A stretch of 64,000 nucleotides of DNA, taken from positions 14,601 through 78,600 of the forward strand of contig CAZUBQ010000004.1 in NCBI GenBank assembly GCA_964618995.1, written 5' to 3'. The notes under the pieces were generated by a model that did no database searches, was not told where the DNA came from, and saw only the letters and a program-made list of their open reading frames with translations. The position numbers and the translations under genes were made by a program. Within the stretch, counting starts at the first letter, position 1; each line of letters opens with the position of its first letter. This document shows, piece after piece, positions 1 to 64,000 of the stretch. This DNA comes from an uncultured Candidatus Poseidoniales archaeon (GTDB lineage Archaea > Thermoplasmatota > Poseidoniia > Poseidoniales > Thalassarchaeaceae).

Positions 1-779
1 AGTTCGAGGTTGCGCATCATGTGCAGCATCGATGAACCCGGCTCGCCCACGAGAGAGGATGCGGGTACGCGGCAGTCGTCGTACACCAGCTCGGCGGTGT
101 TCGAGGCGCGCATGCCCGTCTTGTCCGTGATCTTCTGACCGACCGAGAATCCGGGGTGTTCCCGCTCCACGAGGAAGGTCGAGAACTCCGGTCTTCCGCG
201 CTCGTCAGTGCTAGTGCCAGTGCGAGCATATGTCCAGACGACGTCGCATGCAGTCCCCTCGTCATCTATGCAACCGTTGGTGATCCACATCTTGCGGCCG
301 TTGATGACCCAGTGATCTCCATCCTTAACGGCTGATGTCGACATGCCGAGGACATCCGTGCCGATATCCGGTTCTGACATCGCCATCGCCCCAATCCATT
401 CCCCGCTGCACACTTTGGGCAGCACTCGCTGCTTCTGCTCCTCCGAACCATTGCGGGCGAGGTTGTTGGCGAACAGCATGCTGTGGGCGAGATATGCGAG
501 GCATAATCCCGGGTCGGAGTACGACAACTCCTCATTGACTATGGCAGCCGCAACAGCATCCATCCCGGCTCCGCCGTACTCTTCTGGCACGCTGATGCCG
601 AGCAGTCCGAGGTCGCCGAGTTTGCGGAACAGTTCGAGGTTGAACATCTCTGCTCGGTCATGCTCGAGCGCTTGCGGCTCGACTTCGGCAGCGACGAAAT
701 CGCGCACCATCTGGCGCAGCATGCCGTGCTCCTCGGTGGGGTTGGTTAGGTCGAGTTCGCGCCAACCTTCCACGCTCAT
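1..779 (-). CDS. Acyl-CoA dehydrogenase (N-terminal and middle domains). The gene starts at 779 and runs off the window edge, so it is 3'-truncated.
   Basis: Reverse-strand translation gives MSVEGWRELDLTNPTEEHGMLRQMVRDFVAAEVEP...GAMAMSEPDIGTDVLGMSTSAVKDGDHWVINGRKMWITNG..., a typical ACAD fold. GGAGG lies upstream of the ATG. The frame is missing from the ORF track because it is open to the window edge. Confidence 0.8.
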   Translation of the reverse strand, partial: MSVEGWRELDLTNPTEEHGMLRQMVRDFVAAEVEPQALEHDRAEMFNLELFRKLGDLGLLGISVPEEYGGAGMDAVAAAIVNEELSYSDPGLCLAYLAHSMLFANNLARNGSEEQKQRVLPKVCSGEWIGAMAMSEPDIGTDVLGMSTSAVKDGDHWVINGRKMWITNGCIDDEGTACDVVWTYARTGTSTDERGRPEFSTFLVEREHPGFSVGQKITDKTGMRASNTAELVYDDCRVPASSLVGEPGSSMLHMMRNLE

Positions 780-826
780 GCCTCCTGTCCGGGCCTCTGC
801 CCGCAATGTGCACCTGACCCGCCGGG

Positions 827-3800
827 TCAATGATTCTCCCGCACCCAGTCGCGCAGTTGATTGATGTCCCATCCTTGATCGAAGTAACCCTGAATGGTCG
901 CCTCGTCCCAGAACGAGAACTCATCGAGCGCTTGTTGCATCTCCAGGCTCTGACTCGGTGGACCGCTGACTGGAGGACCGCCTCCGCCATATCCTGGCGG
1001 AGTGGAGGACCCAGTGCCCTCGTATCCAACCGCCTCGCGGCCTTGGTATCCCGGCGGACCGCGGCTGATAGGCTCCACGGCTTCACCAAGAGGCAGGTAG
1101 TCCTCGTCCTCAAGGAAGAAATCATCGTCTTCCTCGCGGCGCCGTCCGAGCACCATCAGCACGACCACCACCAGCGCGATGAGGATGAGCACACCGGCGG
1201 CTATCCCCCCAATCACCCACAGATCCATGCCTTCTGCGCCGCTGCTGCCAGCAGCGCGGACGTGGAACTGTTCTGACTCACTGAGCAGGTTGCCATCGGA
1301 ATCATAGATAGTGAATATGACACCGTTGAGCGGCTGCGGGAACGGATCGACGGGCACGCGGCAGAGGTCCTGCATGTTCGGCTGCCAGGTGATACCGCAG
1401 TCATGAGTGAAATTTCCCTGCTGAGTGCCGTTGATGACAATGAACACCTCAAGCGACAACTGGCCGGCCTCGGTGCCCACGTTGGTCACCTGTAGCAGGA
1501 TATCGAATGCAGACATTGCCTCAGGCTGCCCGGTCGAGAGATCGACTCGGTCAATGCGGAATTCAGCCTGCTTGAACACCAGATCGTATTGCCCACCCTC
1601 GAGCGATACCCCAAACGTCCCGCCGGTCACCGGGTTCACCTGGTTACCCGCCGAATCCTCACCGGTCACCCAGAAACGGATATCCACGCCGGCAAGTTCC
1701 TTGGGGAGGGTGTGTCCCTCCCAAAGATCCACGCAATGCATGTTCACCTTGTTCGATTGAAGGTCGATGTTAGCTGTGCGAGTCTGCCACGGTTCTGGGA
1801 AGGTCGTGCGATATGACGACCAGTTGAAGTTGTCCTGGAAGAACATCCAGTTGATGGACATGGAGTCGCTGTTTAGCCTCTGCAGTTCGTCGACGGTGAA
1901 TTCGATGTCCACACAACCGATTGACGAAGATGGCAGCAGTTCCTCGATCAGTTCACCGGTGATACCCGAGCGCATCTTCCAAGAACCCCAGATGACCGAG
2001 GGGGCATCGTCGTCCACCTTGGCGTAGAAGGTGCGGTCCACCTCGGGAGAGAAGTCTGTGGCACCCTCGGGGATGTCGTCAATAGAGAACACGTAGCGAT
2101 ACTCGTTCGTGGCCAGTGCAGCCGAGATGAGCAACTCGAATGTGCCGTTCTCGAACTGGTACTCTTCGGTCTGCGTGCTGGACGCGACATAACCGAGGCT
2201 GGACTCGCCGCCCGGGTAAATTGGTGTGCGGGTGACCTTCAGGGTCATTGGAATCTGTGGCTTGACATCGATGCCCGCCTCCAGTGCGTCCTTGAAGCGA
2301 TATGAGCCTTTGAGCAGCAGCAGGTCACCGGGCCTGGTGTATCCTCCGTCCTGAGCACCGATTGAGGAAGTGATGAATCCAGAGGTGTCCTCGAGTGAGA
2401 ATGAGGCCAAGTCGAACTTCATCCCGCTTGAGTAAATCCAACGCTGTTTGTAGCGACTGGCCGACAACTTGCTCTCCTGGTTATCCGGGTCGAGATCCTT
2501 CATGTAGACATCCGGCTCAACCACGCCACCGACAGTCGGCACGCTCCAATGGAGGCGAATCGGCATGTTGAGTTGGAACTCGGTCTCGAACGGATCGATG
2601 AGTACGGTCCCGTCGGCCTTGGTCAACCGCGTACCCACACCGTCGTTGGTGACGTTGAGGATGTCCACCCACTGGCTGTCGGTCCACGCAGAGCCGTTGC
2701 GCGGTGAGAACCAGAGCACCATGTCGTTGGTGACGTACGGGTTCAGGTCAATCTTGATGTAATCAAGATCGCGCCAGCCGTTGTCGTCCTTGCCATCGAC
2801 GAGCAGGTGGTAGACGTTACCTGCGTACATCGACTTGTTGAACTCTGTTAGTGGGTTGTTGTATGCATCCGAGATGTGCAGTGAGTAAACACCCGGAGCA
2901 CGCGAATCGAGGCCGATGTAGGTAATCAGATCGTTCGCGAATCCGGCTGCGCCACCATTGATGGCGTTGCCACCGATATCTGTGCCGACCACGAACAGAC
3001 TTGTGCGCGGGGCGGTATCTCCCTCTGGAATGTTCAGTCCGGTCTGCTGGTCGTCGAGGCAGTCATTGTGCGGTGGACAGATCGGGTTGTCCAGTTCGTA
3101 GGTGGTATTGCCGAAGGCGTCGACGAATATCGGCACAAGACTGACTGTGCGATACTCGATGGGCTCAGGAATACGGTTGTCGTTGTCATCGTGCTGCGCC
3201 TCGACCCAGTGATAGAGCAGCAGTTCGTCCGGGGCTTGAGGGAAATCGCGTGCAACGACTCGGAACTTCTGATTCGACGCCGGCGGAATCCAAGTATCGT
3301 CTGTGAGTTCGCGCCATTCGGATATCATGTCCCAGACGCTGATATTCACCAACACGGGCGCGTACGTGTCGATGTTCAGAACGATGCGGATGGCGCAGTC
3401 GGAATCGGGATTGTACTGTGCTGGCGGACAGAGGGTGTCTCCGCCGCTGTAGTCAGCGATGCGCAGGCGGTAGGTGTCGGTGCCGGCGGCGGTTGCAGCG
3501 ATGGTAGGCTGCCATTCAAAGTCACCTCCGATGATGCTCGCCAATCTGTCGACCTCAATCCAATGGCTGAAGTTCGACTGATTCTGTAACTCGAACACGA
3601 GGTTGTAATCCGCTGGGTCGGGCGACTCGGCGAGGTTCTCGAAGCGGACCGAACCATTGAGCGTGATTACCTGACTGCTGGAGGCGTTGGTCAGGTCAGG
3701 TTGCAGGATTCCGCCCTGATTGTAGAGATCGAGTCGCTGGATGAGCGCGTCGTTCTCGACCGCGTTTCCAACCGCCGGGTTGAGCATCAGCGCAGCGGGG

Positions 3801-6652
3801 AGTCCCTCTGAACCGGAAGTGGTGATCATCGTGGCGAACACCCTGACTGTTGGTGAATCCTGCCAGTCGCTGTTCACACGGAAGCGCCAGAGCACCTGCT
3901 TCCCGTCCGCAACGTCGGTGGCCAAAGACTGCATCACCATCAGTGACAACATCGTCTCGTCTCCACGCTCCCAGAAGGAATCGTTGGCAGCCGTCCACAG
4001 GAACTCAGCATTGCCCGACTCGGACTCAAACTGCAGGCTGGCATGGGCAATCGTCTCACCCGTGCTCACCGACAACGAGTGGGTCGTGACCACCTCGTAG
4101 ACATCCCCGTTCGCATAGAGCCCAGACCAACTGCCCGTCGTGTTGAGCGTGTTGTCGTATCCGCTCTCGGTGGTCACCAGGAGATTCTTCAGTTTGACTG
4201 CACCGCCAGTATCTCCCCCAACACTGATTGGCACGAAAACCTGACCACCCACAGGAGCATTCAGCGCCACGCCCTGATTCAATTCACGCGCCAAATCGTG
4301 TGTGGCCCCAAGGACGACCTTCCATTCGTAGAAGATATCCAAGTCGCGCATGGTGATGCTGGAACCGACTCCTGCAGTTCCGTTCTCCAATTTGAAGCGG
4401 AACTGCACCCACTCGTTGCCGAACTCATCTATGACCGCCGCCGGCACCTGCGGGTCGTCGAGCAGCGCCTGCAGTTCGTCAGAGAACTGGCCGAGCGCCA
4501 ACCAGTTGTCGGGGGTCATCTCCAATCTGTTATCTGTAAAACCGAGGTGCTGCTCCTGATTGGCGGCGAGTAGCGTGATCGAGGCGTTGCCGACGTAACT
4601 GTCGGAGAAGGACACCTCGGCGTGGGTCACGTTGGCGTCCTTTGGAAGCAGGAACGGCGCGCCCTCAGCCCTACCGTTGACCGCCATGCTCATCGACATG
4701 GACTCGGCGCGCATGTTCACGCCGTTGACGACCTGGCTACGGAAGTAGCTCTGCCGTCCGTAGGCACCGAACGCCGGATGGGTGATTCCCCATTGCAAGT
4801 CGTTGTCGCCGGCGACATCTATGGTGAGGTTCTCAGAACTGTGCGCGAACTCGAGTTCCAACCAGAGGCCAGTCACAGTGCACTGTGCTGGATACATCAC
4901 TGCCAACCCCACGCCTGTCGAGGGGATGGGGACACCGTCCGCAGTGGTGTTGAAGTCGTACCACTGATTGCTGGTGGCATGCATGAATTCGCCTGATTTC
5001 GAATTGTAGGGATAGAGCATGATGTCGCCGTTGCCACAGTCATCCTCCACTATCGGTTTCGCTGCTACTATTGGCATCGAGAACCTATTCATGATCTTCG
5101 CAGGTGTCCACGTCGTGTCCTTGATTTGGGGCGTGTAGAATATCATACCCCCCATCTGTTCCGCAGTCCACGCTCCTGGTATGAACGAGCCTCCCATGGC
5201 TTCGACTCCCGCCATGTTTCGCAGTCCGGTTCCAATCTTGGTTCCAAGACTGAAACCGTAGAGAACCGGGGTTCCGATTCGGCTGGATCCGCTGTCGTAA
5301 TTGAAACGGAAGTTGAGCAGCGAATAGACAGAGGTGTCGACGTCCCACAACTCAATCGTACTGCCAGTCAATCCGCTGAGCACATTTCCGTGAACGTCAA
5401 CGACCAACTGATTGTTCGACGCGTCGTAGACATCGATGTTGAAACTGGCACCCGGAGGGGTCGCCGACTCGATGCTGAGCACTCCGAATCCATCGGGGAA
5501 GCCGTTGTTCTGGGAGGCCATGTTCGAGAACGGACCCATGTCGACGTAACCGGTTTGGGGTAGTGGATCTCCGGCGCGCATCGTGTCGATGTACCAACCC
5601 TGCATCGAACCGTTGCCTGGGGCGGCGGTGTGGACGTTGCGCTCAAGCACGAACATCAGTTGGACGTACATGTTCTCGTAAGCTGAGAGATCGAGAGCCA
5701 AGGTCGCCCACTGCAGGCTGCCGGCTGTACCGCCGTCGCTCTGCCCAGCGAGAACCCACGCATTGGCGGGAACAGTGATGGTACCCTTGCCGCTGCACCC
5801 TGCCGTCACCTGATTGAGGAGCGTGCCACGCTGGAACATGCCGTGCTGTCCGGGGCTGATTCCTGTTGAGTTGCCTCGGTCGATGTCGTGGAATCCCCAT
5901 GGACTCCAACTCGACGCATCCATCGACTCTCGGAGGGCGACGTAGGCGCAGTCATCGTAGTACTTGCCCGTACCGGAGTTGCGGTAGTAGAGCGAGTGCA
6001 GAGACTTGAGCGTCGCCTGACTCTTGCCGGGGTGAATCTGAATCGTTCCGGACATCAACTCGTACTGGAACTCGGTAGCCAGCGAGTCATCGGTGTAGTC
6101 GGGATCGACAAAGTTGGTCCCCCAGCAGGTGGATCCAGTAGCGCACCCCGTGGGCAGAATGGGGCTGGGCAGGGTGAGTTCTCGCTCCCAGTTGAATATG
6201 TCAACCGCTGCACCAGGGGTGAAACCCTGTGCGCTGGTCTCGAAGTCAGCGTTGAAACCCTTGCTGGTGAGCGCCAGTTCGTCTTCGGTCGTTGTGAAGT
6301 CGCAATTCGATATAGAGGTCTGGTGGCATCCGGCGCTGCTGTACGACAGCATGTTGTTGAAGCGTGCATCCCAGATGTTGTTCTGCACCGTTGAATCGTA
6401 GGAACGGTGGAACGCAAGGGTGGCGAAATCATTCTGCACCTCGACTGACGCTGAGGTCACGGTCTCCCCTTCCGGCAGGGATACCTGACCTGTGACTGTG
6501 TTGAGATAATTTCCTGGGTCTCGTAGTTCGACCTTCACTTCAGTCTCGGTGTTGGCGAAGGTGTTGACTGTGGCGGCATGTACCACCGTTGTTGAGAATA
6601 TCATCACGGCGACCACCATCAGGCAGCATAGTGTCTTTCGGCGTTCATTCAT
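827..6652 (-). CDS. Giant (~1940 aa) cell-surface protein with an N-terminal signal peptide, a large extracellular region, a C-terminal TM helix and a Gly/Pro-rich cytoplasmic tail.
   Basis: ORF 827..6700. Signal-peptide-like MNERRKTLCCLMVVAVMIFSTTVVHA. C-terminal IGGIAAGVLILIALVVVVLMVLGRRREEDDD. Start chosen at the Met preceding the signal peptide; alternative starts lie up to 6700. Confidence 0.75.
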   Translation of the reverse strand: MNERRKTLCCLMVVAVMIFSTTVVHAATVNTFANTETEVKVELRDPGNYLNTVTGQVSLPEGETVTSASVEVQNDFATLAFHRSYDSTVQNNIWDARFNNMLSYSSAGCHQTSISNCDFTTTEDELALTSKGFNADFETSAQGFTPGAAVDIFNWERELTLPSPILPTGCATGSTCWGTNFVDPDYTDDSLATEFQYELMSGTIQIHPGKSQATLKSLHSLYYRNSGTGKYYDDCAYVALRESMDASSWSPWGFHDIDRGNSTGISPGQHGMFQRGTLLNQVTAGCSGKGTITVPANAWVLAGQSDGGTAGSLQWATLALDLSAYENMYVQLMFVLERNVHTAAPGNGSMQGWYIDTMRAGDPLPQTGYVDMGPFSNMASQNNGFPDGFGVLSIESATPPGASFNIDVYDASNNQLVVDVHGNVLSGLTGSTIELWDVDTSVYSLLNFRFNYDSGSSRIGTPVLYGFSLGTKIGTGLRNMAGVEAMGGSFIPGAWTAEQMGGMIFYTPQIKDTTWTPAKIMNRFSMPIVAAKPIVEDDCGNGDIMLYPYNSKSGEFMHATSNQWYDFNTTADGVPIPSTGVGLAVMYPAQCTVTGLWLELEFAHSSENLTIDVAGDNDLQWGITHPAFGAYGRQSYFRSQVVNGVNMRAESMSMSMAVNGRAEGAPFLLPKDANVTHAEVSFSDSYVGNASITLLAANQEQHLGFTDNRLEMTPDNWLALGQFSDELQALLDDPQVPAAVIDEFGNEWVQFRFKLENGTAGVGSSITMRDLDIFYEWKVVLGATHDLARELNQGVALNAPVGGQVFVPISVGGDTGGAVKLKNLLVTTESGYDNTLNTTGSWSGLYANGDVYEVVTTHSLSVSTGETIAHASLQFESESGNAEFLWTAANDSFWERGDETMLSLMVMQSLATDVADGKQVLWRFRVNSDWQDSPTVRVFATMITTSGSEGLPAALMLNPAVGNAVENDALIQRLDLYNQGGILQPDLTNASSSQVITLNGSVRFENLAESPDPADYNLVFELQNQSNFSHWIEVDRLASIIGGDFEWQPTIAATAAGTDTYRLRIADYSGGDTLCPPAQYNPDSDCAIRIVLNIDTYAPVLVNISVWDMISEWRELTDDTWIPPASNQKFRVVARDFPQAPDELLLYHWVEAQHDDNDNRIPEPIEYRTVSLVPIFVDAFGNTTYELDNPICPPHNDCLDDQQTGLNIPEGDTAPRTSLFVVGTDIGGNAINGGAAGFANDLITYIGLDSRAPGVYSLHISDAYNNPLTEFNKSMYAGNVYHLLVDGKDDNGWRDLDYIKIDLNPYVTNDMVLWFSPRNGSAWTDSQWVDILNVTNDGVGTRLTKADGTVLIDPFETEFQLNMPIRLHWSVPTVGGVVEPDVYMKDLDPDNQESKLSASRYKQRWIYSSGMKFDLASFSLEDTSGFITSSIGAQDGGYTRPGDLLLLKGSYRFKDALEAGIDVKPQIPMTLKVTRTPIYPGGESSLGYVASSTQTEEYQFENGTFELLISAALATNEYRYVFSIDDIPEGATDFSPEVDRTFYAKVDDDAPSVIWGSWKMRSGITGELIEELLPSSSIGCVDIEFTVDELQRLNSDSMSINWMFFQDNFNWSSYRTTFPEPWQTRTANIDLQSNKVNMHCVDLWEGHTLPKELAGVDIRFWVTGEDSAGNQVNPVTGGTFGVSLEGGQYDLVFKQAEFRIDRVDLSTGQPEAMSAFDILLQVTNVGTEAGQLSLEVFIVINGTQQGNFTHDCGITWQPNMQDLCRVPVDPFPQPLNGVIFTIYDSDGNLLSESEQFHVRAAGSSGAEGMDLWVIGGIAAGVLILIALVVVVLMVLGRRREEDDDFFLEDEDYLPLGEAVEPISRGPPGYQGREAVGYEGTGSSTPPGYGGGGPPVSGPPSQSLEMQQALDEFSFWDEATIQGYFDQGWDINQLRDWVRENH

Positions 6653-6738
6653 TGTCATCATCCCATAAACCGCTACGCGGTTCAGCGTACGCAGCCTCAT
6701 TTCGCATTTAACCCCGTTGGGCTTGCGCCCAACCCTCG

Positions 6739-7467
6739 TCAGCCATCCAGCAACGTTGTTTCCCTGTTTTCATGGCAGGATAGAGCAAGATGGGCGAGGC
6801 CACCACGAGCATCCTCATTTCGAAGCAACCTCCCGATGTCAGCGACCGTTGTCGGGTGTGCTGGACCAAGCGCATCACACATCTCCGGCCCTTCGCTGAT
6901 GGTGAATGTTCCAAGCAAGCGCGCCTCATCGACAATCTCCTGTTTGTCCATGCCTAGCAACGGACGCAGCACGGGCCGATCAGACGCCCGCTCGACCGCA
7001 CCCATGTTGCCGAGTGTCTGACTAGAAACCTGTCCAAGATTCTCGCCGGTCAGCAGATGACTCGCTTCCACCTCGTCAGCGAGCAGACAAGCAATGGCGT
7101 TGAACAGCCGCTTCATGTGAACGAAGTAATCCCGGTGGCACTCACCATCTGTGAACAATGAGAGAGTCTGCGCGACCGGCGCAACGCGCAAAGTTCCGTC
7201 GATACGTGCTCCCATTCCCCCCAATGGTCCATCCTGACCTCGCAGTCGGCGAAGGGATTCGATGGTCTTCTCTTGCGCCTCGGGGCCTGTCACAGGTTCC
7301 TGGCTGCAATGCAACGGAATCACCTCCCAGCCTGCAGAAACCATACGCGCCACCGCCACCGGAGAGTCGATGCCCCCGGACACCAGCGCCACGGCTCGGC
7401 CGACCGGTTCTCCAGCACCATTCTCGGCACTCATCAATTGCGCGACGGGTGACAACGGCATGAGCAT
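6739..7467 (-). CDS. PP-loop ATPase, ThiI-like (tRNA sulfurtransferase-type adenylating domain).
   Basis: SGGIDSPVAVARM PP-loop motif. Start placed at an internal Met because the 5' extension of the ORF (to 7617) overlaps a divergent gene. Confidence 0.6.
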   Translation of the reverse strand: MLMPLSPVAQLMSAENGAGEPVGRAVALVSGGIDSPVAVARMVSAGWEVIPLHCSQEPVTGPEAQEKTIESLRRLRGQDGPLGGMGARIDGTLRVAPVAQTLSLFTDGECHRDYFVHMKRLFNAIACLLADEVEASHLLTGENLGQVSSQTLGNMGAVERASDRPVLRPLLGMDKQEIVDEARLLGTFTISEGPEMCDALGPAHPTTVADIGRLLRNEDARGGLAHLALSCHENRETTLLDG

Positions 7468-7547
7468 TCTGTCGGGTGAATGAATGGGTGCCAGCAGCTC
7501 AGGTTGATTCCGAGGGTTGATGAGGGGGCATGAAGGCCCATTGACTG

Positions 7548-8009
7548 ATGGATGAGCCGTACTCCACTGAACCAGTCGTCCTGCTGAACGAGGTGTTCCC
7601 TCAGGACACCAACTCACGCGGCACCCTGTTCGGCGGCCGCCTGCTGTCGATAATGGACACCGCTGCGGGAATGGTATCCAGCAAGTTCGCCCACAAGCAG
7701 TTCGTTACCATCTCGATCGACTCGCTCAAGTTCATGCGCCCAGCGTACAAGGGGGATATTGTCGAGGTGACCTCCAGGGTCGTGTTCACCTCGCGCACGA
7801 CTACCGGCTGCTACGTCGTCGCCCGGCGTCTGACACGCTCTGAATGGGAGCCAGAGGAAATCTGCGCCGGATTCTTCTTCATGGTCGCGGTCGATTCCGA
7901 CATGCGCCCGACACCAGTTCCACAACACACCCCTGCGAACGAGGAAGAAGAGCTACTCTGGAAACAAGCGCAGCGAGTCCGAGATTCCATGCTCAGCGAG
8001 GACGCCTGA
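7548..8009 (+). CDS. Acyl-CoA thioesterase, hotdog fold (YciA-like).
   Basis: NSRGTLFGGRLLSIMDTAAGMVSSKFAHKQFVTISIDSLKFMRPAYKGDIVEVTSRVV is a typical 4HBT/YciA signature. Confidence 0.75.
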   Translation: MDEPYSTEPVVLLNEVFPQDTNSRGTLFGGRLLSIMDTAAGMVSSKFAHKQFVTISIDSLKFMRPAYKGDIVEVTSRVVFTSRTTTGCYVVARRLTRSEWEPEEICAGFFFMVAVDSDMRPTPVPQHTPANEEEELLWKQAQRVRDSMLSEDA

Positions 8010-8012
8010 GCA

Positions 8013-8462
8013 TCAGAAGAGCTGAATCGTCAGCGGATACTGATACTGTTCACCGCGCTTCATCGCGGAGTTCGCCTGAATCGACCAGACGAGGTAGCAT
8101 ACCCAGTGGGCAGCCATGGTCAGAAATCCGACTAGAATCAACATCAAGGCACCGTGAACAATGCTGGCGATGGCAATCGTAATCGAAGCATTCGACGCCT
8201 GTCGCATGTGATCCAATTCAAGTTCGTCGCGGTTGACCTGTTCGCTGTTCTTCATCAAGTAGGAAATCATCGGAATCAGGAAGGCGATTGGCCCCATTAT
8301 CAACCATCCGAGTGAACCACCCAGATGGGCGAGCGTCCCCATTCCACGAGAGGGCCCGGGAGCATAGAAGACCTGTTGCTGAACTCCTGGTTGCACCCCG
8401 GGTTGAATTCCGGGTTGGGGTGGTAGACCTGGCTGCACGGGAATTGCAGGAGTGACTAGCAC
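8013..8462 (-). CDS. DUF4870-like small membrane protein with a Pro/Gln-rich N-terminus.
   Basis: PGxQPGVQPGVQ low-complexity N-terminus, then two TM helices and an HMRQASNASITIAIASIV core resembling DUF4870. Confidence 0.5.
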   Translation of the reverse strand: MLVTPAIPVQPGLPPQPGIQPGVQPGVQQQVFYAPGPSRGMGTLAHLGGSLGWLIMGPIAFLIPMISYLMKNSEQVNRDELELDHMRQASNASITIAIASIVHGALMLILVGFLTMAAHWVCYLVWSIQANSAMKRGEQYQYPLTIQLF

Positions 8463-8617
8463 TTGAAGCGATTGTCAAATCCAAGTGCCCCATATCTCGT
8501 ATGCCGCCCCCGCCCGTGGGTGTGCATACGTGCGTTTCGCGCCATATCGTCAGGGGAACCAACATAAGCGGACCGCAAACCTGTGTGTCTCGGGATGCAC
8601 GCTGGGCGAAGTCCTGG

Positions 8618-10579
8618 ATGATGTATAGCGTAGAAGGAGGCGACTTTCTGGAACACGAATTATTCCATTCACTGAGGGTAGCCGGAATCGACGGCCGAAT
8701 CAAGGGTGTTCTCAGTGAGCGAACGCTGCTCTTGGAACGGCGCGACGGCAAGGGGATGCGCATCGATCTGGATGCCATTCACCGCCTACGCCACCATCAC
8801 GTCGCCATCACCCCGCCACTGGTGACCCTAGTCGGAATCATATCCCTTCTCGCCGGTGCTCGAGTACTCGATGGAAGAGTGCAACTCTATGCCTACGGTC
8901 TCGGCGCATTCGCCCTACTCATCTGGGTGTTGGGAAGGCGCCCTGCGCTGAGTATCGACACCCGCCAGGGCGACCGCCACATCCTGTATGGCCGCGACCA
9001 CAAACTCCAGCGGTTGTACATCATGCTGGATCGGATGGCCGATGGCGTCACTCTCGACCAAGCGCGTCTAGGTCTGGACGAACTGATTGAACCGAACTAT
9101 CCGACCATCGGGCGCATCGAGGATTTCCAGAAGCACATCGAGGCGGTCTCTGCCAGCGAGGCGGCGCACGCTGACTTCGAGGAGCCTGCCGAGGAGGACA
9201 CGCTCGAAAGCGCGCTCGCCAGACTCTCCGACAAGCGCAGACGGGCGCTCGGGAACGAGCCCGTTCATGAGGCTGAGTTGCTCAGCGACGACGAGGTGCA
9301 CCTAGAGGCGAGCGCTCCGCAAACAGCGACGAACGACGCAGTACATCCGGTGTTTGAGAGGGCCTCGGCCGCGCTCAGGGACCAGCGTGCTGCTCAGACA
9401 ATCGAGAGCTCCCCGCAGAGCAACTCGCAGGGTGTTGACGAATACGAGACGGTGACGGGCGCGGGAGATTACCAGGTTCCGTGGCAGATTGGACAGGGTG
9501 GCTCATCATCATCCCCAAGCAGCACAGATTCACTATCGCATGAAGGCACACTGCTGGACCAGTCGCTCTCAAATGCCAGAAACGCCGGACAGGAGGCTGG
9601 CTTCTCATTCGGACAGGATGAATTCGGTGGTGGCGGGATGTTCGGTGAAGGGGGGCTGTTCGACGCGCTCGATCAAGCGGAAGGGAAATCGATGTCTGAT
9701 TCGTTCTCCAACAGCCCTGCGCCAACTGCATCATCGACTTCCTCGTACCCAAGCCAGTCATTCCAACCGACTACAGGAGCACAAGCGCCTCCACCATCCC
9801 AACCCAGCTCGTGGAGCAATGAGCCGGTCGGAGCCACCTCGTACGCGATGATCACCTCTGCCTCTCCTCATCTTGACGGACTACCAGAGCCGAACCGCGA
9901 CGCGCTGCGACCCGAATGCACACCCGGTGTGGTGGCGGAAGCGAGGTTAGCGGAGGGGGAATACAGGCCGCCCAAGGTACCGGGCGATGGTACCGTCCAA
10001 GAACAGTACGCGAAGAACGGCGACCCGCTGGAGGAGTACCCCACTCTGCAGAGGATGCGCGCCACGCGACCAGAATTCGAACGGTTGCGACTGAAGCCAG
10101 TCACCCGACGAGCCAGTGAGCGGAGTGCCCTCGCCTCGTTACGCGCCTGGGTCAGCCCACGGCTCAAGAAGATAGGGCGTGGTGGCAGGAAGATGGGTCG
10201 GATTCTCAGACGTGATCCTGCAGATGGATATCGCGATACCTACGGTGACGATGATGGCTTCGACGATGACGAGCCGCTGGATGCACAACTTGTCTCCACG
10301 CAGCTGCTACGCCTGCGCAGTGATCAGGACTCACAAGCGGACATCTCCGAGCGACTCGATCTGCTCACTCGAAGCGGAGGTGGAAAGATCGCTGACGATC
10401 TCGCCGCCGAGATTCTGCGCAGCCTGTCCACAGGGGATGAGGTGGACATCAAGAAACTGCTCGACAATGAGTCGCAGTCGAAACTTGAAGCGCCCTCCAG
10501 CTTTGTCTCCCTTCGCTCCACCACCGGAGTATCAGAAGCTGACAAATTGAGTTTCGCTGGGCTACAGCGGCTGGGCTAG
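8618..10579 (+). CDS. Hypothetical protein. N-terminal bPH-like/TM segment followed by a long disordered Ser/Pro/Gln-rich region.
   Basis: ORF 8501..10579. Start moved to MMYSVEGG. Contains one TM (ITPPLVTLVGIISLLAGA...ALLIWVLG). No catalytic motif recognised. Confidence 0.5.
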   Translation: MMYSVEGGDFLEHELFHSLRVAGIDGRIKGVLSERTLLLERRDGKGMRIDLDAIHRLRHHHVAITPPLVTLVGIISLLAGARVLDGRVQLYAYGLGAFALLIWVLGRRPALSIDTRQGDRHILYGRDHKLQRLYIMLDRMADGVTLDQARLGLDELIEPNYPTIGRIEDFQKHIEAVSASEAAHADFEEPAEEDTLESALARLSDKRRRALGNEPVHEAELLSDDEVHLEASAPQTATNDAVHPVFERASAALRDQRAAQTIESSPQSNSQGVDEYETVTGAGDYQVPWQIGQGGSSSSPSSTDSLSHEGTLLDQSLSNARNAGQEAGFSFGQDEFGGGGMFGEGGLFDALDQAEGKSMSDSFSNSPAPTASSTSSYPSQSFQPTTGAQAPPPSQPSSWSNEPVGATSYAMITSASPHLDGLPEPNRDALRPECTPGVVAEARLAEGEYRPPKVPGDGTVQEQYAKNGDPLEEYPTLQRMRATRPEFERLRLKPVTRRASERSALASLRAWVSPRLKKIGRGGRKMGRILRRDPADGYRDTYGDDDGFDDDEPLDAQLVSTQLLRLRSDQDSQADISERLDLLTRSGGGKIADDLAAEILRSLSTGDEVDIKKLLDNESQSKLEAPSSFVSLRSTTGVSEADKLSFAGLQRLG

Positions 10580-11910
10580 AGCAGGTCAGGATGCTCATCG
10601 AGATAGGCGATTGACACCCGCCGGTCTTGGAAGTCAGGCTCGTCCATGATCGCCTGATGCAGAGGGATGACGGTATCGACCCCAATCAGAGTCGTCTCTG
10701 CGAGCGCGCTGCGCATGCCGGCAATCGCTCGCTCACGATCTGGACCCCAGACAATCAACTTGGCCAACAGTGAATCAAAGCATCCTGGCATCTCGTAGCC
10801 CACGTGCGCGTGGGTGTCCACGCGCACACCGAATCCAGCAGGGAAGTGGCAATCCCACAACCTTCCTGGCGAGGGGGTGAACCGACGTGGGTCCTCGGCG
10901 TTGATGCGGCACTGGATTGCATGGCCGGACCAGTGGATGTCCTCCTGCGACAGCGGTAGCGACTCTCCCGAAGCGACGCGTATCCCGAGACTGACCAAAT
11001 CATGGCCAGTCAACATCTCGGTCACCGTGTGCTCCACCTGCACCCGTGGATTAACCTCCAAGAAGTTGAACTCACCCGATGAATCGCGGAGGAACTCGAA
11101 TGTCGCCAGCCCGCGATATCCCACTGACCGCGCTCCCTCACACACACGTGCTCCTATGTCCGCGCGCACCTCATCCGATAGCCATGGCCCCTCCTCCAGA
11201 AGTTTCTGATGGCGACGCTGAATAGAGCAGAACCGCTCGCCGAAATGCACGGCATCGGTTCCGTCAGCGAGTACCTGGAACTCGATGTGCTGGGCACCCT
11301 CGATGAACTTCTCGACGAACACGCGTTCATCGCCGAATGCTGAGGCGGCGCGTGACTGACACAACTTGAGAGCTGAATCGAACTCTCCAGCATCGTTCAC
11401 TATCTGCATCCCGATGCCGCCGCCGCCCGCCGCCGCCTTGAGGATGACCGGGTAACCGATTTCGGTAGCGAGTGATGCCGCCTCGTCGGCGTTAGAGACC
11501 GGCTCGTCGCTGCCGGCAGCCACTGGCAGACCTGCCTCCTGCATCAGCCGACGCGCCTCTATCTTGTCGCCCAGATTGCGAATGACCTCCGAGGATGGGC
11601 CGATGAACGTGATGCCGTTCTCCTCACATCGGCGTACGAATTCTGCGTTCTCTGCCAGAAATCCATAGCCGGGGTGAATCGCCTGTGCCCCGACCTCCTT
11701 GGCAGCTCCAATAATCGCATCGATGTTGAGATAGGAATCGATCGGGCTGTCGAGATAGAGTGGCACGGCATGGTCGGAGAGGCGAACAGGGAGGGAGAGC
11801 CGGTCCTCACGCCCGTGCACGATTGCGACTTCGCAACCCAGACCGCGCAGTGAGCGGAGAATCCTGAGCGCGATTTCGCCGCGGTTGGCGATGAGTACTC
11901 GCTCGAACAT
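10576..11910 (-). CDS. accC: Biotin carboxylase (ATP-grasp subunit of an acyl-CoA / pyruvate carboxylase).
   Basis: MFERVLIANRGEIALRILRS...HPGYGFLAENAEFV...NPRVQVEHTVTEMLTG are canonical biotin carboxylase motifs. Confidence 0.9.
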   Translation of the reverse strand: MFERVLIANRGEIALRILRSLRGLGCEVAIVHGREDRLSLPVRLSDHAVPLYLDSPIDSYLNIDAIIGAAKEVGAQAIHPGYGFLAENAEFVRRCEENGITFIGPSSEVIRNLGDKIEARRLMQEAGLPVAAGSDEPVSNADEAASLATEIGYPVILKAAAGGGGIGMQIVNDAGEFDSALKLCQSRAASAFGDERVFVEKFIEGAQHIEFQVLADGTDAVHFGERFCSIQRRHQKLLEEGPWLSDEVRADIGARVCEGARSVGYRGLATFEFLRDSSGEFNFLEVNPRVQVEHTVTEMLTGHDLVSLGIRVASGESLPLSQEDIHWSGHAIQCRINAEDPRRFTPSPGRLWDCHFPAGFGVRVDTHAHVGYEMPGCFDSLLAKLIVWGPDRERAIAGMRSALAETTLIGVDTVIPLHQAIMDEPDFQDRRVSIAYLDEHPDLL

Positions 11911-11964
11911 GCAACCCGACGAGAGAACCCGGTTCAAGAGCCTGACCCATCACTTGAATGAGGT

Positions 11965-13248
11965 TCAGTAGACGTCTCGGAGGTAGCGTTTCTCCTCCTT
12001 CATCATTCCCACCTCGACGAACTGCTTCGCATCTTCGGCCGACATCTCACCATATTCCTCGACGATGTCGATGAGTGTCTGGTGGACATCTTTTGCCATG
12101 TAATTCTTGTCTCCGCAGACATAGAAGTAGGCTCCATTCTCAAGCCACACCCAAATCTCCGCGGCGTGTTTCTGCATCAGATGCTGAACGTAGACCTTCG
12201 GCTTGTCGGGTTCGCGTGACCACGCCAGGTCGAGTTGCGTCAGGTGTCCTGTTTTCAGCCAGTGCTGCAACTGGTCCCGATAGAGGAATTCGCCCTTCTC
12301 AGTTCGGTCCCCGAAGAACAGCCAGTTGTGTCCTTTCGCCCCTTCAATCTCCCTTTGTTCTAGGAAGGCTCGGAAGGGAGCGATGCCGGTTCCGGGCCCA
12401 ATCATGATGATGTCCACATCTCCGTCCTCGGGCAGCACGAACGAACGGGTGGGCGACATGAACACCGGGATATCTAGGGTGTTGAGTTCGGTGTGGTCAG
12501 CGAGGTAGACTGTGCACAGGCCACCGCGAGCGCGGTCGTGATGCTCGTAGCGGACGATGGCGACCGTCAACTCGACGATGCCGGGGTGGGCATCAGGTGA
12601 CGAGGCGATTGAATAGAGACGGGGCTTGAGCCGATCGAGACCGGACACGAACTCCAGAGGCGTGAACAGGAGGTGAGGGAAGTCACCTAGCAGGTCGATG
12701 TAGTCACGCGACCAGATGTAGTTCTCCATCGCCTCGTCGTCCTCCACAAGCGACGACCAGAGCGTGTAGGACGGATCGAGCGCGCCACCCACGGGATTGA
12801 AGTCAGCAGGGAAGTCCTCATCCTCACCGGACCAATGCCACTTCTGGGTGGCCTCGCCCGATGACACCGCGGTGCGGCTGCGATTGACCAGACGGATCTC
12901 CACTGGTTTGGCAGAACTGTCGAACTTTGGCTCAAGCGCCTTGATGAATTTCTTGTTCAGTCGGTGGATCTCATATGTGTGCAGCAGAGCGTGGCCGACC
13001 TCCTGCTCACCGAGGTGGGTCTCAACCATCTCATCTCCGCTGAAACCGAGCAGCGCAAGCAAGTCAGTCACAAGTTCAGGAGGGTTGTGCGGGATGATTG
13101 CGAGCGCGTCGCCAGCCTTGTACTCAAGTCCTGAGTCACCCAGCGCGACCGAAAAGTGACGAGTCTCCTTGTTGGAATACTCGGTCGTCAAGCAGTAGTT
13201 CTCCGTCAACTCTGCCATATACGGATTCTTGCTGCTCCAGTCGCTCAT
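11965..13248 (-). CDS. NADPH-dependent flavoprotein with a CysJ / cytochrome-P450-reductase-type FAD/NADPH-binding (FNR-like) domain and no flavodoxin domain.
   Basis: SKNPYMAELTENYCLTTEYSNKETRHFSVALGDSGLEYKAGDALAI...RLYSIASSP...GPGTGIAPFRAF...YVCGD matches the CysJ/CPR FNR module. Confidence 0.7.
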   Translation of the reverse strand: MSDWSSKNPYMAELTENYCLTTEYSNKETRHFSVALGDSGLEYKAGDALAIIPHNPPELVTDLLALLGFSGDEMVETHLGEQEVGHALLHTYEIHRLNKKFIKALEPKFDSSAKPVEIRLVNRSRTAVSSGEATQKWHWSGEDEDFPADFNPVGGALDPSYTLWSSLVEDDEAMENYIWSRDYIDLLGDFPHLLFTPLEFVSGLDRLKPRLYSIASSPDAHPGIVELTVAIVRYEHHDRARGGLCTVYLADHTELNTLDIPVFMSPTRSFVLPEDGDVDIIMIGPGTGIAPFRAFLEQREIEGAKGHNWLFFGDRTEKGEFLYRDQLQHWLKTGHLTQLDLAWSREPDKPKVYVQHLMQKHAAEIWVWLENGAYFYVCGDKNYMAKDVHQTLIDIVEEYGEMSAEDAKQFVEVGMMKEEKRYLRDVY

Positions 13249-13451
13249 GCCAATCCGCCCGCGCACCTCTGGAACTCAAGGTCGAACGGCCGTTCCAACC
13301 CCGGTTTATCAAACGCTGCATCAAGCGACCAGCGCGTGGTCGACACTGAGCAGGTCGGCACGGCTGCGCCTAGGAGTGACAGCAGCCTCGGTCGGTGAAT
13401 GCTTTATCCATAACCGGACCAAGACCGCGAGCGCAAGCGGGGGAATGTGGG

Positions 13452-14252
13452 ATGGTCGAAGTTCACTTTCTTGGTTCAGGGAACGCGTTCTGTCCCTCTG
13501 GCAGGATGCACTCTCTGGTGCTCATCGATGGCGGCTTGCTCATCGACGCTCCGCCGACGTTGCTGGCACAGTTACGCATCGCCGACATTTCTCCGGCTGA
13601 CATTGACACTCTACTTGTGACCCATTGGCACGGCGACCACACATTCGGATTCCCATTTCTGCTGCTCGAGAGGCGTTACATCTCTGACCGGGACGGAGAT
13701 TACACTCTGGATGTTCACGCCCACACTGGTGGAGAACAGAGGTTGAGTCACCTGTGCGACCTCGCTTTCCCAGGTTCGCTGGGTGATGTGCTGGCTGAGC
13801 GAGTGCGCTTCCACGAACACCCCTCGGGAGAGATCGAAGGCATGGCGCGCGTCGACGGCGGCTGGACATTCGAACGCTACCCGGTGCATCACGTACCGGA
13901 AACTGAACCACACGGCTACAGCCTGACACACGAATCTGGGTTGGTCCTTCTCCACTGTGGAGACTCAGGACCGTGCGCCGAGATTGAGCGCAGGGCTCCC
14001 GACGCCGACGTGGTGATCATCGAACTCGGGATTCCCGACGAGGTTCCCTCGGACATCCACTACAAACCATCAACCCTCACAGACCTGGCGCGCGCCTGCC
14101 CCCAGACGACCTTCCTCGCCACTCATCTGTTCACTGAATCGGGGCCTGAATCTGCAGGTGAAGTTCCATCTCTTCCGCGCAATGTCATTCAAGTCGCCGA
14201 CGGTGACCGGTTTCTACTCGAAAAGAGCGGCGTAACTCGGATTTCCAATTGA
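13452..14252 (+). CDS. Metallo-beta-lactamase fold hydrolase (RNase Z-like MBL family).
   Basis: THWHGDHTFGFPFLL (HxHxDH motif), from ORF 13395..14252 with start at MVEVHFLGSGNA. Confidence 0.7.
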   Translation: MVEVHFLGSGNAFCPSGRMHSLVLIDGGLLIDAPPTLLAQLRIADISPADIDTLLVTHWHGDHTFGFPFLLLERRYISDRDGDYTLDVHAHTGGEQRLSHLCDLAFPGSLGDVLAERVRFHEHPSGEIEGMARVDGGWTFERYPVHHVPETEPHGYSLTHESGLVLLHCGDSGPCAEIERRAPDADVVIIELGIPDEVPSDIHYKPSTLTDLARACPQTTFLATHLFTESGPESAGEVPSLPRNVIQVADGDRFLLEKSGVTRISN

Positions 14253-14735
14253 GACCTGCCGAAAATAAGTTAGATATAATTACGTATATGTATCTCTGAT
14301 TGGGTGATTTATTTCAGATAATCACATCTCTCATACGTCTGATAATGCGCGCGCTGTTTCAGCTGAAATGATTTCGCGGACACTTCACGAACCTCCGAGG
14401 ATCCATCCAGACTCGGCCGACAATCTTAATCTCCGCTTCACCATCTCCCGGCCGTGCCGGCTCCACATGTCACGGGTGATTTGAACGCTGTCTAGAAGGT
14501 GCTTCAGAACGCTCTGCTGCTCCCGAATTGGTGTTATCTATACACCACTTCCAATTGCGCGGAGGACGAAGATGAATTGAATCGCATGCGGCGCGAGTAT
14601 CGGGCGATTCCAACGTGTCTGGCAAGCAGGCTTATTACACCCTGCTAGCGTCGCTGGAATTCCCTGTGCCAAAGTCGTGATGAACGCGTAAGTGAACTGA
14701 GCGGCCGGGCATGAGGGGGTCGGAGTTGTTAGAAA
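14243..14735. other. Putative chromosomal replication origin (oriC). An AT-rich unwinding element at 14261-14347 is flanked by ORB-like TTCCAATTG motifs at 14243-14255 and 14549-14561, with a TTTCAGCTGAAA dyad at 14357-14368, immediately upstream of orc1/cdc6.
   Basis: Non-coding 484-nt spacer whose AT content is far above the window average (gaaaataagttagatataattacgtatatgtatc...). Repeated TTCCAATTG[A/C]G elements resemble the archaeal ORB core TTCCAGTGGAAAC. It sits directly next to the initiator gene. Confidence 0.4.
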
Positions 14736-15977
14736 ATGAATGAAAATATTTTCGAACAACTACTAGATGAGGCCAGCCTGTTCAAGAATCGCGAGGTTCT
14801 GCACCACGGTTTCACCCCCAATACGCTCCCGCATCGCGAGCGCGAAATAAAGACGCTCGTCCATAACTTAGTCGAGGCTCTCCAAGGCCAAATTCCCTCA
14901 AACATGCTGCTCTATGGGCAGCCTGGCTCAGGGAAGACAGCGGTAACCCGATTCGTATCCCAGCAGTTACTCGCCAGGGGAGCAGAACTCGGACGGCCAG
15001 TACACGTCGTCGAGGTGAATTGCTGTACTGTAGACACGAAGTACAGAGTACTGGCACAGATTGGTAACTCAATCAGGCGCGAGGGACAGAGCGCCATTCC
15101 ATTCACCGGCTGGCCGACCGACAAGGTGCTCGAGCGTCTGAAGGAGAACATGGATGCCATCGGCGGGGTACACGTGATCGTGCTCGACGAGGTGGACCAT
15201 CTGGTGCACAAGAGCGGTGACGGCGTCCTCTATCCTTTGACGAGCCTGAACTACGAACTACGTAACTCCCGCTGCTGCATCATCGGCATCACCAACGATC
15301 TTCTGTTTCCCGACATGCTCGACCCTCGCGTCGCCTCCCGTCTCGGCTCGGAGGATCTGGTGTTCGCTCCGTATAACGCCGCCCAGATAGAGGATGTACT
15401 CACCGCGCGGGCAATAGAAGGAATCAGGGAAGGAGTACTCGATGACGGCATCATCGGATTGTGTGCCGCGCTGTCAGCTCAGGAGCATGGAGACGCACGG
15501 CGTGCACTCGACCTGTTGCGTATCTCGGTTCAGAAGGCTGAGCACGACAATAGCGAGAATGTGAATGTGCAGCACGTGCGCTTGGCACAGAACCAACTCG
15601 AGTTCGACCAGATCACTCCAGTGATTGCCACCCTGACAGCACATCAGAAACTTGTGCTCTACAGCGTCCTGTTGAACGAGCGCAATGGCCTGAGAAACGT
15701 TTCCACTGGTGAGGTGTACACGGTTTACCAGATGACCTGTGCCAACGCAGGATTGAGCCCGCTGACCTCCAGAAGAGTGTCCGACCTCATCCTCATATTG
15801 GACGCGCTGAACCTTGTCACTGCCAAGACGATCAGTCTCGGAAGAGAAGGTAGGAGCAAGCGCATCAACTCCTGCATCCCTGAAATGGTCGACCCAATCA
15901 AGGTGATGCTGGAATCCGACGATTCAATCAAGTCCGCCATCGAAGCTCAATACAGGCTACAAACCCGACTCGGTTGA
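14736..15977 (+). CDS. orc1: Orc1/Cdc6 replication initiator.
   Basis: LYGQPGSGKTAVTRFV Walker A, an AAA+ fold and a C-terminal winged-helix region, typical of archaeal Orc1/Cdc6. Confidence 0.9.
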   Translation: MNENIFEQLLDEASLFKNREVLHHGFTPNTLPHREREIKTLVHNLVEALQGQIPSNMLLYGQPGSGKTAVTRFVSQQLLARGAELGRPVHVVEVNCCTVDTKYRVLAQIGNSIRREGQSAIPFTGWPTDKVLERLKENMDAIGGVHVIVLDEVDHLVHKSGDGVLYPLTSLNYELRNSRCCIIGITNDLLFPDMLDPRVASRLGSEDLVFAPYNAAQIEDVLTARAIEGIREGVLDDGIIGLCAALSAQEHGDARRALDLLRISVQKAEHDNSENVNVQHVRLAQNQLEFDQITPVIATLTAHQKLVLYSVLLNERNGLRNVSTGEVYTVYQMTCANAGLSPLTSRRVSDLILILDALNLVTAKTISLGREGRSKRINSCIPEMVDPIKVMLESDDSIKSAIEAQYRLQTRLG

Positions 15978-16063
15978 TGTGCCCGACTTTCAGTGGCCTG
16001 ACTCCGCTACAGCACACCACTCACCCCTGAGAATCGTTAAGACGGACTCACAGGTCGCCGCCA

Positions 16064-16669
16064 GTGATGAGCGACGACGATTCCAGCGCTGCCGGCGAGT
16101 TGCAGATGATTACCGGCTGGCTGAAGTCTCCCGGCAAAGGCTTCTCGCAGTTGATGTTCGGCCTCGGAGTCTGGGGCATCGCATTGGGCATCATCAACCT
16201 CGTGTGGGGCGCGGTGGTGATGGGTGAGCGCAAGGTGATCTGGGCCGGCTGGCTGACAATGGGGAAGTTGTGGGATGAGCCATACACAGATTTCGAAGGA
16301 ATCTCCGCATCATTTCGACCATACTCAGACACGGTGTTCCTTGCGATGGGAGTCATCGCACTCCTCTGGGGTGCTCATGGAATCAACCAACGATTCGAAG
16401 GTGGCTTCCAAGGCTGGCTCAAGGGACTGGCCTCCGATTCCATTTGGACAAATCTGACTTCCTCAGGCGAGGAAGGAGGTTGGACGATGACCTTCTCCGC
16501 CTGGTGCCTGCTGGCCGGATTCGGCTTCTACCTCTGGTGGGGATTCGTCTACTGGGGCTGGGTTGACATCGGTGTCTATGCCGTGACCGCACCGCTGCTG
16601 GCGTTCGGCTTCGGGCTGCGCTACGCGGCGTATGCAGAGGCGGCCCAATCTGCGGACGCTTCTGATTGA
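16064..16669 (+). CDS. Hypothetical integral membrane protein with about 5 TM helices, Trp/Gly-rich.
   Basis: Hydrophobic segments such as GLGVWGIALGIINLVWGAVVMG and CLLAGFGFYLWWGFVYWGWVDIGVYAV. Confidence 0.55.
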   Translation: MMSDDDSSAAGELQMITGWLKSPGKGFSQLMFGLGVWGIALGIINLVWGAVVMGERKVIWAGWLTMGKLWDEPYTDFEGISASFRPYSDTVFLAMGVIALLWGAHGINQRFEGGFQGWLKGLASDSIWTNLTSSGEEGGWTMTFSAWCLLAGFGFYLWWGFVYWGWVDIGVYAVTAPLLAFGFGLRYAAYAEAAQSADASD

Positions 16670-16672
16670 TGT

Positions 16673-17662
16673 TCACTTCTTGGCGAACAGGCGGCGATGG
16701 CCGTTCCTCCCTAGAAGCGCATCGACGCATCCCTCGAATGCTCCCAGCCAGAGAGCACAACTCCACAGAACATGAATTCGAAATGCGATCAGTGCCACGA
16801 GAAAGCAACTCGCCATCACGATCCAGAATGGTGCCATCGTAGCAGTGAAGTTGTCCGGTGGGCCGAACAGAAGGAACGAACTCCATATGAACAGCACAGC
16901 AGGCAGCAGGGGAGCGATGATTTTTGCATCATTCGTGAAATCGTGTTTCACTCCTCGATACCCTCTGATGATTCTCACGTGCGCGCGGGCGTCGCGCCTT
17001 CGTTTGGACAGGAACTGTAGCAGTGATTCTTCGGAAAGGTGGTTGACCACAGCATCTGCGACGTACCGAATCTCACCGCCTGATTCGAGGATGCGCATCG
17101 AGGCCTCCATGTCTTCCGCGTGATACCACTCCGGATCGAATCCACCTCGCACAATTAGAGACCCTCTCCTGAACATCGAACATGGGCCATTGGCAAGCGT
17201 AGCCTGTTCACCCCGAAATGCATACTTCTCGGCTATCATAGATGCTCTCAACTTGCTGACCGAGGTTCTGCCCTCATCGAAAATGGTTCGACCGGTGACT
17301 GCTTCAACGCCATCGCTGGATGCCATCATCACAGATATCCAGTCGGGTTCCGCTCGGCAGTCGATGTCGGTGATTGCCACCCAATCTCCATTCGCTTCGT
17401 TGAGCGCGAGGTTGCGCCCTGCGGAGAGTCCGAGCGGCTGCTGCTGTAGCACGCGGATTGAGATGCCGTGGGATTCAGGGCGCTCTGCTTCCGGGTCGTG
17501 CCATGCCTGGATGACTTCGGCTCCGCCGTCCGACGAGCCGTCGTCGACGGCGATGATCTCGAGCGGCCTGTAGGTCTGCGCAGCGAGTGCGGCCATGCAG
17601 TCGTCGATCCATCGCGCCCCATCACGGACACACACGGTGACGCTCACGAGCGGCTCGCTCAC
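16673..17662 (-). CDS. Family 2 glycosyltransferase (GT-A fold) with a C-terminal membrane anchor.
   Basis: VSVTVCVRDGARWIDDCMAALAAQTYRPLEIIAVDDGSSDG plus TDIDCRAEPDW (DxD-type motifs). Overlaps the next gene by 4 nt. Confidence 0.8.
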   Translation of the reverse strand: MSEPLVSVTVCVRDGARWIDDCMAALAAQTYRPLEIIAVDDGSSDGGAEVIQAWHDPEAERPESHGISIRVLQQQPLGLSAGRNLALNEANGDWVAITDIDCRAEPDWISVMMASSDGVEAVTGRTIFDEGRTSVSKLRASMIAEKYAFRGEQATLANGPCSMFRRGSLIVRGGFDPEWYHAEDMEASMRILESGGEIRYVADAVVNHLSEESLLQFLSKRRRDARAHVRIIRGYRGVKHDFTNDAKIIAPLLPAVLFIWSSFLLFGPPDNFTATMAPFWIVMASCFLVALIAFRIHVLWSCALWLGAFEGCVDALLGRNGHRRLFAKK

Positions 17663-18678
17663 CCGCCCACCTCGGTGGTGAACAGGTCGAGGAGTCGACG
17701 AGCTCGCTCTTTGATCGCTTCATCTGTGACTCGCAGAACCACTCCCTCGCCTGGTTGGCCGTAGAGGATGACGCTGCCTAGTGGTGCCAGCAGATGGATG
17801 ACGATTGGTGCCAGATCCTCTTCACCCTCGACCTCCAGCAATGTGTTCCCATGATTCGCCAGAGCCTCCCTGGTCTTTCGTTTCAGATCGGGAGTGAGCA
17901 GTCCGGCCGGATTCACACAAGTGAGATGATGGTCGAATTGAGCAGGGTCGATTGAGCCGGCTCCCTCCCAAGGTGTTCGCTGAGTCATCCCGTCGATTAC
18001 TCCCAGATCGGGGACTCTGCCTGCATCGAGCATCGCCTTCACTGTCACGTCACCTACACCCACCCACTTCGGTGGCAGGTCTGGTGCAGCCGCCATCGCT
18101 GCCAGAATGGCCTTCTGGGGTTTCGACTCCGGACCTTTGAACAATTCACCCATCGGTTGTTTGAGCTCACCATCGAGAGAGGTTGGCATCCGCTGCAGAC
18201 GCTCCTGCTCCCGCTCCCCCAACCATAGATTTCCCTCCCGGTCGACCTCACCCGCCCTTATTCTGCTCGAAGAGAGGGCATGGCCACTCGAATCGGTCAG
18301 GTGCTCTACTTCGATGATGCTGAGCGGCGTAAGGCCGGCCTCCACGCGCGTGCTGTTGATTGCCTCGCATGCGGACACGGTTTCGGAAGTACAGACGATG
18401 GCGGTGGCATCACGGCGGGATTCAGCCGGTCCGACTGCATCCTCCAGAGGGTGCACGCTGACCTTGTCGGGAGCATTCTCATTGGCCCAGTAGAGGATGG
18501 CGTCGCGACGTACTTCCCAACTTTGGATCAGGCGGGACTTGTGGGCGGCGAGGGTGTCGGTGGTCAGCCAGATCTCGAGTTGATCGCATTGGGAGAGCGC
18601 GGCGGTGAACAGACGTAGGTGACCGGCGTGCAGGTGGTCGAAGGTGCCGCCAACCAAGCACAGAGAGCGGTTCGCCAC
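17659..18678 (-). CDS. Bifunctional CoA-biosynthesis fusion: archaeal-type phosphopantetheine adenylyltransferase (N-terminal) fused to a DUF359-type GTP-dependent dephospho-CoA kinase (C-terminal).
   Basis: N-terminal VGGTFDHLHAGHLRLF...SSSRIRAGEVDREG (cytidylyltransferase HxGH and ISSTRIR-type motifs). C-terminal VGVGDVTV...DGMTQRTP...NPAGLLTP...EVEGEEDLAPI matches the DUF359/UPF0218 conserved blocks. Confidence 0.65.
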   Translation of the reverse strand: MANRSLCLVGGTFDHLHAGHLRLFTAALSQCDQLEIWLTTDTLAAHKSRLIQSWEVRRDAILYWANENAPDKVSVHPLEDAVGPAESRRDATAIVCTSETVSACEAINSTRVEAGLTPLSIIEVEHLTDSSGHALSSSRIRAGEVDREGNLWLGEREQERLQRMPTSLDGELKQPMGELFKGPESKPQKAILAAMAAAPDLPPKWVGVGDVTVKAMLDAGRVPDLGVIDGMTQRTPWEGAGSIDPAQFDHHLTCVNPAGLLTPDLKRKTREALANHGNTLLEVEGEEDLAPIVIHLLAPLGSVILYGQPGEGVVLRVTDEAIKERARRLLDLFTTEVGG

Positions 18679-19070
18679 GGGGATGGGCTGCCGCTCGTAT
18701 CACTTGATGGCTGCGATTCAAAATCCGGAATAAGATGTGCCCCGGAGCGTAACGGCCCGCCTCATCGCCAATGGCTTGGCGAGCCTGACCCACCCCGGGG
18801 CGTCTGTTGGACTGTGTGGTTGTCCCATGAATCATTCCCGCACAAGGTCATCTGGGGACCCATTCACTGTCCATTACCACCCGCTTGCTCCGGTGTTCAT
18901 CCCTTTCGGTCACGCCGGTCTTCGACGGCTGGCTCGCCCGTACCTGGTATCCGGTGATCATCCCCCCGCCGGCGAAGGCCGGGGGTCACGCCGGGGTTGC
19001 GGCCGGGCAGCGTCCGAGCCCGACCCGTTCCCTTTCAATGCTGCGGGGGCGCTGAAGAGACCTGAAACCG

Positions 19071-21755
19071 TCACAAGCGGCTCTGTCGACCTCGTAGCAA
19101 TCCTGTGTGATGACCTGAAAGACGGCGGGCCAGCCTGTCGGCGATGTGCGCCTCGCCAGCAGCGACCTCGGCCGCCGAAAAATCAGGCCAAGTCCCCTGT
19201 ACACGAGCGAGCCAGCCCACGTGCTGATGGGTGCGGCCGCTGGAAGGAGCGGTCTTGGAGTTCGCATCGGTGAGGGCATTCGCCAGATCGAGCAGGGCGG
19301 CGGCGCCCGGCATATCCGCTAACTCGTCCTCGCCGGGCCATCCTGGTTGCACGTGCAGTCTGTTCAGACGATCGCGCAGCACGGCGCTGCATCCGGGGTG
19401 CTCCTGGAATCCGGCTCCGGGGACCCTGCACAACTCCCCAGGTGAGCGTAGAATCGCCGCTGGCCAACTGACATCGGCTGAGGCGAGCAGTTCCCGCCCA
19501 TCCGGCTCGTCAAGAAGCTGCATCAACTGCTGTTCGGCTCGAGATGCCCACCAGTCGAGTGGAAGTTCCAGTAATACGGGAAGCACAGTGCGAGGGGGCG
19601 GTTCATCCTGCTCATAGCAAGTCAGCAACGCCTCCCATGCTGCAAGATGCGAATCAGGTTCACCCGCAGTCGCTGCCTCACGCAACGGCGTCGCCCACCC
19701 CTGTTCCAATCGGCCTTGCTGCTCAAGCCAATCGAGCGCCGAGAGTGCTTCGATGACGTTAGCGGGCGGAGATTTCGCCAACCTCTGTACGACCCATGTC
19801 GGCAGGTCGCGCATCAGCGCTGAGCCGAGCCATGCGACCTGTGAGGTGAGCGCCGCCGCCAGCCAGCATGAGGCGGCTTCGTCGAGGCTGCCATCATCGA
19901 CGAGCGGGCGCAGCCTGAGTCCTAAGTCCGCCTCACGGCGCAGGTTGTCGGTCAGATACTGATGGGCTGCTCGCTCCCATTCCCGCGGTGCGCTGGCAGC
20001 GACCGAGGCTAGACTCGCCAACGGTACCATCTCAACTGAAAGCAGACCGATCCACTGCTCGCCCAGTTGTTCACCGCAGCGCAGCCATCGGGACCAACGC
20101 CGTTCGGCCGGGCTAGCCACCCAAGATGCATGGGAATCGACATTCTCCATGCGGTCGGCCCATTCGACATCTCCGTCGGGATATCTCAACAGAGCAGAGA
20201 GCATACGCAAACCCGGATCGTCATCGGCCCCAACCTCCGGAGCTACCGCCCCGGCAGCCCATGCAGCAGCCGACTCCGCGGCTGCCTCTACCTCGTACGC
20301 GCCCGCGGGCGCTGACCAGTCACCGGGAAGGGTGGCGGGCGCTGTGGGTGGCCTCTGGGTGAGCCGGACTGGCAGAGAGACATCGGTCGCGAGTTGCAGC
20401 CTCACGAACGGCAGCGGGTGTACCGGGTCTGGCCTGAGAGTAGGATGACCCGTGGGGGGCCTCCCTTCCTCGGGGAGCAGGAGCATGCGCAGACGGGCCG
20501 ATGCGAGCAGGGTCTGCAGTAATTGATCATCCACTTTGCCTGGAGGGTGTTGAAGAACCACTTGCGGTCCTTCGGAATCACGCATTGACCATTCAAGCAG
20601 CGATAGCCAGGCGGTTTCACTCAACCCACGCACATCGAGCAGCCGGGGTGGTGAAGTCCCGCTCTCCGACCAGCTACGCTCACCCCAGTCGTGCAGCAAC
20701 CTGCGCCAGGTCGACTCATCGCAGCGATGAGAGGCGCCGCGCCGGGATTCGCCAGCGCGTGAGAGATGGCGCTGCAGGCTCTCCAGCCGACGGTTGCGCT
20801 CAGCGGTGGTCAGACGAGGGTGAGCGCGCTCGACCCAGGTCTCCAAGGCAGCGAGCGGCAATGGCCCGGATGGCCTGCCCAAGAGACTCGACTCAGCGAT
20901 GATGAGGGCGTCGTGCGCCGCTGCGGTGAGTACCATCGAGGAAGCAAGCCTGTCATCGAGGCTGGCGACAACCGGACCTGCAGGTCGCACAGAAGGCGTC
21001 GCAGGATGCGCCTCACCCAGACTCCACTCCGGTTCGGCGCCCGGTGGCGGACTCGGGACAGGAGGCCACTCATCCTCATCCGGTTCTCCGAACCATTCTC
21101 CCACCGCAAGGCGCAACTCACGGCGCGGGTCGAGCAGACGGGCGCGCAGCAGGCCAATCACATCAGCAGTGTCAGTCCACGCCTCGAGGCTCTCAGGAGA
21201 TTTCGCTCGCGGGGGACTCGAACGGAGTTCGAACGTGTTCAGGTCGAACCATCGAGGTTCCCGTTCGCGCGCCACCGCCCAGACCCATTCCAGCATGACC
21301 CCCGCGGTTCCAGTGGAGGGGGCTTGAGGGTCGGCAAGGGATATTTCGGGCGTGCGCGGCAGTGGAATCAGAGGGGAAGCAGGCTCCTTCGCGTAAGCAA
21401 GCAGCAGTTGCGGGCCATCCCTCGCCAGCAGACAACCCACCTTGTTCGGCGGTCTTCCACCCTCAAGGAATCCATGCATACGTGCCAGTTCGTCCTCTCC
21501 CAGACAGTTCCACCCGGCCGCTGTCAAATGCAGGCGACCCCCACGACTCCCCTCCTCCGCATCGCTGGCAACCAAACCGTCCTGACGCATCCGCTTCAAC
21601 TCCGCCGAAGCGTGAGGAAGGCGCAGTCCCACAGCCAAGGCGATTCCACTGACCGTGTCCCCACCATCAGCGAGGTGATCGAGCATGCGACGTCGGTAGC
21701 CGCTGCGGATCCTGCGCGGCGGCCTCGCCGGCGGCCTCGCATCCTCTTCCACCAT
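19071..21755 (-). CDS. Large (894 aa) hypothetical protein with an N-terminal winged-helix DNA-binding domain. Very GC-rich and Ala/Arg/Leu/Pro-rich.
   Basis: N-terminal MLDHLADGGDTVSGIALAVGLRLPHASAELKRMRQDGLV has an ArsR/TrmB-like wHTH shape. The rest matches no family I recognise. Uninterrupted 2.7 kb ORF. Confidence 0.5.
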   Translation of the reverse strand: MVEEDARPPARPPRRIRSGYRRRMLDHLADGGDTVSGIALAVGLRLPHASAELKRMRQDGLVASDAEEGSRGGRLHLTAAGWNCLGEDELARMHGFLEGGRPPNKVGCLLARDGPQLLLAYAKEPASPLIPLPRTPEISLADPQAPSTGTAGVMLEWVWAVAREREPRWFDLNTFELRSSPPRAKSPESLEAWTDTADVIGLLRARLLDPRRELRLAVGEWFGEPDEDEWPPVPSPPPGAEPEWSLGEAHPATPSVRPAGPVVASLDDRLASSMVLTAAAHDALIIAESSLLGRPSGPLPLAALETWVERAHPRLTTAERNRRLESLQRHLSRAGESRRGASHRCDESTWRRLLHDWGERSWSESGTSPPRLLDVRGLSETAWLSLLEWSMRDSEGPQVVLQHPPGKVDDQLLQTLLASARLRMLLLPEEGRPPTGHPTLRPDPVHPLPFVRLQLATDVSLPVRLTQRPPTAPATLPGDWSAPAGAYEVEAAAESAAAWAAGAVAPEVGADDDPGLRMLSALLRYPDGDVEWADRMENVDSHASWVASPAERRWSRWLRCGEQLGEQWIGLLSVEMVPLASLASVAASAPREWERAAHQYLTDNLRREADLGLRLRPLVDDGSLDEAASCWLAAALTSQVAWLGSALMRDLPTWVVQRLAKSPPANVIEALSALDWLEQQGRLEQGWATPLREAATAGEPDSHLAAWEALLTCYEQDEPPPRTVLPVLLELPLDWWASRAEQQLMQLLDEPDGRELLASADVSWPAAILRSPGELCRVPGAGFQEHPGCSAVLRDRLNRLHVQPGWPGEDELADMPGAAALLDLANALTDANSKTAPSSGRTHQHVGWLARVQGTWPDFSAAEVAAGEAHIADRLARRLSGHHTGLLRGRQSRL

Positions 21756-22054
21756 GCACTCCGCTCCACTTCAGGCACCTAACGGCAGGTGCTCAGCCCG
21801 TTCTGTCTGCATACATGACTTCAAACCTTTGGTTTATTACAATTTATTACCGATTTCCAGTGGAGAAAGTTTCAATTTGATACTCACAGTAGGAATCAAA
21901 CCCTGATGAGTAGTGAGAAAGTAGTCACATTCCGTAACTAACGTGGCTCATCTGTGGCAACGGTTATATCACCGACATAGGTGCACTGGAATAGCCGGCG
22001 TTGACTACTGGACGCGCCGCATATTGAGAGCCAATTGAAGGGGGAAGAAGAAGC

Positions 22055-22582
22055 ATGAAGACAGTACGAATCCGAGAGAAGATCAAGTTGTTCCTATCAG
22101 AACGCCCGCGCAACACCGCGGAGATTCTGGAGCACATCAACACGACCATGCGCCACGGCACCACCAGCCAGCAGTTGGGCAATGTGCTGTCAAAGGACAA
22201 GGACATCGTGAAGGTAGGATACATCAAGCGCAGCGGCATTCTTTCTGGGGGCTACGACATTTGTGAATGGGCGACGGTGATATGGGTTCAGGAACACGTG
22301 AACGACTGGGCACCTGGTGACCCGATCCTACTGGACAAGAAGACGGGAAACAACCTCCTGCTCAGTAGTCCGGATGCAAACAAAACCCCCAAGCTTGACG
22401 CCGCCTCAGTGACTCAACCCGCGCGCCAGCAGCCAGCCAAGAACCTGAACAACCTGGTTGTCAAGGAACTGAAGGATTTGCTGCGCCAAGCCGGTCTCAA
22501 AGTCGGCGGTACGAAGCAGGAACTAATCGACAGGCTCGAGAAGCACAGTCTGCGAGTCGATTTCGACCCAATGCACGCCTGA
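22055..22582 (+). CDS. DNA-binding protein with an N-terminal wHTH-like region and a C-terminal SAP domain.
   Basis: C-terminal LVVKELKDLLRQAGLKVGGTKQELIDRLEKH is a SAP (SAF-A/B, Acinus, PIAS) helix-extended-helix motif. The gene has lower GC than its neighbours. Confidence 0.6.
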   Translation: MKTVRIREKIKLFLSERPRNTAEILEHINTTMRHGTTSQQLGNVLSKDKDIVKVGYIKRSGILSGGYDICEWATVIWVQEHVNDWAPGDPILLDKKTGNNLLLSSPDANKTPKLDAASVTQPARQQPAKNLNNLVVKELKDLLRQAGLKVGGTKQELIDRLEKHSLRVDFDPMHA

Positions 22583-22617
22583 GCATGTGGTGTTTGCTGC
22601 CATTGATTGATGGGCGC

Positions 22618-23094
22618 CTAGGATTGTTCCTTGAGCGGAAGTTCGAGCAAGCGGGGGCCCTGCGCCATCCACTCCATTCCATCTCGTACCCATTCCCACA
22701 TCTCGTGTAGACGGTCGGCGTCGACTCCTGCATAATCAGCAATCGTTCTGATGGCGTCCACCTCGGACGGATGGATCTCGCCATCGGCGGCGGCTAGGAA
22801 GATGCCATCTCTGAGGGCGAGCCTGAGAGTACGGACGTCCATTCCAGCAATCGTCTCCTCAATGTCGTCGAACTGCTGACGCAGCAGTGCGCGGAATTGC
22901 ACTCGTAATTTCGGATTGATGAGCATGCGCCCCATGCGCCACTCAAAGAAGGACATTTCCTCCGGTTTGAGTACGGCGTCGGCGTTGGCTATGATTGAAA
23001 GCACCGTCATGTACTCATCCATGTCGATGGCGTCGAACGCGTCGGGTGCTGAGGGCTTCATCATTGACCGGCCGGCCATGAGGCTACGTATCAA
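22618..23094 (-). CDS. TerB-like (tellurite-resistance TerB / DjlA N-terminal domain family) protein.
   Basis: AADGEIHPSEVDAIRTIADYAGVD is an ADGxxxxxE TerB-type motif on an all-helical ~150-aa protein. Confidence 0.5.
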   Translation of the reverse strand: MIRSLMAGRSMMKPSAPDAFDAIDMDEYMTVLSIIANADAVLKPEEMSFFEWRMGRMLINPKLRVQFRALLRQQFDDIEETIAGMDVRTLRLALRDGIFLAAADGEIHPSEVDAIRTIADYAGVDADRLHEMWEWVRDGMEWMAQGPRLLELPLKEQS

Positions 23095-23154
23095 TAACCT
23101 TCGGGAGACCGAGCAGGTCCTGATTCGACGAAGAAAGGAATTCTAAATCGGCCT

Positions 23155-24171
23155 TCAATGTTCGAGTTCAGGCGACCAGTCTCCCGAACGAGCGAGACTG
23201 TTCATCTGTGCGCGGTGCGCCAGAGCCGCCTGCGCTGCGGCCGCGTTCTCATTCTTGCCAGCCCATGCCTTCAGTGCCGGCGCCTGCAGGGCGCGGCCGT
23301 ACGAATAGGAGAGCTCCCATGGGTGCTCTTCGTCGAGCGCGTTCATCGCGTTCAAGTGGGCGGTGGCCAGTTCATCTGACTGTCCACCCGAGAGGAATAC
23401 GATTCCCGGAACATCGTCGGGAACGTGAGCCATCAGGCAGTCGACGGTACGGCGAGCGACCTCGTCAACACCGGCTTGAGTCGAGCACTGCAACCCCGAG
23501 AGCACCATGTTCGGCTTGAGCAGCGTGCCAGGCAAGTGAACCCCTTGTGAATGGCATTCAGCGTAGGTCGCATCGAGTGTCCGCGCAGTCACGGCGGCAC
23601 AGGCTTCTATGTCGTGATCACCATTCATCAGCACCTCTGGTTCGATGACCGGCACTAGCCCCTGCTCCTGACAGATGGCGGCATAACGGGCCAGTGCGTG
23701 GGCGTTCGCTGAGATGCATGCGTCTGTCGGGATGCCGTCGCCGATGGTAATCACCGCCCTCCACTTGGCGAACCTCGCTCCCAATTGGTAATATTCGGCG
23801 CAGCGGTCCCTGAGACCGTCAAGCCCCTCGGTCACCTTCTCACCTGGGTGGCCAGCGAGTTCCTTGGCACCGGTGTCCACTTTGATACCCGGAAAAATTC
23901 CACGGCTATGCATAATCTCCGGAAATGGCCGGCCATCGTCTCCGCACTGACGGATTGTCTCGTCGTAGAGAATGACTCCAGAAATCGCTGATTCTGACCC
24001 ATCAGTGGTGAATAAAAGTCCGCGATAGAAACGACGACTCTCTGCAGTAGATTCGGCGCCGATTGTCTGCAATCGACTGCCCATCGTAGGTGTGCTCTCG
24101 TCCGCTGCCAGAATCCCCTTGCCGGGAGCGACAATCATTCTGGCTGTTCGCTCCAACGCCTCAGTGTCCAT
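23155..24171 (-). CDS. fba: Fructose-bisphosphate aldolase, class I, eukaryotic/glycolytic type (Pfam Glycolytic family).
   Basis: IVAPGKGILAADESTPTMGSRLQTIG...IEPEVLMNGDHD...GTLLKPNMV...FLSGGQSDE...SYSYGRALQAPALKAW is near-identical in motif order to animal/plant ALDOA-type enzymes. Confidence 0.9.
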   Translation of the reverse strand: MDTEALERTARMIVAPGKGILAADESTPTMGSRLQTIGAESTAESRRFYRGLLFTTDGSESAISGVILYDETIRQCGDDGRPFPEIMHSRGIFPGIKVDTGAKELAGHPGEKVTEGLDGLRDRCAEYYQLGARFAKWRAVITIGDGIPTDACISANAHALARYAAICQEQGLVPVIEPEVLMNGDHDIEACAAVTARTLDATYAECHSQGVHLPGTLLKPNMVLSGLQCSTQAGVDEVARRTVDCLMAHVPDDVPGIVFLSGGQSDELATAHLNAMNALDEEHPWELSYSYGRALQAPALKAWAGKNENAAAAQAALAHRAQMNSLARSGDWSPELEH

Positions 24172-24340
24172 GCTGGTTCCTCCCCCCTCGCGAGCGGGCT
24201 GCGTGACTTCAATTAATCGACCCCTACGATTAGCGCTTGAATAAATTACTAATTTGTAACCTGCTGCAATAAATAATATCTCATTAATTACGAAACATTA
24301 TACATAACGCTCTATACATCGTGAGAGCCCGAGAGGTATC

Positions 24341-24940
24341 ATGATGGCTCCGAGAATCTGTGGTGAATGCAACAAACCGGGTCATAATAGACGGACCTGC
24401 CCTCTACTGAATCCTAAAGCGGCCGCACATCGCATATCAATCGCCAAACGTAGGCGTGGAATGAGGATCTGTGGTCATTGCGAAGATGTAGGGCACAACG
24501 TGCGCACTTGTCCGGACCTGCATCCTGAGAAAGCGGCCAAGAGGCGATCACGCGGAGGAAGGTCGAAACGCAGAACATGCAGGGAGTGTGGAAAAACTGG
24601 GCACAACAAGCGCACCTGTCCGAAACTCTACCCAGACAAGGCGGCGAAGCGCAAGTCGAGTCGTCGTAGGCGACGCATCTGTAGTGGATGCGGTAAGATC
24701 GGACACAATTCCCGCACATGTCCAATACTCAATCCTGACCGAGTTCAGCCTCGGCGCGGCAGGCGCGGCAAGCGAGTCTGTGGTCACTGCGACCAATCAG
24801 GACACAACCGCCGCACCTGTCCTGAATTGCACCCTGACAGGGCAGTCATTCGCATGGCACGCAACCGCAAGGGAAAGCGCAAGTGTGGCGTATGCGGGAA
24901 GCGCGGGCACAACAAACGCACCTGTCCCAAGGCGATGTGA
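24341..24940 (+). CDS. Protein composed of six tandem retroviral-type CCHC zinc knuckles (CX2CX4HX4C) separated by Arg/Lys-rich linkers. Predicted RNA/ssDNA-binding protein, CNBP/nucleocapsid-like.
   Basis: Six repeats: CGECNKPGHNRRTC, CGHCEDVGHNVRTC, CRECGKTGHNKRTC, CSGCGKIGHNSRTC, CGHCDQSGHNRRTC, CGVCGKRGHNKRTC, each followed by P.L.P and a basic linker. An AT-rich promoter-like region lies upstream (24172-24340). Confidence 0.8.
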   Translation: MMAPRICGECNKPGHNRRTCPLLNPKAAAHRISIAKRRRGMRICGHCEDVGHNVRTCPDLHPEKAAKRRSRGGRSKRRTCRECGKTGHNKRTCPKLYPDKAAKRKSSRRRRRICSGCGKIGHNSRTCPILNPDRVQPRRGRRGKRVCGHCDQSGHNRRTCPELHPDRAVIRMARNRKGKRKCGVCGKRGHNKRTCPKAM

Positions 24941-24944
24941 TTCG

Positions 24945-25139
24945 ATGGCAACCGTCACCTGCCCCAAGTGCGGGCAGGCAGACGAGGTCGAGGCTGCTAC
25001 GGAATCCTGCCTGTTCTTCCACGAGTGCTCAGGTTGCCAGGTCCTGCTGAAGCCGCTCACCGGTGATTGCTGTGTCATCTGTTCCTTTGGCGATGAAAAA
25101 TGCCCACCTAAACTCGACGAAGAATCCTGTTGTGATTGA
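24945..25139 (+). CDS. Small (64 aa) cysteine-rich zinc-ribbon-like protein.
   Basis: MATVTCPKCGQ...HECSGCQVLLKPLTGDCCVICSFGDEKCPP...ESCCD has 12 Cys in 64 aa. It starts 4 nt after the zinc-knuckle gene stop. The longer ORF 24588..25139 is rejected because it overlaps the upstream gene. Confidence 0.5.
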   Translation: MATVTCPKCGQADEVEAATESCLFFHECSGCQVLLKPLTGDCCVICSFGDEKCPPKLDEESCCD

Positions 25140-25158
25140 CGTTTTCCAATTGGAAAAT

Positions 25159-26106
25159 TCAGTAATGTGAGGACACGTGCTGGCGGCTGCGAGCAGCTAC
25201 ATCGATAATCTCCGAATGCACAGCCACCTGATCACCCACCTTCTCAACTCCGGGGAGGTATCCGCTGCACACCCCACTGGCAACGAACAGGGCGTCCTCA
25301 CTGGAGCAAAGGTCATCTCGGCCCCAGATGCGGTCGACATCATCGCCGAGCATCTCTCTGGCTCGCCGCTCATGGTCCTCGTTGGTGGTCACCAGCCGAC
25401 CCTCAAAGTGAGCATCGAGGCCGCGCAGGGCTGTGGCGGTGATGACACCTTCAGGTGCTGCACCGATTCCCATCAGCATGTCGATCTCACAGGAGGGGTT
25501 GGCGGCATCGAGTGCGGCTGAGACATCTCCGTCACCGATGAGTGGAACCGACACGTCGAGACCACGAAGAGTCTTGATCAACTCCTCATGACGCGGTCTG
25601 TCCATCACCACGATGTGCAGGTCGCGAACCTGTTTGTCGAGGGCTGCGGCGGCAGCTTCTACGTTGTAGGTGACATCAGCCTCGAGAGATACCTCGCCAA
25701 CAACCTCCACCGGTCCAGCGAGCTTGTCCATGTAGCAGTCAGGCGCATGCAGCAGGTCGCCGCGAGGAGCGGCGGCGAGCACGGCGATGGCGTTGGGGAG
25801 ATCGAGAGCGACGTGATTGGTGCATTCCAGCGGGTCGACGGCGATGTCCACCTGCAGTGCTCCCTCGACTCCTTGCTGGTTGCCCAGAGGTTCGCCAATC
25901 CAGAGCATCGGTGCATCGTCACGCTCACCCTCTCCGATGGCCACCCTGCCGTCGAATGGAACAGAATCAAACACCCCTCGCATCGCTTCTACGGCCGCTC
26001 CGTCAGCGAGTTTGCGCTCTCCATGACCTCGCCATTCAGCGGCGGCGATGGCGGCCGCCTCGCAGGCGCGCAGGAAGTGCGGGGCGAGGTCAGCCACTCC
26101 AGCCAT
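25159..26106 (-). CDS. glpX: Fructose-1,6-bisphosphatase class II (GlpX).
   Basis: FLRACEAAAIAAAEWRGHGERKLADGAAVEAMR...VAIGEGERDDAPML...IVVMDRPRHEELI...IGDGDVSAAL follows the GlpX motif order. Start set at MAGVADL. Confidence 0.85.
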   Translation of the reverse strand: MAGVADLAPHFLRACEAAAIAAAEWRGHGERKLADGAAVEAMRGVFDSVPFDGRVAIGEGERDDAPMLWIGEPLGNQQGVEGALQVDIAVDPLECTNHVALDLPNAIAVLAAAPRGDLLHAPDCYMDKLAGPVEVVGEVSLEADVTYNVEAAAAALDKQVRDLHIVVMDRPRHEELIKTLRGLDVSVPLIGDGDVSAALDAANPSCEIDMLMGIGAAPEGVITATALRGLDAHFEGRLVTTNEDHERRAREMLGDDVDRIWGRDDLCSSEDALFVASGVCSGYLPGVEKVGDQVAVHSEIIDVAARSRQHVSSHY

Positions 26107-26131
26107 GCATCCGGTGAGGGCGCACAGGTTC

Positions 26132-26590
26132 TCAATCCTGCGGCTCGCCTTTCCGCTTCTCGAGCACGCGGACCTGCTCGATGACAGCATTCGGATACTG
26201 GCCTAAATCATCCTTCTCGAGCGACTTGACCATGTCCCAAGCGCACAGAAGTCCGGCACTCACTCCCGTCAGTGCCTCCATCTCGACTCCAGTTCTCCAC
26301 TCAGCGCGCACGCGCACGAGGCAGCGTAGGCCATCATCCTCGATATTCCAGTCAACGTCGCAGCCGGTGAGCGGAATCGGATGGCAGTGGGGCACTATTC
26401 GCGGGGTATCCTTGACCGCTTGGATAGCAGCCACGGTCGAAGCTTGGATCACATCACCCTTGGTGACCAGTCCTTCGCGGATGGCGTCAAGGGTCGCGGG
26501 TTGCAACCTGACAAATCCCTCAGCGGTCGCCTCGCGCGCAACAACCGGTTTACCACCAATGTTCACGATTGCCTCAAACTCCTCATCCAT
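26132..26590 (-). CDS. moaC: Cyclic pyranopterin monophosphate synthase MoaC.
   Basis: IVPHCHPIPLTG...RTGVEMEALTGVSAGLLCAWDMVKSLEKD are MoaC signature blocks. Start at MDEEFE. Confidence 0.85.
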   Translation of the reverse strand: MDEEFEAIVNIGGKPVVAREATAEGFVRLQPATLDAIREGLVTKGDVIQASTVAAIQAVKDTPRIVPHCHPIPLTGCDVDWNIEDDGLRCLVRVRAEWRTGVEMEALTGVSAGLLCAWDMVKSLEKDDLGQYPNAVIEQVRVLEKRKGEPQD

Positions 26591-26594
26591 GCGC

Positions 26595-27035
26595 TCACCC
26601 CAGTCCAGCCTTCCACACAGCTCCGTCAACCCTGACCTCACGCTTCCACAGTGGAGCCTGCGCCTTCAGTTCGTCGATGAGCCACTCACAGGCGGCGAAA
26701 CCTTCGGCGCGATGCGGACTTGCCACGTAGATTGCAACGATTGGCTCGCCCACGAGAACAACTCCTGTCCGATGAGCCAGTGCCACCGAATGAACTCCGA
26801 ACTGCACACACGCCTGCTCACCTAACTGGTGCAACACTGCGGGCAACTGCTCTTCCCAGGCATCGAACTCGAGCCGTTCCACCTCGATGCCATCGTCCAT
26901 ATCGCGAGTCACTCCGACGAACGAGACCACGCTGCCGCACCCAGAGAGATCCAGCGCGTCGCGGAGCGCTTCGACATCGAGCGAATCAACGGCAATCTCG
27001 ACATGGACACTCCCGCTGCCGGACATGCTGCTCAA
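26595..27035 (-). CDS. moaE: Molybdopterin synthase catalytic subunit MoaE.
   Basis: SVVSFVGVTRD...VALAHRTGVVLVGEPIVAIYVASPHRAEGFAACEWLIDELKAQAPLWKRE has the MoaE fold and motifs. Confidence 0.8.
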   Translation of the reverse strand: MSSMSGSGSVHVEIAVDSLDVEALRDALDLSGCGSVVSFVGVTRDMDDGIEVERLEFDAWEEQLPAVLHQLGEQACVQFGVHSVALAHRTGVVLVGEPIVAIYVASPHRAEGFAACEWLIDELKAQAPLWKREVRVDGAVWKAGLG

Positions 27036-27084
27036 ACCATGAGCGCTGGCATTCCCGCTTCAATCCGCCGCTAGCGAACCATTC

Positions 27085-28356
27085 ATGCCCAGACCGCCGG
27101 TCGCCGACCCTATGTCCAGTGATGAGGCGGCCGATGAGGCGGATTCTGTCCACATCATGGGCGCCGGTCTGTCAGGGCTTGCGGCGGCTATCACACTGGC
27201 GAATGCCGGGCGAGAGGTGCACGTGCACGACATCCGTGAGGACTCCGGAGCGCGCTTCGACGGTGACTTCCAGGGGTTAGAGAACTGGACAAGCGACTCT
27301 GATTTCGTAGATGAACTGGCTACTTGGGGAATCGACCTATCAGATTTCAAGACGACGGACTTCCACACCATCGACCTCATCCATCCAGACGACGAGATTA
27401 CCAAGGCGTGGAGTCCGAAGGTAGCCTTCCGTGTAGTTGAACGTGGCACTGCTTCCCATACCATCGACCAGAGCCTGAAACGCCAGGCACTCGCCGCTGG
27501 AGTGAATCTGCACTACAAGTCGCGGGTGGACCCAGAGGACTGCCGCATTGTGGCGGCGGGTCCGAAGGATACCTCGGCGTTGGCGTTCTGCGAGGTGTTC
27601 GAGACCTCGTATCCGAACACGGTCGCCTTCCATTTCAACGACAAACTCGCCCCGGGAGCCTACGCCTACATGATCGTCATCGACGGCGTCGGCCTCATCT
27701 GCTCCTGCCTGTGGCGCAAACAGAAGCGCAACGAACGCTTCCTGAACGAGACACTGGCGTGGTACGATAAGCACTATCCAGAGTTGGAACGGAAGTCAGT
27801 GAAGCGGATTGGAGGCAAGGGAGACTTCACCCTCAATCGGCGCTACAAGGTGAACGGCCGCTATTATGTCGGCGAGGCGGGTGGCCTGCAGGACTTCATG
27901 TGGGGATTCGGGATGCGTTACGCCATCACCAGCGGTGTACTGGCGGCGCAGGACATCTTGGGCGAGTGCGACTACGAGACCGAAGTTCGGCGACGGCTTC
28001 TGCCGACGGTTCGCACGAGCGTCTCCAATCGCTGGCTGATGAACCGGGTGAGCAACCGCTCCTTCAAGCGCTTGGCGAAGGCTTGGATGAAAGATCAGGA
28101 GAAGCGGCAGGATGGATTGCCGTTCATTGAGAAGATGTTCCGCCCCGACGCATTCCGCTGGCTGATCTACAACCTGTTCGCTCGCTGGGTGCTGAAGCGG
28201 GTGGACACCGGTGATGGGAGGGTGATTCACCGTCTGCCCTACCGAGGTGCGCTCAAGCGGGACGAGTGGGATCCATCTGAAGAAGCGGTAGCTGTCGGAG
28301 AACGCTGGAAGCAGCAGCGGCGCAGGAAGAGCAGCTCTGTCGCGGAAGAAGAGTGA
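27085..28356 (+). CDS. FAD-dependent oxidoreductase of the geranylgeranyl-reductase / flavin monooxygenase-like (GGR) family.
   Basis: IMGAGLSGLAAAITLANAGREVHVHD (Rossmann GxGxxG) and a later YYVGEAGG FAD motif. Confidence 0.65.
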   Translation: MPRPPVADPMSSDEAADEADSVHIMGAGLSGLAAAITLANAGREVHVHDIREDSGARFDGDFQGLENWTSDSDFVDELATWGIDLSDFKTTDFHTIDLIHPDDEITKAWSPKVAFRVVERGTASHTIDQSLKRQALAAGVNLHYKSRVDPEDCRIVAAGPKDTSALAFCEVFETSYPNTVAFHFNDKLAPGAYAYMIVIDGVGLICSCLWRKQKRNERFLNETLAWYDKHYPELERKSVKRIGGKGDFTLNRRYKVNGRYYVGEAGGLQDFMWGFGMRYAITSGVLAAQDILGECDYETEVRRRLLPTVRTSVSNRWLMNRVSNRSFKRLAKAWMKDQEKRQDGLPFIEKMFRPDAFRWLIYNLFARWVLKRVDTGDGRVIHRLPYRGALKRDEWDPSEEAVAVGERWKQQRRRKSSSVAEEE

Positions 28357-28481
28357 GTGCCCTCAATGGATTCCCCACAAGGGGAGTGAACGCACTGTAG
28401 ACGCAGTTCTGTTACGACGGTTGGTTGATATGGACAACGCGATTCGGCCGCGGCATGACTTCGTGGCCCGAACTCGAGCCG

Positions 28482-29312
28482 ATGGACAACAACCTCGTCA
28501 ACTACGGGGTGACTGACACCGGCATCGCCATCATCGAACTCGCCTCGGACTCCGCCGGAGACCCGCTTGAGCCAGACAAGATTGGCCCGAACACCTACAC
28601 CCACGAGATGATGCGCGACATCGACAGCGCTGTCGTACGCGCCCGCTTCGACGACGACGTGCACGTCATCATCATCACTGGTCACGGGGAGAAGTTCTTC
28701 AGTGCCGGAGCGAGCATCCAGATGCTCGACAAGGTCACTCCCGGATTCAAGTACAATTTCTGCCTGCATGCCAACGAGACCCTCTCCCGCCTTGAGCAGA
28801 CCCCTAAGCTGGTCATCGCCGCCATCAACGGCCACGCGGTCGGCGGTGGGCTGGAGATCGCCATGGCAGCGGACATCCGCATCGCGCGCAAGGACGCTGG
28901 CAAGTGCGGCCTACCAGAGATCAACCTCGGGGTGCTGGCTGGAACTGGCGGAACAGCAAGGCTGGCGCGGCTCATCGGCAAGGCGCGGGCGCTGGAATAT
29001 CTGGTCAGTGGCGAGTTGATGGCATTCGAGAAGGCGGAGGAGATGAACCTCGTCAACCATGTCTGGGACGGCTCGCTGGCCGAGTTCCGCCAAGACATCC
29101 TCGACTACGCCGGCCAGTTCACGCTGCCTTACAAGGCGACCCTCGCCGTTGGCAACATCAAGCGCAGCGTGCAGACCGGCATGGAGATTCCGTTCGAGTA
29201 CCATTTGGCGCTCGAACGAGAACTGCAGGCTGCTCTGTTCGGCAGCGACGACGCCAAGGAAGGCATCGCCGCCTACGTCGAGCGCCGCACGCCTCGATTC
29301 GAAGGCAAGTAA
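28482..29312 (+). CDS. Enoyl-CoA hydratase/isomerase (crotonase) family protein.
   Basis: FFSAGASIQMLD...AAINGHAVGGGLEIAMAADIRIA...PEINLGVLAGTGGTARL is the crotonase oxyanion-hole signature. Start chosen at MDNN; the ORF begins at 28425. Confidence 0.85.
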   Translation: MDNNLVNYGVTDTGIAIIELASDSAGDPLEPDKIGPNTYTHEMMRDIDSAVVRARFDDDVHVIIITGHGEKFFSAGASIQMLDKVTPGFKYNFCLHANETLSRLEQTPKLVIAAINGHAVGGGLEIAMAADIRIARKDAGKCGLPEINLGVLAGTGGTARLARLIGKARALEYLVSGELMAFEKAEEMNLVNHVWDGSLAEFRQDILDYAGQFTLPYKATLAVGNIKRSVQTGMEIPFEYHLALERELQAALFGSDDAKEGIAAYVERRTPRFEGK

Positions 29313-29375
29313 TCGCCTCACGTGCGAGCGCGGCCTGACTGTGTCAGGCCGCCACACGTTGGAAGCGTCGATTTG

Positions 29376-30563
29376 ATGAACTTCGGACAGTTCGCGCTGG
29401 TCATGGGACCGACAGAGGTGGTCGAAGAGCACGAGCCCAACTTCGAGGCTTGGATTGACCAGTTCAACGACTGGCAGACGCGCATCGGGTTCGACCCGGC
29501 ATGGCTGGGCGACTATCGATTCGAGATCAAGTTCGACTGGGACATCGCTGGCGACACCATCGAGTTCGGCGACTTCGAGGGCATGCCCAAGTGGGAACGT
29601 CGGATGCAAGTCCCACAGCAGAGCGTCCGCGACGCCATCATCAGCATGGTGAGCGTCCAGGGTGACACCGAGTTCGCAAGCGTGGAGCAGCAATGGCACC
29701 TCCTCGATTCAGCACCCACGGAGTACGACCGCAAGTCTGCGATGAGAATCATGTGCGAAGAGCAGAGACACGGCTGGCAGATGGCCTACGTGCTGTGCAA
29801 CTACTTCGGCGAGCATGGCATCCGCGAGGCACAGAAACTTCTGGAGAGAAACTCGGGCGGCAATCCTCAGCGAGAGGAGGGGGAGGGGCAGCGTCTGCTA
29901 GGTTCGTTCAACGAGCCAATCGACCACTGGCTTGATTTCTTCATGTTCACGCACTTCATCGATCGTGACGGCAAATTCCAACTGAAGATGCTCTCCACTT
30001 CCTCATTCAAGCCACTTGCCGCCAGCATGGGACCGATGCTCAAGGAGGAGTCGTTCCACCTCGGCACGGGCGCCAATGGAATCCGCCGTATCGTCAAGCA
30101 GGGAGTCATCCCGTGTTCCCTGCTGCAGAAGTACATCAACAAGTGGACCAGCACCGGCCTCGATCTGTTCGGCGTCGATGAATCCACGTCAGCGCAGTGG
30201 GCATATGTCTACGGAATCAAAGGGCGTTACGACGAGCGTGAGGTGGACACGCCAGCAGTACGTGAACACCTGAATGAGGAGAGTAGGATGCACTACTTCG
30301 AGGAACTCAACCTGGAGATGGAGCGCATCAACAAGTCACGCCACGAAGGTGAGCCTGATCTATACATCCCATCAGACAAGTTCCACCGCGGCATCGGCAA
30401 GTTCGCCGGTGTTCACCACACCACCCACGGGGAGCCGTTCGAGGGAAGCGATGAGGATTGGCAGACGTATCTCAGTGAGATGCTGCCCTCTGACGAGGAC
30501 GAGGCGACGCTCAAGGAACTGTTCAAGCAGGAATGGATCCAGTACCGCGAATGGAAGGAGTGA
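29376..30563 (+). CDS. Ferritin-like diiron oxygenase resembling benzoyl-CoA 2,3-epoxidase BoxB / the PaaA family.
   Basis: Two E...ExxH diiron motifs with the right spacing: E99, E129-QR-H132, D196, E225-SF-H228 (CEEQRHGW and LKEESFHLG), numbered from MNFGQFAL. Confidence 0.5.
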   Translation: MNFGQFALVMGPTEVVEEHEPNFEAWIDQFNDWQTRIGFDPAWLGDYRFEIKFDWDIAGDTIEFGDFEGMPKWERRMQVPQQSVRDAIISMVSVQGDTEFASVEQQWHLLDSAPTEYDRKSAMRIMCEEQRHGWQMAYVLCNYFGEHGIREAQKLLERNSGGNPQREEGEGQRLLGSFNEPIDHWLDFFMFTHFIDRDGKFQLKMLSTSSFKPLAASMGPMLKEESFHLGTGANGIRRIVKQGVIPCSLLQKYINKWTSTGLDLFGVDESTSAQWAYVYGIKGRYDEREVDTPAVREHLNEESRMHYFEELNLEMERINKSRHEGEPDLYIPSDKFHRGIGKFAGVHHTTHGEPFEGSDEDWQTYLSEMLPSDEDEATLKELFKQEWIQYREWKE

Positions 30564-30597
30564 CGCGCACGCAGGCGCGTGCCCGGGGTGTTTACGA

Positions 30598-31167
30598 ATG
30601 CGTGCATACGCGCTGCTGAACATCGACAAGGAACGGCTGCAGCCGTTCTTCGACCGCGTGCCCGAGTTATTCCATACCCACCATCACAGTGAGGCTCAAG
30701 ACCCCGAAGGGTACGAAGAGCTGCTCTACCGCCTCTATCGTCCGTACACCGGAACGATGCTCGACATGGTAGATCGCTGGGCAGTGTTCGACGAGCGTGA
30801 TTGGAGGGAGGACGTGCAACGGGAGGTGATGCTGTTCCTGTACGCCATTCGCTACCCGGACACGCTGCTGATCGAGAGTCTGACAGACAAGGCGCGCTCC
30901 GACCTGCCTCGACTGTCGACCTACCTGCACTTCACCAAGCACACCTACGCCATCTGGGACGAGGATACCCGCAAGGGACTCTGCCGGCTGGGAATGGAGA
31001 TTCCACCACTCGACTGCGCCGACCCGTACATCTACGGCGCCTACATCTCCGCCATCGAGCTGCTCAAGGACATCGCCCCCTTCACCAGCTTCCTAGAGCA
31101 CGATGTGCCTCGTCAGCGCCTGTTCCAAGCCGCTCTCGCCTCATGGGGCCGCGAGGGGGGTGACTGA
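30598..31167 (+). CDS. Hypothetical protein of about 190 aa, possibly an accessory subunit to the upstream diiron oxygenase.
   Basis: In-frame ORF directly between the BoxB-like gene and the dehydrogenase. The longer ORF (30274..31167) overlaps the upstream gene, so the start was set at MRAYALL. No motif recognised. Confidence 0.35.
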   Translation: MRAYALLNIDKERLQPFFDRVPELFHTHHHSEAQDPEGYEELLYRLYRPYTGTMLDMVDRWAVFDERDWREDVQREVMLFLYAIRYPDTLLIESLTDKARSDLPRLSTYLHFTKHTYAIWDEDTRKGLCRLGMEIPPLDCADPYIYGAYISAIELLKDIAPFTSFLEHDVPRQRLFQAALASWGREGGD

Positions 31168-32058
31168 GTGACTGTCGAACGAGTGGCCGTAATCGGTGCG
31201 GGCACGATGGGCGCCGGCATCGCGCAACTGTGCGCACAGGCCGGATGGCGCACGAACCTCTACGATGCGTTTCCCGATGGGCTGGCTGCAGGGATGCAAC
31301 GCATCTCCGACTTCTGGGATGCTGGCATCGAGCGAGGCAAGACCACCGAGGCTGAGAAACGGGGATGGTCGGCCAATCTGTACGCAGTGACCGACTTCGC
31401 AGAGGCGGTCGAGGATGCTGATCTGGTCATCGAAGCGGTGCCCGAGAATATAGAACTCAAACAGGATATCTTCGCCAGGCTGGATTCACACGCGCCCGCA
31501 CACGCGCTGTTGGCTACGAACACCTCCGGACTGGAGATCTCACAGATTGCTACCGCCACGAGCCGTCCCGAGCGGGTCATCGGGATGCATTTCTTCAATC
31601 CAGTCCCGATTATGAAATTGCTCGAACTGGTTAGACACGACGGCACCGCCGAGGACACCATCGAGGCTGCCGAGGCGGTCGGAGCCGCACTCGGAAAGAC
31701 CTGCATCGTCGTGCGCGACGTGCCCGGATTCGCCACCAGCCGGCTCGGAGTCGTGCTCGGAAACGAGGCGATTCGCATGCTCGCGGACGGCGTCGCCTCA
31801 GCCAGCGACATCGACACCGCCATGCAGTTGGGCTACAAGCACCCGCTCGGTCCGCTCGAACTAACCGATCTCGTCGGCCTTGACGTGCGTCGTGACATCC
31901 TCAACAATCTGGCCATCGCCTTCGACGATGACCGCTACCTGCCCCACCCGCTGCTCGATGCACTGGTGGCCGAAGGAAGCCTCGGTAAGAAGACTGGGAG
32001 TGGCATCTACGACTGGTCGAGCGGCCAGAAGGAAGACCGGAAACTTCCGGGCTTGTGA
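31168..32058 (+). CDS. 3-hydroxyacyl-CoA dehydrogenase (NAD-binding; FadB/PaaH/Hbd family).
   Basis: VAVIGAGTMGAGIAQL (NAD Rossmann)...NTSGL...GMHFFNPVPIMKLLELV...GFATSRL. GTG start immediately after a GGGGGG RBS. Confidence 0.9.
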   Translation: MTVERVAVIGAGTMGAGIAQLCAQAGWRTNLYDAFPDGLAAGMQRISDFWDAGIERGKTTEAEKRGWSANLYAVTDFAEAVEDADLVIEAVPENIELKQDIFARLDSHAPAHALLATNTSGLEISQIATATSRPERVIGMHFFNPVPIMKLLELVRHDGTAEDTIEAAEAVGAALGKTCIVVRDVPGFATSRLGVVLGNEAIRMLADGVASASDIDTAMQLGYKHPLGPLELTDLVGLDVRRDILNNLAIAFDDDRYLPHPLLDALVAEGSLGKKTGSGIYDWSSGQKEDRKLPGL

Positions 32059-32113
32059 CCTACCTCGCCTCTGCGGAGTCTGTGCTGTTCTCGAACCCTG
32101 AGAGGCCGAACAT

Positions 32114-32380
32114 CTAGTGAACCGGTTGATGATCAGGCGCGACCACACCATCGACATCCTCGAGGCCCCAATCCGACATGCTCCAACCTCTCTCGTGGAG
32201 GTAGTACAGTACCATCTTGGTCACTACCTCAATACTGGCTATGCCGAAACCTACCGTCCAGCTTCCAGTAATGATTCTGGCGATTAGGATGGTGTCCGTA
32301 GTTGCTATTGTTCTCCATGATAGGGTCTTAACTAAGCTGCGTGCCTTGTTTGCGTGCCCTGTTCCTTCAATGTGCGCCAT
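32114..32380 (-). CDS. DUF2061 small membrane protein.
   Basis: SLVKTLSWRTIATTDTILIARIITGSWTVGFGIASIEVVTKMVLYYLHERGW matches the DUF2061 consensus. Confidence 0.6.
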   Translation of the reverse strand: MAHIEGTGHANKARSLVKTLSWRTIATTDTILIARIITGSWTVGFGIASIEVVTKMVLYYLHERGWSMSDWGLEDVDGVVAPDHQPVH

Positions 32381-32423
32381 ACCCTTTGCTGAGCATGATG
32401 TGGGATAACCCCTCCTACGGCGA

Positions 32424-32438
32424 CGAAAACAAAAAATG
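32424..32438 (-). terminator. Oligo-T tract (minus strand), a possible archaeal terminator downstream of the crotonase gene at 32559..33341.
   Basis: Plus-strand acgaaaacaaaaaatgcgg, which reads ccgcattttttgttttcgt on the minus strand. Confidence 0.3.
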
Positions 32439-32558
32439 CGGTCGAATCGTCTCTATTACGACCGCAATCCCCTGTCCGCCGCCGATGCATGCGGTGGCGA
32501 TTCCGTAGCGGCCGCCCGAGCGGGGCAGTTCGTGTGCGAGGGTGACAGCCGACAGAAA

Positions 32559-33341
32559 TCAACTGAATTCGGGGTCGCGCTTCTCAAGGAAGGCCGCGAC
32601 GCCTTCCTTGAAATCGTCACTCATGGCGGCATCGGTGATCAACATCTGCTCAAAATCCAACTGCGGATCGAAGAACATCGAGGACTGTGAATCGAGCAAC
32701 TGCTTGGAGGCGCGTCGTGAGCGAAGCGACCACCTGCTCCAGTCCCGAGCAACCTCAATCGCCCTGTCCAGCAACTCATCGTTGTCGACGACCTCGTCCA
32801 CCGCACCGTAGGCGAGGGCTGTCTCGGGACCCCAGGTCTCGTTGTTGAAGAAGAAGCGCTTCGTTCTCTGCAGGCCGACCAGCCGCGGCAGCAGCCAAGT
32901 CGTTCCCCCGTCCGGTGTGAGCCCGAGACGAAAGAAAGCGGCGGCGAGTTTCGCGTCCGGTCCCGCCACCCGGTAATCGGCGGACAGCGCCAACCCGAGT
33001 CCGGCACCGGCAGCGGCACCATTGAGAGCGGCAACGTACACCTTCTCGGTGGTCCTGAGCCGCGACAGCAGCGGGTGAAGTATGGTTGTCAACTCGTCCA
33101 CCAAGGGGCCGATGGTCCCCGATTCCAGGTGATGCTCGAAGGCGTTGATGTCCGCGCCCGCGGAGAAGAACTGCCCTGTGCCTGTCAGAATGATGGCGCG
33201 TACGTCGTGGTCGTCCATCTGGGCGTTGAGCGCGTCTGAAATCCCCTGCATGGTATCCGCATCGAAGGCGTTCTTGGCCGATTCCGCCTCAATCCGAACC
33301 AGCGCCACCCCGCCAGCGTGCTTCTCGACTGTGAGGGCCAC
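32559..33341 (-). CDS. Enoyl-CoA hydratase (crotonase family).
   Basis: VRAIILTGTGQFFSAGADINAFE...VAALNGAAAGAGLGLALSADYRVA. Confidence 0.85.
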   Translation of the reverse strand: MALTVEKHAGGVALVRIEAESAKNAFDADTMQGISDALNAQMDDHDVRAIILTGTGQFFSAGADINAFEHHLESGTIGPLVDELTTILHPLLSRLRTTEKVYVAALNGAAAGAGLGLALSADYRVAGPDAKLAAAFFRLGLTPDGGTTWLLPRLVGLQRTKRFFFNNETWGPETALAYGAVDEVVDNDELLDRAIEVARDWSRWSLRSRRASKQLLDSQSSMFFDPQLDFEQMLITDAAMSDDFKEGVAAFLEKRDPEFS

Positions 33342-33417
33342 GTATCCCGTCCGCAGTTCTCATTCTTGAAATGCATGAATGTGATAAGACGCGGCTCAGT
33401 GGCGCGGCCGATACACG

Positions 33418-34836
33418 ATGCACACGCGCGAGCAACTCTACATCGACGGTCAGTGGGTCGAAGCCACCGGCGAAGGCGACATTCAGGTCATTGACCCCGC
33501 CACCGAGGAACTGGTGGGCTCTGTTCCGGTCGGCTCGTCAGCGGATGTGGACGCGGCCGTCGCTGCTGCTCGGCGCGCATTCCCAGAGTGGGCCCAGAGC
33601 ACCCTTGAGGAGCGGGCAGACATCCTGAATCAACTGTCGGCCCTGTTCAAGGAGCGCGGCGAGGAACTGGCTCAACTGATCACTTCCGAGGTCGGCACCC
33701 CAATCGGATACTCGCGCATGGCGATGGTCGGGACACCCAGTGTGGTGCTGCGTTCGTATGCCAAACTGCTCGCTGTTTTTGAATTCGAGGAGGAGATTCG
33801 CAACTCGTTGGTCGTCAAGGAGCCAATCGGCGTCTGCGGCATGATCACCCCGTGGAACTTCCCTCTGCACCAGATAATCGGGAAGGTTGCTCCCGCCATC
33901 GCCGCCGGCTGCACGATGGTCCTCAAACCCTCCAGGGAAGCCCCGCTCAATGCCTTCGTGCTCGCCGACATGCTCGACGAGCTCGGCCTACCTGACGGCG
34001 TGTTCAACCTCGTCAGCGGCCATGGAAGCATCGTGGGCCAAGCCTTGTCCGTACATCCAGATGTGGATCTGGTCTCCTTCACAGGCAGCACGGGCGCGGG
34101 CGTGCGCGTGAGCGAGGCTGCTGCGCCGAGTGTGAAGCGCGTGACACTCGAACTGGGCGGCAAGAGCGCCAATATCATCCTCGATGATGCGGACATCGCC
34201 ACCGCTGCCAAGGTTGCCATCAGCGCCTGCTTCGCCAACTCCGGTCAGACCTGTTCCGCACTCACCCGACTGCTGGTGCCAACCGGTGCCCGCGACGAGG
34301 TGGTGGACATCATCTCCTCCCGCATGGCAGGCTACTCCGTAGGCGACCCGCGAGACGAATCAGTGCGCTGCGGCCCGCTCGTGTCCGCCAACCAGCAGAC
34401 CAGTGTGTCGGAGTACATCTCCAGTGGAATCGAAGAGGGGGCTACCCTCATTTCTGGTGGAGAAGGAATGCCTGACGGGCTCGATTCCGGATTCTACGTC
34501 AAGCCGACGGTGTTCGCTGATGTAACACCGGACATGCGCATCTGGCGCGAGGAGATCTTCGGACCGGTGCTCGCCATCACCACCTACGACAGCGAGGAGG
34601 AGGCGGTCGCGCTGGCGAATGACTCGGAATACGGATTGTCCGGTGGAGTCTGGTCAGCCGACGAGGATCGCGCCATGTCAGTGGCACGCCAACTGCGAAC
34701 CGGACAGGTGAGCATCAACGGCGGGGCGTTCAACATCTCCGCGCCGTTCGGTGGCTACAAGATGTCAGGCAACGGCCGTGAACTGGGCGCTCACGGACTC
34801 GAGGAGTTCCTCGAAGTGAAGGCGATTCAGCGCTGA
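33418..34836 (+). CDS. NAD(P)-dependent aldehyde dehydrogenase.
   Basis: ITPWNFPL...ELGGKSANII...FANSGQTCSA...EEIFGPV are the ALDH catalytic Cys/Glu motifs. Confidence 0.9.
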   Translation: MHTREQLYIDGQWVEATGEGDIQVIDPATEELVGSVPVGSSADVDAAVAAARRAFPEWAQSTLEERADILNQLSALFKERGEELAQLITSEVGTPIGYSRMAMVGTPSVVLRSYAKLLAVFEFEEEIRNSLVVKEPIGVCGMITPWNFPLHQIIGKVAPAIAAGCTMVLKPSREAPLNAFVLADMLDELGLPDGVFNLVSGHGSIVGQALSVHPDVDLVSFTGSTGAGVRVSEAAAPSVKRVTLELGGKSANIILDDADIATAAKVAISACFANSGQTCSALTRLLVPTGARDEVVDIISSRMAGYSVGDPRDESVRCGPLVSANQQTSVSEYISSGIEEGATLISGGEGMPDGLDSGFYVKPTVFADVTPDMRIWREEIFGPVLAITTYDSEEEAVALANDSEYGLSGGVWSADEDRAMSVARQLRTGQVSINGGAFNISAPFGGYKMSGNGRELGAHGLEEFLEVKAIQR

Positions 34837-34845
34837 TAGGGAGGG

Positions 34846-35481
34846 GTGCCGATGGCCGATTCCGGTAGCGCTGACAGACCACCGAGGCTCCTGCTCATCG
34901 GAGGCGGCACAGGTGTGGGCAAGACGACCTTGGCTAAGGCCGTGGCTCACGAATACGGGTTCGGACGCATAGTCAGCACTGACACCATCCGCGAGGTGAT
35001 GCGTGCCACCTCTGGCCCTGACGCACCAACGGCTCTGAACCGCTCATCCTACGGGAATGGAGAGACCGGGGATGCGGTCACCGATTGGCTCGATGCCTGT
35101 GCTGCAGTACGACCGGGGGTCGACGCCGTCATTTCGCGGGCGCGCAGGGAAGGAGTAGATTTGGTGTTGGAGGGGGTTCATCTGGTGCCAGAGGAAGGAT
35201 TCCTACACTCATGGAATAGCCAAGGCGGCGTCGCAGTGGGCACGATCGTCACCATAGGGCATGAAGGCACACATCGAAAGCGCATCGAGCAGCGCGAGGA
35301 GCACACCTACCGAGGTCCCACTCGCTATCTAGCGGCGTTCGAACGCATTCGTGCAATCCAGCGCGGCATCGAGGAGAGAGCGGGTGGAGCAAACTGGAAA
35401 TCACTCGACAACCATTTGGAACAGAACTCTATCGAGAGGGTCGAGCAGTGGTTGACAACAGCGTGGTACCAACGGAGATAG
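34846..35481 (+). CDS. P-loop kinase of the 2-phosphoglycerate kinase family.
   Basis: LLLIGGGTGVGKTTLAKAVAHEYGFGRIVSTDTIREVMR has a Walker A followed by the STDxIREVMR block typical of archaeal 2-PGK-like kinases. Confidence 0.55.
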   Translation: MPMADSGSADRPPRLLLIGGGTGVGKTTLAKAVAHEYGFGRIVSTDTIREVMRATSGPDAPTALNRSSYGNGETGDAVTDWLDACAAVRPGVDAVISRARREGVDLVLEGVHLVPEEGFLHSWNSQGGVAVGTIVTIGHEGTHRKRIEQREEHTYRGPTRYLAAFERIRAIQRGIEERAGGANWKSLDNHLEQNSIERVEQWLTTAWYQRR

Positions 35482-35485
35482 TGGG

Positions 35486-36499
35486 ATGGGTGACGTTGAG
35501 AAGCCGGAATCCTGGCTGCCACATCTAGTCGGCCTCATCCTACCTCTAGCGATAATCTCAGGTAACCTTCTGGGTGGCTGGTTCACTCTCGGAGGTATCG
35601 TACTCGGTCTCGGCGTCTATCCGATTCTCGATGTCCTGCTGGGAACTGCAAAGCAACGCGGCGGGATTCCGACCAACGGACAACCGTTCGAACTCATCCT
35701 ATTGTTGGGCTCTCTGCTTCCATTCATCGCGCTGGGGACACTGTTCCATCGCGCCCTGTTGGATGGTTCAGTGTGGACCACTTGGACCGCTGCCCTATCC
35801 ACCGGCATAGCTACTGGACAAGGAATCATCGTTGCCCACGAATTGGGACACCGCAAGCCGAAGAGCGCTCGTTGGTGGCTGGCGCGGGTTCTGCTGTTCA
35901 GCGTTCACTATACGCACTTCACCACCGAACACAATCACAACCACCACCGTAACACCGCCATCCACGATATTGATCCGGCCAGTGCACCCTACCACCGTGG
36001 CCTGTGGGTGCAGATTGCAAGAACCGTGCCATTGCAGTTCATCTCGGCGTTCAAAATCAATCAGGAGCGCGGCAAGAAAGGTGTGCGCAATCCCGTGCTG
36101 CAGGGGTTATTTCTGCAGGTAATCGCAATCATAGCCGTTTGGCAATTGTTCGGTCAATGGGTCGCATTGGCATGGCTGGTGGCGGCGGCGTTCGCCATCA
36201 CCCTGCTCGAATTCGTGAACTACATCCGCCACTGGGGGCTCAGAAGAGAAGCAGGTGAACGACAGACGTACATGCACTCATGGCAGACTGAGGCTCGCTG
36301 GTCACGCTGGACCCTGCTTGAGCTCACCATCCACCCTGCGCATCATGTGAAGGCGAGCCTGCCGTTCTGGCAACTACGACCCTACGAAGATGCACCGACT
36401 CTCCCCGCTGGCTACTACGCCTGCTTCTGGCCCTGTGTCATACCCCCACTATGGAGACGCTGGGTCGGCAAGGGCATCCCTGCCGACCAACGAGTCTGA
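35486..36499 (+). CDS. AlkB-type integral-membrane diiron hydroxylase (alkane-1-monooxygenase / fatty-acid desaturase superfamily).
   Basis: Four His boxes in AlkB order: HELGHRK, EHNHNHH, NYIRHWGL, HPAHH. Multiple TM helices. Confidence 0.75.
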   Translation: MGDVEKPESWLPHLVGLILPLAIISGNLLGGWFTLGGIVLGLGVYPILDVLLGTAKQRGGIPTNGQPFELILLLGSLLPFIALGTLFHRALLDGSVWTTWTAALSTGIATGQGIIVAHELGHRKPKSARWWLARVLLFSVHYTHFTTEHNHNHHRNTAIHDIDPASAPYHRGLWVQIARTVPLQFISAFKINQERGKKGVRNPVLQGLFLQVIAIIAVWQLFGQWVALAWLVAAAFAITLLEFVNYIRHWGLRREAGERQTYMHSWQTEARWSRWTLLELTIHPAHHVKASLPFWQLRPYEDAPTLPAGYYACFWPCVIPPLWRRWVGKGIPADQRV

Positions 36500-36507
36500 C
36501 GTGTCGA

Positions 36508-36942
36508 TCAATTGAGGTCGACCGTAGCCGTGAGCGCGGCAATCTCCATGCGGGAGTGTCTGTCTGCTATGCCCACCTCTGCAGAGATGGAGAAAACACC
36601 GCTGTTGTTGCTCACGCTGATGCCCGTGAGCACAATCTCGACGCCACGGTGCTCTCCGTGGCGCATCAGGTCGTCCGCGGCGGACAGGGCGGCGGCTTCG
36701 CAAGCCGCATCCCAGTCATTGCCCGCGGCGACCAGGCCGGAGGTGCGGTTCTCTACCAGCGGCTGCCACACAGTGATCACATCGCTGCTTGTGTCCAGCA
36801 CATCACGGCTGCCCGTGTCGTAAGGCTCGCCGAGCCCAGCGACAGAGACGCCGTACCATGCCATAGACAGCAGTGAGAGCATCAACACGAGGCCACTGGC
36901 CAACAGCATCTGGCCCACATCTCTGCGATCATTCGAACGCAT
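36508..36942 (-). CDS. Pilin-like protein with a class-III (type IV prepilin-like) signal peptide.
   Basis: MRSNDRRDVGQ|MLLASGLVLMLSLLSMAWYGV has a short charged leader then a hydrophobic helix. The start overlaps the upstream stop in a TGATG arrangement. It is the last gene of the pilus operon. Confidence 0.45.
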   Translation of the reverse strand: MRSNDRRDVGQMLLASGLVLMLSLLSMAWYGVSVAGLGEPYDTGSRDVLDTSSDVITVWQPLVENRTSGLVAAGNDWDAACEAAALSAADDLMRHGEHRGVEIVLTGISVSNNSGVFSISAEVGIADRHSRMEIAALTATVDLN

Positions 36943-37418
36943 CAGGAACCACCTCCGGCGTGCCACACCTGCAGGCTGACCGTCCACACGACACCTTGGT
37001 CATGTACGAGTTCATGCACGCTGAGTGTACGTCCCAGAGGAGTACTTCCCCCTCCGTAGCGTGCCAACGGACCTCCGTCACGGGCAACCCAGCAGTTGCC
37101 AAGTACAGTAGATGGCAGCGAGGAGAGGAGTTCATTGCAGGCCACATCGAGGTCGCCTGCAGCGAGCAGTTCACCCATGCGACCTGTATGATTGGCGGAA
37201 TCGACGGCTGCGGGAGCGATTACCTGCACGAGCGCGTCCTCAGCGGCGAATTGGAGAGATGCGTCAGAGGCGGGTGAGACCGGGTCAGGAACCTGCAGCT
37301 GGATGATGAATGTGGCGGACATGAAGAACAGCCAGAAGAGCGTCAGCATCTCCAGCACGTGCACCTGTGCACACGCGTCCGAGCGAATACTTCGCTGATT
37401 GAAACCTTCGGCCTTCAT
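36942..37418 (-). CDS. Hypothetical membrane-anchored protein, possibly a pilin-like subunit of the Tad/Epd-type pilus.
   Basis: N-terminal charged segment (MKAEGFNQRSIRSD) followed by a hydrophobic helix (VHVLEMLTLFWLFFMSATFII). Lies 12 nt downstream of the TadC-like gene. Confidence 0.4.
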   Translation of the reverse strand: MKAEGFNQRSIRSDACAQVHVLEMLTLFWLFFMSATFIIQLQVPDPVSPASDASLQFAAEDALVQVIAPAAVDSANHTGRMGELLAAGDLDVACNELLSSLPSTVLGNCWVARDGGPLARYGGGSTPLGRTLSVHELVHDQGVVWTVSLQVWHAGGGS

Positions 37419-37430
37419 CTAATCACCTCG

Positions 37431-39005
37431 TTAGGTGACGATGAACGGAGCCAGTCCGGGGTTCAGGCCATCGTCGAGCGGGACCCCGATGAGGTCGGGG
37501 GAGAAGCATACCACGTTGAATGCCAGAATGGCAGAGATGAGCATCAGCCCAGCGTGCTTGCATCCGCTAGACAGTCTTCCAGTCGCCATCAGACCGGCCA
37601 TGATACCGTTGCCGAGCGCCTGCGCGCTCACCCCGTAGAAGAACACCACGAGGAAGAACAGTGGGTCTATGGCACGGATGACCATGTTGCCGATCTGGGC
37701 GCTCTCCTCACCGCTGTTAGACGAGGAAATCGCAGGGATGAACACCTTGGATAGCACGACAATGACGCCGAGGAACACGAAGAACGAGGTCCAGATGACC
37801 GCGATGTACGACGCAATCGCTCGCTCGCGCTCCAGTTCGAGGAACTTGATCTCGCGACTGTCGTTGGCGGCGGTCACGAGGATGTCGGAGATCTTTCCAC
37901 CGGCCTTGTTCGCCTCGTGGATGAGGCTGATAGCCCGTGTCACGAGCGGCGTTCCCACCCTATCTGCGAACATGTCGAGCACGTCCGCGAACGCCACGTC
38001 CCACGACAACTGGTCGGACATCTTGCCCACCTCGTGGTTCAACGCCCCGTACTCTGAGGTGGCTAACGTTCTCACCGCCAGCGTCATCGACAAACCACCC
38101 TTCCAGAACTCCGCCAGATCACGCAGGAAGTCCGGGAACTTCTGTTCCACCGCAGACAGTACCTTCATCTGCCGATCCCAGTAGATCGCTCCGGGGAATA
38201 CGATGAGCAGGAACCCATATCCGAAGAAGTTCACGAACAGGAAGGGACGCAACTCCAACGGCCCTAGATTCACCTCTGGCCCGATGAACAGCGAGGCGTT
38301 GTTCATGTAATTCGGGATGCCGTCGTACGAGTCGACCTCGATGGTCAACAAGAACGACTTCATGGGGGGCAGGCCGCGATCGAACTGCACATGCACCTCC
38401 CATCCTTCAGCGGTCTTCGCATCGGGTATCACGATGCTGCACGGATTAGCAGGGTCGCTCTCGGTAGGCTCCCAGTTTGTCACACTCTGCACTGTGAAGG
38501 GGTTGGTCGGTATACCAGCGTCGTTCGGCTCCCATATCGTAACGCTGTATGCGTAAGATTCGGAGGCTATCGCGGTGCAGGACATACGTAACTCCGTCTC
38601 AGGATGAGATAGAGTCCCCAGTCGATTAGGGTCCATCCCAGGTACGGAGAACTCCTGGCCCAGGCCCGGACCCTTCACACCCGGCCAATCGATAGCCCAT
38701 GTCTGAGTGCGTGGGCGCTCCTTCGTCAACCAGCAGGATTCGTTATCCGCGTAGTCTGGCGCAAGGTTGCTGTCGAATCCTTGCGCACCCGACATGCTGC
38801 AGAATTTGTTCACGAACAACGGATTGCCGTTGGTCGGTTGAAAGATGAGGTCGGTGTTCATCGCCCAGAATCCAAGGCAGAGCATGCCGATAAGGGAACT
38901 CGTGAGGGTAATCGCCCAGAAGATCGAGCCGGTGTTGTCGTCCTTCGGCAGTTCAAGGTCGACGCGGATCTTCTGCTTCTTTCTGCGCCCCCTTCTGCGT
39001 GCCAT
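37431..39005 (-). CDS. TadB/TadC (T2SS-F / FlaJ) family pilus platform protein with a large inserted soluble domain.
   Basis: T2SS-F-type helices (C-terminal LAVRTLATSEYGALNHEVGKMSDQLSWDVAFADVLDMFADRVGTPLVTRAISL) and a ~250-aa loop insert. Confidence 0.7.
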   Translation of the reverse strand: MARRRGRRKKQKIRVDLELPKDDNTGSIFWAITLTSSLIGMLCLGFWAMNTDLIFQPTNGNPLFVNKFCSMSGAQGFDSNLAPDYADNESCWLTKERPRTQTWAIDWPGVKGPGLGQEFSVPGMDPNRLGTLSHPETELRMSCTAIASESYAYSVTIWEPNDAGIPTNPFTVQSVTNWEPTESDPANPCSIVIPDAKTAEGWEVHVQFDRGLPPMKSFLLTIEVDSYDGIPNYMNNASLFIGPEVNLGPLELRPFLFVNFFGYGFLLIVFPGAIYWDRQMKVLSAVEQKFPDFLRDLAEFWKGGLSMTLAVRTLATSEYGALNHEVGKMSDQLSWDVAFADVLDMFADRVGTPLVTRAISLIHEANKAGGKISDILVTAANDSREIKFLELERERAIASYIAVIWTSFFVFLGVIVVLSKVFIPAISSSNSGEESAQIGNMVIRAIDPLFFLVVFFYGVSAQALGNGIMAGLMATGRLSSGCKHAGLMLISAILAFNVVCFSPDLIGVPLDDGLNPGLAPFIVT

Positions 39006-39028
39006 TCGGTTTCACCTCCTTCGCGTTT

Positions 39029-40150
39029 TCACATCTTCATCTCGTCGCTCATCATCCAAACGAGGATTCCGTAGGCGATGTGGATGACGGGCAGCACCCC
39101 CATCACCACGATGTAGACCATGTTCTCGGACAACTGGGCGCCGGATCCGGACACCCAGAACATGATGACGAGCATCACGATGAGGAACAATGGCATGGCG
39201 ACGGCGACCACGACGTAGGACTCCGCCATCATGGCGAGGGTCTCAAGGAAGACATGCAGCCTCACCCGGTTCTCGCGCATGTAGTGCTCGGCTCGGTTGA
39301 GGAAGTAGAGCTTCAGGTTGCCGCCCGAGGTGAGTGTGCCCACCATGCCTTGGAAGAACTCAGTCACCCACGGAGATGCCGCTCGGTCAACAGCCAGTTT
39401 CAATGCCGTTACCAGGTCCATGCCCAGCAACGAGACGTCACGATAGATCATCGAGGAGTCATGGGCGATGTCTCCGTAGATGTGCTCGTTCTGGGCAAGT
39501 GACCTGAAAATCCGGTCAGGCGTTGAGTTGGCGGCTGCCATGGCTGCCGTGTATGATGCCACGTACGGAAGATACTTCTCCAACTCGTAGCCGCGCTTGT
39601 TCTTCTCGCGAAGGGCGCTGTTCATGAAATGACGGTAGGCCATGAAAGGTATCAGCAGGCCACAGGAGAGAACCAATATCACCTTCCACGATTCTTGGAA
39701 CACCTTGGTCTCGTACTCCGGGCAACCGCCGTACGCTACAGTCTCTCCATCAGGACCTTCACCGCTCCAATCTATCGTTTCATCTACAGCTTCCTCGTTC
39801 CAGAACGCCCACTCGATGCACGGGATGACCGTTTCGGGGTTCTGCTGGTTCTCGAAGATGGCGATGCCTCCAATGAGTGGGAAGAACGCCAGAACGAGGA
39901 TGCCGATGCATACGATGAATGTTGCAATCGTACTCATGATCGACGAGGCCTTGTAGACCTCGGGCATGATGCGGATGTTAGCCTGTGACAGCAGTTGCTT
40001 GATCTCTCTGTCGTCGCGCGCCTTCTTGCGTATCAGGCGACCGAGAATGATGTTCGAGAAGCGCTGCCATCCTGACAGCGTCATCCCCTCGAAGCGAACC
40101 TTTTCCTCCTGCTCCTTCTTTGCCACTCGCGCTCCCCCTCGATACCTCAC
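39029..40150 (-). CDS. TadC/FlaJ-family (T2SS-F domain) pilus assembly membrane protein.
   Basis: YLPYVASYTAAMAAANSTPDRIFRSLAQNEHIYGDIAHDSSMIYRDVSLLGMDLVTALKLAVDRAASP is a T2SS-F domain signature. Overlaps the ATPase gene by 4 nt. Confidence 0.75.
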   Translation of the reverse strand: MRYRGGARVAKKEQEEKVRFEGMTLSGWQRFSNIILGRLIRKKARDDREIKQLLSQANIRIMPEVYKASSIMSTIATFIVCIGILVLAFFPLIGGIAIFENQQNPETVIPCIEWAFWNEEAVDETIDWSGEGPDGETVAYGGCPEYETKVFQESWKVILVLSCGLLIPFMAYRHFMNSALREKNKRGYELEKYLPYVASYTAAMAAANSTPDRIFRSLAQNEHIYGDIAHDSSMIYRDVSLLGMDLVTALKLAVDRAASPWVTEFFQGMVGTLTSGGNLKLYFLNRAEHYMRENRVRLHVFLETLAMMAESYVVVAVAMPLFLIVMLVIMFWVSGSGAQLSENMVYIVVMGVLPVIHIAYGILVWMMSDEMKM

Positions 40151-41682
40151 TGGAGGCCGTCGACACGAGCGAGGACAGCCTGCGGTCGGACGTAGTACTC
40201 CGTGATTATCTGGGCGACTTGATCCGATTTGCGGATGTCGTTGAGTACCATCCAGTCGAGGATACGCTTGCGCGTGCGCAACTCGTTGCGCATCTCATCC
40301 TGGTCCATGTTGATCTTCACCATGATCTTCTCAAGCACGTAGGACTTACCGCTGAAGTCGTAGTCGTCGCGGCCCGGGTCCCACTTGAACACCTCATTGG
40401 TGATTACCTCATCAGTGTGAGGGTCCACTCCGACGATCTCGACGGTCTGCTTGGTGCGGCGCACGCGCCGTCCGTTGATACGCGTCTGCATCTGGATTGA
40501 CACCGCCTCGAGCGCCGGGAGCAGCACGCGCGGGATGTCAATCGGTTTGTTCTCCAGCCTGTGCACGAGCGCAGCGACCGAGTCGGCGTGAACAGTCGAA
40601 TAGGAACAGTGACCGGTGGCCATCGCCTGGAACAGCACGTACGCCTCCACTCCACGAATCTCACCCACGATGATGTACTCCGGCCGCTCTCGCAGCGCAG
40701 CCTTCAGCAACTCGAACTCTCCGATTTCACCCTCGTCGGACTCACCACCGAATCCCTGCCGCGTCAGACCGGGGATCCAGTTGGGTTGTGGGATGTTAAT
40801 CTCACGCGTCGACTCGATGCTGACAATCTTCATCTGCCACGGAATGAACAGGCTCATCGCGTTCAGTGTGGTGGTCTTGCCGGACGCCGTTCCACCGACG
40901 AACAGCATCGAGATGCCCTGCTGGAAACATATCCACATGTAGGCGACCATCAGGCTGGTCATCGTGCGGAAGGCGATGATGTCGCACGGCGAGAACGGGT
41001 CCTCACGGAAGCGCCTGATACAGAATGTCGAGCCGCGTGTGGAGATCTCATGGCCGAGTTTCATCACGATGCGGCTGCCGTCCATCAGCGTGGCGTCCAG
41101 CAGCGGTTCAGCAACGGAGATGTGCTTGCCGCAGCGCTGGGCGAGCTTGATGACATAGGATTCCAATTCGGCGTCGTCAGGCCAAGCGATGGTCGTCTCG
41201 GTCGACTCGAATTTGCGGTGGTAGGCGAAGATGGGGATGCCTGTGCCGTCGAGTGAGATGTCCTCCACGTTGGCGTCGTTCATCAGCACGTCCATGCGGC
41301 CGTAGCCAATCAGGTCACGCTTCAAGTAGTAAAATATCTTTGAGCGGGACTTCTTGTTCACCCGCATGGAATACGACTTGATAATCTGGTCCATGGCGGC
41401 GCGCAGGTAAGCCACTGGGTCTGTTTCAATCTCAGCGATGTCGGCGGTCAGCGAACGGACGAAGATGTCGAGAATCTCCTCGAACTGCTCCTGCTCCTTC
41501 TTCGTCAGTGGGGGCTCGATAACCTGGTAGAGGATGTTCAATGTGCGCAAATCACGGACGATTCGTGCGAAGGCGTGTGGAGGCATGACCGGATATTTGT
41601 CCAGTTCCTCGTACTGCTGACGCTGCTGCTGACGCCGACGCCGTTGACGCTGGGGTCGTCCGCGCTTCTTCTTTCTAGCCAT
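40147..41682 (-). CDS. FlaI/TadA/VirB11-family type IV pilus (archaeal) assembly ATPase.
   Basis: LFVGGTASGKTTTLNAMSLFIP (Walker A), EIRGVEAYVLFQAMATGH (His box) and a FlaI-like C-terminal extension. The basic low-complexity N-terminus suggests the true start may lie further downstream (e.g. MPPHAF). Confidence 0.85.
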   Translation of the reverse strand: MARKKKRGRPQRQRRRRQQQRQQYEELDKYPVMPPHAFARIVRDLRTLNILYQVIEPPLTKKEQEQFEEILDIFVRSLTADIAEIETDPVAYLRAAMDQIIKSYSMRVNKKSRSKIFYYLKRDLIGYGRMDVLMNDANVEDISLDGTGIPIFAYHRKFESTETTIAWPDDAELESYVIKLAQRCGKHISVAEPLLDATLMDGSRIVMKLGHEISTRGSTFCIRRFREDPFSPCDIIAFRTMTSLMVAYMWICFQQGISMLFVGGTASGKTTTLNAMSLFIPWQMKIVSIESTREINIPQPNWIPGLTRQGFGGESDEGEIGEFELLKAALRERPEYIIVGEIRGVEAYVLFQAMATGHCSYSTVHADSVAALVHRLENKPIDIPRVLLPALEAVSIQMQTRINGRRVRRTKQTVEIVGVDPHTDEVITNEVFKWDPGRDDYDFSGKSYVLEKIMVKINMDQDEMRNELRTRKRILDWMVLNDIRKSDQVAQIITEYYVRPQAVLARVDGLQ

Positions 41683-41727
41683 TGATATGCCCCCGGCTCA
41701 GCGTGTTGCTCACCCTTTCCACGTCGC

Positions 41728-41744
41728 TATAACCTTTGGTTATA
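41728..41744. promoter_or_regulatory. Perfect dyad TATAACC-TTT-GGTTATA, 46-62 nt upstream of the pilus ATPase start. Candidate TATA/BRE element or operator.
   Basis: Palindrome seen directly. Its core AACCTTTGGTT recurs at 21824-21834. Confidence 0.35.
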
Positions 41745-41786
41745 GGAAGAAGGGGGACGCTGACATAGATGACAACCGCATCCCAG

Positions 41787-43409
41787 TCAGTTCTCGAACG
41801 CCGCCCGGCCCCATCTGCGCCCTAGCATGAACTGGAAGGCGAGCCCGAGAATCGTGATCGCCCCGCTCACCAGAAGAATGCCCTTCAGCCCACGGGCAGG
41901 GTCTGGATTGTCGTCCACCTCGATCAGTACCGCCGTCGTGGCGTTCAATCCCTGTTCGCGAACCTGGTCCCCCCAGTTCTCGTAGATGGCCATATCACCC
42001 TGCGTGAACGAGAGCAAGAACAAGCCGAGCAGGGGGACGATGGTACCTAGGTAGAACCAGCCCATGATTGAGACATCGAAGATTGCCTTGTTTGGACGCA
42101 GCCCCATCAGGAAGGCGGTCAGGCTGACGATGTAGATCGAGTTCGCCAGCATCACGATGAGCGCTGCGGGCAGCGCCCAAACCTGATCGAGCATCACCCC
42201 CATGGTAATCAGGAACAACACCGAGATCCACGTCGTGATGAGGAAGTAGACGACCACTTTGGCGCGCAGCAACTGTGGCACCGAGACAGGCAGACCATTG
42301 AGGAAGTCGGGTGGATCCATTCCGTTCAGCCAGGAATAGAACTGGAATCCGAAGAATCCGAGGAACGGGGCGTACGACAGCAGGTTGAACGGGATGGGGA
42401 AGGCTGCGAAGTCGACGAGCCAAGCCAGCAGTAGGAGGAACAGCAGCGGTACGGTGAACGAGACGAGCATCTTCACTAGTGTGCGACTGCGCCACAGGTC
42501 CACCAGATCCTTGGCGACGAGGATGCGCAGGGTCCCGTTGCCGAGGAACGGCAATCGCCCATGGATAGGTCCGTAGAGCTCCCTCTTCGACGACACGTGC
42601 ACCTCGAAATCAGCCGGAACGAGATGAGAGCCGGCGAACGCCAGCCCGAACGCCACCGGGAAGGCGATCAGAGGAATCCAGTGCGCGTGGGTGAACTGGT
42701 AGTGCATTCCAAGAATCAGCATCTGCATGGGCAGCACATCCAGAGCGAACAGCAGCGCGATGCCGATACCGAGTGCCGGCATGGTCCAGGTCCAGTGACC
42801 ACCGCGGCTGAACACCGCCGAGGCGAGGAAAGAGATAGCAAGCCCTTCAGACAAGGTTGCAGCCAGAGCGATGAATACCACCGGCAGAGAAGCCCATTCG
42901 AGTGGGGTGGACAACCCAGAGTATGACTCGAGCAGGATTCCCATCGCCATGCCGACGATCGTGGGGATCAGCAGTAGGAGGATGTAGTAGCAGACCTCTT
43001 TGACATAGTAGGCGAAGTAGTTGGTTGCGAGGTCAAGCGGTTGCATCGCCGGTGATGCCAGAAGGTAATTCTTGCCACCGGCACGCTGGGACACCATCAC
43101 TCGACCGATGAATGCGAACGAGCCCATCGAAAGTGCGAACATGAACATCCCTGCGTGCAAGAAGAACTTGAGCTGGTCCCAAGAGAACGCCTGCTGTTCG
43201 GAATTCGGGTCGATGAGCACCTCGCCGGTGAGGAAACGCAAGCCTACTGTGAGGATGAGTGAGAACAGTGTCAGCATCACTGGGAACATCAGGATGTTTC
43301 GCCGCTTGGCGAAGTCGGCGTTCTGCCGCCACTCCTCGCGGAACATCATCCGGAAAGTGACACCGAACGCCTCTTGCAGTGCAGGGGGTTCCCTGTTCCC
43401 GAACCCCAT
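41787..43409 (-). CDS. ABC-2-type transporter permease, large (about 12 TM).
   Basis: Polytopic membrane protein located immediately downstream of an ABC ATPase gene. Confidence 0.6.
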   Translation of the reverse strand: MGFGNREPPALQEAFGVTFRMMFREEWRQNADFAKRRNILMFPVMLTLFSLILTVGLRFLTGEVLIDPNSEQQAFSWDQLKFFLHAGMFMFALSMGSFAFIGRVMVSQRAGGKNYLLASPAMQPLDLATNYFAYYVKEVCYYILLLLIPTIVGMAMGILLESYSGLSTPLEWASLPVVFIALAATLSEGLAISFLASAVFSRGGHWTWTMPALGIGIALLFALDVLPMQMLILGMHYQFTHAHWIPLIAFPVAFGLAFAGSHLVPADFEVHVSSKRELYGPIHGRLPFLGNGTLRILVAKDLVDLWRSRTLVKMLVSFTVPLLFLLLLAWLVDFAAFPIPFNLLSYAPFLGFFGFQFYSWLNGMDPPDFLNGLPVSVPQLLRAKVVVYFLITTWISVLFLITMGVMLDQVWALPAALIVMLANSIYIVSLTAFLMGLRPNKAIFDVSIMGWFYLGTIVPLLGLFLLSFTQGDMAIYENWGDQVREQGLNATTAVLIEVDDNPDPARGLKGILLVSGAITILGLAFQFMLGRRWGRAAFEN

Positions 43410-43415
43410 GGCGGC

Positions 43416-44198
43416 TCACTCCTCTTCGTCTGGAGAACTATCGGCAACCGCTTCGACCTCGGCTACTGATGCCCCGACCAAGCGGATGAACACGTCTTCT
43501 AGGCTCTCGTCCTGAGTCTCTTTCAATTCATCAATCGACCCCGAGGCCAGCACATGCCCATGGTCGATTACCGCCACCCTAGTGCACAGTCGCTCGGCCA
43601 CTTCGAGAATGTGCGTACATAGGAAAATCGTGCCACCATCAACAATCATCTCCATCAGCAGTTCGCGGCACTTGCGTTGATAGATTGGATCGAGGTTGAC
43701 GAACGGCTCGTCAAGGAAGAGCAACTTCGGTTCGTGGATGAGCGCTCCAGCGAGCATCACCTTCTGTCGCTGCCCCTTCGAGAGATCCTTGCACATCGAG
43801 TCACTCTTGTCGTTGATGCCGAACCAATCGAGCCAATGTCGCACTTTTCCATCCACGTCGTCAAGGCCGCGCAGACGGGCGACGAATTCGAGGTACTCAG
43901 CCGCTGTGAGGTATGATGGAGGGGACTCCGATTCTGGAACGATTCCGACGTTGGCCTTCACCTTGCGCGCGCCCTTGCGCACGTCGACGCCGAGTACCCT
44001 AGCCCCGCCAACAGTCGGCTGCAACTGTCCAGTGAGGAGCTTGATGAAGGTCGATTTCCCCGCCCCGTTGGGTCCGAAAACACCGAAGAACTCCCCGGAG
44101 GCGACCTTGACGTTCAGTGGATGCAGGGCGACGAAATCGCCGAACGCCTTGCCGAGGTCGCGCGCTTCGACGAGCAGCCCGTCCTCCTCATCACTCAA
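43416..44198 (-). CDS. ABC transporter ATP-binding protein.
   Basis: GVFGPNGAGKSTFIKLL (Walker A), LSKGQRQKVMLAGAL (ABC signature), LLFLDEPFVNLD (Walker B). Confidence 0.9.
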   Translation of the reverse strand: MSDEEDGLLVEARDLGKAFGDFVALHPLNVKVASGEFFGVFGPNGAGKSTFIKLLTGQLQPTVGGARVLGVDVRKGARKVKANVGIVPESESPPSYLTAAEYLEFVARLRGLDDVDGKVRHWLDWFGINDKSDSMCKDLSKGQRQKVMLAGALIHEPKLLFLDEPFVNLDPIYQRKCRELLMEMIVDGGTIFLCTHILEVAERLCTRVAVIDHGHVLASGSIDELKETQDESLEDVFIRLVGASVAEVEAVADSSPDEEE

Positions 44199-44257
44199 CC
44201 AACAAGTCCCCCTGAGGCCCAGTCCACCCGCAGGATTGACTTAGCCTGAGCGGTTGG

Positions 44258-45115
44258 TCAGTTGCCGGTCCATTCGGGGTCTGAGCGGTCGAGGAATGCC
44301 TGAACACCAATCTCCTTGTCCTCGGTGTCGAACAGAGCGCAGAACTCGTCCCGCTCGAAACTCATACCCTCTGAGAGAGGGAGTTCGAGCGCGGCGCGCA
44401 CCGCCCGTTTGGCGACGCGGATGGTATGCGGCGACTTACTGGCTAGATTGCGGGCAATCGTCATCGTCACCTCTTCCAATTGCTCGGGTGGAAGCACGTA
44501 GTTGGCAAGCCCAACGCGGTGGGCTTCTGTCGCTGGCATCAGTTCGCCGGACATCACCATCTCCAGCGCCTTGCCGTAACCTACCAGGCGAGCAAGTCGT
44601 TGAGTGGCTCCACCACCTGGAATCAGCCCGAGGTTGATCTCGGGCGTTCCGAACATCGAGCGTGTGCTGGCGAGGATGATATCACATGAGAGCGCAAGTT
44701 CGCAGCCACCCCCGAGTGCGAACCCGTCGACCATGGAGATCGTCGGCTTGCTGATGTTCCACACAGCCGCCCACGGATCCGCCTTGAACGCCTTGCGAAT
44801 CTGCTTGCTGTCCACGCCTACGAACTCGCTGATATCCGCTCCGGCCACGAATGCTGGGGGCATGCCGCGCTCACCCTCTTCCGCTGTCGGTGGAGGAGCA
44901 CCGCGGATGATGACCACTCGCACGGAGTCGTTCTTCTCCACATCTTTCGCGGCGGCGATGATGGCGTCATTGACCTCGGAGTTGAGCGCGTTCAACTTGT
45001 CCGGCCGATTGATCGTCCAGATGGCGATGTCCGGGCCGTCTTCTGTATCGGCGTCGAGCGGAACGTGTTGCACGACAAGCACTGCATCGTCGCCCATGTC
45101 AACAACCTCGGTCAA
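44258..45115 (-). CDS. Enoyl-CoA hydratase (crotonase family).
   Basis: FVAGADISEF...MVDGFALGGGCELALSCDIILAS...PEINLGLIPGGGATQRL. Confidence 0.85.
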   Translation of the reverse strand: MTEVVDMGDDAVLVVQHVPLDADTEDGPDIAIWTINRPDKLNALNSEVNDAIIAAAKDVEKNDSVRVVIIRGAPPPTAEEGERGMPPAFVAGADISEFVGVDSKQIRKAFKADPWAAVWNISKPTISMVDGFALGGGCELALSCDIILASTRSMFGTPEINLGLIPGGGATQRLARLVGYGKALEMVMSGELMPATEAHRVGLANYVLPPEQLEEVTMTIARNLASKSPHTIRVAKRAVRAALELPLSEGMSFERDEFCALFDTEDKEIGVQAFLDRSDPEWTGN

Positions 45116-46014
45116 TCACCAATCTCGTCACGCATCTCATCCAACTTCGATTGTGCACCGGTCGGCGGTGGCGGCAACGGGAGACCATCCGGTGGTGGTG
45201 GCAGGTCGGGAAGTGCTTCCTCCTCATCCTCTTGCTCCGAGGCGGACACATAACCCTCGTCAAGCGGCACACGCACCTTGAGCACGCGCGCATCGTCCAG
45301 GCGAACGTAAGTCGCTCCATAGGGGTGCCCGGGCGCAACCTTCTCCGGCTCATCGAGCACCTCGAGGCCATGTCCCGGTCGGCTCAGCAGCGCCAGCAAA
45401 TCCTCACCATCGTCATGCTTGGCCCACATGCGGGCAGCTGAAGCTCGGATGTCCGCCAGTTGGCCGCGGCGACGCTTCTCGATTCTATCTTTGATTGCCG
45501 CCCGCTTGTCCCGTCGATCATCGATGAACTCCTCGATGTCGGCCTCTTCGAGCGTCTGCGCGTCGAGGTCAACGACATATTCCTCGGCAACGTGAATCTC
45601 GTCTTCGATGGCTTCCTCGTCGAGAACGACCACCTCATCCTCGTCCTCTTCTTCAGCGGAATCTTCGGCTGATTCGGCCTTCGCCAACTTGCGCCCTCTC
45701 CGTGTGCCTGCATCCTCCTCCTCGACCACCGGTTCGGGAACATCGATGCTGACGCTGGCAGCAGTTTCAGTTGCGGAAGTGGATGAGCGCGAGCGCCTCG
45801 AGCGCGCCCGTCTGCGGCTTTTCCTCTTCCCTCCGGTGAACAGCACGAGGCTGAACAGGACGAGAAGTCCAGCGGCGAACGCGATGTTGATGCGCGGGTC
45901 CTCCCATTCGCCGCTCATCATCAGGTAGAGGCCGGCACCAAGTACCAACGCCAACACCAGCAGCACACGGCCGAATGAAACCACGCTGACCTCTCCGGCG
46001 GATTGCAACTCCAC
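45112..46014 (-). CDS. Hypothetical N-terminally membrane-anchored, highly acidic protein.
   Basis: Two N-terminal TM helices, then a basic RRRARSRRSRS stretch and long Glu/Asp-rich tracts. No recognised domain. Confidence 0.45.
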   Translation of the reverse strand: MELQSAGEVSVVSFGRVLLVLALVLGAGLYLMMSGEWEDPRINIAFAAGLLVLFSLVLFTGGKRKSRRRARSRRSRSSTSATETAASVSIDVPEPVVEEEDAGTRRGRKLAKAESAEDSAEEEDEDEVVVLDEEAIEDEIHVAEEYVVDLDAQTLEEADIEEFIDDRRDKRAAIKDRIEKRRRGQLADIRASAARMWAKHDDGEDLLALLSRPGHGLEVLDEPEKVAPGHPYGATYVRLDDARVLKVRVPLDEGYVSASEQEDEEEALPDLPPPPDGLPLPPPPTGAQSKLDEMRDEIGD

Positions 46015-46046
46015 ATCCGCTTTGATGCTGACGGCGTTTCTGGTCG

Positions 46047-46652
46047 TCAGCCTATCTGTAGCACGAGTTGCTCGTATGCCCGGGCACGGTGGCTAGCCTG
46101 TTCCTTCTGGGCGGGAGACATCTGTGCGTAAGTGAGACCATTCGCTCCAGCTTCATCCGGTATGAACAGCGGGTCGTAGCCGAATCCATGCTCACCGCGC
46201 GCCTCGGTAGCGATTACCCCGGCGCACGTTCCTTCGCCGATGAGCATTCGCTCGCCATCCCACATCGCCGCACAACATCCGAATTGTGCCGTGCGCTGCT
46301 CCCTTCCTTCGAGCAACGCAAGAATCCCATCAAGGCCTATCTGCCCGAGAATCGAAGCTGAATAGACACCCGGAAATCCACCCAATTCGTCAATGAACAG
46401 ACCCGCATCCTCGACTAGCAGGGCAGAGTCCGCCCTGCCGGCACCCGCTAGAAGAGCGAGACCCTGACTGATCTTCGAGTGGGCGACGGTGACGAGGTCA
46501 TCCGCCTGTGGTTCAATGATCTCGGGCGGCTCACCGTTGATGAGGAACTGCTCGACTGTGAACCCGAGCGGCTCGAAGTAGTGACGCGCCTCAGCGAGTT
46601 TGCCGGAATTTCCGGTCTGGAACAGTAGTTCGCGCCTCTGCATCTCTCTCAC
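46047..46652 (-). CDS. Non-canonical purine NTP pyrophosphatase (Ham1/RdgB/ITPase).
   Basis: FQTGNSGKLAEA...FGYDPLFIPDE are Ham1-family signatures. Confidence 0.85.
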   Translation of the reverse strand: MREMQRRELLFQTGNSGKLAEARHYFEPLGFTVEQFLINGEPPEIIEPQADDLVTVAHSKISQGLALLAGAGRADSALLVEDAGLFIDELGGFPGVYSASILGQIGLDGILALLEGREQRTAQFGCCAAMWDGERMLIGEGTCAGVIATEARGEHGFGYDPLFIPDEAGANGLTYAQMSPAQKEQASHRARAYEQLVLQIG

Positions 46653-47341
46653 CCGTGATAGCGCACCCGTGTGCGAATCTGCTCGAAGCGGGTGAGAATC
46701 TCGGCGGCGCTCGCCAACTGCTCCGCCGCGTGGTCAACGACTCCTGCGGCTTCCGCCGTGGAATAACCGGATAGCACCTGCTCCATCGCGTCCGCGTGCT
46801 CAGGGTGGCTGGCGGAGAGGCACTCGTGCAATACCTGCAGGTCGAGCCCGAACCGCTCCACTTCGGTGTTCCAACGTGCAAGACCAAAGTCAATCAGCGA
46901 GATTCCGGAGGCCTCGTCCCAGAGCAGGTTGTTCGTGGTCAGGTCACCGTGAACTGCGCCCTGTGCGTGGAGGTTTCGAATCGCTGTCCCAGTGGCTGCC
47001 AGCATCTCAGGAATCGACGCGGCTGCGGCAGGGTCGCGTAGACACTCGATGAGCGGGCGACCTGAGCGACGCTCTTGCACCATCCAACCTGAACTCATGT
47101 CGAGGGCGAGCACGTGTGGTACCGGGAGGCCAGAGATCGACAGCCGTTGCAGCATTCTGGCCTCCGAAGTCATGCGGCTCTTGGTGAGCCGTGCGTCAAG
47201 GTCGGGGTGTCGCCAAGCACGCGGCCTGCGCTCCTTGCGGATGGCGGGACGCCCAAGCCAGAGGCCGGCGTCGACAACCGCCTCAGCGCCGACATGCAAC
47301 CTGCATTCCTTCTCCCAAACCTGCATTCGGAACCCTCGCAC
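46649..47341 (-). CDS. bud32: KEOPS complex kinase Bud32.
   Basis: GAEAVV (Gly-rich loop), HGDLTTNNLL (catalytic loop), IDFGLA (DFG). Size is typical of archaeal Bud32. Confidence 0.75.
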   Translation of the reverse strand: MRGFRMQVWEKECRLHVGAEAVVDAGLWLGRPAIRKERRPRAWRHPDLDARLTKSRMTSEARMLQRLSISGLPVPHVLALDMSSGWMVQERRSGRPLIECLRDPAAAASIPEMLAATGTAIRNLHAQGAVHGDLTTNNLLWDEASGISLIDFGLARWNTEVERFGLDLQVLHECLSASHPEHADAMEQVLSGYSTAEAAGVVDHAAEQLASAAEILTRFEQIRTRVRYHG

Positions 47342-47414
47342 GCCGCTGCGCCGAATCGCGGACAGCAGATGGGTTCAAAGCGGTGGCGACATCAGCCTGT
47401 ACGAGGATTCGTCC

Positions 47415-48572
47415 ATGGCGATGCCCTTGCCCCAGGCGACCTGTGAGGTTGACTTGGCGGCCGAGCTCGCATCCGAAGAAGAACTCAGGCAGCGCATCAT
47501 CGCCGCCAAGGAAGAATTGGGTGACAGGTTGCTGATTCTAGGCCACCACTACCAGCGTGACGCAATCGTCGAGCATGCCGACGAGACGGGTGACTCGCTG
47601 CTGTTGTCGCGCCTCGCTGCCGCTAGCGACGCTGAGTGGATCGTCTTCTGCGGAGTTCACTTCATGGCAGAATCCGCTGACATCCTCACCCGTGACGACC
47701 AGGTCGTGATGATGCCCAACATCCGTGCTGGCTGCTCGATGGCTGACATGGCTGACCTCGCCGACGTCCAGCACTGTTGGAACGATCTCATCGACGGCTT
47801 CGGTCTACTCGATCCTGCGATGCGGGCTGACCCGGATGAGCCGGCCCCCCCCGGAGAGGCGTACCTCGTGCCTGTGACCTACATGAACAGCAGCGCAGAC
47901 CTCAAGGGGTTCGTAGGTGAGCACGGCGGAATCGTCTGTACTTCCACCAACGCCTCAGGGGTCCTCGAGTGGGCTCTCAAGCGGGCGGGCGTGGGGGGCA
48001 AGGTGCTCTTCTTCCCCGACCAGCATCTCGGCCGCAACACGGCTCTGAAGATGGGCTACCGAGAGTCCGACACCGCCGTCTGGAACCCGATGTTCGAATC
48101 CGACTGGGATGGTCTGCGAGACGCCACCTTCGTGCTCTGGCACGGCTACTGCTCGGTGCACCAGCGCTTCACCACTGAACAGATTGACACTCTGCGCGAA
48201 GCAGAGCCTCAGGCGCTCATCGTCGTCCACCCAGAGTGCGAGCGGGACGTTGTAGACGCGGCTGACCACGTAGGCTCGACTGAGGGAATCCGCAAGTTCT
48301 GTCGAGATGCTCCCGCAGGATCGGTCATCGGCGTGGGCACCGAGGTGCATCTGGTGCGCCGGCTCGACTCAGAGCACATCGACAAGGACATCCGCTGCCT
48401 CGACCCGGGTGTCTGTCCCTGTTCGACGATGTACATGATTCACCCGTCCTACCTCGCCGACCTGCTGGAGAACATCGTCAAGGGTGAACTTCCCAACCGA
48501 ATCATAGTTCCCGAACAGGTAGCGGATGACGCTGTGCTGGCACTCGACCGGATGCTCGACATCGACGCCTGA
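47415..48572 (+). CDS. nadA: Quinolinate synthase NadA.
   Basis: LILGHHYQRDAIVEHADETGDSL...VFCGVHFMAESADIL...VHPECERDVVDAADHVGSTEG. ORF 46992..48572 trimmed to MAMPLPQ. Confidence 0.85.
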   Translation: MAMPLPQATCEVDLAAELASEEELRQRIIAAKEELGDRLLILGHHYQRDAIVEHADETGDSLLLSRLAAASDAEWIVFCGVHFMAESADILTRDDQVVMMPNIRAGCSMADMADLADVQHCWNDLIDGFGLLDPAMRADPDEPAPPGEAYLVPVTYMNSSADLKGFVGEHGGIVCTSTNASGVLEWALKRAGVGGKVLFFPDQHLGRNTALKMGYRESDTAVWNPMFESDWDGLRDATFVLWHGYCSVHQRFTTEQIDTLREAEPQALIVVHPECERDVVDAADHVGSTEGIRKFCRDAPAGSVIGVGTEVHLVRRLDSEHIDKDIRCLDPGVCPCSTMYMIHPSYLADLLENIVKGELPNRIIVPEQVADDAVLALDRMLDIDA

Positions 48573-48578
48573 GTTTGC

Positions 48579-50669
48579 TCACTCTTCTTCGTCGTTAGAG
48601 CCGTTCTCACGTTGCCGCTGCAGTGACCAGACCAACAGCAATGGAATCAACAGCAACGTCACCAGTTGTAGAATGAAGGATGAGTAGGGCTCGAACGTTT
48701 CTTCCAGAGGGTGTACTCGTAGTTCGCTCGGTTCGTCTCCATCACCCTCTTGCAGCCAAGCGATGTGCCCCTCCATCACCTGCGGAGCCGTCTGATTGAC
48801 TGAATCTTCACCATGCAAGCGAAATGATCGATTCTCGTCGATGACGTGGAAGCGTACATCCCAATCCAACGCGTCCTCCGTCGGGTCGAGCGAGTTCAGG
48901 AACTGCTGGTGCTGCCAGGCGACATGGCCGTGACCCAGACTCGGAGCCGCTATGGGAAACAGCGGGTTCCCAAGCAATCGCTGCTCACCGGTGTCCAGAT
49001 TCACCAGCACCAGCCGATTCACAGCGCTCAGATTCACAATGGCTGCCAACCACCCCTCGTCGATTGCTATCTCCTCGATTGTGGCATTATCATAGTCCAC
49101 AGCAGTTCCAGTAAGTCGTTCCACCTCGGCGTCTATCAACGAATTTCGAGTCACGTTCAACTCAACAGTGACAGAGTGTGCCGGGCCAGAGAGCGAACGG
49201 ACCGTAACCGATGTCGGCGCATCAGACGTTACCCAGGCGAGTGAGTCATCTTCAGCCTCAATCATCGTGATGTTGAGATTCGATTCGTCCGGAAAAGGTT
49301 CGAAGTCTTCGTATTCGACAAGCGACCCCACCACACCATCCCACAGCACTAGGAACACCGCATTTCCGGATGTATCCTCGGTCAGGGCGAAGTCATCGTA
49401 CAGCGAATCGGTAGATGTCATCCAGTCTGAGTTAGTCGGATCGTCCAAGAATATGAGTCGGAGATTGTTTCCTGAGTAGACCAGTACATGATTCTCTGAC
49501 ACCAACAATTTCGGATTGGACAGATTGACTTGAGCCCGATAGGCAATACTGGTGGACAAGTCCCACATGGTCACGTTCGTACCACCGTCCTGGGTCTCTT
49601 CAGCAGCGACCAGCCAACCTCCTTCCCCAACTGCCTCCTCGGGCCAGGTGACACCCTCCGCCGGGAAATCCTGATGTGTCGCATCGTAGAGCAGCACTCC
49701 GCCCGTTGCCAGCAACATCACCACGATGACGCTGCTCGTCTGCGTCGACGACGGTCGCTTCAACCAAGCGAGCATCCCCGCGCCCCATCCTTTCAGCACC
49801 TTGAGCGGCCGACTCAGGTCCGCCAACAGCCAAGCCAACCGCGTGTTGAACGCCCGTTCATCTAGCCAGTGCCACACCCGCGCGTGCGAGCGTTCGGACA
49901 ACTGAACGGCGACGGCCGCCACGACCATGCCCCCGATGATGTCCACGAACCAGTGGATTCCGAGGTAGATGACGACAAAGCCGACGAGCAGACAAAACAC
50001 ACCTAGGAAAATGCGGAACTTGCGCCAACGGTTGTCGTGGTCCCAGCGGTGCAAGGAGAGCCAGGCGGCGAACGGGAGCCCGATGTGCAAGGAGGGCATG
50101 CCGTTGGTGAACGGGTCGATACGCATGAACCAGGTCTGGATCTCCGGTGTCAGATTGTAGGCGAGCGTCTCCATTCCAGGGATGAAATCGCCTGTGACGC
50201 GCACGTTGAAGAACAGGTAGAACGGGACTGCCAGCGCATAGACGTAGAACATCGCCAGGAACAGCCGGTCGGCCATCCAGCGGTCGTCGAAATAAACAAA
50301 GTAGAGCGTCGCCATGTAGGTCACCAGCATGTATCCCGCCACGTAGAAGTGGGTCGCGAGAAACGTTAACGGCTCACTCAGGAAGTACTGCTGCACCCAC
50401 AGTGAGAGGTCACCCTCAACCGCATACACGAATGGCGTCATGTCGAGGCGCGCATTGGCCATCAGGATGCGATCCGCCGAATCGAGCAGGTCCTTCCAGA
50501 CGTAGATGCTGAACACCACGGCGATGTGCAACCAGTAGCGCCGGAACATGTCGACGAAGCCGGCCAGCGTGACCCGCTTCCCCGCCGGTTTGAACAGCGG
50601 CATCAGCAGGATTCCGCCGAGCAGCGCGCCTGTCACCCAAGTGATGTAGACGCTCGTGACCGCTGCCAA
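48579..50669 (-). CDS. PAP2-superfamily (phosphatidic acid phosphatase type 2 / IPC-synthase-like) membrane protein fused to a large extracytoplasmic domain, with a C-terminal TM.
   Basis: PSLHIGLPF and HWFVDIIGG match the PAP2 PSGH/SRxxxxxHxxxD-type motifs within a 6-TM core. A ~380-aa soluble region follows and the protein ends in a TM helix. Confidence 0.6.
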   Translation of the reverse strand: MAAVTSVYITWVTGALLGGILLMPLFKPAGKRVTLAGFVDMFRRYWLHIAVVFSIYVWKDLLDSADRILMANARLDMTPFVYAVEGDLSLWVQQYFLSEPLTFLATHFYVAGYMLVTYMATLYFVYFDDRWMADRLFLAMFYVYALAVPFYLFFNVRVTGDFIPGMETLAYNLTPEIQTWFMRIDPFTNGMPSLHIGLPFAAWLSLHRWDHDNRWRKFRIFLGVFCLLVGFVVIYLGIHWFVDIIGGMVVAAVAVQLSERSHARVWHWLDERAFNTRLAWLLADLSRPLKVLKGWGAGMLAWLKRPSSTQTSSVIVVMLLATGGVLLYDATHQDFPAEGVTWPEEAVGEGGWLVAAEETQDGGTNVTMWDLSTSIAYRAQVNLSNPKLLVSENHVLVYSGNNLRLIFLDDPTNSDWMTSTDSLYDDFALTEDTSGNAVFLVLWDGVVGSLVEYEDFEPFPDESNLNITMIEAEDDSLAWVTSDAPTSVTVRSLSGPAHSVTVELNVTRNSLIDAEVERLTGTAVDYDNATIEEIAIDEGWLAAIVNLSAVNRLVLVNLDTGEQRLLGNPLFPIAAPSLGHGHVAWQHQQFLNSLDPTEDALDWDVRFHVIDENRSFRLHGEDSVNQTAPQVMEGHIAWLQEGDGDEPSELRVHPLEETFEPYSSFILQLVTLLLIPLLLVWSLQRQRENGSNDEEE

Positions 50670-50735
50670 GGCACCGCCTCCTCTGCGAACCTCTCAGCGC
50701 TCCTGCTTTTCCCCATTCCGGCAACGAGATGAAGT

Positions 50736-51764
50736 TCAGATGATCTTCAGGGATGAGCCAGTCGGGGCGCTCATTCCCTCGAGCAGCTTGTTGACGATGC
50801 CGTCGAATGCCAGCGCGGCCTCCCCATCCGGGTCGGCGATGATGCGGTGAACTCCGTCGTCTCCGCCGCGCACGATTCCCGGGTCGAACGGCAGCCTTCC
50901 GAGGAAGGGCACCCCCAATTCCTTGGCTGACTCCTCGCCTCCACCCTGCTTGAACAGGTCGAGCGTGACGCTCCATGCCCCTTCGTCGTCGGTCTCGACA
51001 TCGATAGGTACTCCATTCGGTCCCATCACACTCAGTTCAGAGTTCGGCGCGGCGGTTCCGTTCAGCGTGTAACCGCTCATGTTCTCGATGATTCCGAGCA
51101 CGGGCACCTTGACCGTCTCTGCGAAGTTGATCGACTTGCGGCTGTCCAACAGGGAGACCTCTTGGGGAGTAGTCACCACTACGACGCCGTCGATGTTCGG
51201 CAGTGACTGGGCCACGGTGAGCGGCTCGTCACTGGAACCGGGAGGGAAGTCGATGATCATGGCGTCGAGTTCGCCCCAAGCGACATCTCCGATGAACTGC
51301 TGGATGGCACCGAGTTTAATCGGCCCGCGCCAGATGATCGCCGCATCGGGGTCCTCGAGCAGAAATGCCATCGAGATCACCTTCAGGCCGTGCGGGCCGA
51401 TGGCAGGATGAATCTGACTGTCCTCTACCTGGAGGTCATGACCGCTCATGCCAAGCATCATGGGAACATTCGGCCCTGTTATGTCGATGTCCATGAGGCC
51501 GACCTTGAGTCCACGGCGCGCCAGTGAAAGAGCCAGTCCGGTGGAGACGGTCGTCTTGCCGACGCCTCCCTTTCCTGAGAGGACCATCAGCTTGCGCTTG
51601 ACCTGCTCGCCGATCTGGGTGATGCGCAGTTTACGCTGCATCTGGGCGTACGCCTGCTCCATCTTCGCCTGCTGTTCACCGGACGCCTTCTCCTCTTCAG
51701 GGGGTTCTCCTGCTTCACCTCCGCCTTCGTGATGCGAAATAGGTGAATCAGCCAAGTCCCTCAC
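50736..51764 (-). CDS. apbC: Mrp/NBP35/ApbC-family Fe-S cluster carrier ATPase.
   Basis: [18 protein letters not shown] (deviant Walker A) and the downstream CxxC region. Confidence 0.85.
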
Positions 51765-51878
51765 TCCGGCTCAGGCCACCTGCGTGCCTCATTTCAATCA
51801 TTGGATGTGCCACTCAAACACCAAAGCCGAAATCTATGGACCCATTGTTGATGTAGTGTGGTCGGACGTGGACTGTAG

Positions 51879-52250
51879 ATGAAGGTCCTGTTCGTGTGTG
51901 TTGGCAATACTTGCCGCAGCCAGATGGCCGAAGGCTGGGCGCGACACCTAGGAATCGATGCTTCTTCTGCGGGTACGAAATTCGACTCAGGTCAGCCTGC
52001 TGATCCGAAGGCGGTGCAGGCGATGGCTGAGATAGGAATTGACATCTCCGCTGCCCTGTCAAAGCATGTTTCACAGTTCAGCGTAGTCGATTTCGACTAC
52101 TCGGCAACCATGGGCTGCGACGCGCAGTGTTCCTCAGAAATCAGGATTGATGACGACTGGAATCTGCCAGACCCGTACGGAAGCGCAATCGAGGTGTACC
52201 GAGAGACCCGCGACCTGATCGAGAAGAGAGTTCGCGCTCTACTCAAGTGA
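51879..52250 (+). CDS. Low-molecular-weight protein tyrosine phosphatase / ArsC-family protein.
   Basis: VLFVCVGNTCRSQMAEGW is a CX5R P-loop. Confidence 0.8.
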   Translation: MKVLFVCVGNTCRSQMAEGWARHLGIDASSAGTKFDSGQPADPKAVQAMAEIGIDISAALSKHVSQFSVVDFDYSATMGCDAQCSSEIRIDDDWNLPDPYGSAIEVYRETRDLIEKRVRALLK

Positions 52251-52607
52251 TTACTCTTCATCTCGGGCGGCCATCTCACCTATTCCCTCGATGTTGATGC
52301 GCACGACGCTGACCATGCTCGTCCGGTCATCACGCTCGACTTCCTCGCTGCCGATTTCGACGCCGAGAACGTTCACTTCTGGAGGCAGCATGCTCGCCAG
52401 ATGTCCGTTGCGCCGACGGCATATCTCGGCTGTGTCGATGGCGCGCTGCATGGCGTTCCCACGGGCGACTATCTCGATGTTGCGCTCTCCGCCCTGCATG
52501 GCGTTCAGCACTGCGGCGACGTAGACGTGAACGGGCTTGCGCCCGACGTAGATGGTCCTGATGTCCGTCACGGTCTCACCTGTCCTTCGGAGGGGGGCAC
52601 TAGACAT
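52251..52607 (-). CDS. alba: Alba DNA/RNA-binding chromatin protein.
   Basis: IYVGRKPVHVYVAAVLNAMQGGERNIEIVARGNAMQRAIDTAEICRRR is the Alba core. Confidence 0.8.
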   Translation of the reverse strand: MSSAPLRRTGETVTDIRTIYVGRKPVHVYVAAVLNAMQGGERNIEIVARGNAMQRAIDTAEICRRRNGHLASMLPPEVNVLGVEIGSEEVERDDRTSMVSVVRINIEGIGEMAARDEE

Positions 52608-52694
52608 TAATTGATGCGTCGAAGGCGAGGTTGATGGCGCACGTAGGGCATCCCGACAACCGTTTAAGCGGACTCCAAGTGGCGGCCGAATGCT

Positions 52695-52766
52695 GCGAGC
52701 GTAGTGTAGTGGTTATCACCGGGCGTTGCCAACGCCTGAACCCGAGTTCAACTCTCGGCGCTCGCA
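52695..52766 (+). tRNA. tRNA-Gly (anticodon GCC).
   Basis: Cloverleaf drawn by hand. Acceptor stem GCGAGCG/CGCTCGC, anticodon stem GGGCG/CGCCT with loop TTGCCAA, T-arm CCGAG-TTCAACT-CTCGG, discriminator A. No encoded CCA. Confidence 0.75.
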
Positions 52767-52819
52767 CTCCAAACGTGATACAGCGCTCTGTTTTCATCAG
52801 CATCGGAATTCGAGGAGAC

Positions 52820-55800
52820 TCATTCACCGCCCCAGCGGTCTTCCATGTCGTCTGTTCTCCGTAGAGCGATTCCGAGCCCGACGGCACCACCCAGGAGCAA
52901 CAGGCCGACGAGCACCAGAATGACCAGCGTGCTCGATGAGAACTCGAGGAACTCCTTGCCGGGATCGGTCAGGATGTTCGTCTCTGGCTCGGTGAGCATC
53001 ACCTCGACGCGCACTACCGGATCAGTGGCCGCCACGAACAGATCGACTCCGCGGAACTGCAGTTCTACGGGGCTGCCGGTCGGTAGGCCCTCGCGTACCT
53101 GCACCTCGATGGAATAGACTCCGTCGTCGGCGACAGCATCTGCTCCTTGGCCGTTGTCGGTCATCAACTGCCAATTCAGATCCTGACCTATGGGAGCGAG
53201 TGACATCAGCCGCGTCTGGACAGCGGAAACTCCGTCAGGGTCTTGCACCGCGACCGTGATCACATAGACCGAGGAACCTGAGCCTGTGTCCGGGACCACG
53301 ATCTCGGTTACAGCTGCGCCATCCTTGTAGAGAGTGAACTCGCTGATCGCCGGCCCTTCGTTGAGGATGTGCAGCCAAGGAACGGGGGAGGTCACCACTT
53401 CAGAGGAATCGGGGTCAGGAATGGCCGAACTGGCTACCCATTGACCATCGACATGGACCACTTGACGCGTCGCCCATGCGCCGGCACCGTCCTCGAGGTA
53501 GACCGTCAGCCGCAGGTCACCCGGCACCAGCGATGTGGGAATCTGCACCGTTCCTGACCATGAGTTGCCGCCATCGTCCGAAAGGTCAACGAGAGAGCCA
53601 CCCTCAGAGCGGAAGTCGACGGCCGTCCGTGCCACACCTAAGGCATCCCAAGCCTGGATGCTGACAGTGAGGTTCTCACCGCGGTGGACCGAATCGGTGG
53701 ACATCTGGAAGTCTGTCATTCGTGGTGCGCGGTGCGTCACCAGCAGTGTTGCTGTGGAATCGGTTGTAGAGGTGAACGAGTCGGTGACGGTCACCGGTGT
53801 GGACAGGTTACCCGCATCGGTTCCGGTGTAGACGAACGAGCCAGTGTAGATGTCGTCGTGGACGATCGAATCTCCGTCGAGCCCGATGTCATTCAGGTCG
53901 AGCGTGCCGAGGCCCATCGACGAGAGGTCGACGCTGACCGTGCGCACGTTCCAGTCAGGGTCGGAGATGACCGCCTCGACGTGCACGAGTCGGCCTCCTT
54001 CGTTGACCACACTCCCCTCCTGCAAACGGAAGTCGCCGATTTGTGGCGGCGTGTTCTCCGACTCGCTGATGATCGCCGGTGAGATGACTCGCTCGAGCGA
54101 CTGCACTTCGGTGAAGTTCAGCAGTTCGTCGACACCGATGTCGATACTGACTTCGCGCTGCACCTCTGCGATGAGCCCAGCGAGGATTCCGTTGTTGACC
54201 ACAGAACCCGAGGCGGTGCCCACACCACTGTATGTGCCGTTCCAGGTGGTGACCTGCATCAAATGCCCATCACGCGTGAACGTGTCGTATCCGTCGGCCA
54301 CTAGATCGAGCCACATCAGGTCGCTAGCATACAGGGAGAGCGAATCTCCCGGCAACATTTCGGTGGGCGCGAACCCAGCTTCTCGACTGATGTTCACATC
54401 TCCGAGCATGCTCTCGTCAGGGGTGTCATTCTGGGGAGTTGGGGCGATGGGGGAGTCCGGTGGCCATTCCTCACCCTGACTAGGGTCGTCGGACTGCTCG
54501 TCCCAGCGGAAGCGGATGGTGCGATTGGTGTAATTGTCGTAGACCACTTCGTAGTCGTGTGTCTCGTTGTAGTAGGCGCCCACGCCGAGATCACCCAGCA
54601 CACCTCCCCCAGTGATGTTGTACCACACCTCCTGATGAATCAGGTTGATCGGCCACAACACTCCGGTGTCGTTCGCCGTCTCACCTGTGCTCTGAATGCC
54701 GCGCAAGATACCAAAACTCCCACTGGTAGCTCCTGAGATATCGCCATCCAGATGGATGCTGTCAGCGGTCTTGTTGCCGTTCTGGCTCTCGAAGAAGAAC
54801 TCGATTATGTCCCCTGAAATCACGATTGACCCGTTTTCGTCATTGGTATCGCTGAACAGGAAGGAACCATCGCCGAGGAAGCGACTGAACTGGCTCACCA
54901 TGGTCCCGTTCTCTGTTCGTTCTCTGCTGATGAGTTGGTCAAGGTCGAAATCCAGGTATCCCTCATCTGTCTGAGTGTGCATCTGGGCAGTCGCTTCGAA
55001 CTCGATGTTGTTGAGCACGCGCTCACCGCCGACATCCTCGGTCTCCACCAGCAGAAGAGAAAGAGAGCCGTTGATCCACGTCTCCTCATCCCCATCCTGC
55101 GTAGAGATGTTCAGCATCCCATTCGCCTCGAGACGAATCGCCTCTGAAACTATGCCATCAGCGAGCGAGCGAGTGATGTACGAGTCGACGACATTGGCGG
55201 TTATCACCGTATTATCTCCTTCGTCATCCGTGTTCAGGACGAGGTTTCCTGCCCCGGCCATCTCAAACATCTGGCTGTCCAGTTCGGCGCCGACCATCGT
55301 CTCGTTGAGCCATATGCGAGTCAACTGCAGCGTGATCACCATGTTCGTGTCATCGGCAGTCTCGTTGATGACCAGCGTGCCAGTCCCGAGTTCATTGTGT
55401 TCGAGAATCTGGGCTGTGCGCTTCTGCCAACCCTGACCAGCGAAGTCGAGTTCGTAACTCTCCGAATCGCTCCCATCGGCAATCGAGTGCTCCAACTCCC
55501 ACTGCGTGGCGACCGTTACCTCGTGGTCCGCCAACGGTTGGTTCCACAGAGTCGCTACGACGGTTCTCGTCGCGGATGGAACCGAACCTTGGTCCATCCA
55601 CACTTCAACATCGACGGAATCAGCGAACGAGAGATTGGTTGGGACTACCACACGGTAGTGGGTGGAGTCTATCGGGTCGAGAGAGTTGTTCTCATCGCCC
55701 CAGAGATAAGTCCAGGATCCTAAAGCAGTCCCGTTCACATCAGAGTGAGTGACGTTCACCAACCAGTCGCTCGGGTCCGGAGCGGAACTGAATTCGATGA

Positions 55801-55996
55801 CGTAGCCGTGTTCAGCATGGTCATCACCGTCATCGTCAACCCAATCCACGTGGATGGTGATGTCAGGGAGTGATTGCCCCTGTGCAATCACAAGGGGTCC
55901 AGTGCTGACTCCGAGCATCAACAGAAGAACAAGCGTAGGCAGTAATCGAGAGGATTCTCTCACCATGGAGGTTGATGCGTTCGGTTCCCTCATCAA
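52820..55996 (-). CDS. Large (~1050 aa) secreted cell-surface protein with an N-terminal signal peptide and a C-terminal TM anchor.
   Basis: LLPTLVLLLMLGVSTGPLVIAQG signal peptide. C-terminal LVILVLVGLLLLGGAVGLGIALRRTDD. Asp/Thr/Asn-rich extracellular region. Confidence 0.75.
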   Translation of the reverse strand: MMREPNASTSMVRESSRLLPTLVLLLMLGVSTGPLVIAQGQSLPDITIHVDWVDDDGDDHAEHGYVIEFSSAPDPSDWLVNVTHSDVNGTALGSWTYLWGDENNSLDPIDSTHYRVVVPTNLSFADSVDVEVWMDQGSVPSATRTVVATLWNQPLADHEVTVATQWELEHSIADGSDSESYELDFAGQGWQKRTAQILEHNELGTGTLVINETADDTNMVITLQLTRIWLNETMVGAELDSQMFEMAGAGNLVLNTDDEGDNTVITANVVDSYITRSLADGIVSEAIRLEANGMLNISTQDGDEETWINGSLSLLLVETEDVGGERVLNNIEFEATAQMHTQTDEGYLDFDLDQLISRERTENGTMVSQFSRFLGDGSFLFSDTNDENGSIVISGDIIEFFFESQNGNKTADSIHLDGDISGATSGSFGILRGIQSTGETANDTGVLWPINLIHQEVWYNITGGGVLGDLGVGAYYNETHDYEVVYDNYTNRTIRFRWDEQSDDPSQGEEWPPDSPIAPTPQNDTPDESMLGDVNISREAGFAPTEMLPGDSLSLYASDLMWLDLVADGYDTFTRDGHLMQVTTWNGTYSGVGTASGSVVNNGILAGLIAEVQREVSIDIGVDELLNFTEVQSLERVISPAIISESENTPPQIGDFRLQEGSVVNEGGRLVHVEAVISDPDWNVRTVSVDLSSMGLGTLDLNDIGLDGDSIVHDDIYTGSFVYTGTDAGNLSTPVTVTDSFTSTTDSTATLLVTHRAPRMTDFQMSTDSVHRGENLTVSIQAWDALGVARTAVDFRSEGGSLVDLSDDGGNSWSGTVQIPTSLVPGDLRLTVYLEDGAGAWATRQVVHVDGQWVASSAIPDPDSSEVVTSPVPWLHILNEGPAISEFTLYKDGAAVTEIVVPDTGSGSSVYVITVAVQDPDGVSAVQTRLMSLAPIGQDLNWQLMTDNGQGADAVADDGVYSIEVQVREGLPTGSPVELQFRGVDLFVAATDPVVRVEVMLTEPETNILTDPGKEFLEFSSSTLVILVLVGLLLLGGAVGLGIALRRTDDMEDRWGGE

Positions 55997-56059
55997 TCCT
56001 CTGCCCCCGCGCCAGTAGTTGCATCATGGCGGGTGAACAAGGTTTCACCCTGCACCGCA

Positions 56060-56461
56060 TCAGAACAGAGGCTCTTCGAAGTCGTCCTCGTTGCGATTCC
56101 AAACGTCGGATGGGATGTCCTCATAGACATCAGCGAACGGATCGACCTCTTCGTCGTCTTCGCCGTCGAGATACTTGCGCGCCTTGTGCGCCAATTCCGC
56201 CTTGAACTTCCAGTAGTGGATACGCCATTCGCGTCCGTCCCAGAGGGTTGTCTCCTCCGATTCAGTGGTAAGCAGGTCGTAATCCTGAAACATGTAGAAC
56301 AGGTTGCGGTCGGTCGGCTCGAGCGCATTGTCAATGATGCGGTCGTAGTAGCCGAAGAAACCGAGCGCGTGCTCAGCCATGCCCTCTGCCACGATTGGTT
56401 CCATCTCCTTGTCGATATGGCGACGAATCGCCTCAGTCAGTTCTGCTAGTGACATTCCCAT
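56060..56461 (-). CDS. Hypothetical small acidic protein (133 aa).
   Basis: ORF 56060..56881 trimmed to MGMSLAEL, which is preceded by a GGAGTG RBS. The Pro/Arg-rich N-terminal extension was rejected. Confidence 0.4.
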   Translation of the reverse strand: MGMSLAELTEAIRRHIDKEMEPIVAEGMAEHALGFFGYYDRIIDNALEPTDRNLFYMFQDYDLLTTESEETTLWDGREWRIHYWKFKAELAHKARKYLDGEDDEEVDPFADVYEDIPSDVWNRNEDDFEEPLF

Positions 56462-56640
56462 GTTGCTCACTCCGTCGGTTCCGGTAGATGTCGCAGCGAT
56501 GTCCCCCACATCACTTGCACCATTTATTCTGTTGCCCGCAATATATGAACAATGTGGCGAAAACGACCCCTTTTCACCCTCCAAGTGCCCGAGCGAACGA
56601 TTATGCCGGACAGGTGGGAGAGGCGGACGGTTGTGTGCGG

Positions 56641-57588
56641 ATGGAGATGTTGGAGGGCAATTTCCTCGGACTCGCGGATGAGGATGGACCTTGTGACGTG
56701 GCCATTCTGCAGATCCCCTACGAACTGACGACCTCCTACGGCGAGGGTACGGTTGACGGGCCGCGGGCATGCATCGCGGCTTCCTCCCAGGTGGAGTTGT
56801 ACGACCCACTGCTCCCCGAGGACCTGCCGGCCGGTTTCCGCCTGCACACCGCGCCTGCGTGGGATGGTGAAGGGGATTCACTAGCCGAGCAACTAGCCAA
56901 TGTGGAGACCTATCTCTCCGACTACCTAGACGGCTCCTGCTTCCCGGTCGTTCTGGGTGGTGAGCACGGCCTACTCCCGGCGGAGATGCGCGCGCTTCGA
57001 GCGCACCCGGACATCGAGGGAGACCTGAGTCGAGTCACGCTGGTACAGATCGATGCGCACGCTGACCTGAGGGATGAGATGAATGGCGAGCGGGAGAGCC
57101 ATGCGTGCGCAGCACGGCGAGCGCTCGACGAAGGGGTGGGTTGCATCATCCAGATTGGAGTCAGAGCAATCAGCCGCGAGGAGGCACTGTTCCTTGCAGA
57201 GGATGGAAGAGTCGAATGCTTCCCTGCTCGGGACCTGCTGTCAACCTGCTCAGGTGAGCGGGACTGGAACCTGTTGCAAGCGAGACTCGCTGACATCGGC
57301 GGGCCAGTCTGGATGACGCTGGACATCGACGGCCTCGACGGTGGACTGGTGCCGAACACGGGAACTCCGGTGCCCGGAGGCCTGCACTACTGGCAGGCGG
57401 TCGAACTGATCGAAGCGCTGTTCGCCAATCCCGATTGTCGGGTTCTCGGCGCGGACGTGGTCGAGATCGTGCCCGGCAAAGAAGGACCGCTGACCGAATT
57501 CACAGCGGCGATGCTGGCGACGAAGGTGATCGCGGCACATCTCGCCAACCTGCTGGAACAGCGAGACAAGCAGGAGGTGGAGACGTGA
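56641..57588 (+). CDS. speB: Agmatinase (ureohydrolase / arginase family).
   Basis: GGEHGL, DAHADLR and LDIDGLD are the Mn-binding motifs of the arginase/agmatinase fold. Start at MEMLEGNF. Confidence 0.8.
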   Translation: MEMLEGNFLGLADEDGPCDVAILQIPYELTTSYGEGTVDGPRACIAASSQVELYDPLLPEDLPAGFRLHTAPAWDGEGDSLAEQLANVETYLSDYLDGSCFPVVLGGEHGLLPAEMRALRAHPDIEGDLSRVTLVQIDAHADLRDEMNGERESHACAARRALDEGVGCIIQIGVRAISREEALFLAEDGRVECFPARDLLSTCSGERDWNLLQARLADIGGPVWMTLDIDGLDGGLVPNTGTPVPGGLHYWQAVELIEALFANPDCRVLGADVVEIVPGKEGPLTEFTAAMLATKVIAAHLANLLEQRDKQEVET

Positions 57589-57977
57589 ACAAACCACGAG
57601 GGCAGCACGTCTGCCTGGATTACCTTGGATGGCAATCCCCAGATGACGAAGGTGGCGGCGGAGCCGTGTGGATGCTCGAGGTACTTCGGGAAGGAGCGAG
57701 GCTGGCGGGCGCACGCGAGGTGCACGCGCACGTACAGGCGTTCGACGGCAGCGAGAGCCCAGAGGGATTCGCAGCGGTAGTGCTCATCGATGAGAGTCAC
57801 GTGAGCGCTCATTGCTACGCAGACTCAGGCCAGCTGGCCATCGATGCGTTCACCTGCGGAGAGTGCGATGCTGATGTCATCGCCGATCACATCCACGCCG
57901 CCTTGACAGAAGCGATTCCGGAAATCAGGCTCCTGCGACGCCAGGCACTCGATCGATTCCTGAACGGAGATGACTGA
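57585..57977 (+). CDS. Pyruvoyl-dependent decarboxylase of the SpeH family (S-adenosylmethionine decarboxylase or its arginine-decarboxylase paralog).
   Basis: VLIDESHVSAHCYAD matches the ESH-S-xHT(W/Y)PE processing-site motif. GTG start overlapping the agmatinase stop (GTGA), preceded by a GGAGGTGG RBS. Confidence 0.65.
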   Translation: MNKPRGQHVCLDYLGWQSPDDEGGGGAVWMLEVLREGARLAGAREVHAHVQAFDGSESPEGFAAVVLIDESHVSAHCYADSGQLAIDAFTCGECDADVIADHIHAALTEAIPEIRLLRRQALDRFLNGDD

Positions 57978-58910
57978 ATGTCCGTGCGCGAGTTCGTTGA
58001 CGAACACTATCGCCACTTCAACGCCGGTGAGCTGGCCAAAGCGGCGCGCTCGCTGTCAGAGTTCATCGATGCTGGTGGCAGCCTGATGGTCACGCTCGCC
58101 GGCGCCATGTCAACGGCCGAGATCGGACGCTCACTGGCCCCGGCCATCCGTGAGGGGGTGGTGAAGGCGGTCACCTGCACGGGGGCCAATCTCGAGGAGG
58201 ATCTGTTCAACCTCGTCGCCTACTCCCATTACACCGAGATCGACGACTGGCGGTCACTGTCAGCAGAAGAAGAACTCCAATTGGAAAATCGAATCACCAA
58301 TAGAACAATTCCAGAGGAGGAAGCGGTGCGGAAGGTCGAGGCGCGACTCGTCGCCAAGTGGGCTGAAGGCGAGACCAGGCTACCCCACGAATATCTCTAC
58401 GATTTATGCCGTGCAGGCGAGTTGCAACATGACGCAGACCCTGCCGACTCCTGGCTGCTGGCCGCCGCCGAAGCCGACCTCCCGCTGTTCGTTCCCGGCT
58501 GGGAGGACTCCACGCTGGGCAACATATTCGCTGCGAGGGTGCTGACCAGGGAGGCGGAGCCAGATGTCATCCTCTCGGGAACTCACTACATGACGCAGCT
58601 CGCTGATTGGTATCGCGAGCACAGCGAGGGTGCCGGGGCCGGCCTGCTGCAGGTTGGCGGAGGCATTGCCGGAGACTTCCCCATCTGCGTCGTGCCGATG
58701 CTGCGCAAGGACCTCGCAGAGGACGTTCCGCTCTGGTCATGGTTCGCCCAGATCTCCGAGTCGCGACCATCCTATGGTGGCTATTCCGGAGCCCCGCCCA
58801 ACGAGAAGATTACCTGGGAGAAACTCGGAGTCGACACGCCGCGCTTCGTAATCGAGTCCGACGCCACCATCGTACTTCCGCTGCTGCTCGGATATTTGAT
58901 GGATGTCTGA
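57978..58910 (+). CDS. dhs: Deoxyhypusine synthase (DHS family).
   Basis: MVTLAGAMSTAEIGRSLAPAIREGVVKAVTCTGANLEEDLFN...QVGGGIAGDF follows the DHS fold motifs. It is the third gene of a tight speB-speH-like-dhs block. Confidence 0.8.
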   Translation: MSVREFVDEHYRHFNAGELAKAARSLSEFIDAGGSLMVTLAGAMSTAEIGRSLAPAIREGVVKAVTCTGANLEEDLFNLVAYSHYTEIDDWRSLSAEEELQLENRITNRTIPEEEAVRKVEARLVAKWAEGETRLPHEYLYDLCRAGELQHDADPADSWLLAAAEADLPLFVPGWEDSTLGNIFAARVLTREAEPDVILSGTHYMTQLADWYREHSEGAGAGLLQVGGGIAGDFPICVVPMLRKDLAEDVPLWSWFAQISESRPSYGGYSGAPPNEKITWEKLGVDTPRFVIESDATIVLPLLLGYLMDV

Positions 58911-58946
58911 GTCACCCTAAACTAATCGTACTGACACCGCAGAGCG

Positions 58947-60317
58947 GTGTCCATGCGCGTGAGGGCCGGCCTTCTGGTTGCGGTGCTCGTGCTTTCCGGA
59001 TTGGGGGCACCGGTCGCAGCCCAGCAACCTGACATCATTCAGGAGCACTGGTACCACTCCTATCTCACCCTGACCAATGACGTGCAGTCATGGGCCGGTG
59101 ACTATCCGGAGATCGTGCTATTGACCACAGCGGGAACGACTGTCCATGGAAGGCAGCAGTGGGTTGTGCAGATCAGCAACTGGGCGAACGACACCAAGCC
59201 CGATGGCTCTCCTAAGGAGAAGGTGTACATCGATGGAGGTCACCACGGCAACGAGCATCTGGGTACAGAACTCGCCTTCCTGACAGCGGAATTCTACATC
59301 GAAGGTTGGGTCAATGGTGATGCGGAGGCCATCGAAGTGCTGCAGAACACAGAACTCCATGTCATGATTATGCTCAATGCAGATGGCAACGACGCCGACA
59401 GTCGCTGGAACATGAACCAGGTCGACCTCAACCGCAACTACGACCACCACTGGACGACCGAGGAGACGGCGAGCGGAGACGGGCCATTCAGCGAGCCGGA
59501 GACGCGCAACAACGCCGACTACATGGCGGCATGGGTCACCGATGCGGACCTCTACGTCACCATGCACACCGGCACCTGGATTCTCGCCTACCCTTGGGGA
59601 TTCACGGGGGAGATGCCCTCAGACTGGGAACTGTTCGAGCACATCCGTGACACGATTCACGACACAATCGACGCCGACCTCCCCGTGCGCAACGCCAACG
59701 CCGGCATCTATCCCACCCACGGCACCAGCCGCGATTACGGCTACGGCATCATGGGCTACCCCACCTTCACTTTCGAGACCGATGACGAGCAATGGATGCC
59801 GGGCACGGTCGAATCACTCTCTAGCCGCCTCTCGGTTGAGTTGGAGGTGATGCGCTACCTGATCTCGAACATCTGGTACTGGCGCGCTCGACTGAACGTG
59901 AGCCACATGGAGGTGACACCCGGAGAAGAGGTCATCATGCACGCAGTGAACCTCGGGCATGCGACGACCGAGAACGCCACCCTGCACTATCTTGATGCGG
60001 ATGGTGAGGTGCTGTGGCACTCTGCCAACTTCAGTGTCAACGCCTCGAACGAGACTCACACGGTATTCGAGGCGAGCAACCTGAGCCTCGTCACTGGAGG
60101 TACGTGGGAACTGCACTACATGAAGCGGGTGATCGACTCGGCGCAGTGGGTGCGTGAACCAATCGACGCAGAACTGGTGGAGATAGTCGAACAAGCGGAT
60201 GATGGTTGGCTACCATACCCCTCTGCAGCGCTGAGCATCTGCTGTATGATTGCGGGGGCGATTTATTCCAAATCACGCCGAAACGTATTGTTTTCGGTTG
60301 AGAAAGAGAGAAACTGA
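58947..60317 (+). CDS. Secreted M14-family zinc carboxypeptidase with a C-terminal membrane anchor.
   Basis: Signal peptide MRVRAGLLVAVLVLSGLGAPVAA. IDGGHHGNEHLG (HxxE zinc ligands), NRNY and TMHTG. C-terminal TM. Confidence 0.8.
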   Translation: MSMRVRAGLLVAVLVLSGLGAPVAAQQPDIIQEHWYHSYLTLTNDVQSWAGDYPEIVLLTTAGTTVHGRQQWVVQISNWANDTKPDGSPKEKVYIDGGHHGNEHLGTELAFLTAEFYIEGWVNGDAEAIEVLQNTELHVMIMLNADGNDADSRWNMNQVDLNRNYDHHWTTEETASGDGPFSEPETRNNADYMAAWVTDADLYVTMHTGTWILAYPWGFTGEMPSDWELFEHIRDTIHDTIDADLPVRNANAGIYPTHGTSRDYGYGIMGYPTFTFETDDEQWMPGTVESLSSRLSVELEVMRYLISNIWYWRARLNVSHMEVTPGEEVIMHAVNLGHATTENATLHYLDADGEVLWHSANFSVNASNETHTVFEASNLSLVTGGTWELHYMKRVIDSAQWVREPIDAELVEIVEQADDGWLPYPSAALSICCMIAGAIYSKSRRNVLFSVEKERN

Positions 60318-60393
60318 CGCCAAAAAACCACTTCTCAGGTGTGTTTTTCACCCCACACCCTTTGAATAGTGTCGCTTGCTTCCATGCGTGTAG

Positions 60394-61896
60394 ATGCGCA
60401 TGGAATGGAACGTAGAAGGAATCGGAGAGAGTACACAGACACTCATACTGCCCCTGTTCGAAGAGGTGACCAAGGCACCCAACAAGGCGACCTCGGGACT
60501 CAGCCGCAGCACAGCCGCACAGGTCCGTGAAGCGGTGGCAAGCGACGACTTCGACGGCAAGTCGGGCAAGTCTCTGACCCTGTGGAACAGCGGCCAGAAG
60601 GTCATCTTGGCCGGCATGGGACTACCCGAGAATCTGGCTGAGAAGGATGCCCGCAACGCTGGCGCGAAACTGCTCGCATCACTCTCCAAGCAGCATGGGA
60701 AGTCGCTGACCGTGCGCTTCACCACCAACTGGCGCGTGGCTCAGATGATCGCATTCGCTGAGGGGATGATGTTGCGCGACTACAAGTTCGACAAGTACCA
60801 ACAGAAGGATGACGACGATGACGACGGCTCACCGTATTCCGTCACCATCCAGGCCTCCGATCGCTACCTACGCCAACTGCACGACGGATGCGCCCGCGCG
60901 GGAGCCATCGCTGTCGGAGTCCACCGGGCGCGCGACCTCGGCAACGAGCCTGCGAATGTGCTCTACCCGATGGAATATGCCAAGCGCGCGCGCACGTGGG
61001 CGAAGGGCAAGGACAACGTGGAACTCACCGTTATCGAGTGGGCGGAATTGAAGAAACTGGGCATGGATGGCCTGGTCAACGTAGGGAAGGGAAGCGAGCA
61101 CAAGCCCTGCATGGTCATCTTCGAGCTCAATCCTGACGCCCGTGACGGGCCATGTCCGATGATTATCGGCAAGGGAATCACATTCGACACCGGTGGCATC
61201 TCGATCAAACCGAGCGGAGGGATGGATGAGATGAAATTCGACATGCATGGCTCGGCTACGGTCTTCGGCCTGATGGAAGCGCTGCACGGCATCGGACATC
61301 AGCAACCGGTCATCGGCATATCGTGCATGGCGGAGAACACTTTGAGTTCCACCGCCTATCGGCCCGGCGATGTCATCAACACCTACTCCGGCAAGACGGT
61401 CGAGGTGCTCAACACCGACGCCGAAGGGAGATTGGTGCTCGCTGACGGACTGTGGAAGGCGGGCGAGTTCGACCCGGAGTTCATCATCGACCTAGCCACC
61501 TTGACCGGTGCATGCGTGATCGCGCTCGGACACGAGGCGACCGGACTGTGGTCCAACGATGACTCTCTGCGGGAGAGACTGCGCAAGGCGGCCGAATCGG
61601 TCGACGAACTTGCGTGGCCGATGCCACTGCTGCCGGCGTTCGAGAAGCAGGTGAAGGATTCGAAGATCGCCGACGTGAAGAACCTCGGAGACCGATATGG
61701 TGGTTCCAATTCAGCCGCCGCCTTCCTCAAGCAGTTCGTGCCTGAGAGAGGGGAGGGTGAAGATGCGGAGCAGTATCCGTGGGCGCATCTGGATATCGCA
61801 GGCACCGCCTGGGGCACCTCGACCAATGACATGGTCGCTCACGGAGCGACCGGCGTGCATGTGAGAACACTCACACGTTTGCTCACAGAACAGTGA
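60394..61896 (+). CDS. pepA: Leucyl aminopeptidase (M17 family).
   Basis: NTDAEGRLVLADGL and GKGITFDTGG are M17 signatures. Confidence 0.9.
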   Translation: MRMEWNVEGIGESTQTLILPLFEEVTKAPNKATSGLSRSTAAQVREAVASDDFDGKSGKSLTLWNSGQKVILAGMGLPENLAEKDARNAGAKLLASLSKQHGKSLTVRFTTNWRVAQMIAFAEGMMLRDYKFDKYQQKDDDDDDGSPYSVTIQASDRYLRQLHDGCARAGAIAVGVHRARDLGNEPANVLYPMEYAKRARTWAKGKDNVELTVIEWAELKKLGMDGLVNVGKGSEHKPCMVIFELNPDARDGPCPMIIGKGITFDTGGISIKPSGGMDEMKFDMHGSATVFGLMEALHGIGHQQPVIGISCMAENTLSSTAYRPGDVINTYSGKTVEVLNTDAEGRLVLADGLWKAGEFDPEFIIDLATLTGACVIALGHEATGLWSNDDSLRERLRKAAESVDELAWPMPLLPAFEKQVKDSKIADVKNLGDRYGGSNSAAAFLKQFVPERGEGEDAEQYPWAHLDIAGTAWGTSTNDMVAHGATGVHVRTLTRLLTEQ

Positions 61897-61905
61897 CCAG
61901 AGGGA

Positions 61906-63792
61906 TCAGGACTCGTCGTCGAGAACCTCGAAGTCGGCTTCGACGACATCGCCGTCGGCGTCCGTCTCTGCCTGCTGCTGAGCCTCTTCCTGTTCCATGT
62001 TGGCGGCCGCCGCCTCGTAGAGCTTGGCAGAGATAGCGTGCATCGACTCCTCGAGTTCCTTCACCTTCGCCTGGATGGCTGCCTCGTCGATGTCATCGAT
62101 GTCCAACGGCTCCCCATCTTTGGTAATCAGTTCCTCGAGTTCGCCCAGCTTCGCCTCGACCGGCTCGACATCACTCTCGTCAATCTTGTCCTCGGCCTCC
62201 TTCAAGGTCCGACGCGTCTGGTAGATGATGCTGTCAGCCTGGTTGCGCAGTTCGACCTTCGCCTTCCTGCTGCTGTCCTCCTCAGCGAACTGCTCAGCCT
62301 CTGCGATCTTCTTCTGGATGTCGTCCTCGGACAGCGATGTCTGCGACTCGATGCGAATCTGCTGCTCCTTGCCGGTGCCCATGTCCTTGGCGGCCACGTT
62401 CACGATGCCGTTGGCGTCGATGTCGAACGTGACCTCGACCTTGGGCATGCCGCGCGGTGCGGGCGGAATGCCTTCGAGGAAGAAGCGCCCGAGCGTGATG
62501 TTGTCGCGGGCGAACTCCCGCTCTCCTTGGAGAACGTGGACCTCGACCGCCGGTTGGTTGTCGCTGGCGGTGCTGAACACCTCTGAGCGTCGGGTCGGGA
62601 TGGTCGTGTTGCGCTCGATCATGTTGGTGCATACTCCACCCAGCGTCTCGATACCGAGCGATAGCGGGGTCACGTCGAGCAGCAGCACGTCGGTCACCGC
62701 GTCGTCGCCGACGATGATGCCCGCCTGCAGCGCGGCGCCCATGGCGACCGCCTCATCGGGATTGATTCCCTTGTAGGGCTCCTTGCCGACCTCCTTCTCG
62801 ATGGCTGCCTGCACTGCCGGAACTCTGGTCGAGCCGCCGACGAGCAGCACCTTGTCGACCGCGCCCTTGGCGAGTTTGGAATCCTTCATCGCCTGGCGTG
62901 TCGGACCCATGGTTGCCTCAATCAGGTCTGCAATCAGTTCCTCGAACTTGGCGCGGTTGAGTGTAAGGTCGAGGTGCTCGGGATTGCCGTCCTTCATGGT
63001 GATGAATGGGACGTTCATCTGGGATGACTGCCTACCTGACAATTCGATCTTCGCCTTCTCGGCGGCCTCCTTCAGACGGCTCATCGCCTGCAGGTCCTTC
63101 GACAGGTCGATTCCGCTAGACTTGCGGAACTCGGTGACACTCCAATCGATGATGCGATTGTCGAAATCATCTCCACCGAGCCTGTTGTTGCCTGCGGTCG
63201 CCTTCACCTCGATCTGTGGCTGGCCGTCGACTTGGTAGATATCCAGCACGGACACGTCGAACGTGCCACCACCGAGATCGTAGACCAGAATCGTCTGGTC
63301 ATCGTCCTTGTCGACACCGAACGCCAGCGCCGCGGCAGTCGGCTCGTTGATGATTCTGAGAACTTCGAATCCGGCTATCCTGCCAGCATCCTTGGTGGCC
63401 TTGCGCTGAGCGTCGGAGAAGTAAGCCGGACAGGTGATGACCGCCTGATTGACCTCCTGTCCGAGATATGCCTCGGCATCAGCCTTCAGCTTCTGCAGCA
63501 CGAACGCCGAAATCTCCTGCGGCGTGAACACGCTGTCGTCGATCTTCTTCTTCCAGTCGGTGCCCATCTCTCGCTTGACCGACATTACCGTGCGTTCGGA
63601 GTTGGTGACAGCCTGTCGCTTGGCGGTCACACCGACCAGCCGCTCGCCATCCATGGTGAAGGCGACAACGCTCGGCGTCGTCCGCGCTCCTTCGGCATTC
63701 GGTATCACGACTGCTTCTCCGCCTTCGATGGTCGCTGTACAACTGTTCGTCGTTCCAAGATCGATGCCGATCACAGGGTTCTTCTTCGCCAT
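61906..63792 (-). CDS. dnaK: Molecular chaperone DnaK (Hsp70).
   Basis: [11 protein letters not shown]...[10 protein letters not shown]...[11 protein letters not shown] are Hsp70 signatures. 628 aa. Confidence 0.95.
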
Positions 63793-64000
63793 TCATTTCA
63801 CCTCATCAATTGAGTCATTCAATCCTCGAGCAGTTCGAGGGTCACATCCAAGATGCCGTTGTTCAGATCCCACTCGACGACATCAGAGCACGCTTGTGCC
63901 AATTGGAATCTGCGTAGTGGGTGGGGCCTCCCTTCGGCCATTAGGCTGAGGCAGGTACCCTCTCGGGTGAGATTTAGTTCGACTGCAACCGACTCATCGG

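What the first reader, a model, noticed from the sequence alone, without database searches (positions are those of the whole stretch)
24172..25139. Six tandem retroviral-type CCHC zinc knuckles in an archaeal protein, with a co-located Cys-rich mini-protein
The 199-aa product is essentially six CX2CX4HX4C knuckles (for example CGECNKPGHNRRTC) joined by Arg/Lys-rich linkers. That architecture is characteristic of eukaryotic CNBP/ZNF9, Lin28/Air2-type proteins and retroviral nucleocapsids, which bind RNA and ssDNA. It is rare in prokaryotes and I do not know a described archaeal family with this layout. The repeats are well diverged at the DNA level, which argues for an old, selected protein rather than a recent slippage artefact. 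The gene follows an unusually AT-rich 170-nt leader. Four nucleotides downstream is a 64-aa protein with 12 cysteines (CPKCG...CSGC...GDCCVICS...CCD). The pair looks like a nucleic-acid chaperone or small-RNA-binding module of possible eukaryotic or viral origin.
Basis: partly seen in the sequence, partly recalled or inferred. Interest (0 to 1): 0.75.

Follow-up and report, generated by a model that had tools for sequence, protein, structure and literature searches.

The report
Patchy multi-zinc-knuckle protein of marine archaea
This is a real, strongly conserved gene for a very basic protein made of six zinc knuckles, found as a tandem array only in Marine Group II archaea and only in some of their lineages; it probably binds nucleic acids, and the small cysteine-rich gene after it is a known metal-associated family, not an obligate partner.

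Summary
Gene 24344..24940 (+) encodes 198 aa (199 from the upstream ATG) with six C-x2-C-x3-GHN-x-RTCP knuckles. Linkers are disordered and polycationic (pI 11.5, net charge +48, no Phe or Trp).

It passes Pfam zf-CCHC_2 and zf-CCHC_4. It fails the canonical retroviral/CNBP model PF00098 and lacks the aromatic base-stacking residue.

A tandem-knuckle DNA pattern scanned over 185,579 prokaryotic species gave 62 stretches. Five (Nocardioides, Kofleriaceae) are non-coding repeats; the rest are Poseidoniales (Marine Group II) contigs, and 55 yielded a 4-7-knuckle ORF, at one syntenic site wherever flanks are held. dN/dS is 0.06-0.08.

The gene is accessory. In a sample anchored on a neighbouring gene, only 9 of 39 lineages carry it. 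One near-relative has collapsed six knuckles to one by recombination between repeats.

The 64-aa neighbour (11 Cys) belongs to NCBIfam GDCCVxC, which sits in bacterial mer operons. It follows the knuckle gene in about a fifth of loci and also occurs alone, so the pair is not a module.

The best reading is an accessory Zn-dependent nucleic-acid binder or chaperone; this function is inferred, not shown. I found no publication describing the family. Eukaryotic or viral origin is unresolved.

The parts
24172..24343 (.). Divergent intergenic and promoter region between the class I aldolase gene (-) and the knuckle gene (+). It holds a conserved AAACATTATACATAA (24294-24308, TATA-like) and a GAGGT Shine-Dalgarno-like box (24333-24337).
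   Evidence: GC drops to 0.37 against about 0.6 in flanking genes, and a comparable dip lies at 21825-21974. Alignment with L152, L161 and L149 shows the conserved blocks. The promoter role is inferred.
24344..24940 (+). Gene for a 198-aa polycationic protein with six zinc knuckles (an alternative start at 24341 gives 199 aa).
   Evidence: ORF. Pfam zf-CCHC_2 and zf-CCHC_4 above cut-off. dN/dS 0.06-0.08 against L149, L152 and L161. Orthologs with 4-7 knuckles in 55 Poseidoniales-type loci.
24359..24400 (+). Knuckle 1, CGECNKPGHNRRTC
24470..24511 (+). Knuckle 2, CGHCEDVGHNVRTC
24578..24619 (+). Knuckle 3, CRECGKTGHNKRTC
24680..24721 (+). Knuckle 4, CSGCGKIGHNSRTC
24779..24820 (+). Knuckle 5, CGHCDQSGHNRRTC
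24884..24925 (+). Knuckle 6, CGVCGKRGHNKRTC
24945..25139 (+). Gene for a 64-aa acidic (pI 4.2) protein with 11 Cys, a member of the GDCCVxC family. It starts 4 nt after the knuckle gene's stop, so it is probably co-transcribed, but it is an optional neighbour.
   Evidence: NCBIfam NF041374 scores 75.4 bits against a cut-off of 40. dN/dS 0.12-0.28. Bacterial homologs sit in merR-merT-merP operons. Present in a minority of loci and alone in L241.

Best explanation
Shown:
- 24344..24940 is a functional, vertically inherited but dispensable gene of Poseidoniales (Marine Group II archaea).
- It encodes 4-7 (here 6) copies of a 32-37-aa unit with consensus G-R-R-[IV]-C-S-x-C-G-x-x-G-H-N-x-R-T-C-P-x-L-[NH]-P-E-[RKA]-A-x-[RK]-R.
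- Copy number changes, and the gene is lost, through recombination between the conserved 20-26-nt cores of the repeats.

Inferred:
- Each unit folds around one Zn2+ held by Cys0, Cys3, His8 and Cys13, giving six small independent knuckles on a flexible, strongly cationic chain ('beads on a string').
- This polyvalent cation binds nucleic acids. It most likely coats or bridges RNA or single-stranded DNA and lowers the barrier to refolding and annealing, like a CNBP or nucleocapsid chaperone. A general nucleoid-associated role is possible.
- Because the knuckles lack the aromatic residues that stack on bases in retroviral and CNBP knuckles, contacts would come from the basic linkers plus the conserved Arg-2, Asn9, Arg11 and Thr12 rather than from base stacking.
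- The downstream GDCCVxC gene is a separate, optional thiol-rich metal-binding protein that happens to share the transcript in some lineages.
For: Real gene:
- dN/dS is 0.06-0.08 at dS 0.33-1.2.
- It is intact in all close relatives.
- A GAGGT Shine-Dalgarno-like box and a conserved upstream block precede it.

Knuckle identity:
- PF13696 and PF14392 score above gathering cut-offs, and 27 of 27 orthologs match both.
- Weak but consistent PDB matches go to TUT4/7, retroviral Gag/NC, XRN and Air2 knuckles.

Extended unit:
- Over 281 units the conserved positions are R-2 91%, G7 96%, N9 98%, R11 90%, T12 96%, P14 78% and P18 95%.

Beads on a string:
- The AlphaFold single-sequence model gives knuckles a pLDDT of about 70-75, linkers below 50 and pTM 0.18.

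Charge:
- pI 11.5, net charge +48, 30% Arg+Lys.

Lineage restriction and vertical descent:
- The pattern scan of 185,579 species genomes gave 62 stretches. Five are non-coding bacterial repeats. Of the other 57, all Poseidoniales-type, 55 yielded a knuckle ORF; two short or end-cut loci (L131, L157) did not pass the ORF filter. Both families (Poseidoniaceae and Thalassarchaeaceae) are represented, at one syntenic site next to the aldolase, GlpX, MoaC, MoaE and DUF3860 genes wherever flanks are held.

Dispensability and mechanism of change:
- Only 9 of 39 dereplicated lineages anchored on the DUF3860 gene carry it.
- L207 has six knuckles. L225 and L205, whose flanks are 93-98% identical to it, carry a single fused knuckle ORF, MSDNFFYICSNCNEKGHNRRTCTQ*.
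Against: - No binding, zinc or expression data exist; the organisms are uncultured.
- The knuckles lack the aromatic residue used for base recognition in every well-studied nucleic-acid-binding CCHC knuckle (1 of 281 units; the window protein has 0 Phe, 0 Trp and 1 Tyr).
- Some CCHC knuckles, such as those of Air2, mediate protein contacts instead (my own knowledge).
- Gene neighbourhood (gluconeogenesis and molybdopterin genes) gives no functional hint.
- Frequent loss shows the function is not essential, which argues against a main chromatin protein. Marine Group II archaea are reported to encode MC1 for that role (PMC7613761).
Confidence: 0.55

Rival explanations
1. Metal handling. The six Cys3His sites make the protein a zinc reservoir or buffer, or a sink for thiophilic metals. 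It would work with the GDCCVxC protein (and the nearby TerB-like protein) as a small metal-stress island.
For: - The protein has 24 metal ligands in 198 aa.
- In the window's lineage the gene is followed 4 nt later by a GDCCVxC gene, whose bacterial relatives sit in merR-merT-merP operons and next to MerR-type regulators and metal efflux genes.
- A TerB-domain gene lies two genes away in the same subset of lineages.
Against: - The knuckle gene occurs without GDCCVxC or TerB in every Poseidoniaceae-type locus examined and in L149. GDCCVxC occurs without the knuckle gene in L241.
- Non-ligand positions (G7, N9, R11, T12, P14, P18) and the 30% Arg+Lys content are strongly conserved, which a pure metal store would not need.
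- No metal transporter or regulator lies nearby.
Confidence: 0.12
2. Protein-interaction scaffold. The knuckles are docking modules for another protein, such as an RNA-processing enzyme, as the Air2 knuckles are for Trf4. They would not be direct nucleic-acid readers.
For: - The base-stacking aromatic residue is absent.
- A conserved Pro-x-[LIV]-[NH]-Pro-Glu tail follows each knuckle and could be a peptide-like ligand.
- A profile of the family weakly matches Air2 in the PDB (E = 0.0068).
Against: - Net charge of +48 and Arg-rich disordered linkers are the hallmark of nucleic-acid binders.
- No conserved partner gene lies in the neighbourhood.
- The Air2 match is no better than the matches to nucleocapsids.
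Confidence: 0.1
3. One reading: a two-gene nucleic-acid-chaperone or small-RNA-binding module recently acquired from a eukaryote or a virus.
For: - The GHNxRTC knuckle subtype is abundant in plants, in eukaryote-like plankton proteins with 4-10 knuckles, in phages and in giant-virus bins.
- The distribution within Marine Group II is patchy.
Against: - The site is identical in both families of the order, and sequence types track taxonomy, so the pattern is ancient presence plus repeated loss, not recent transfer.
- No mobile-element genes flank it.
- No viral ORF in 122 viral loci has more than 2 knuckles or the archaeal tail motif.
- The best non-archaeal hit is only 34% identical, and that identity lies in the motif residues.
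- The two genes are not linked.
- No hit in the PADLOC defence-system library.
Confidence: 0.08
4. Spurious ORF or slippage artefact in a GC-rich genome.
For: None beyond the repetitive nature of the sequence.
Against: - dN/dS is 0.06-0.08 at high dS.
- There are 55 orthologous ORFs.
- The motif occurs 6 times against 0.01 expected.
- The DNA repeats are only 60-70% identical.
Confidence: 0.01

Closest known systems
CNBP/ZNF9, yeast Gis2, trypanosomatid HEXBP/UMSBP (eukaryotic multi-knuckle ssDNA/RNA chaperones)
   Same: A small protein that is almost nothing but 5-9 tandem C-x2-C-x4-H-x4-C knuckles with short basic linkers. The predicted beads-on-a-string layout matches.
   Different: - The window protein misses the PF00098 cut-off.
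- It has no aromatic residue after Cys1 (1 of 281 units).
- Its unit is extended by a conserved P-x-L-[NH]-P-E-x-A tail.
- Its linkers are much more Arg-rich.
- No CNBP ortholog appears among the named hits of the first search; the exhaustive library carries no names.
- It is archaeal, accessory and lineage-restricted.
Retroviral and retrotransposon nucleocapsid (NC) zinc knuckles, Pfam PF00098
   Same: Same ligand spacing, a basic context, and weak sequence matches to Gag/NC chains in the PDB.
   Different: NC has 1-2 knuckles with Phe or Trp that stack on guanines (my own knowledge). Here there are six knuckles and no Phe or Trp at all. The gene sits in no retroelement context.
Pfam zf-CCHC_2 (PF13696, 'CX2CX3GHX4C') proteins, e.g. 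land-plant proteins with a C-terminal four-knuckle cluster (P0014, P0027, P0062)
   Same: This is the best-scoring Pfam family (39.4 bits against a cut-off of 27). The plant proteins carry the identical GHN-x-RTCP core.
   Different: The plant proteins have other N-terminal domains, four knuckles, non-repetitive linkers and no archaeal tail motif. Their function is also unknown.
Phage-type two-knuckle proteins (e.g. L008 ORF 4977-5597, P0040, P0042, P0051)
   Same: Same GHN-x-RTCP knuckle subtype. They are common in marine viral contigs (at least 120 stretches).
   Different: They have only 1-2 knuckles followed by a C-terminal domain of roughly 130-150 aa, and no basic repeat array. None of 122 viral loci has 3 or more knuckles.
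GDCCVxC domain-containing (seleno)protein, NCBIfam NF041374 (for the 64-aa neighbour)
   Same: A full-length match at 75.4 bits against a cut-off of 40, with the GDCCVIC motif. It is about 50% identical to plasmid-borne bacterial members.
   Different: Bacterial members lie in mer operons or next to MerR regulators. Here there are no mer genes. Instead it follows a zinc-knuckle gene, or stands alone at the same site (L241).

Membership tests
CCHC zinc-knuckle superfamily (Pfam zf-CCHC families) | Ligand spacing C-x2-C-x4-H-x4-C | tested here: met
   There are six exact copies in the window protein. All 281 units extracted by this spacing from the 56 family ORFs (55 loci plus the window) share a far more extended consensus. 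The DNA motif occurs 6 times against 0.01 expected by chance.
CCHC zinc-knuckle superfamily (Pfam zf-CCHC families) | Score above the curated gathering cut-off of a family model | tested here: met
   PF13696 scores 39.4 against 27 and PF14392 scores 33.1 against 27. All 27 orthologs match both families.
CCHC zinc-knuckle superfamily (Pfam zf-CCHC families) | One Zn2+ bound per knuckle | not testable with these tools
   Needs metal analysis of purified protein. The AlphaFold model gives compact knuckles with pLDDT about 70-75.
Canonical retroviral/CNBP-type knuckle (PF00098) | PF00098 gathering cut-off | tested here: not met
   The window protein scores 16.0 bits against 20.8. Twelve of 27 orthologs match at E <= 0.01, so the family straddles the boundary.
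Canonical retroviral/CNBP-type knuckle (PF00098) | Aromatic residue after Cys1 (base-stacking cleft) | tested here: not met
   Position +1 is Ser, Gly or Thr in 80% of units (S 139, G 56, T 30 of 281) and aromatic in 1 of 281. The window protein has 0 Phe, 0 Trp and 1 Tyr.
CNBP/Gis2/HEXBP family | Tandem array of 5 or more knuckles making up most of a small protein | tested here: met
   Six knuckles in 198 aa, and 4-7 in orthologs.
CNBP/Gis2/HEXBP family | Sequence orthology to eukaryotic CNBP | tested here: not met
   The best non-archaeal hits are unnamed metagenome proteins and plant PF13696 proteins at 34% identity or less, and no hit named CNBP was returned. The exhaustive library carries no names; its top-scoring hits are long eukaryote-like repeat proteins.
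CNBP/Gis2/HEXBP family | Single-stranded nucleic-acid binding and chaperone activity | not testable with these tools
   Requires EMSA, annealing assays or complementation.
GDCCVxC (NCBIfam NF041374), for ORF 24945..25139 | HMM score above cut-off and the GDCCVxC motif | tested here: met
   75.4 bits against 40, with the motif GDCCVIC.
GDCCVxC (NCBIfam NF041374), for ORF 24945..25139 | Location in a mercury or heavy-metal resistance locus, as in bacteria | tested here: not met
   Bacterial members sit in merR-merT-merP-GDCCVxC or next to a MerR-family regulator and efflux genes. No such genes lie within 10 kb here.
Proposed two-gene 'knuckle + Cys-rich' module | Consistent co-occurrence of the two genes | tested here: not met
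   GDCCVxC follows the knuckle gene in about 11 of 55 GTDB loci with a knuckle ORF and in 3 of the 9 anchored lineages that carry the knuckle gene. It is absent in L149, whose knuckle protein is 86% identical, and it occurs alone in L241.

The most novel reading that the evidence does not exclude
Marine Group II archaea carry a previously undescribed, lineage-specific analogue of eukaryotic CNBP and retroviral nucleocapsid. It would be an accessory RNA/ssDNA chaperone built from a new 32-37-aa 'extended knuckle' repeat that reads nucleic acid without aromatic stacking. Its copy number (1, 4-7) is tuned or lost by recombination between repeats. Its knuckle subtype is shared with marine eukaryotes and viruses, which may record an old exchange between these groups.
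Probability: 0.3. Interest if true: 0.65.

Novelty: new variant of a known kind. Interest (0 to 1): 0.5.

Why it matters
Poseidoniales are among the most abundant archaea in the surface ocean and remain uncultured, so conserved lineage-specific genes are some of the few handles on their cell biology.

A protein made only of zinc knuckles is a eukaryotic and retroviral hallmark. Finding a selected, order-restricted version in archaea, with a distinct repeat unit and no aromatic base-stacking residue, would do three things:
- It widens the known range of this architecture.
- It offers a natural test of how CCHC knuckles bind nucleic acids without stacking.
- Its presence/absence polymorphism gives a marker that can be correlated with ecology (temperature, depth, zinc).

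The analysis also removes a false lead: the neighbouring cysteine-rich gene is a known, independently distributed family.

Tried and rejected
- **Word-indexed protein search and exhaustive phmmer.** Neither returned full-length archaeal orthologs, only fragments (P0077, P0084, P0085) plus eukaryote-like and viral proteins. Family membership therefore had to be built from DNA scans.
- **Bacterial hits of that pattern (Nocardioides, Kofleriaceae).** These are non-coding DNA repeats with no CxxC half and were rejected. The contigs labelled 'Deltaproteobacteria SAG' and 'Yoonia MAG' have Marine Group II-type gene order on the held flanks and are treated as mis-assigned.
- **Positional orthology of individual knuckles between genera.** Only close relatives show a diagonal; distant pairs are uniformly about 50% identical. 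The age of the duplications cannot be read this way.
- **'Core chromatin protein' idea.** Rejected after the anchored sample showed absence in 30 of 39 lineages.
- **Defence-system idea.** No PADLOC hit. PHROGs gave only a weak hit to an unknown family.
- **Structure.** The single-sequence AlphaFold model has pTM 0.18, too low for a meaningful fold search, so none was run. Orthologs taken from loci cannot be submitted as an alignment to that tool.
- **Literature.** Searches for Poseidoniales or MGII with zinc knuckle or CCHC, for GDCCVxC and for PF13696 found nothing relevant.
- **Contexts of the nearest non-archaeal hits (P0030, P0007).** Uninformative: dense small genes with no Pfam hits.
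Full report
**1. What is in the sequence**

The ORF at 24341..24940 (+) is real and encodes six C-x2-C-x4-H-x4-C units. All six have the narrower form C-x2-C-x3-G-H-N-x-R-T-C-P. The corresponding DNA motif GGNCAYAAYNNNMGNACNTGY occurs six times in the 64-kb window, all in this gene, against 0.01 expected from shuffles.

The linkers are 19-23 aa long with net charge +6 to +9. The protein has pI 11.5, net charge +48, 30% Arg+Lys, no Phe, no Trp and one Tyr.

At the DNA level the repeats are only 60-70% identical over 88 nt. A 26-nt core stays 69-92% identical, and Tandem Repeats Finder does not call an array.

The likely start is the second ATG (24344, giving 198 aa), for three reasons:
- The first ATG is not conserved in L149.
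- Independent gene calls on other contigs start at MAPR.
- A GAGGT box lies 6 nt before the second ATG.

The 170-nt AT-rich stretch (GC 0.37) is the divergent intergenic region shared with the class I aldolase gene. A similar dip lies upstream of the next gene, so it is a normal promoter region and not an unusual leader.

**2. Domain identity**

- Pfam gives zf-CCHC_2 (PF13696) at 39.4 bits against a cut-off of 27, and zf-CCHC_4 (PF14392) at 33.1 against 27.
- zf-CCHC_6 scores 21.5 against 22. The canonical retroviral-type PF00098 scores only 16.0 against 20.8.
- Across 27 orthologs, 27 match PF13696 and PF14392, and 12 match PF00098 at E <= 0.01.
- PDB sequence searches give weak, consistent hits to the knuckles of TUT4/7, retroviral Gag/NC, an XRN exoribonuclease and Air2.

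It is therefore a bona fide CCHC knuckle protein of the 'CX2CX3GHX4C' subtype, not the retroviral/CNBP subtype.

**3. Who has it**

Exact copies of the neighbouring aldolase lie on marine metagenome contigs, and most of those places show the same gene order, including an archaeal Cdc6/Orc1.

I scanned 185,579 species-representative bacterial and archaeal genomes with a tandem two-knuckle DNA pattern. It returned 62 stretches.
- The five Nocardioides and Kofleriaceae stretches are non-coding DNA repeats that lack the CxxC half.
- The contigs labelled 'Deltaproteobacteria SAG' and 'Yoonia MAG' carry Marine Group II-type gene order on their held flanks and are best read as mis-assigned.
- All other stretches are Poseidoniales, from both Poseidoniaceae (MGIIa) and Thalassarchaeaceae (MGIIb).

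Of the 57 Poseidoniales-type stretches, 55 yielded an ORF with 4-7 knuckles. With the window protein, the 56 family ORFs split as 3 with four knuckles, 12 with five, 17 with six and 24 with seven. Spacing between knuckles is 27-39 aa. The two remaining loci (L131, L157) are short or cut at a contig end and did not pass the ORF filter, though tblastn finds a knuckle-protein match in both.

The conserved unit is longer than a knuckle: G-R-R-[IV]-C-S-x-C-G-x-x-G-H-N-x-R-T-C-P-x-L-[NH]-P-E-[RKA]-A-x-[RK]-R. Conservation over 281 units is R-2 91%, G7 96%, N9 98%, R11 90%, T12 96%, P14 78% and P18 95%. The residue after Cys1 is aromatic in 1 of 281 units.

Wherever enough flank is held, the gene sits at the same place in both families, in a block made of the DUF3860 gene, an aldolase, the knuckle gene, then GlpX, MoaC, MoaE and an FAD oxidoreductase, with family-specific order and orientation. 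In the window's own type a TerB-like gene also lies between the DUF3860 gene and the aldolase. In the anchored sample the block extends upstream to Cdc6, a glycosyltransferase, a CTP-transferase and an 894-aa gene. Sequence types follow taxonomy. This points to presence in the ancestor of the order.

**4. Selection**

Against orthologs 86-93% identical in protein, dN/dS is 0.06-0.08 at dS 0.33-1.2. This is a functional gene, and the linkers are constrained as well as the knuckles.

**5. It is accessory**

To avoid ascertainment bias I fetched 80 metagenome loci through the highly conserved DUF3860 neighbour. The surrounding synteny is kept, yet only 9 of 39 dereplicated lineages have the knuckle gene: 5 of 29 MGIIa-like and 4 of 10 MGIIb-like.

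Several loci show tight junctions where the gene would be:
- L219 has 80 nt between the aldolase and GlpX genes.
- L215 has 17 nt between the aldolase and the enoyl-CoA hydratase genes.

L207 has six knuckles. L225 and L205, whose flanks are 93-98% identical to it, have a clean deletion of about 500 nt between knuckle 1 and knuckle 6. That leaves a one-knuckle ORF, MSDNFFYICSNCNEKGHNRRTCTQ*. Recombination between the conserved cores of the repeats therefore explains both the copy-number variation and the loss.

**6. The mini-protein**

ORF 24945..25139 encodes 64 aa with 11 Cys and pI 4.2. It matches NCBIfam NF041374, 'GDCCVxC domain-containing (seleno)protein', at 75.4 bits against a cut-off of 40. 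Its dN/dS is 0.12-0.28.

In bacteria the family is on 352 plasmids in the collection searched. There it lies in merR-merT-merP-GDCCVxC operons or beside MerR-type regulators and efflux genes. It has no solved structure.

In Marine Group II its distribution is independent of the knuckle gene:
- It follows the knuckle gene in about 11 of the 55 GTDB loci that have a knuckle ORF, all of the MGIIb (class I aldolase) gene-order type.
- It is absent from L149, whose knuckle protein is 86% identical to the window's.
- It stands alone with its own AT-rich upstream region in L241, and survives only as a 3' remnant in L248.

The two genes are neighbours at a variable spot, probably co-transcribed here, but they are not a module.

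**7. Relatives outside the archaea**

The exhaustive search of 1.84 billion representative proteins found only 620 at E <= 1e-3. These include:
- long eukaryote-like repeat proteins with aromatic canonical knuckles (P0074, P0075);
- plankton-like proteins with 4-10 GHNxRTC knuckles but Q/S/A-rich linkers (P0076, P0078, P0080);
- land-plant four-knuckle proteins (P0014, P0027, P0062);
- fragments of the archaeal family.

The single-knuckle pattern saturates the viral collection (at least 120 stretches, covering phage-like contigs and giant-virus bins). Viral ORFs carry only 1-2 knuckles and never the archaeal tail. Among the 215 homologs retrieved in the two protein searches, only two archaeal fragments (P0077, P0084) carry the tail motif at least twice.

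The direction and age of any transfer cannot be decided from a 14-residue motif.

**8. How it probably works**

The single-sequence AlphaFold model gives compact knuckles (pLDDT about 70-75), linkers below 50 and pTM 0.18. That is a beads-on-a-string layout.

By analogy with characterised CCHC proteins (my own knowledge of NCp7, CNBP and plant cold-shock proteins with knuckles), I infer the following:
- Six Zn-stabilised knuckles sit on a polycationic chain.
- The chain binds RNA or ssDNA with high avidity and acts as a chaperone or architectural protein.
- Because aromatic stacking residues are missing, recognition must rely on the linkers and on the conserved Arg, Asn and Thr positions.

Marine Group II archaea are reported to use MC1 as their nucleoid protein (PMC7613761). 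Together with the patchy distribution, that makes a main chromatin role unlikely.

The rivals are a metal-buffering role, a protein-docking role and a recent foreign module. They are weighed in the rival section; none is excluded by experiment.

**9. Novelty**

Searches of the held literature found no description of a zinc-knuckle family in Poseidoniales. A paper on Poseidoniales-specific protein families does not list these Pfam families in its text or its held supplements.

The domain and the multi-knuckle architecture are known. New here are the archaeal, order-restricted family with its extended repeat unit, the absence of aromatic residues, and the recombination-driven presence/absence. 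I rate it a new variant of a known kind, of moderate interest.

Noticed in passing
window 22055..22582 (+): A DUF3860 domain (PF12976; PDB 2od5 'hypothetical protein', E = 7.6e-50) is fused to a eukaryote-like SAP domain (PF02037). Across nearly all the Marine Group II loci, tblastn matches to this gene that cover only the DUF3860 part are 73-89% identical, while neighbouring genes are 25-70% identical. The SAP tail occurs only in the window-type and related MGIIb lineages (query matched along its full 175 aa, e.g. L194-L200, L149, L152, L161, L148, L167, L177).
   Followed up: partly
L225 2432..2515 and L205 1883..1972 versus L207 8319..8963: The six-knuckle gene has collapsed to a one-knuckle ORF of 22-27 aa. 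The cause is a deletion of about 500 nt between repeat 1 and repeat 6 in contigs whose flanks are 93-98% identical.
   Followed up: yes
L241 8578..8762; L248 about 4640..4676: The GDCCVxC gene is present alone, without a knuckle gene, at the same syntenic site. In a close relative only its last roughly 35 nt remain. This is a hot spot of gene decay between the aldolase and GlpX genes.
   Followed up: yes
IMG/VR loci L010-L129; L008 4977..5597: A widespread phage-type protein family has two GHNxRTCP knuckles (MSYNGTVRCSYCYQxGHN...) and a C-terminal domain of roughly 130-150 aa with no annotation. In L008 it lies next to a gene that I read, from its Walker-type motifs, as a MoxR-like AAA+ ATPase and a possible VWA-type gene; these two neighbours were not scanned against Pfam.
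   Followed up: partly
L130, L139, L140, L189 (Nocardioides); L172 (Kofleriaceae): Non-coding tandem DNA repeats translate as GHNRRTC in one frame, and as ATTAARV or GPQPPHV in the others. They mimic the knuckle pattern and are a trap for motif scans.
   Followed up: yes
L137 ('Deltaproteobacteria bacterium' SAG AH-558-G13) and L188 ('Yoonia sp.' MAG): The held 8-kb stretches of these contigs, filed under bacterial names, carry the Marine Group II block (FAD oxidoreductase, MoaE, MoaC, GlpX, knuckle gene; L188 also the DUF3860 gene) at 46-75% identity to the window. They are probably contamination or mis-binning.
   Followed up: partly
window 827..6700 (-), 19071..21755 (-), 52820..55996 (-): Three very large ORFs (1957, 894 and 1058 aa) have no Pfam match at E <= 1e-3. 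The 894-aa one is syntenic across Marine Group II but only 24-50% identical outside the window's own lineage (92-94% within it).
   Followed up: no
window 22618..23094 (-): A TerB-domain gene (PF05099) is present only in the loci of the window type and its nearest MGIIb relatives, most of which also carry GDCCVxC after the knuckle gene (L149 is an exception). This may be a small metal-related cluster.
   Followed up: partly

Follow-up and report, generated by a model that had tools for sequence, protein, structure and literature searches.

A short-form BoxB-family diiron oxygenase and an AlkB-like hydroxylase in two juxtaposed gene units of a Marine Group II archaeon

Results

The window, which here means the whole stretch of DNA analysed (64 kb), comes from a Marine Group II archaeon (Poseidoniales, MGIIb), which bears out an earlier note that had taken it for part of an archaeal genome. 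All nine genes are real, each reading frame listed in that note lies at or within a few codons of where it had placed it, and Pfam and NCBIfam profile searches found in each listed reading frame the family signal claimed for it. The 8-kb cluster is not one unit but two juxtaposed and separable ones, here called A and B. Unit A, found order-wide, comprises a hydratase-type enoyl-CoA hydratase (crotonase 1; 28482-29312, + strand; ECH_1, 9e-45), a short-form BoxB-family diiron oxygenase of 395 aa (29376-30563, +), a protein of 190 aa (30595-31167, +) and a short, PaaH/Hbd-like 3-hydroxyacyl-CoA dehydrogenase (31168-32058, +; 3HCDH_N, 6e-64; 3HCDH, 2e-28), with an FAD-dependent oxidoreductase of 423 aa upstream (27085-28356, +). 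Unit B is variable and comprises a PaaG-type enoyl-CoA isomerase (crotonase 2; 32559-33341, - strand; ECH_1, 4e-52), an NAD(P)-dependent aldehyde dehydrogenase of the generic betaine-aldehyde-dehydrogenase-like class (33418-34836, +; Aldedh, 7e-166), a P-loop kinase (34846-35481, +) and a short AlkB-like membrane diiron hydroxylase of 337 aa (35486-36499, +). A small membrane protein of 88 aa with a DUF2061 domain (32114-32380, -; PF09834, 4.8e-21) lies outside the conserved unit, and none of the related loci compared had a homologue at the same position.

The genes for crotonase 1, the BoxB-like protein, the 190-aa protein and the dehydrogenase are co-directional, with gaps of 63, 31 and 0 nt, which makes unit A operon-like. 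Since stop and start codons also overlap in the relatives' copies of this neighbourhood, co-transcription is suggested. In unit B the P-loop kinase gene follows the aldehyde dehydrogenase gene after 9 nt and precedes the AlkB-like gene by 4 nt.

Assignment of the diiron protein to the BoxB family was confirmed, TIGR03225 (2e-67) and PDB 3PER (2.9e-49) being its only strong matches in NCBIfam and PDB. The TIGR03225 score was 228 bits, 270 bits short of the equivalog cut-off of 499. The PaaA model gave 31 bits (1e-7), and an identity as an R2-, MiaE- or PaaA-type protein was rejected, as BoxB alone matches strongly. The diiron ligands proposed previously, E99, E129/H132, D196 and E225/H228, proved to be exact and are conserved. 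The equivalents of the BoxB second-shell residues, Q95, T98, S102, F178, F188 and F191, are all conserved, every short form has Ile or Val in place of BoxB T210, and pocket Phe residues differ among short-form members. The protein falls in a clade whose sister group is canonical BoxB. Its homologues number more than 7600, with at least 592 species-level genome matches. The predicted structure, with a pLDDT of 56, was too poor for a three-dimensional look at the pocket.

The 190-aa protein had no match in Pfam, NCBIfam or PDB and is lineage-restricted. Its gene adjoins the BoxB-like gene in 72 of the 74 MGIIa and MGIIb loci, which were taken from species-representative genomes other than that of the window; the same is true of three or four loci from other Thermoplasmatota and of locus L085. 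The two genes stay together through every rearrangement seen, while the surrounding genes are reshuffled. Invariant polar residues are few in the 190-aa protein, which may therefore be non-catalytic.

Crotonase 1 has both catalytic glutamates, like PaaF, and its closest solved structures are generic hydratases (2PPY, 3e-63; 5ZAI); BoxC 2W3P was not among its best 60 PDB matches. Crotonase 2 is without both hydratase glutamates and carries the PaaG-type 'TPDGGTTWLLPR' motif with the catalytic Asp. Its nearest solved structures are PaaG proteins (6SLB, 3HRX and 4FZW_C; about 1e-37), and the PaaG and oxepin-hydrolase-alt models scored under cut-off. With an isomerase site in crotonase 2 and a hydratase site in crotonase 1, the flanking enzymes fit CoA chemistry. 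The window also encodes a third hydratase. All NCBIfam equivalogs scored under cut-off against the 3-hydroxyacyl-CoA dehydrogenase. In the FAD protein only an N-terminal dinucleotide-binding motif and a weak match of 40 bits to TIGR02032 (geranylgeranyl-reductase family) could be recognised; it is a divergent member of the geranylgeranyl-reductase/FixC/PHBH-type flavoprotein group.

The genes of the cluster are conserved in dozens of related genomes. In most MGII loci with a long enough flank, the BoxB-like/190-aa pair has the dehydrogenase gene downstream, and together with crotonase 1 this gene stays within a few kb of the pair in MGII and other Thermoplasmatota despite changed surroundings. 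The FAD protein adjoins crotonase 1 in MGIIb; in MGIIa the two are still together, inverted and 4-5 kb off, and in loci L077 and L079 no FAD protein was found near the BoxB-like gene. The PaaG-type isomerase has an aldehyde dehydrogenase partner in MGIIb, where the two genes diverge, and in MGIIa, where they share a strand and the dehydrogenase is another paralogue; the presence of this pair, as well as that of AlkB, fluctuates among loci. The same MGII neighbourhood holds clearly unrelated genes, i.e., aldolase, glpX, MoaC, MoaE and a type IV pilus locus. Outside the archaea, in bacteria of the Binatia type, a TctABC carboxylate transporter comes before the short-form enzyme and a NuoF-like FMN/4Fe-4S protein after it, an arrangement in keeping with an oxygenase that depends on a reductase and uses a carboxylate taken up by the cell. 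Some other short-form members are solitary, beside unrelated genes, and neither a crotonase nor a dehydrogenase lies close to the bacterial short forms.

A true BoxA with two [4Fe-4S] clusters was not found in the window by scans for cysteine motifs and for BoxA similarity, and neither was any rubredoxin-like or 4Fe-4S-motif reading frame. BoxC was likewise not found in the window; as a query it gave only a local match of 46 bits over 78 aa to crotonase 1. Among the window's reading frames of at least 230 aa, the cluster's own genes and the motif and similarity scans there was no CoA ligase, thiolase, BoxA, BoxC or ferredoxin/rubredoxin, and the pathway is thus incomplete as seen here. BoxA, BoxC and rubredoxin were also absent from about 100 related loci. 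A canonical locus with a BoxB of 475 aa, used as a positive control, displayed boxC-boxB-boxA, so the same method would have detected boxA and boxC. The statement in the earlier note that no BoxA-type reductase or rubredoxin partner is visible holds for true BoxA and rubredoxin, but a CysJ/FNR-type flavoprotein (11965-13266, -) is encoded in the window and is 33% identical to the FAD/NADPH half of BoxA.

The best NCBIfam model for the aldehyde dehydrogenase was BADH (484 bits, cut-off 669) and its best PDB match 6X9L (2e-141). No BoxD or PaaN model was among its best 25 families, and BoxD 2VRO was not among its PDB matches at or below 1e-100. The P-loop kinase is a relative of the kinase domain of 2-phosphoglycerate kinase and mevalonate-3-phosphate-5-kinase; its proposed place in the former family stands as partial similarity but not as membership, since PRK04220 gave 115 bits (cut-off 343) and PRK12339 57 bits (cut-off 250). 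With or without AlkB, the kinase gene adjoins the pilus locus in MGIIa as well as in MGIIb. The four histidine boxes expected of the AlkB-like protein were located (HELGH at 118, EHNHNHH at 148, NYIRHWG at 245 and HPAHH at 283), and its kinship to AlkB is upheld by FA_desaturase (1.5e-26) and by AlkB 8F6T (1.3e-35) and 8SBB (1.5e-31) as the sole PDB matches; NCBIfam gave none. Outside its close relatives, identity does not exceed 59%; Gemmatimonadota and Planctomycetota have homologues, too. AlkB was adjacent in only two of the 74 MGII-type loci; contigs from the species of the window itself and from one other MGIIb genus also show this adjacency. In the remaining genomes the two units are split by unrelated genes or AlkB is missing. 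The AlkB-like gene is an accessory that adjoins unit B in only some MGIIb, and the co-occurrence of Box and AlkB signatures that had drawn attention to the locus comes down to a lineage-specific juxtaposition.

Discussion

The earlier note had read the cluster as the canonical aerobic Box pathway for benzoyl-CoA, one crotonase standing for BoxC and the aldehyde dehydrogenase for BoxD, next to an AlkB/aldehyde dehydrogenase alkane module. BoxB-family homology, the conserved benzoyl pocket and the presence of crotonases and an aldehyde dehydrogenase inside 8 kb speak for it, and so do the two glutamates of crotonase 1, which the BoxC active site has as well, as in PaaF-type hydratases (PMC4498308). 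Neither crotonase is BoxC-like, however, the aldehyde dehydrogenase is generic and not of the BoxD/PaaN type, BoxA is absent, the diiron protein falls well under the BoxB equivalog cut-off, and the gene order of the control locus did not recur in any of about 100 related loci. According to published work (PMC4498308), BoxB requires BoxC for turnover, and no substitute for it could be demonstrated among the genes here. The missing defining partners largely refute this reading, which we regard as highly improbable. It is also rather unlikely, though less so, that nothing but synteny unites the BoxB-like/190-aa pair, the beta-oxidation genes, the kinase and AlkB, whose functions would then have nothing to do with one another. 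Gene order is widely shared among Poseidoniales genomes, which makes adjacency by itself a weak argument; unrelated genes such as glpX and the pilus locus are kept in the same neighbourhood, AlkB and the isomerase/aldehyde dehydrogenase pair come and go, and the bacterial short forms lack the crotonase and dehydrogenase neighbours. Against this, the short gaps, common direction and overlapping codons suggest co-transcription, the dehydrogenase and crotonase 1 are still close in distant Thermoplasmatota with altered context, and the BoxB-like/190-aa pair outlasts all rearrangements seen.

General lipid catabolism is a more serious alternative, which we still consider unlikely. Here the genes would serve ordinary fatty-acid or alkane beta-oxidation and the diiron enzyme would only resemble BoxB and might, for instance, desaturate, hydroxylate or epoxidize an aliphatic or alicyclic acyl-CoA, or else act on another substrate. 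Fatty-acid degradation has been reported in all MGII genera (PMC6461757). Crotonase 1, the dehydrogenase and the aldehyde dehydrogenase are generic and under every specific equivalog cut-off, the window holds a third hydratase, BoxA, BoxC and a ligase were not found, and in the short forms T210 is changed and pocket Phe residues vary. PaaG-type isomerases of the crotonase superfamily can serve unsaturated fatty acids, too. On the other hand, six of seven benzoyl-positioning residues are retained, including the thioester-binding Q116, most of which are missing from PaaA, an enzyme for a different aromatic CoA ester, and we know of no characterised member of the BoxB/PaaA family that is active on aliphatic CoA esters.

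We tentatively favour, as the most likely reading, a non-canonical O2-dependent oxygenase of acyl-CoA, probably aroyl-CoA, which supplies beta-oxidation-type enzymes. The diiron enzyme would work like BoxB, its two irons being reduced by a loosely linked NAD(P)H-dependent flavoprotein; the FNR/CysJ-like protein and the FAD protein upstream of crotonase 1 are candidates, the latter as a candidate electron-transfer partner only. The reduced site would bind O2 and transfer one atom of oxygen to an acyl-CoA thioester bound in the BoxB-type pocket, most probably benzoyl-CoA or a close aroyl- or alicyclic-CoA analogue. The product would enter a non-canonical route without BoxC, ending in beta-oxidation-type steps by the PaaG-type isomerase, the hydratase and the 3-hydroxyacyl-CoA dehydrogenase, and any semialdehyde could be oxidized by the aldehyde dehydrogenase. 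The 190-aa protein may be an obligate accessory subunit of the oxygenase. In a subset of MGIIb, unit B would have acquired the AlkB-type hydroxylase, through which alkyl substrates could reach the same CoA chemistry by way of alcohol, aldehyde and acid; such a coupling of the two units is presumed. A ring-opening step is likewise presumed in the route of unit A.

Such chemistry had been called essentially uncharacterised in archaea. This stands in the biochemical sense, but the literature already describes alkB genes of MGII and their expression, with transcripts reported (PMC13488336), and an MGII 'boxB' was reported in 2016 among the MGII genes with high in situ expression (PMC5069720).

Compared with the known system, the two crotonases of 260-276 aa differ from BoxC, a two-domain crotonase of 550 aa. 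The short form is 80 aa shorter than BoxB and is without its N-terminal segment and two insertions. It keeps six of the seven residues that orient benzoyl-CoA in BoxB (Q116, T119, S123, F193, F203 and F206), whereas E. coli PaaA keeps only F193 of these six. The thioester binder Q116 is retained as Q95, and the seventh residue, T210, which governs ring orientation in BoxB, is replaced by I195.

Gene Inventory of the Segment

The window has a G+C content of about 59%, and named homologues identify the source organism as a Marine Group II (MGII) archaeon of the Poseidoniales, of the Thalassarchaeaceae/MGIIb type. All nine co-located ORFs between 28482 and 36499 lie at the positions that had been described for this cluster, and Pfam and NCBIfam agree on them. 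The first unit is a co-directional run of crotonase 1 (28482-29312, +), a ferritin-like protein of the PaaA_PaaC/BoxB type (29376-30563, +; here called the BoxB-like protein), a family-less ORF of 190 aa (30595-31167, +) and a 3-hydroxyacyl-CoA dehydrogenase (31168-32058, +), with intergenic gaps of 63, 31, and 0 nt. A FAD protein of 423 aa (27085-28356, +) is encoded directly upstream of crotonase 1. The second unit consists of crotonase 2 on the minus strand (32559-33341) and a co-directional run with gaps of 9 and 4 nt, which comprises an aldehyde dehydrogenase (ALDH; 33418-34836), a P-loop kinase (34846-35481) and a membrane protein of the FA_desaturase family (35486-36499; the AlkB-like protein). 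The kinase had been assigned to the 2-phosphoglycerate kinase family; it is a P-loop kinase, while the similarity to 2-phosphoglycerate kinase is partial only. One ORF of 88 aa, missing from the list in the earlier note, encodes a small DUF2061 membrane protein on the minus strand (32114-32380), where 500 nt separate the dehydrogenase from crotonase 2. The loci of other species showed no counterpart, and contigs of the same species have no called gene at that position.

The AlkB-like gene or the kinase directly abuts a type IV pilus or archaellum-like locus (36508-41682, -) that comprises two T2SSF-type membrane proteins, a T2SSE-type ATPase and two small ORFs; its domains were assigned from the orthologous genes in related contigs. 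The adjacency of kinase and pilus locus is kept in both MGII clades, MGIIa and MGIIb. Upstream of the cluster, a protein of 199 aa (24341-24940, +) carries about seven CCHC zinc knuckles ('CGxCxxxGHNxRTCP'; Pfam zf-CCHC_2, 5e-10) and is followed by a family-less Cys-rich ORF of 64 aa (24945-25139, +). Repeat proteins of this zinc-knuckle kind are uncommon in archaea. A third crotonase, of the hydratase type (44258-45115, -), stands side by side with a family-less ORF of 300 aa (45112-46014, -) and an ABC-transporter ATPase (43416-44198, -). Four large ORFs had no Pfam match at all: 827-6700 (-; 1957 aa), 8501-10579 (+; 692 aa), 19071-21755 (-; 894 aa), and 52820-55996 (-; 1058 aa). A Cdc6/Orc1 replication initiator gene is found at 14736-15977 (+), and a replication origin may lie near it.

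The BoxB-like Protein and Its Relatives

The strong matches of the BoxB-like protein were to BoxB only, namely to the profile TIGR03225 (2e-67, 228.1 bits, in three stretches) and to the structures 3PER/3PM5 (2.9e-49). The PaaA model TIGR02156 gave 31.2 bits (1e-7) and missed its cut-off of 280 bits, and identity to E. coli PaaA was 21%. The six diiron ligands read earlier from the sequence in the order E / ExxH / D / ExxH (E99, E129, H132, D196, E225, and H228) all occur; an alignment of nine sequences with canonical BoxB and PaaA among them shows no variation at these positions, and a wider one of 13 sequences shows none or next to none. Profile, structures and ligand set all point to the BoxB family, as had been proposed. 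According to a DFT study of 3PM5, benzoyl-CoA is oriented by Q116, T119, S123, F193, F203/F206, and T210 (PMC5489048). The BoxB-like protein keeps the equivalents Q95, T98, S102, F178, F188, and F191, while T210 is replaced by I195; this position is I, V or Q in every short form compared. E. coli PaaA has H, S, G, F, I, and I/G in these columns. Since the equivalents, though not that of T210, are kept here and PaaA keeps F193 alone, the pocket would be BoxB-like and not merely family-like.

With 395 aa, the protein is about 80 aa shorter than canonical BoxB (~470 aa), from which it differs by missing an N-terminal segment (~30 aa) and two internal insertions. Its TIGR03225 score is under half of the equivalog cut-off (499.1 bits). 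The score, the length and the replacement of T210 count against orthology to BoxB. The AF2 model, built on a shallow alignment (at least 75% identity), reached a pLDDT of 56; Foldseek returned BoxB entries only (E ~1e-7), and the TM-scores of 0.36-0.38 are uninformative for a superposition on 3PM5 because the model is poor.

Among 1.84 billion cluster representatives only 859 relatives were recorded, and among these, short forms of 351-394 aa could be told from canonical ones of about 465-495 aa. The neighbour-joining tree, a rough one calculated without support values, placed the MGII proteins among other short forms in a clade sister to canonical BoxB. Species-representative genomes were scanned with two peptide patterns, neither of which matches canonical BoxB, and yielded at least 592 relatives. 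MGII-type synteny was seen in 74 of the best 80 of them, including a few contigs that bear bacterial labels. The other six, labeled Binatia, Thermodesulfobacteriota, 'Deltaproteobacteria', 'Proteobacteria' or Thermoplasmatota, are 51-55% identical to the window protein. In L047, L062, and L080, and possibly in L079 and L085, a gene order of the MGIIa type surrounds the BoxB-like gene on contigs with bacterial deposit names (Salinimicrobium, Rhodobiaceae, a 'Deltaproteobacteria' single-cell assembly). These contigs are probably mis-binned or mislabeled.

The 190-aa Protein and Conservation of the Neighborhood

The window proteins were run by tblastn against all related loci. In 72 of the 74 MGII-type loci the 190-aa gene comes immediately after the BoxB-like gene. 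Its product is 60-72% identical to that of the window in MGIIb and 28-38% in MGIIa, where the BoxB-like protein shows 57-63%. Every taxon-labeled one of its 173 homologues is from MGII, Thermoplasmata or Euryarchaeota, and no sequence relatives were found outside the BoxB-like context. AF2 gave a confident model made up of helices only (pLDDT 83, pTM 0.78). A reading as HhH-GPD DNA-glycosylase-like enzyme was rejected, with a best Foldseek E-value of 1.4 and an empty PDB profile search; it is also undercut by the Asp residues, which vary in MGIIa and in other Thermoplasmatota. The pair of BoxB-like and 190-aa genes is kept in Thermoplasmatota outside MGII (L077, L079, L081, and L087) and in L085, with most other neighbors changed. 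A membrane protein of the FA_desaturase family, not of the AlkB-like type of the window, is encoded about 2 kb upstream of the pair in L079 (7060-8286, +).

The dehydrogenase is located downstream of the pair in most loci with a flank that is long enough. Crotonase 1 and the FAD protein are upstream neighbors in MGIIb and form an inverted pair at a distance of 4-5 kb in MGIIa. Crotonase 2 and the ALDH occur together in about half of the MGIIb loci at variable distance, and in MGIIa crotonase 2 is on the same strand as a different ALDH paralogue. In another MGIIb genus the gene block past the dehydrogenase is wholly different. Two extra genes are seen in MGIIa. One is an EamA-type carboxylate/amino-acid transporter gene between the 190-aa gene and the dehydrogenase. 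The other is a conserved upstream ORF of ~207 aa, which on reading resembled a helix-turn-helix regulator; NCBIfam gave no match for it, and Pfam none for an ORF at a comparable place in L077.

Four Binatia-type loci (L086, L088, L089, and L090) have a gene for a NuoF-like FMN/4Fe-4S protein downstream of the short-form gene, and a divergent fused TctA/TctB transporter with a TctC-like protein is encoded upstream in three of them; in L086 a gene for a luciferase-like monooxygenase is situated further out, past the Tct genes. Bacteria seem to equip the same oxygenase in another manner. Four more distant short forms are stand-alone genes with an uninformative context. Beside one bacterial short form (L096) a 'PaaX_M' match had suggested an aryl-CoA-sensing regulator; this candidate was discarded, as the genes are Cas2 and Cas1.

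Flanking Enzymes and Partners of the Box and Paa Pathways

Crotonase 1 is a generic two-Glu hydratase (PDB 2PPY, 3e-63). It was also considered as a single-domain BoxC, the ring-cleaving dihydrolase of the Box pathway; both Glu are present, but it is close kin of generic short-chain hydratases and this assignment is not supported. Crotonase 2 is without both hydratase Glu and, in an alignment with E. coli PaaG and PaaF, has the catalytic Asp in the PaaG context 'PD..GGTWLLPR'. Its best PDB matches are PaaG structures, it is 34% identical to PaaG, and it scores 168.7 bits with TIGR02280 (PaaG), missing the equivalog cut-off of 345. The ALDH had been likened to BoxD. This was not borne out, as its best models are BADH, Rv0768-type and StyD, all under cut-off, and its best similarity is not to the BoxD/PaaN subfamily. 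Its best PDB matches are generic ALDH/BADH entries, with 2VRO not among the matches at or below 1e-100, and the enzyme is generic and betaine-aldehyde-dehydrogenase-like in both MGII clades.

As a positive control, a canonical BoxB (P0385, 475 aa) was found encoded between a crotonase of 551 aa (BoxC) and a Fer4 + NAD_binding_1 protein (BoxA, the reductase). With the BoxC and BoxA of this locus, the window and all loci were searched. The BoxC query gave only 46 bits over 78 aa, and the window crotonases have 276 and 260 aa vs. ~550 aa of the two-domain BoxC, so that the BoxC suggestion was not upheld. The BoxC structure 2W3P was absent from the best 60 PDB matches of crotonase 1 and from the crotonase 2 matches at E <= 1e-20. 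The window and about 100 related loci yielded neither BoxA (2x[4Fe-4S] + FAD) nor BoxC. The absence of BoxC is a real gap, since BoxB turnover is reported to need BoxC (PMC4498308). The earlier statement that the window holds no BoxA-type reductase or rubredoxin stands: no full BoxA, 4Fe-4S or rubredoxin-like ORF was found. No rubredoxin or ferredoxin occurs among the small ORFs of the window, the Cys-rich ones being the CCHC zinc-knuckle repeat protein and the 64-aa ORF.

The FAD/NADPH half of BoxA matched a CysJ/FNR-type flavoprotein at 11965-13266 (-), about 16 kb from the BoxB-like gene, with 33% identity over 229 aa. This flavoprotein is of the FAD + NADPH type, without a ferredoxin, flavodoxin or Fe-S domain. 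In four MGIIa loci (L047, L048, L051, and L054) the orthologous gene is found 2-3 kb upstream of that for the BoxB-like protein, and we therefore regard the flavoprotein as a candidate electron donor, and as nothing more. For the FAD protein upstream of crotonase 1, PDB sequence and profile searches for a reductase class gave no match beyond the dinucleotide-binding motif and one short stretch of GGR-like sequence. Among the cluster's own genes there was no family match to PaaB, PaaC, PaaD or PaaE, and none to PaaZ, PaaJ or PaaK among the window proteins scanned.

The AlkB-like Protein

The assignment of the membrane protein to the AlkB family was supported by the His boxes HELGH (118), EHNHNHH (148), NYIRHWG (245), and HPAHH (283), all of which are present, and by matches to PF00487 (1.5e-26) and PDB 8F6T (1.3e-35); among solved structures, only those of AlkB are related to it. 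The clade of the protein is one of short forms (~340 aa), is shared with Gemmatimonadota and Planctomycetota, where the gene is stand-alone, and is named 'alkB-like' in the literature (PMC13488336). In the tblastn scan the gene was adjacent only in L011 and L013. The species to which the window belongs shows the same adjacency (L004-L007), as does one more genus (L008-L010), there with three unrelated genes between the two units. Of the electron chain of AlkB, which consists of rubredoxin (AlkG) and rubredoxin reductase, no rubredoxin-like ORF was found in the window and no rubredoxin among the called genes of related contigs. MGII alkB and alkB-like genes, their patchy spread and their transcription have already been published (Rinke et al., 2019, PMC6461757; PMC8166890; PMC9535955; PMC13488336). 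Archaeal alkB genes have been counted to 365, and the evidence for the MGII alkB-like genes consists of transcripts only (PMC13488336). The AlkB-like part is an optional gene, already discussed in the hydrocarbon-cycle literature, and adds little new.

Interpretation

The segment fits a set of two O2-dependent diiron enzymes beside CoA-ester processing enzymes, the soluble one order-wide and the membrane-bound one optional. The observation of the earlier note is confirmed and its interpretation partly supported. The BoxB-like protein falls into a separate subfamily, has a partner protein of its own and comes without BoxC; the label BoxB is not right for the protein, nor the label Box pathway for the cluster. 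The short-form BoxB with its 190-aa partner is the new part, while the AlkB part is already known.

The soluble enzyme would most likely act as BoxB does, on a benzoyl-CoA-like substrate. The flanking genes may be just general beta-oxidation genes. The whole arrangement may also be synteny without shared function. MGII 'boxB' has been reported as highly expressed in Red Sea metatranscriptomes (PMC5069720), and in full-text searches of the literature on MGII, Poseidoniales and Thermoplasmatota we found no published study of the function or gene context of the MGII BoxB-like gene. The boldest proposal would be that short-form BoxB and the new 190-aa subunit form a minimal, highly expressed aroyl-CoA epoxidase of the Poseidoniales core, independent of BoxA and BoxC, in a previously unrecognised archaeal route that degrades benzoate-like aromatic dissolved organic matter aerobically, with a ring opening unlike that of Box and Paa. 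We consider this proposal rather unlikely.

Marine Group II archaea, which have not been cultured, are very abundant in the surface ocean, and their carbon sources are inferred from genomes only. An order-wide BoxB-family oxygenase, reportedly highly expressed in situ and not assignable to the known benzoate pathway, is a testable gap in the predicted metabolism of MGII. If aroyl-CoA esters are oxidised, aromatic dissolved organic matter would have a sink in MGII, and the enzyme pair would represent the epoxide strategy of aromatic breakdown in a minimal form. If the substrate is another one, the annotation 'benzoyl-CoA 2,3-dioxygenase component B' on many of the more than 7,600 homologues would be misleading, although such names are borne by only some of the listed entries and NCBI naming differs. 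The weight of the finding lies mainly in the oxygenase pair, which is order-wide, expressed and unexplained, in a group of uncultured archaea that is abundant worldwide.

Comparison with Known Systems

The closest known system is BoxB, the oxygenase component of benzoyl-CoA 2,3-epoxidase, of Aromatoleum/Azoarcus evansii (3PM5, 3PER; TIGR03225). The BoxB-like protein shares with it the ferritin-like diiron fold family, ~38-41% identity to canonical representatives, identical ligands and the conserved equivalents of Q116, T119, S123, F193, F203, and F206, and is likewise expected to act as a monooxygenase on a CoA thioester and to depend on a reductase. It differs in being shorter (395 vs. ~473 aa), in the replacement of T210 by Ile/Val, in forming its own clade and in scoring under the equivalog cut-off. 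Furthermore, it was never beside boxA or boxC in the examined loci, and the MGII form is paired with a 190-aa protein that canonical BoxB lacks. The phenylacetyl-CoA 1,2-epoxidase PaaABCE with the Paa lower pathway (E. coli paaA-K) presents a similar succession of a diiron CoA-ester epoxidase, a PaaG-type isomerase, a PaaF-type hydratase and a PaaH-type dehydrogenase, but the oxygenase here is BoxB-like, not PaaA-like. With the alkane 1-monooxygenase AlkB of the Pseudomonas putida GPo1 type (8F6T, 8SBB), the membrane protein has in common the FA_desaturase-type membrane diiron domain and four His motifs including NYxxHxG; it differs by its 337 aa, the variant EHNHNHH/HPAHH, the lack of an NCBIfam match, and no rubredoxin or rubredoxin reductase nearby. 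The short forms in MAGs of Binatia, Thermodesulfobacteriota, and 'Deltaproteobacteria' (L086, L088-L090) belong to the same subfamily, with 51-55% identity in full-length alignment, but instead of a 190-aa partner, crotonase or dehydrogenase they have the NuoF-like FMN/4Fe-4S flavoprotein nearby.

Follow-up and report, generated by a model that had tools for sequence, protein, structure and literature searches.

A five-gene, non-archaellum type IV filament assembly operon with a split platform in the Poseidoniales (marine group II archaea)

The archaeal type IV filament loci assigned to clade 2 (System 2), treated in Makarova et al. 2016 (PMC4858521) and in the preprint of Sivabalasarma and Albers 2026, include those of the Haloferax volcanii PilB3-C3 and especially the PilB4-C4-type machines, in which an ATPase of the PilB3_N/C type is followed by PilC. 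The clade 2 platform is sometimes divided between two genes, with two tadC-like genes noted in many of these loci, and the pilins that serve ATPase/TadC modules may be encoded in trans (PMC4858521). The pilin-like set encoded downstream includes a DUF7288 protein followed by a DUF7261 protein, with AQxHxLE and AQM(L/F)L N-termini, respectively. No filament or function has been demonstrated for any clade 2 system with this accessory set.

Marine group II archaea (MGII) are uncultured and among the most abundant planktonic archaea. Discussion of their attachment to particles and phytoplankton has been confined to the archaellum operon, which is absent from many MGIIb (PMC6461757), and no paper mentioning MGII and type IV pili together was found in the literature searched. 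The 64-kb stretch of DNA analyzed here (hereafter, the window) comes from a Poseidoniales (MGII) archaeon and contains five minus-strand genes that constitute a type IV filament assembly operon, distinct from the archaellum, in which the platform is split in two (Table 1). An earlier note on this DNA had described five ORFs and assigned a FlaI/TadA-family ATPase and two T2SS-F proteins among them; all five are present where it placed them, and the Pfam matches bear out the assignments, each platform gene containing a single T2SSF domain (that of F1 within the ORF 39029-40150). The order is a PilB/FlaI-family ATPase, the N-terminal platform half (F1), the C-terminal platform half (F2), and two small proteins, A and B. 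The stop-start coupling of the two small genes through TGATG, also reported previously, is present, and a Shine-Dalgarno sequence precedes each of the four genes downstream of the ATPase, that of F2 being GGAGGTGA. Among the 80 Poseidoniales loci that were fetched from both MGII families, the five-gene block is found in unchanged order in every locus with enough sequence to be informative, so that the five ORFs are genes and not chance ORFs. With this operon, MGII carry a second type IV filament module, found in all informative loci fetched, whereas the archaellum operon has been reported in only half of the MGIIb genera (PMC6461757). Public records list the ATPase as 'FlaI' or as 'secretion system protein E', whereas the small proteins appear there as 'hypothetical'.

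Table 1. Features of the operon and of the adjoining transporter genes, in window coordinates.
Feature	Coordinates	Strand	Basis or remark
Small B, pilin-like bitopic protein, DUF7261-like, 144 aa	36508..36942	-	ATG at 36942
Small A, pilin-like bitopic protein, DUF7288/DUF7262-like, 158 aa	36942..37418	-	N-terminal motif, profile links
F2, platform protein, PilC/FlaJ C-terminal half, 524 aa	37431..39005	-	one T2SSF domain, 4.5e-11
Poseidoniales-specific F2 insert, ~200 aa, residues ~50-255, TM1-TM2 loop	38241..38858	-	missing from relatives
F1, platform protein, PilC/FlaJ N-terminal half, ~365 aa (probable start)	39029..40126	-	one T2SSF domain, 5e-12
PilB-type secretion ATPase, 511 aa	40147..41682	-	Pfam T2SSE 1.5e-27
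Promoter region, BRE/TATA AACCAAAGGTTATAG	41727..41744	-	conserved gene-proximal half
ABC transporter pair: 12-TM permease 41787-43409, DrrA-like ATPase 43416-44198	41787..44198	-	directly upstream

The ATPase, in which the Walker A (GGTASGKTT) and Walker B (EYIIVGEIRG) motifs are intact, shows 80-96% identity across Poseidoniales. It scores 400 bits with the NCBIfam FlaI model NF058587, under the cut-off of 550, and is of a non-archaellum type; the PDB sequences that it matches are GspE of A. fulgidus (afGspE, 398 bits), FlaI of S. acidocaldarius (275 bits) and CpaF (127 bits). The Pfam domain PilB3_C was detected in 11 and PilB3_N in 3 of 13 ATPase orthologues and relatives, with the window ATPase itself reaching only E=0.028 for PilB3_C, and a precomputed PF23990 annotation is listed for many of the orthologues. 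The ATPase probably belongs to the euryarchaeal clade 2, PilB3-like type, an assignment made from the Pfam domains together with the order of the genes and the accessory families.

These domains, together with the order of the platform halves (N-half, then C-half) and the DUF7288/7262-like and DUF7261-like accessory proteins, link the operon to clade 2 and make it a likely cut-down relative of the haloarchaeal PilB3/PilB4-type machines. With the ATPase followed by the N-half and the C-half, the operon is collinear with an unsplit pilB-pilC operon. In the Thermoplasmatota relatives, which are at 60% identity, the locus consists of pilins, DUF7266, the ATPase, two T2SSF proteins, A-like and B-like proteins, and giant CARDB adhesins. 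A Halobaculum plasmid locus encodes PilB (989 aa), an unsplit PilC (679 aa), DUF7287, DUF7288 (MRAQAHTLEG...), DUF7266 and DUF7289 proteins, as well as a protein with a weak DUF7261 match (ERAQMFLIGG...). Canonical pilins and DUF7266 are therefore found in relatives from both Thermoplasmatota and Halobacteria, and giant adhesins in Thermoplasmatota, whereas MGII retains the core: the locus comprises five genes only and is devoid of Pilin_N pilins, DUF7266/7287/7289 proteins and large adhesins. The ATPase is shorter as well, the relatives having 662-989 aa with a Zn-ribbon or long extensions. The reading that we favour is that the operon is a clade 2 (System 2) core module that was reduced to five genes and belongs to the Poseidoniales core genome. 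It would present the clade 2 (PilB4-type) system, whose function is uncharacterised, in its smallest natural form and would point to the DUF7288/7262-like and DUF7261-like genes as the indispensable accessory ones, narrowing the set of targets in the tractable relative H. volcanii.

The earlier note had instead likened the locus to the Methanococcus Epd pilus and to the bacterial Tad systems. Epd, a clade 1 (System 1) pilus of M. maripaludis, resembles the MGII system in being a non-archaellum, adhesion-type machine with two single-T2SSF platform genes. Because two tadC-like genes are noted in many clade 2 loci by Makarova et al. 2016, the split platform is not diagnostic of Epd. In Epd, the order is platform, platform, ATPase, and in Tad, tadA is followed by the C-half-like tadB and then by the N-half-like tadC (Denise 2019), whereas in MGII the ATPase comes first, not last, and the N-half precedes the C-half. 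Epd also has its own dedicated 9-TM EppA, major pilins of ~70 aa that lack a globular domain, and a cluster of 11 genes; none of these features, nor the Epd gene order, was seen in the MGII window, where the small proteins have 144-158 aa and globular domains. The bacterial Tad/Flp layout (TadA-TadB-TadC-TadE-TadF) is similar overall, with an ATPase, two half-platform genes and two small pseudopilin-like genes; in Tad loci, TadE and TadF follow the platform genes. No Pfam TadE match was obtained for the small A and B orthologues, the TadA model TIGR03819 gives the ATPase 133 bits with a cut-off of 373, CpaF scores far below afGspE, and there are no Flp, TadV, TadZ or secretin genes at the locus and no TadZ/FlaH-like ATPase. 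The PilB3-type domains in the ATPase orthologues and relatives and the occurrence of the accessory families in a haloarchaeal PilB3-domain locus likewise point to clade 2, so that an Epd- or Tad-like adhesion pilus appears very improbable. By analogy, the Tad and MGII machines probably work alike nonetheless, with an ATPase acting on a heterodimeric platform and minor pilins priming assembly.

The archaellum core (ArlI/FlaI, ArlJ/FlaJ and FlaF/FlaG) is similar in that its ATPase is related to that of MGII, its platform aligns to the two halves, and two small bitopic proteins, FlaF and FlaG, accompany the motor much as small A and small B do. F1 aligns to positions 48-241 of a 555-position ArlJ model, and F2 to positions 222-453 of 465 and 315-536 of 555 in the ArlJ models. 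Unlike the archaellum proteins, the MGII ATPase (400 against 550 bits) and platform (55 against 550) fall below the equivalog cut-offs, with no platform protein exceeding 55 bits in ArlJ models whose cut-offs are 400-570, and no FlaH, FlaB or FlaC/D/E genes are present at the locus.

The two platform halves differ from their clade 2 relatives in MGII-specific, cysteine-bearing extracytoplasmic inserts. For F1, a 4-nt overlap with the ATPase gene had been proposed; it is probably an artefact of the longest ORF, which begins at a GTG at 40150. The close orthologues begin with MAKK, which aligns with a conserved GTG at 40126, just after GAGGGGGAG, so that the true start is probably this GTG, 20 nt past the ATPase stop. 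The TM1-TM2 loop of F1 is ~55 aa longer than that in a Thermoplasmatota relative (L081) and contains two cysteines, C111 and C143, that are 100% conserved; the counterparts in the relatives have 292 aa and a 4-aa loop. The soluble insert that had been noticed in F2 exists, although at ~200 aa and not ~250 aa, and is predicted to be extracytoplasmic. Its cysteines C69 and C91 are 99% conserved, C143 80% and C189 89%, whereas F2 of the Thermoplasmatota relatives (299-320 aa) lacks the insert. When 1.84 billion cluster representatives were scanned, the insert had no homologue outside MGII, all non-MGII matches of F2 being restricted to residues ~240-500; many of these matches are unsplit proteins of ~600 aa aligned in their C-halves. 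The insert had no sequence match in Pfam or PDB either. Both platform halves have thus gained lineage-specific extracytoplasmic domains in MGII.

Both small proteins start with a charged leader, which is followed by a conserved [A/G]-Q junction and then by a hydrophobic helix. In small A, the N-terminal motif is [A/G]-Q-[V/I]-H-x-L-E-M-x-T-L-F-W and is invariant, and a globular alpha+beta domain carries two conserved cysteines in the extracytoplasmic part (AF2 pLDDT 80); small B has the conserved motif [A/G]-Q-M-L-L-A-T-G-V-V-L (AF2 pLDDT 73). In the AF2 models of both, the alpha+beta domain is joined to the TM helix through a low-confidence linker. The DUF scores of the individual window proteins are all under the Pfam gathering cut-offs; DUF7262 was matched in 7 of 42 small A orthologues (best 1.5e-4) and DUF7261 in 30 of 55 small B orthologues (best 3e-4). 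The connection to clade 2 is strengthened by the Thermoplasmatota counterparts, which align with small A (hhalign E 4.7e-5, 127 columns) and small B (E 3.1e-5, 130 columns) and in turn match DUF7288 (4e-4) and DUF7261 (28.3 bits, exceeding the cut-off of 27). In Halobaculum, the two genes stand in the same order as in MGII, and their N-terminal motifs agree as well, that of the DUF7288 protein being MRAQAHTLEG.

In the favoured reading, small A and small B would be the universally retained pilin-like proteins of clade 2, most likely processed, membrane-extracted pilins of low abundance ('minor' pilins) that prime or form the base of the filament; less likely, they would be its only subunits. 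Prepilin features of a more relaxed kind are conserved in both, namely a leader with charged residues, [A/G] in position -1, Q in position +1 and a TM helix after it. For small B, the class III cut between Q and M that had been proposed previously does not fit the conserved [A/G]-Q-M-L-L motif, in which the canonical cut would fall between G and Q. A strict FlaFind-type pattern, applied here as a plain sequence expression ([KRDE][GA][ALIFQMVED][ILMVTAS]x3 near the N-terminus, then a hydrophobic stretch), is satisfied by none of 71 orthologues of small A and by 20 of 72 of small B, and both window proteins (..DACAQVHVLE and ..RDVGQMLLAS) fail it. Two findings had been set beforehand as adverse to a pilus of this type, small proteins without class III signal peptides and an archaellum-type ATPase; the strict pattern does fail in both small proteins, while the ATPase falls short of an archaellum FlaI.

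This failure is among the observations that would fit a different role, in which small A and B are not pilins but unprocessed, membrane-anchored partners of the platform, like FlaF/FlaG of the archaellum or PilN/PilO of bacteria, linking the motor to the envelope, with the filament subunits encoded elsewhere. Small A shows almost no variation in its TM helix (Q, H, E, M, T, L, F, W, F, F), as would be expected if the helix made specific contacts within the membrane, and the two genes are the only accessory ones that the locus retained as it lost all canonical pilins. Archaeal pilins are typically Ig-like beta-sandwiches, whereas the globular domains here are predicted to be alpha+beta, and a Foldseek search of the AF2 models against PDB retrieved no pilin or other structure at E<0.01. 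Genuine pilins, too, however, have the N-terminal helix as their best-conserved part; the [A/G]-Q junction before the helix is conserved from Halobacteria to MGII; and the residue at -2 is charged in Halobaculum and in three of the four versions inspected from Thermoplasmatota (RAQ, KAQ, EGQ). The leaders are, moreover, short, charged and variable in length, as are class III signal peptides. A role as platform partners is accordingly a serious alternative that we nevertheless consider doubtful.

With small A and B taken as minor pilins, the other parts of the machine would have to be supplied in trans. The absence of a prepilin peptidase from the window holds: a Pfam scan of 16 window proteins, a set that covers the multi-TM ORFs apart from the platform proteins and the ABC permease, gave no Peptidase_A24 match. 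No ORF in the 64-kb window has an N-terminus of the FlaFind pattern, and no Pilin_N-type N-terminus was found in the window or in 1.2 Mb of sequence flanking the 80 related loci. The class III peptidase and the major pilin, if any, would then be encoded elsewhere, as they are for the pilB3-C3 operon of H. volcanii. On the cytoplasmic side, a hexameric PilB-like ATPase would drive a membrane platform consisting of a heterodimer of F1 and F2 that originated by fission of PilC, and the disulfide-capable MGII domains on both halves probably substitute for lost accessory or envelope-contacting components. Adhesion is the default guess for the function of the putative filament.

A bolder version of this scheme, which we consider unlikely, is a minimal Poseidoniales machine with only two exported subunits, both non-canonical and pilin-like, and a split platform that gained, in this lineage alone, a disulfide-bonded extracellular domain of ~200 aa. 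If so, the platform itself, and not accessory proteins, would contact the envelope or substrate, which would be a new architecture in the type IV filament superfamily, and the machine would be the device, long sought, by which the most abundant archaea of the surface ocean attach or display proteins at their surface, also in the lineages without an archaellum.

Transcription would proceed from the operon's own BRE/TATA promoter. The sequence TATAACCTTTGGTTATA at 41728-41744, which had been described as a perfect palindrome, differs from its reverse complement at three positions and is a 7-nt inverted repeat with a non-symmetric 3-nt TTT/AAA centre (7+3+7); it occurs once in the window, with 0 occurrences expected by chance. 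Its gene-proximal half corresponds to the BRE/TATA, with the TATA box TTATAG at 41732-41727, ~47 nt upstream of the ATPase ATG. Most of the 80 Poseidoniales loci have this half with its spacing to the ATG unchanged, whereas the distal half is not conserved across them.

Yet another possible function, without pilus formation, is that of a short pseudopilus or piston for the secretion or display of large envelope proteins, T2SS-like or bindosome-like and possibly working with the adjacent ABC exporter. In its favour, the operon has a minimal set of genes and no major pilin close by; the platform bears a novel extracytoplasmic domain; giant adhesin-like proteins adjoin the locus in Thermoplasmatota relatives and some MGII lineages; and the ABC pair adjoins the operon in most Poseidoniales loci. 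As had been noted, an ATPase and a permease adjoin on the same strand, although the permease has no Pfam match and the 'ABC-2' label follows only from the partner ATPase, which scores 221 bits with the TIGR01188 drrA model, under the cut-off of 312. The adjacency is broken by a 2150-aa surface protein in three loci (L017, L018 and L021), the pair is inverted in another (L024), and the arrangement is absent outside MGII; with the operon having a conserved promoter of its own, the suggested co-regulation of the two is not borne out. Apart from these exceptions, the five-gene block in the informative loci is flanked by the ABC, enoyl-CoA hydratase and kinase-like genes. Because MGII synteny extends to unrelated housekeeping genes, namely that for the enoyl-CoA hydratase and a putative HAM1-like one, labelled from its sequence, the ABC adjacency carries little functional weight and represents conserved synteny. 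A pseudopilus of this kind is thus improbable, the more so as bindosomes use an ABC ATPase of the importer type, whereas the one here belongs to the exporter (DrrA) type, and the giant proteins of the window have Sec-type, not class III, signal peptides.

The minus-strand operon is best read as a reduced type IV filament assembly core belonging to clade 2, that is, the euryarchaeal PilB3/PilB4-type loci or System 2. It encodes an ATPase, two platform proteins (F1 and F2) and two small proteins (small A and small B). The observation in the earlier note was essentially right: a mechanical ORF listing reproduced the coordinates of all five genes, and the TGATG junction between small A and small B is present in the sequence. 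GGAGGTG-like Shine-Dalgarno sequences are found 5' of F2, small A and small B. The Walker A (GGTASGKTT) and Walker B (EYIIVGEIRG) motifs of the ATPase are intact in the sequence; an exact-sequence look-up of this protein returned no record. F1 matches the N-terminal half of ArlJ/FlaJ (model positions 48-241 of 555, NCBIfam) and F2 the C-terminal half (positions 222-453 of 465 and 315-536 of 555, NCBIfam), so that the pair represents a fissioned platform protein in the natural N-to-C order. The 4-nt overlap between the ATPase and F1 noted previously hinges on the longest-ORF start of F1, GTG at 40150, which is probably wrong as judged from the orthologues. The closest F1 orthologues start with MAKK, which aligns with VAKK in the window at a conserved GTG (40126) preceded by GAGGGGGAG; F1 thus probably starts 20 nt past the ATPase stop.

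Features of the window discussed in the text, with identities to the window protein (tblastn, 80 Poseidoniales loci)
Feature	Position	Strand	Length (aa)	Pfam match	Identity
Giant ORF	827-6700	-	1957	none at E<=0.01	
His-box membrane protein	35486-36499	+		FA_desaturase, 1.5e-26	
Small B	36508-36942	-	144	DUF7261, E=0.011	36-59%
Small A	36942-37418	-	158	no family at E<=0.1	38-64%
F2	37431-39005	-	524	T2SSF, 4.5e-11	about 47-75% (full-length matches)
F1 (longest ORF)	39029-40150	-	373	T2SSF, 5e-12	52-68%
ATPase	40147-41682	-	511	T2SSE, 1.5e-27	79-91%
Inverted repeat	41728-41744				
ABC permease	41787-43409	-			
ABC ATPase	43416-44198	-			
Acidic-tail protein	45112-46014	-	300	DUF6338 (weak)	
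Giant ORF	52820-55996	-	1058	none at E<=0.01	

The reading as an archaellum remnant is rejected on the equivalog cut-offs and the gene context. On the NCBIfam equivalog model for FlaI, the ATPase falls short of the cut-off (400 bits, with 550 required), the platform halves reach at most 55 bits on the ArlJ models (cut-offs 400-570), and no fla accessory genes flank the pilus locus in any genome among the related loci compared. The archaellum operon has been reported in only half of the genera of MGIIb (PMC6461757), a subgroup of marine group II (MGII, Poseidoniales); the pilus locus is present throughout MGIIb. A Tad system is contradicted by the score on the TadA model (133 bits, cut-off 373), by comparison with solved structures, in which CpaF (127 bits) is far outscored by A. 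fulgidus GspE (398) and S. acidocaldarius FlaI (275), and by the order of the half-genes. In Tad loci, the C-half-like tadB precedes the N-half-like tadC, and in Epd loci, which belong to clade 1, both platform genes precede the ATPase (PMC6668835), whereas the MGII order is ATPase, N-half, C-half. Furthermore, many clade 2 loci carry two tadC-like genes (Makarova et al., PMC4858521), so that a split platform is not an Epd signature. Gene order, the TadA and CpaF scores and the presence of the split in clade 2 thus leave the Epd/Tad label proposed initially without support. The euryarchaeal clade 2 group includes PilB3, PilB4 and PilB5 of H. volcanii. Membership in it is favored by the Pfam domains PilB3_C and PilB3_N, detected in 11 and 3, respectively, of 13 ATPase orthologues and relatives (the window copy being sub-threshold), and by the gene content of the Thermoplasmatota and Halobaculum loci described next.

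The nearest ATPase relatives outside MGII come from other Thermoplasmatota (60-62% identity). Their loci start with two proteins of about 370 aa with a classical archaeal pilin-like N-terminus (marginal Pilin_N match only in Pfam, E 0.07), followed by a DUF7266 protein, an ATPase consisting of PilB3_N, T2SSE and Zn ribbons, two T2SSF proteins (292 and 299 aa), a 172-aa and a 206-aa protein, and two CARDB/CarboxypepD_reg adhesin-like proteins (1324 and 626 aa). In Thermoplasmatota relatives, the giant CARDB/CarboxypepD_reg proteins encoded 3' of the pilus genes (14946-18920 in L081, 13050-17336 in L082) end, after a TM segment, in cytoplasmic zinc-ribbon domains; zinc ribbons are found at the C-terminus of the cognate ATPases as well, and these domains may represent a lineage-specific adhesin-motor coupling. 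A Halobaculum megaplasmid locus encodes a Pilin_N pilin, PilB (989 aa, PilB3_N/C), an unsplit PilC (679 aa), DUF7287 and DUF7288 proteins, a weak DUF7261 match, and DUF7266 and DUF7289 proteins.

Canonical pilins, DUF7266 and giant adhesins, all present in these relatives, have been lost from the MGII locus; the window and 1.2 Mb of sequence flanking the 80 Poseidoniales loci contain no Pilin_N-type N-terminus. The MGII ATPase (511 aa versus 662-989 aa in the relatives) has likewise lost terminal extensions. In each platform protein, the TM1-TM2 loop has been extended by predicted extracytoplasmic sequence: ~55 aa with two invariant cysteines in F1, and ~200 aa in F2 that include four cysteines with 80-99% conservation. 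The soluble insert reported for F2 is therefore real, but its size is about 200 aa (residues about 50-255) rather than ~250 aa. An exhaustive HMMER search across 1.84 billion cluster representatives recovered this insert from MGII proteins only, with non-MGII matches covering only residues about 240-500 of F2; it has no Pfam or PDB sequence match.

The N-terminus of small A is nearly invariant across 71 orthologues, with the motif [D/E/N/S]-[A/G]-Q-[V/I]-H-[I/V]-L-E-M-L-T-L-F-W-L-F-F-M...V-P-D, and its C-terminal domain has two conserved cysteines and conserved tryptophans; the motif of small B is [A/G]-Q-M-L-L-A-T-G-V-V-L-L-M-S-L-L-S-M. In both, a charged, variable leader of 7-17 aa precedes the [A/G]-Q junction. 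The Thermoplasmatota counterparts read KAQMQVIEIIT and RAQVQVMEIIT for small A, and KAQLLLVT and EGQLFLLTG for small B; those in Halobaculum are MRAQAHTLEGLIAG in the DUF7288 protein and ERAQMFLIGG in the weak DUF7261 match. Among 42 orthologues of small A, 7 match DUF7262 (best 1.5e-4), and among 55 of small B, 30 match DUF7261 (best 3e-4). In hhalign comparisons, the MGII profiles align nearly full length with the L081 proteins (small A, E 4.7e-5; small B, E 3.1e-5), which themselves match DUF7288 (4e-4) and DUF7261 (28.3 bits, exceeding the cut-off of 27), and only weakly with the single Halobaculum proteins (E 0.008 and 0.001), so the Thermoplasmatota intermediates provide the stronger link. 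Given these shared junctions and profile links, the A-then-B pair right after the platform is ancient and has been conserved in systems of this type. The two proteins are not detectable paralogues (hhalign probability 0.3%). Searches of a 5.8-billion-protein set yielded unannotated MGII orthologues only, among the best 120 matches listed for the small B profile and among the matches listed for small A.

With G/A at -1, Q at +1 and, in most relatives, a charged residue at -2, the junctions resemble class III sites; haloarchaeal archaellins are cut at RG|Q. These residues favor processed minor pilins over unprocessed partners of the FlaF/G or PilN/O type, and the former reading is the more likely one, although the margin is not wide. 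A strict regular expression of the FlaFind type, distinct from the FlaFind program, matches 0 of 71 small A orthologues, because of H at +3, and only 20 of 72 small B orthologues, which speaks for unprocessed partners; both window copies fail it, so the class-III signal peptide suggested before for small B is not recovered by this pattern. AlphaFold2 models, built on alignments of database matches only, show for both proteins a TM helix and a low-confidence linker, followed by a sheet of 3-4 strands against which two or three helices pack (pLDDT 80 for small A, 73 for small B). Foldseek comparison of these models with the PDB gave nothing at E<0.01, pilin or other, only generic alpha/beta matches, which also fits unprocessed partners. 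When F1, F2, small A and small B were compared with the PDB by sequence and by profile, nothing meaningful emerged.

In the best-supported reading, a PilB-type hexameric ATPase would power the heterodimeric F1-F2 platform, the two pilin-like proteins would prime or anchor the filament, and the major subunit, if any, and the peptidase would be encoded in trans. Such supply in trans of subunits and peptidase is documented for H. volcanii pilB3-C3 (PMC4858521). As for a prepilin peptidase in the window, no Peptidase_A24 family member was found in a Pfam scan of 16 window proteins, a set that covers all multi-TM ORFs but those of the platform and the ABC permease. The multi-TM ORFs in this set encode DUF4870, GT2, FA_desaturase and PAP2 proteins. 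By default, the system would serve adhesion. The MGII literature searched discusses only "flagella" and notes at most extra flaJ, flaI and tadC genes (PMC6864105); no paper among those searched on MGII pairs this group with type IV pili, and searches on DUF7261, DUF7262, DUF7266, the clade of A. fulgidus GspE and the MGII prepilin peptidase gave no direct information.

The best ATPase matches (80-96% identity) are all from Poseidoniales assemblies where the source is named. A scan of species-representative genomes with the ATPase gave 584 confirmed matches, the best 80 of which span Poseidoniaceae and Thalassarchaeaceae, and the five-gene block is present, by tblastn, in every one of these 80 loci with enough sequence. 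Upstream synteny in most loci also takes in the ABC ATPase and permease, an enoyl-CoA hydratase, an acidic membrane protein and a gene labeled HAM1-like from its sequence; the ABC pair is inverted in L024. The acidic-tail protein of the window, syntenic 5' of the ABC genes in most Poseidoniales loci, starts with two TM helices and has a low-complexity tail that is extremely acidic; a weak match to DUF6338 is its only one. In one MGII lineage (L017, L018, L021), the ABC permease and the pilus ATPase are kept apart by a kinase-like gene and a repeat-rich surface protein of 2150 aa. This surface protein, encoded directly 5' of the ATPase (1379-7831 in L018), combines a Sec-like signal with DxDGDG repeats of the thrombospondin-type-3-like kind and a TM anchor at the C-terminus. 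Convergent to small B, the window encodes an AlkB/fatty-acid-desaturase-type His-box membrane protein with homologues in 2 of 80 loci, adjoining small B in L002 and elsewhere in the locus in L044; most loci that lack it have a P-loop kinase-like gene directly after small B. It looks like a lineage-variable insertion and is possibly the alkane 1-monooxygenase trait that Rinke et al. list for some MGII. The two giant ORFs of the window, which have Sec-type signal peptides and do not adjoin the pilus locus, are presumably MGII surface proteins.

The "perfect palindrome" described upstream of the ATPase mismatches its own reverse complement at 3 positions and is thus a 7-nt inverted repeat with a TTT/AAA centre; the sequence is unique in the window, with 0 occurrences expected by chance. 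Alignment of the 110 nt 5' of the ATPase start across related loci reveals a conserved element, (C)AACCAAAGGTTATAG (variants, e.g., CACCCAAGTGTTATAG and GCGAAAGGTCATAAC), ~45-65 nt before the ATG, which is read as a putative BRE/TATA box. In the window, this element (TTATAG at 41732-41727) forms the arm of the inverted repeat that lies nearer the gene; the other arm, TATAACC, lacks conservation (GGCAACC, TTCACC and similar in other loci). Since the pilus genes have their own predicted promoter, they need not be co-transcribed with the ABC pair, and the suggested co-regulation is not supported. A bindosome-like system is rejected because of the exporter type of the ABC system and the separate promoters. 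A scan for sigma-70 promoters and intrinsic terminators, models not applicable to archaea, stayed at background level. Other lineages have different, longer palindromes with a 3-nt centre immediately 5' of the conserved TATA box, namely AGGGAACC-TAT-GGTTCCCT, GAGAGGGCCC-GTA-GGGCC(C/T)CTCAC and AGAACCC-TAC-GGGTTCT (in the loci L003, L006, L007, L008, L011 and L072, ~50-70 nt 5' of the ATPase ATG; L023, L025, L026, L031, L038, L040-L042, L046, L075 and L079; and L001). These could be operators for a dimeric regulator or a 3' end structure of the ABC permease transcript.
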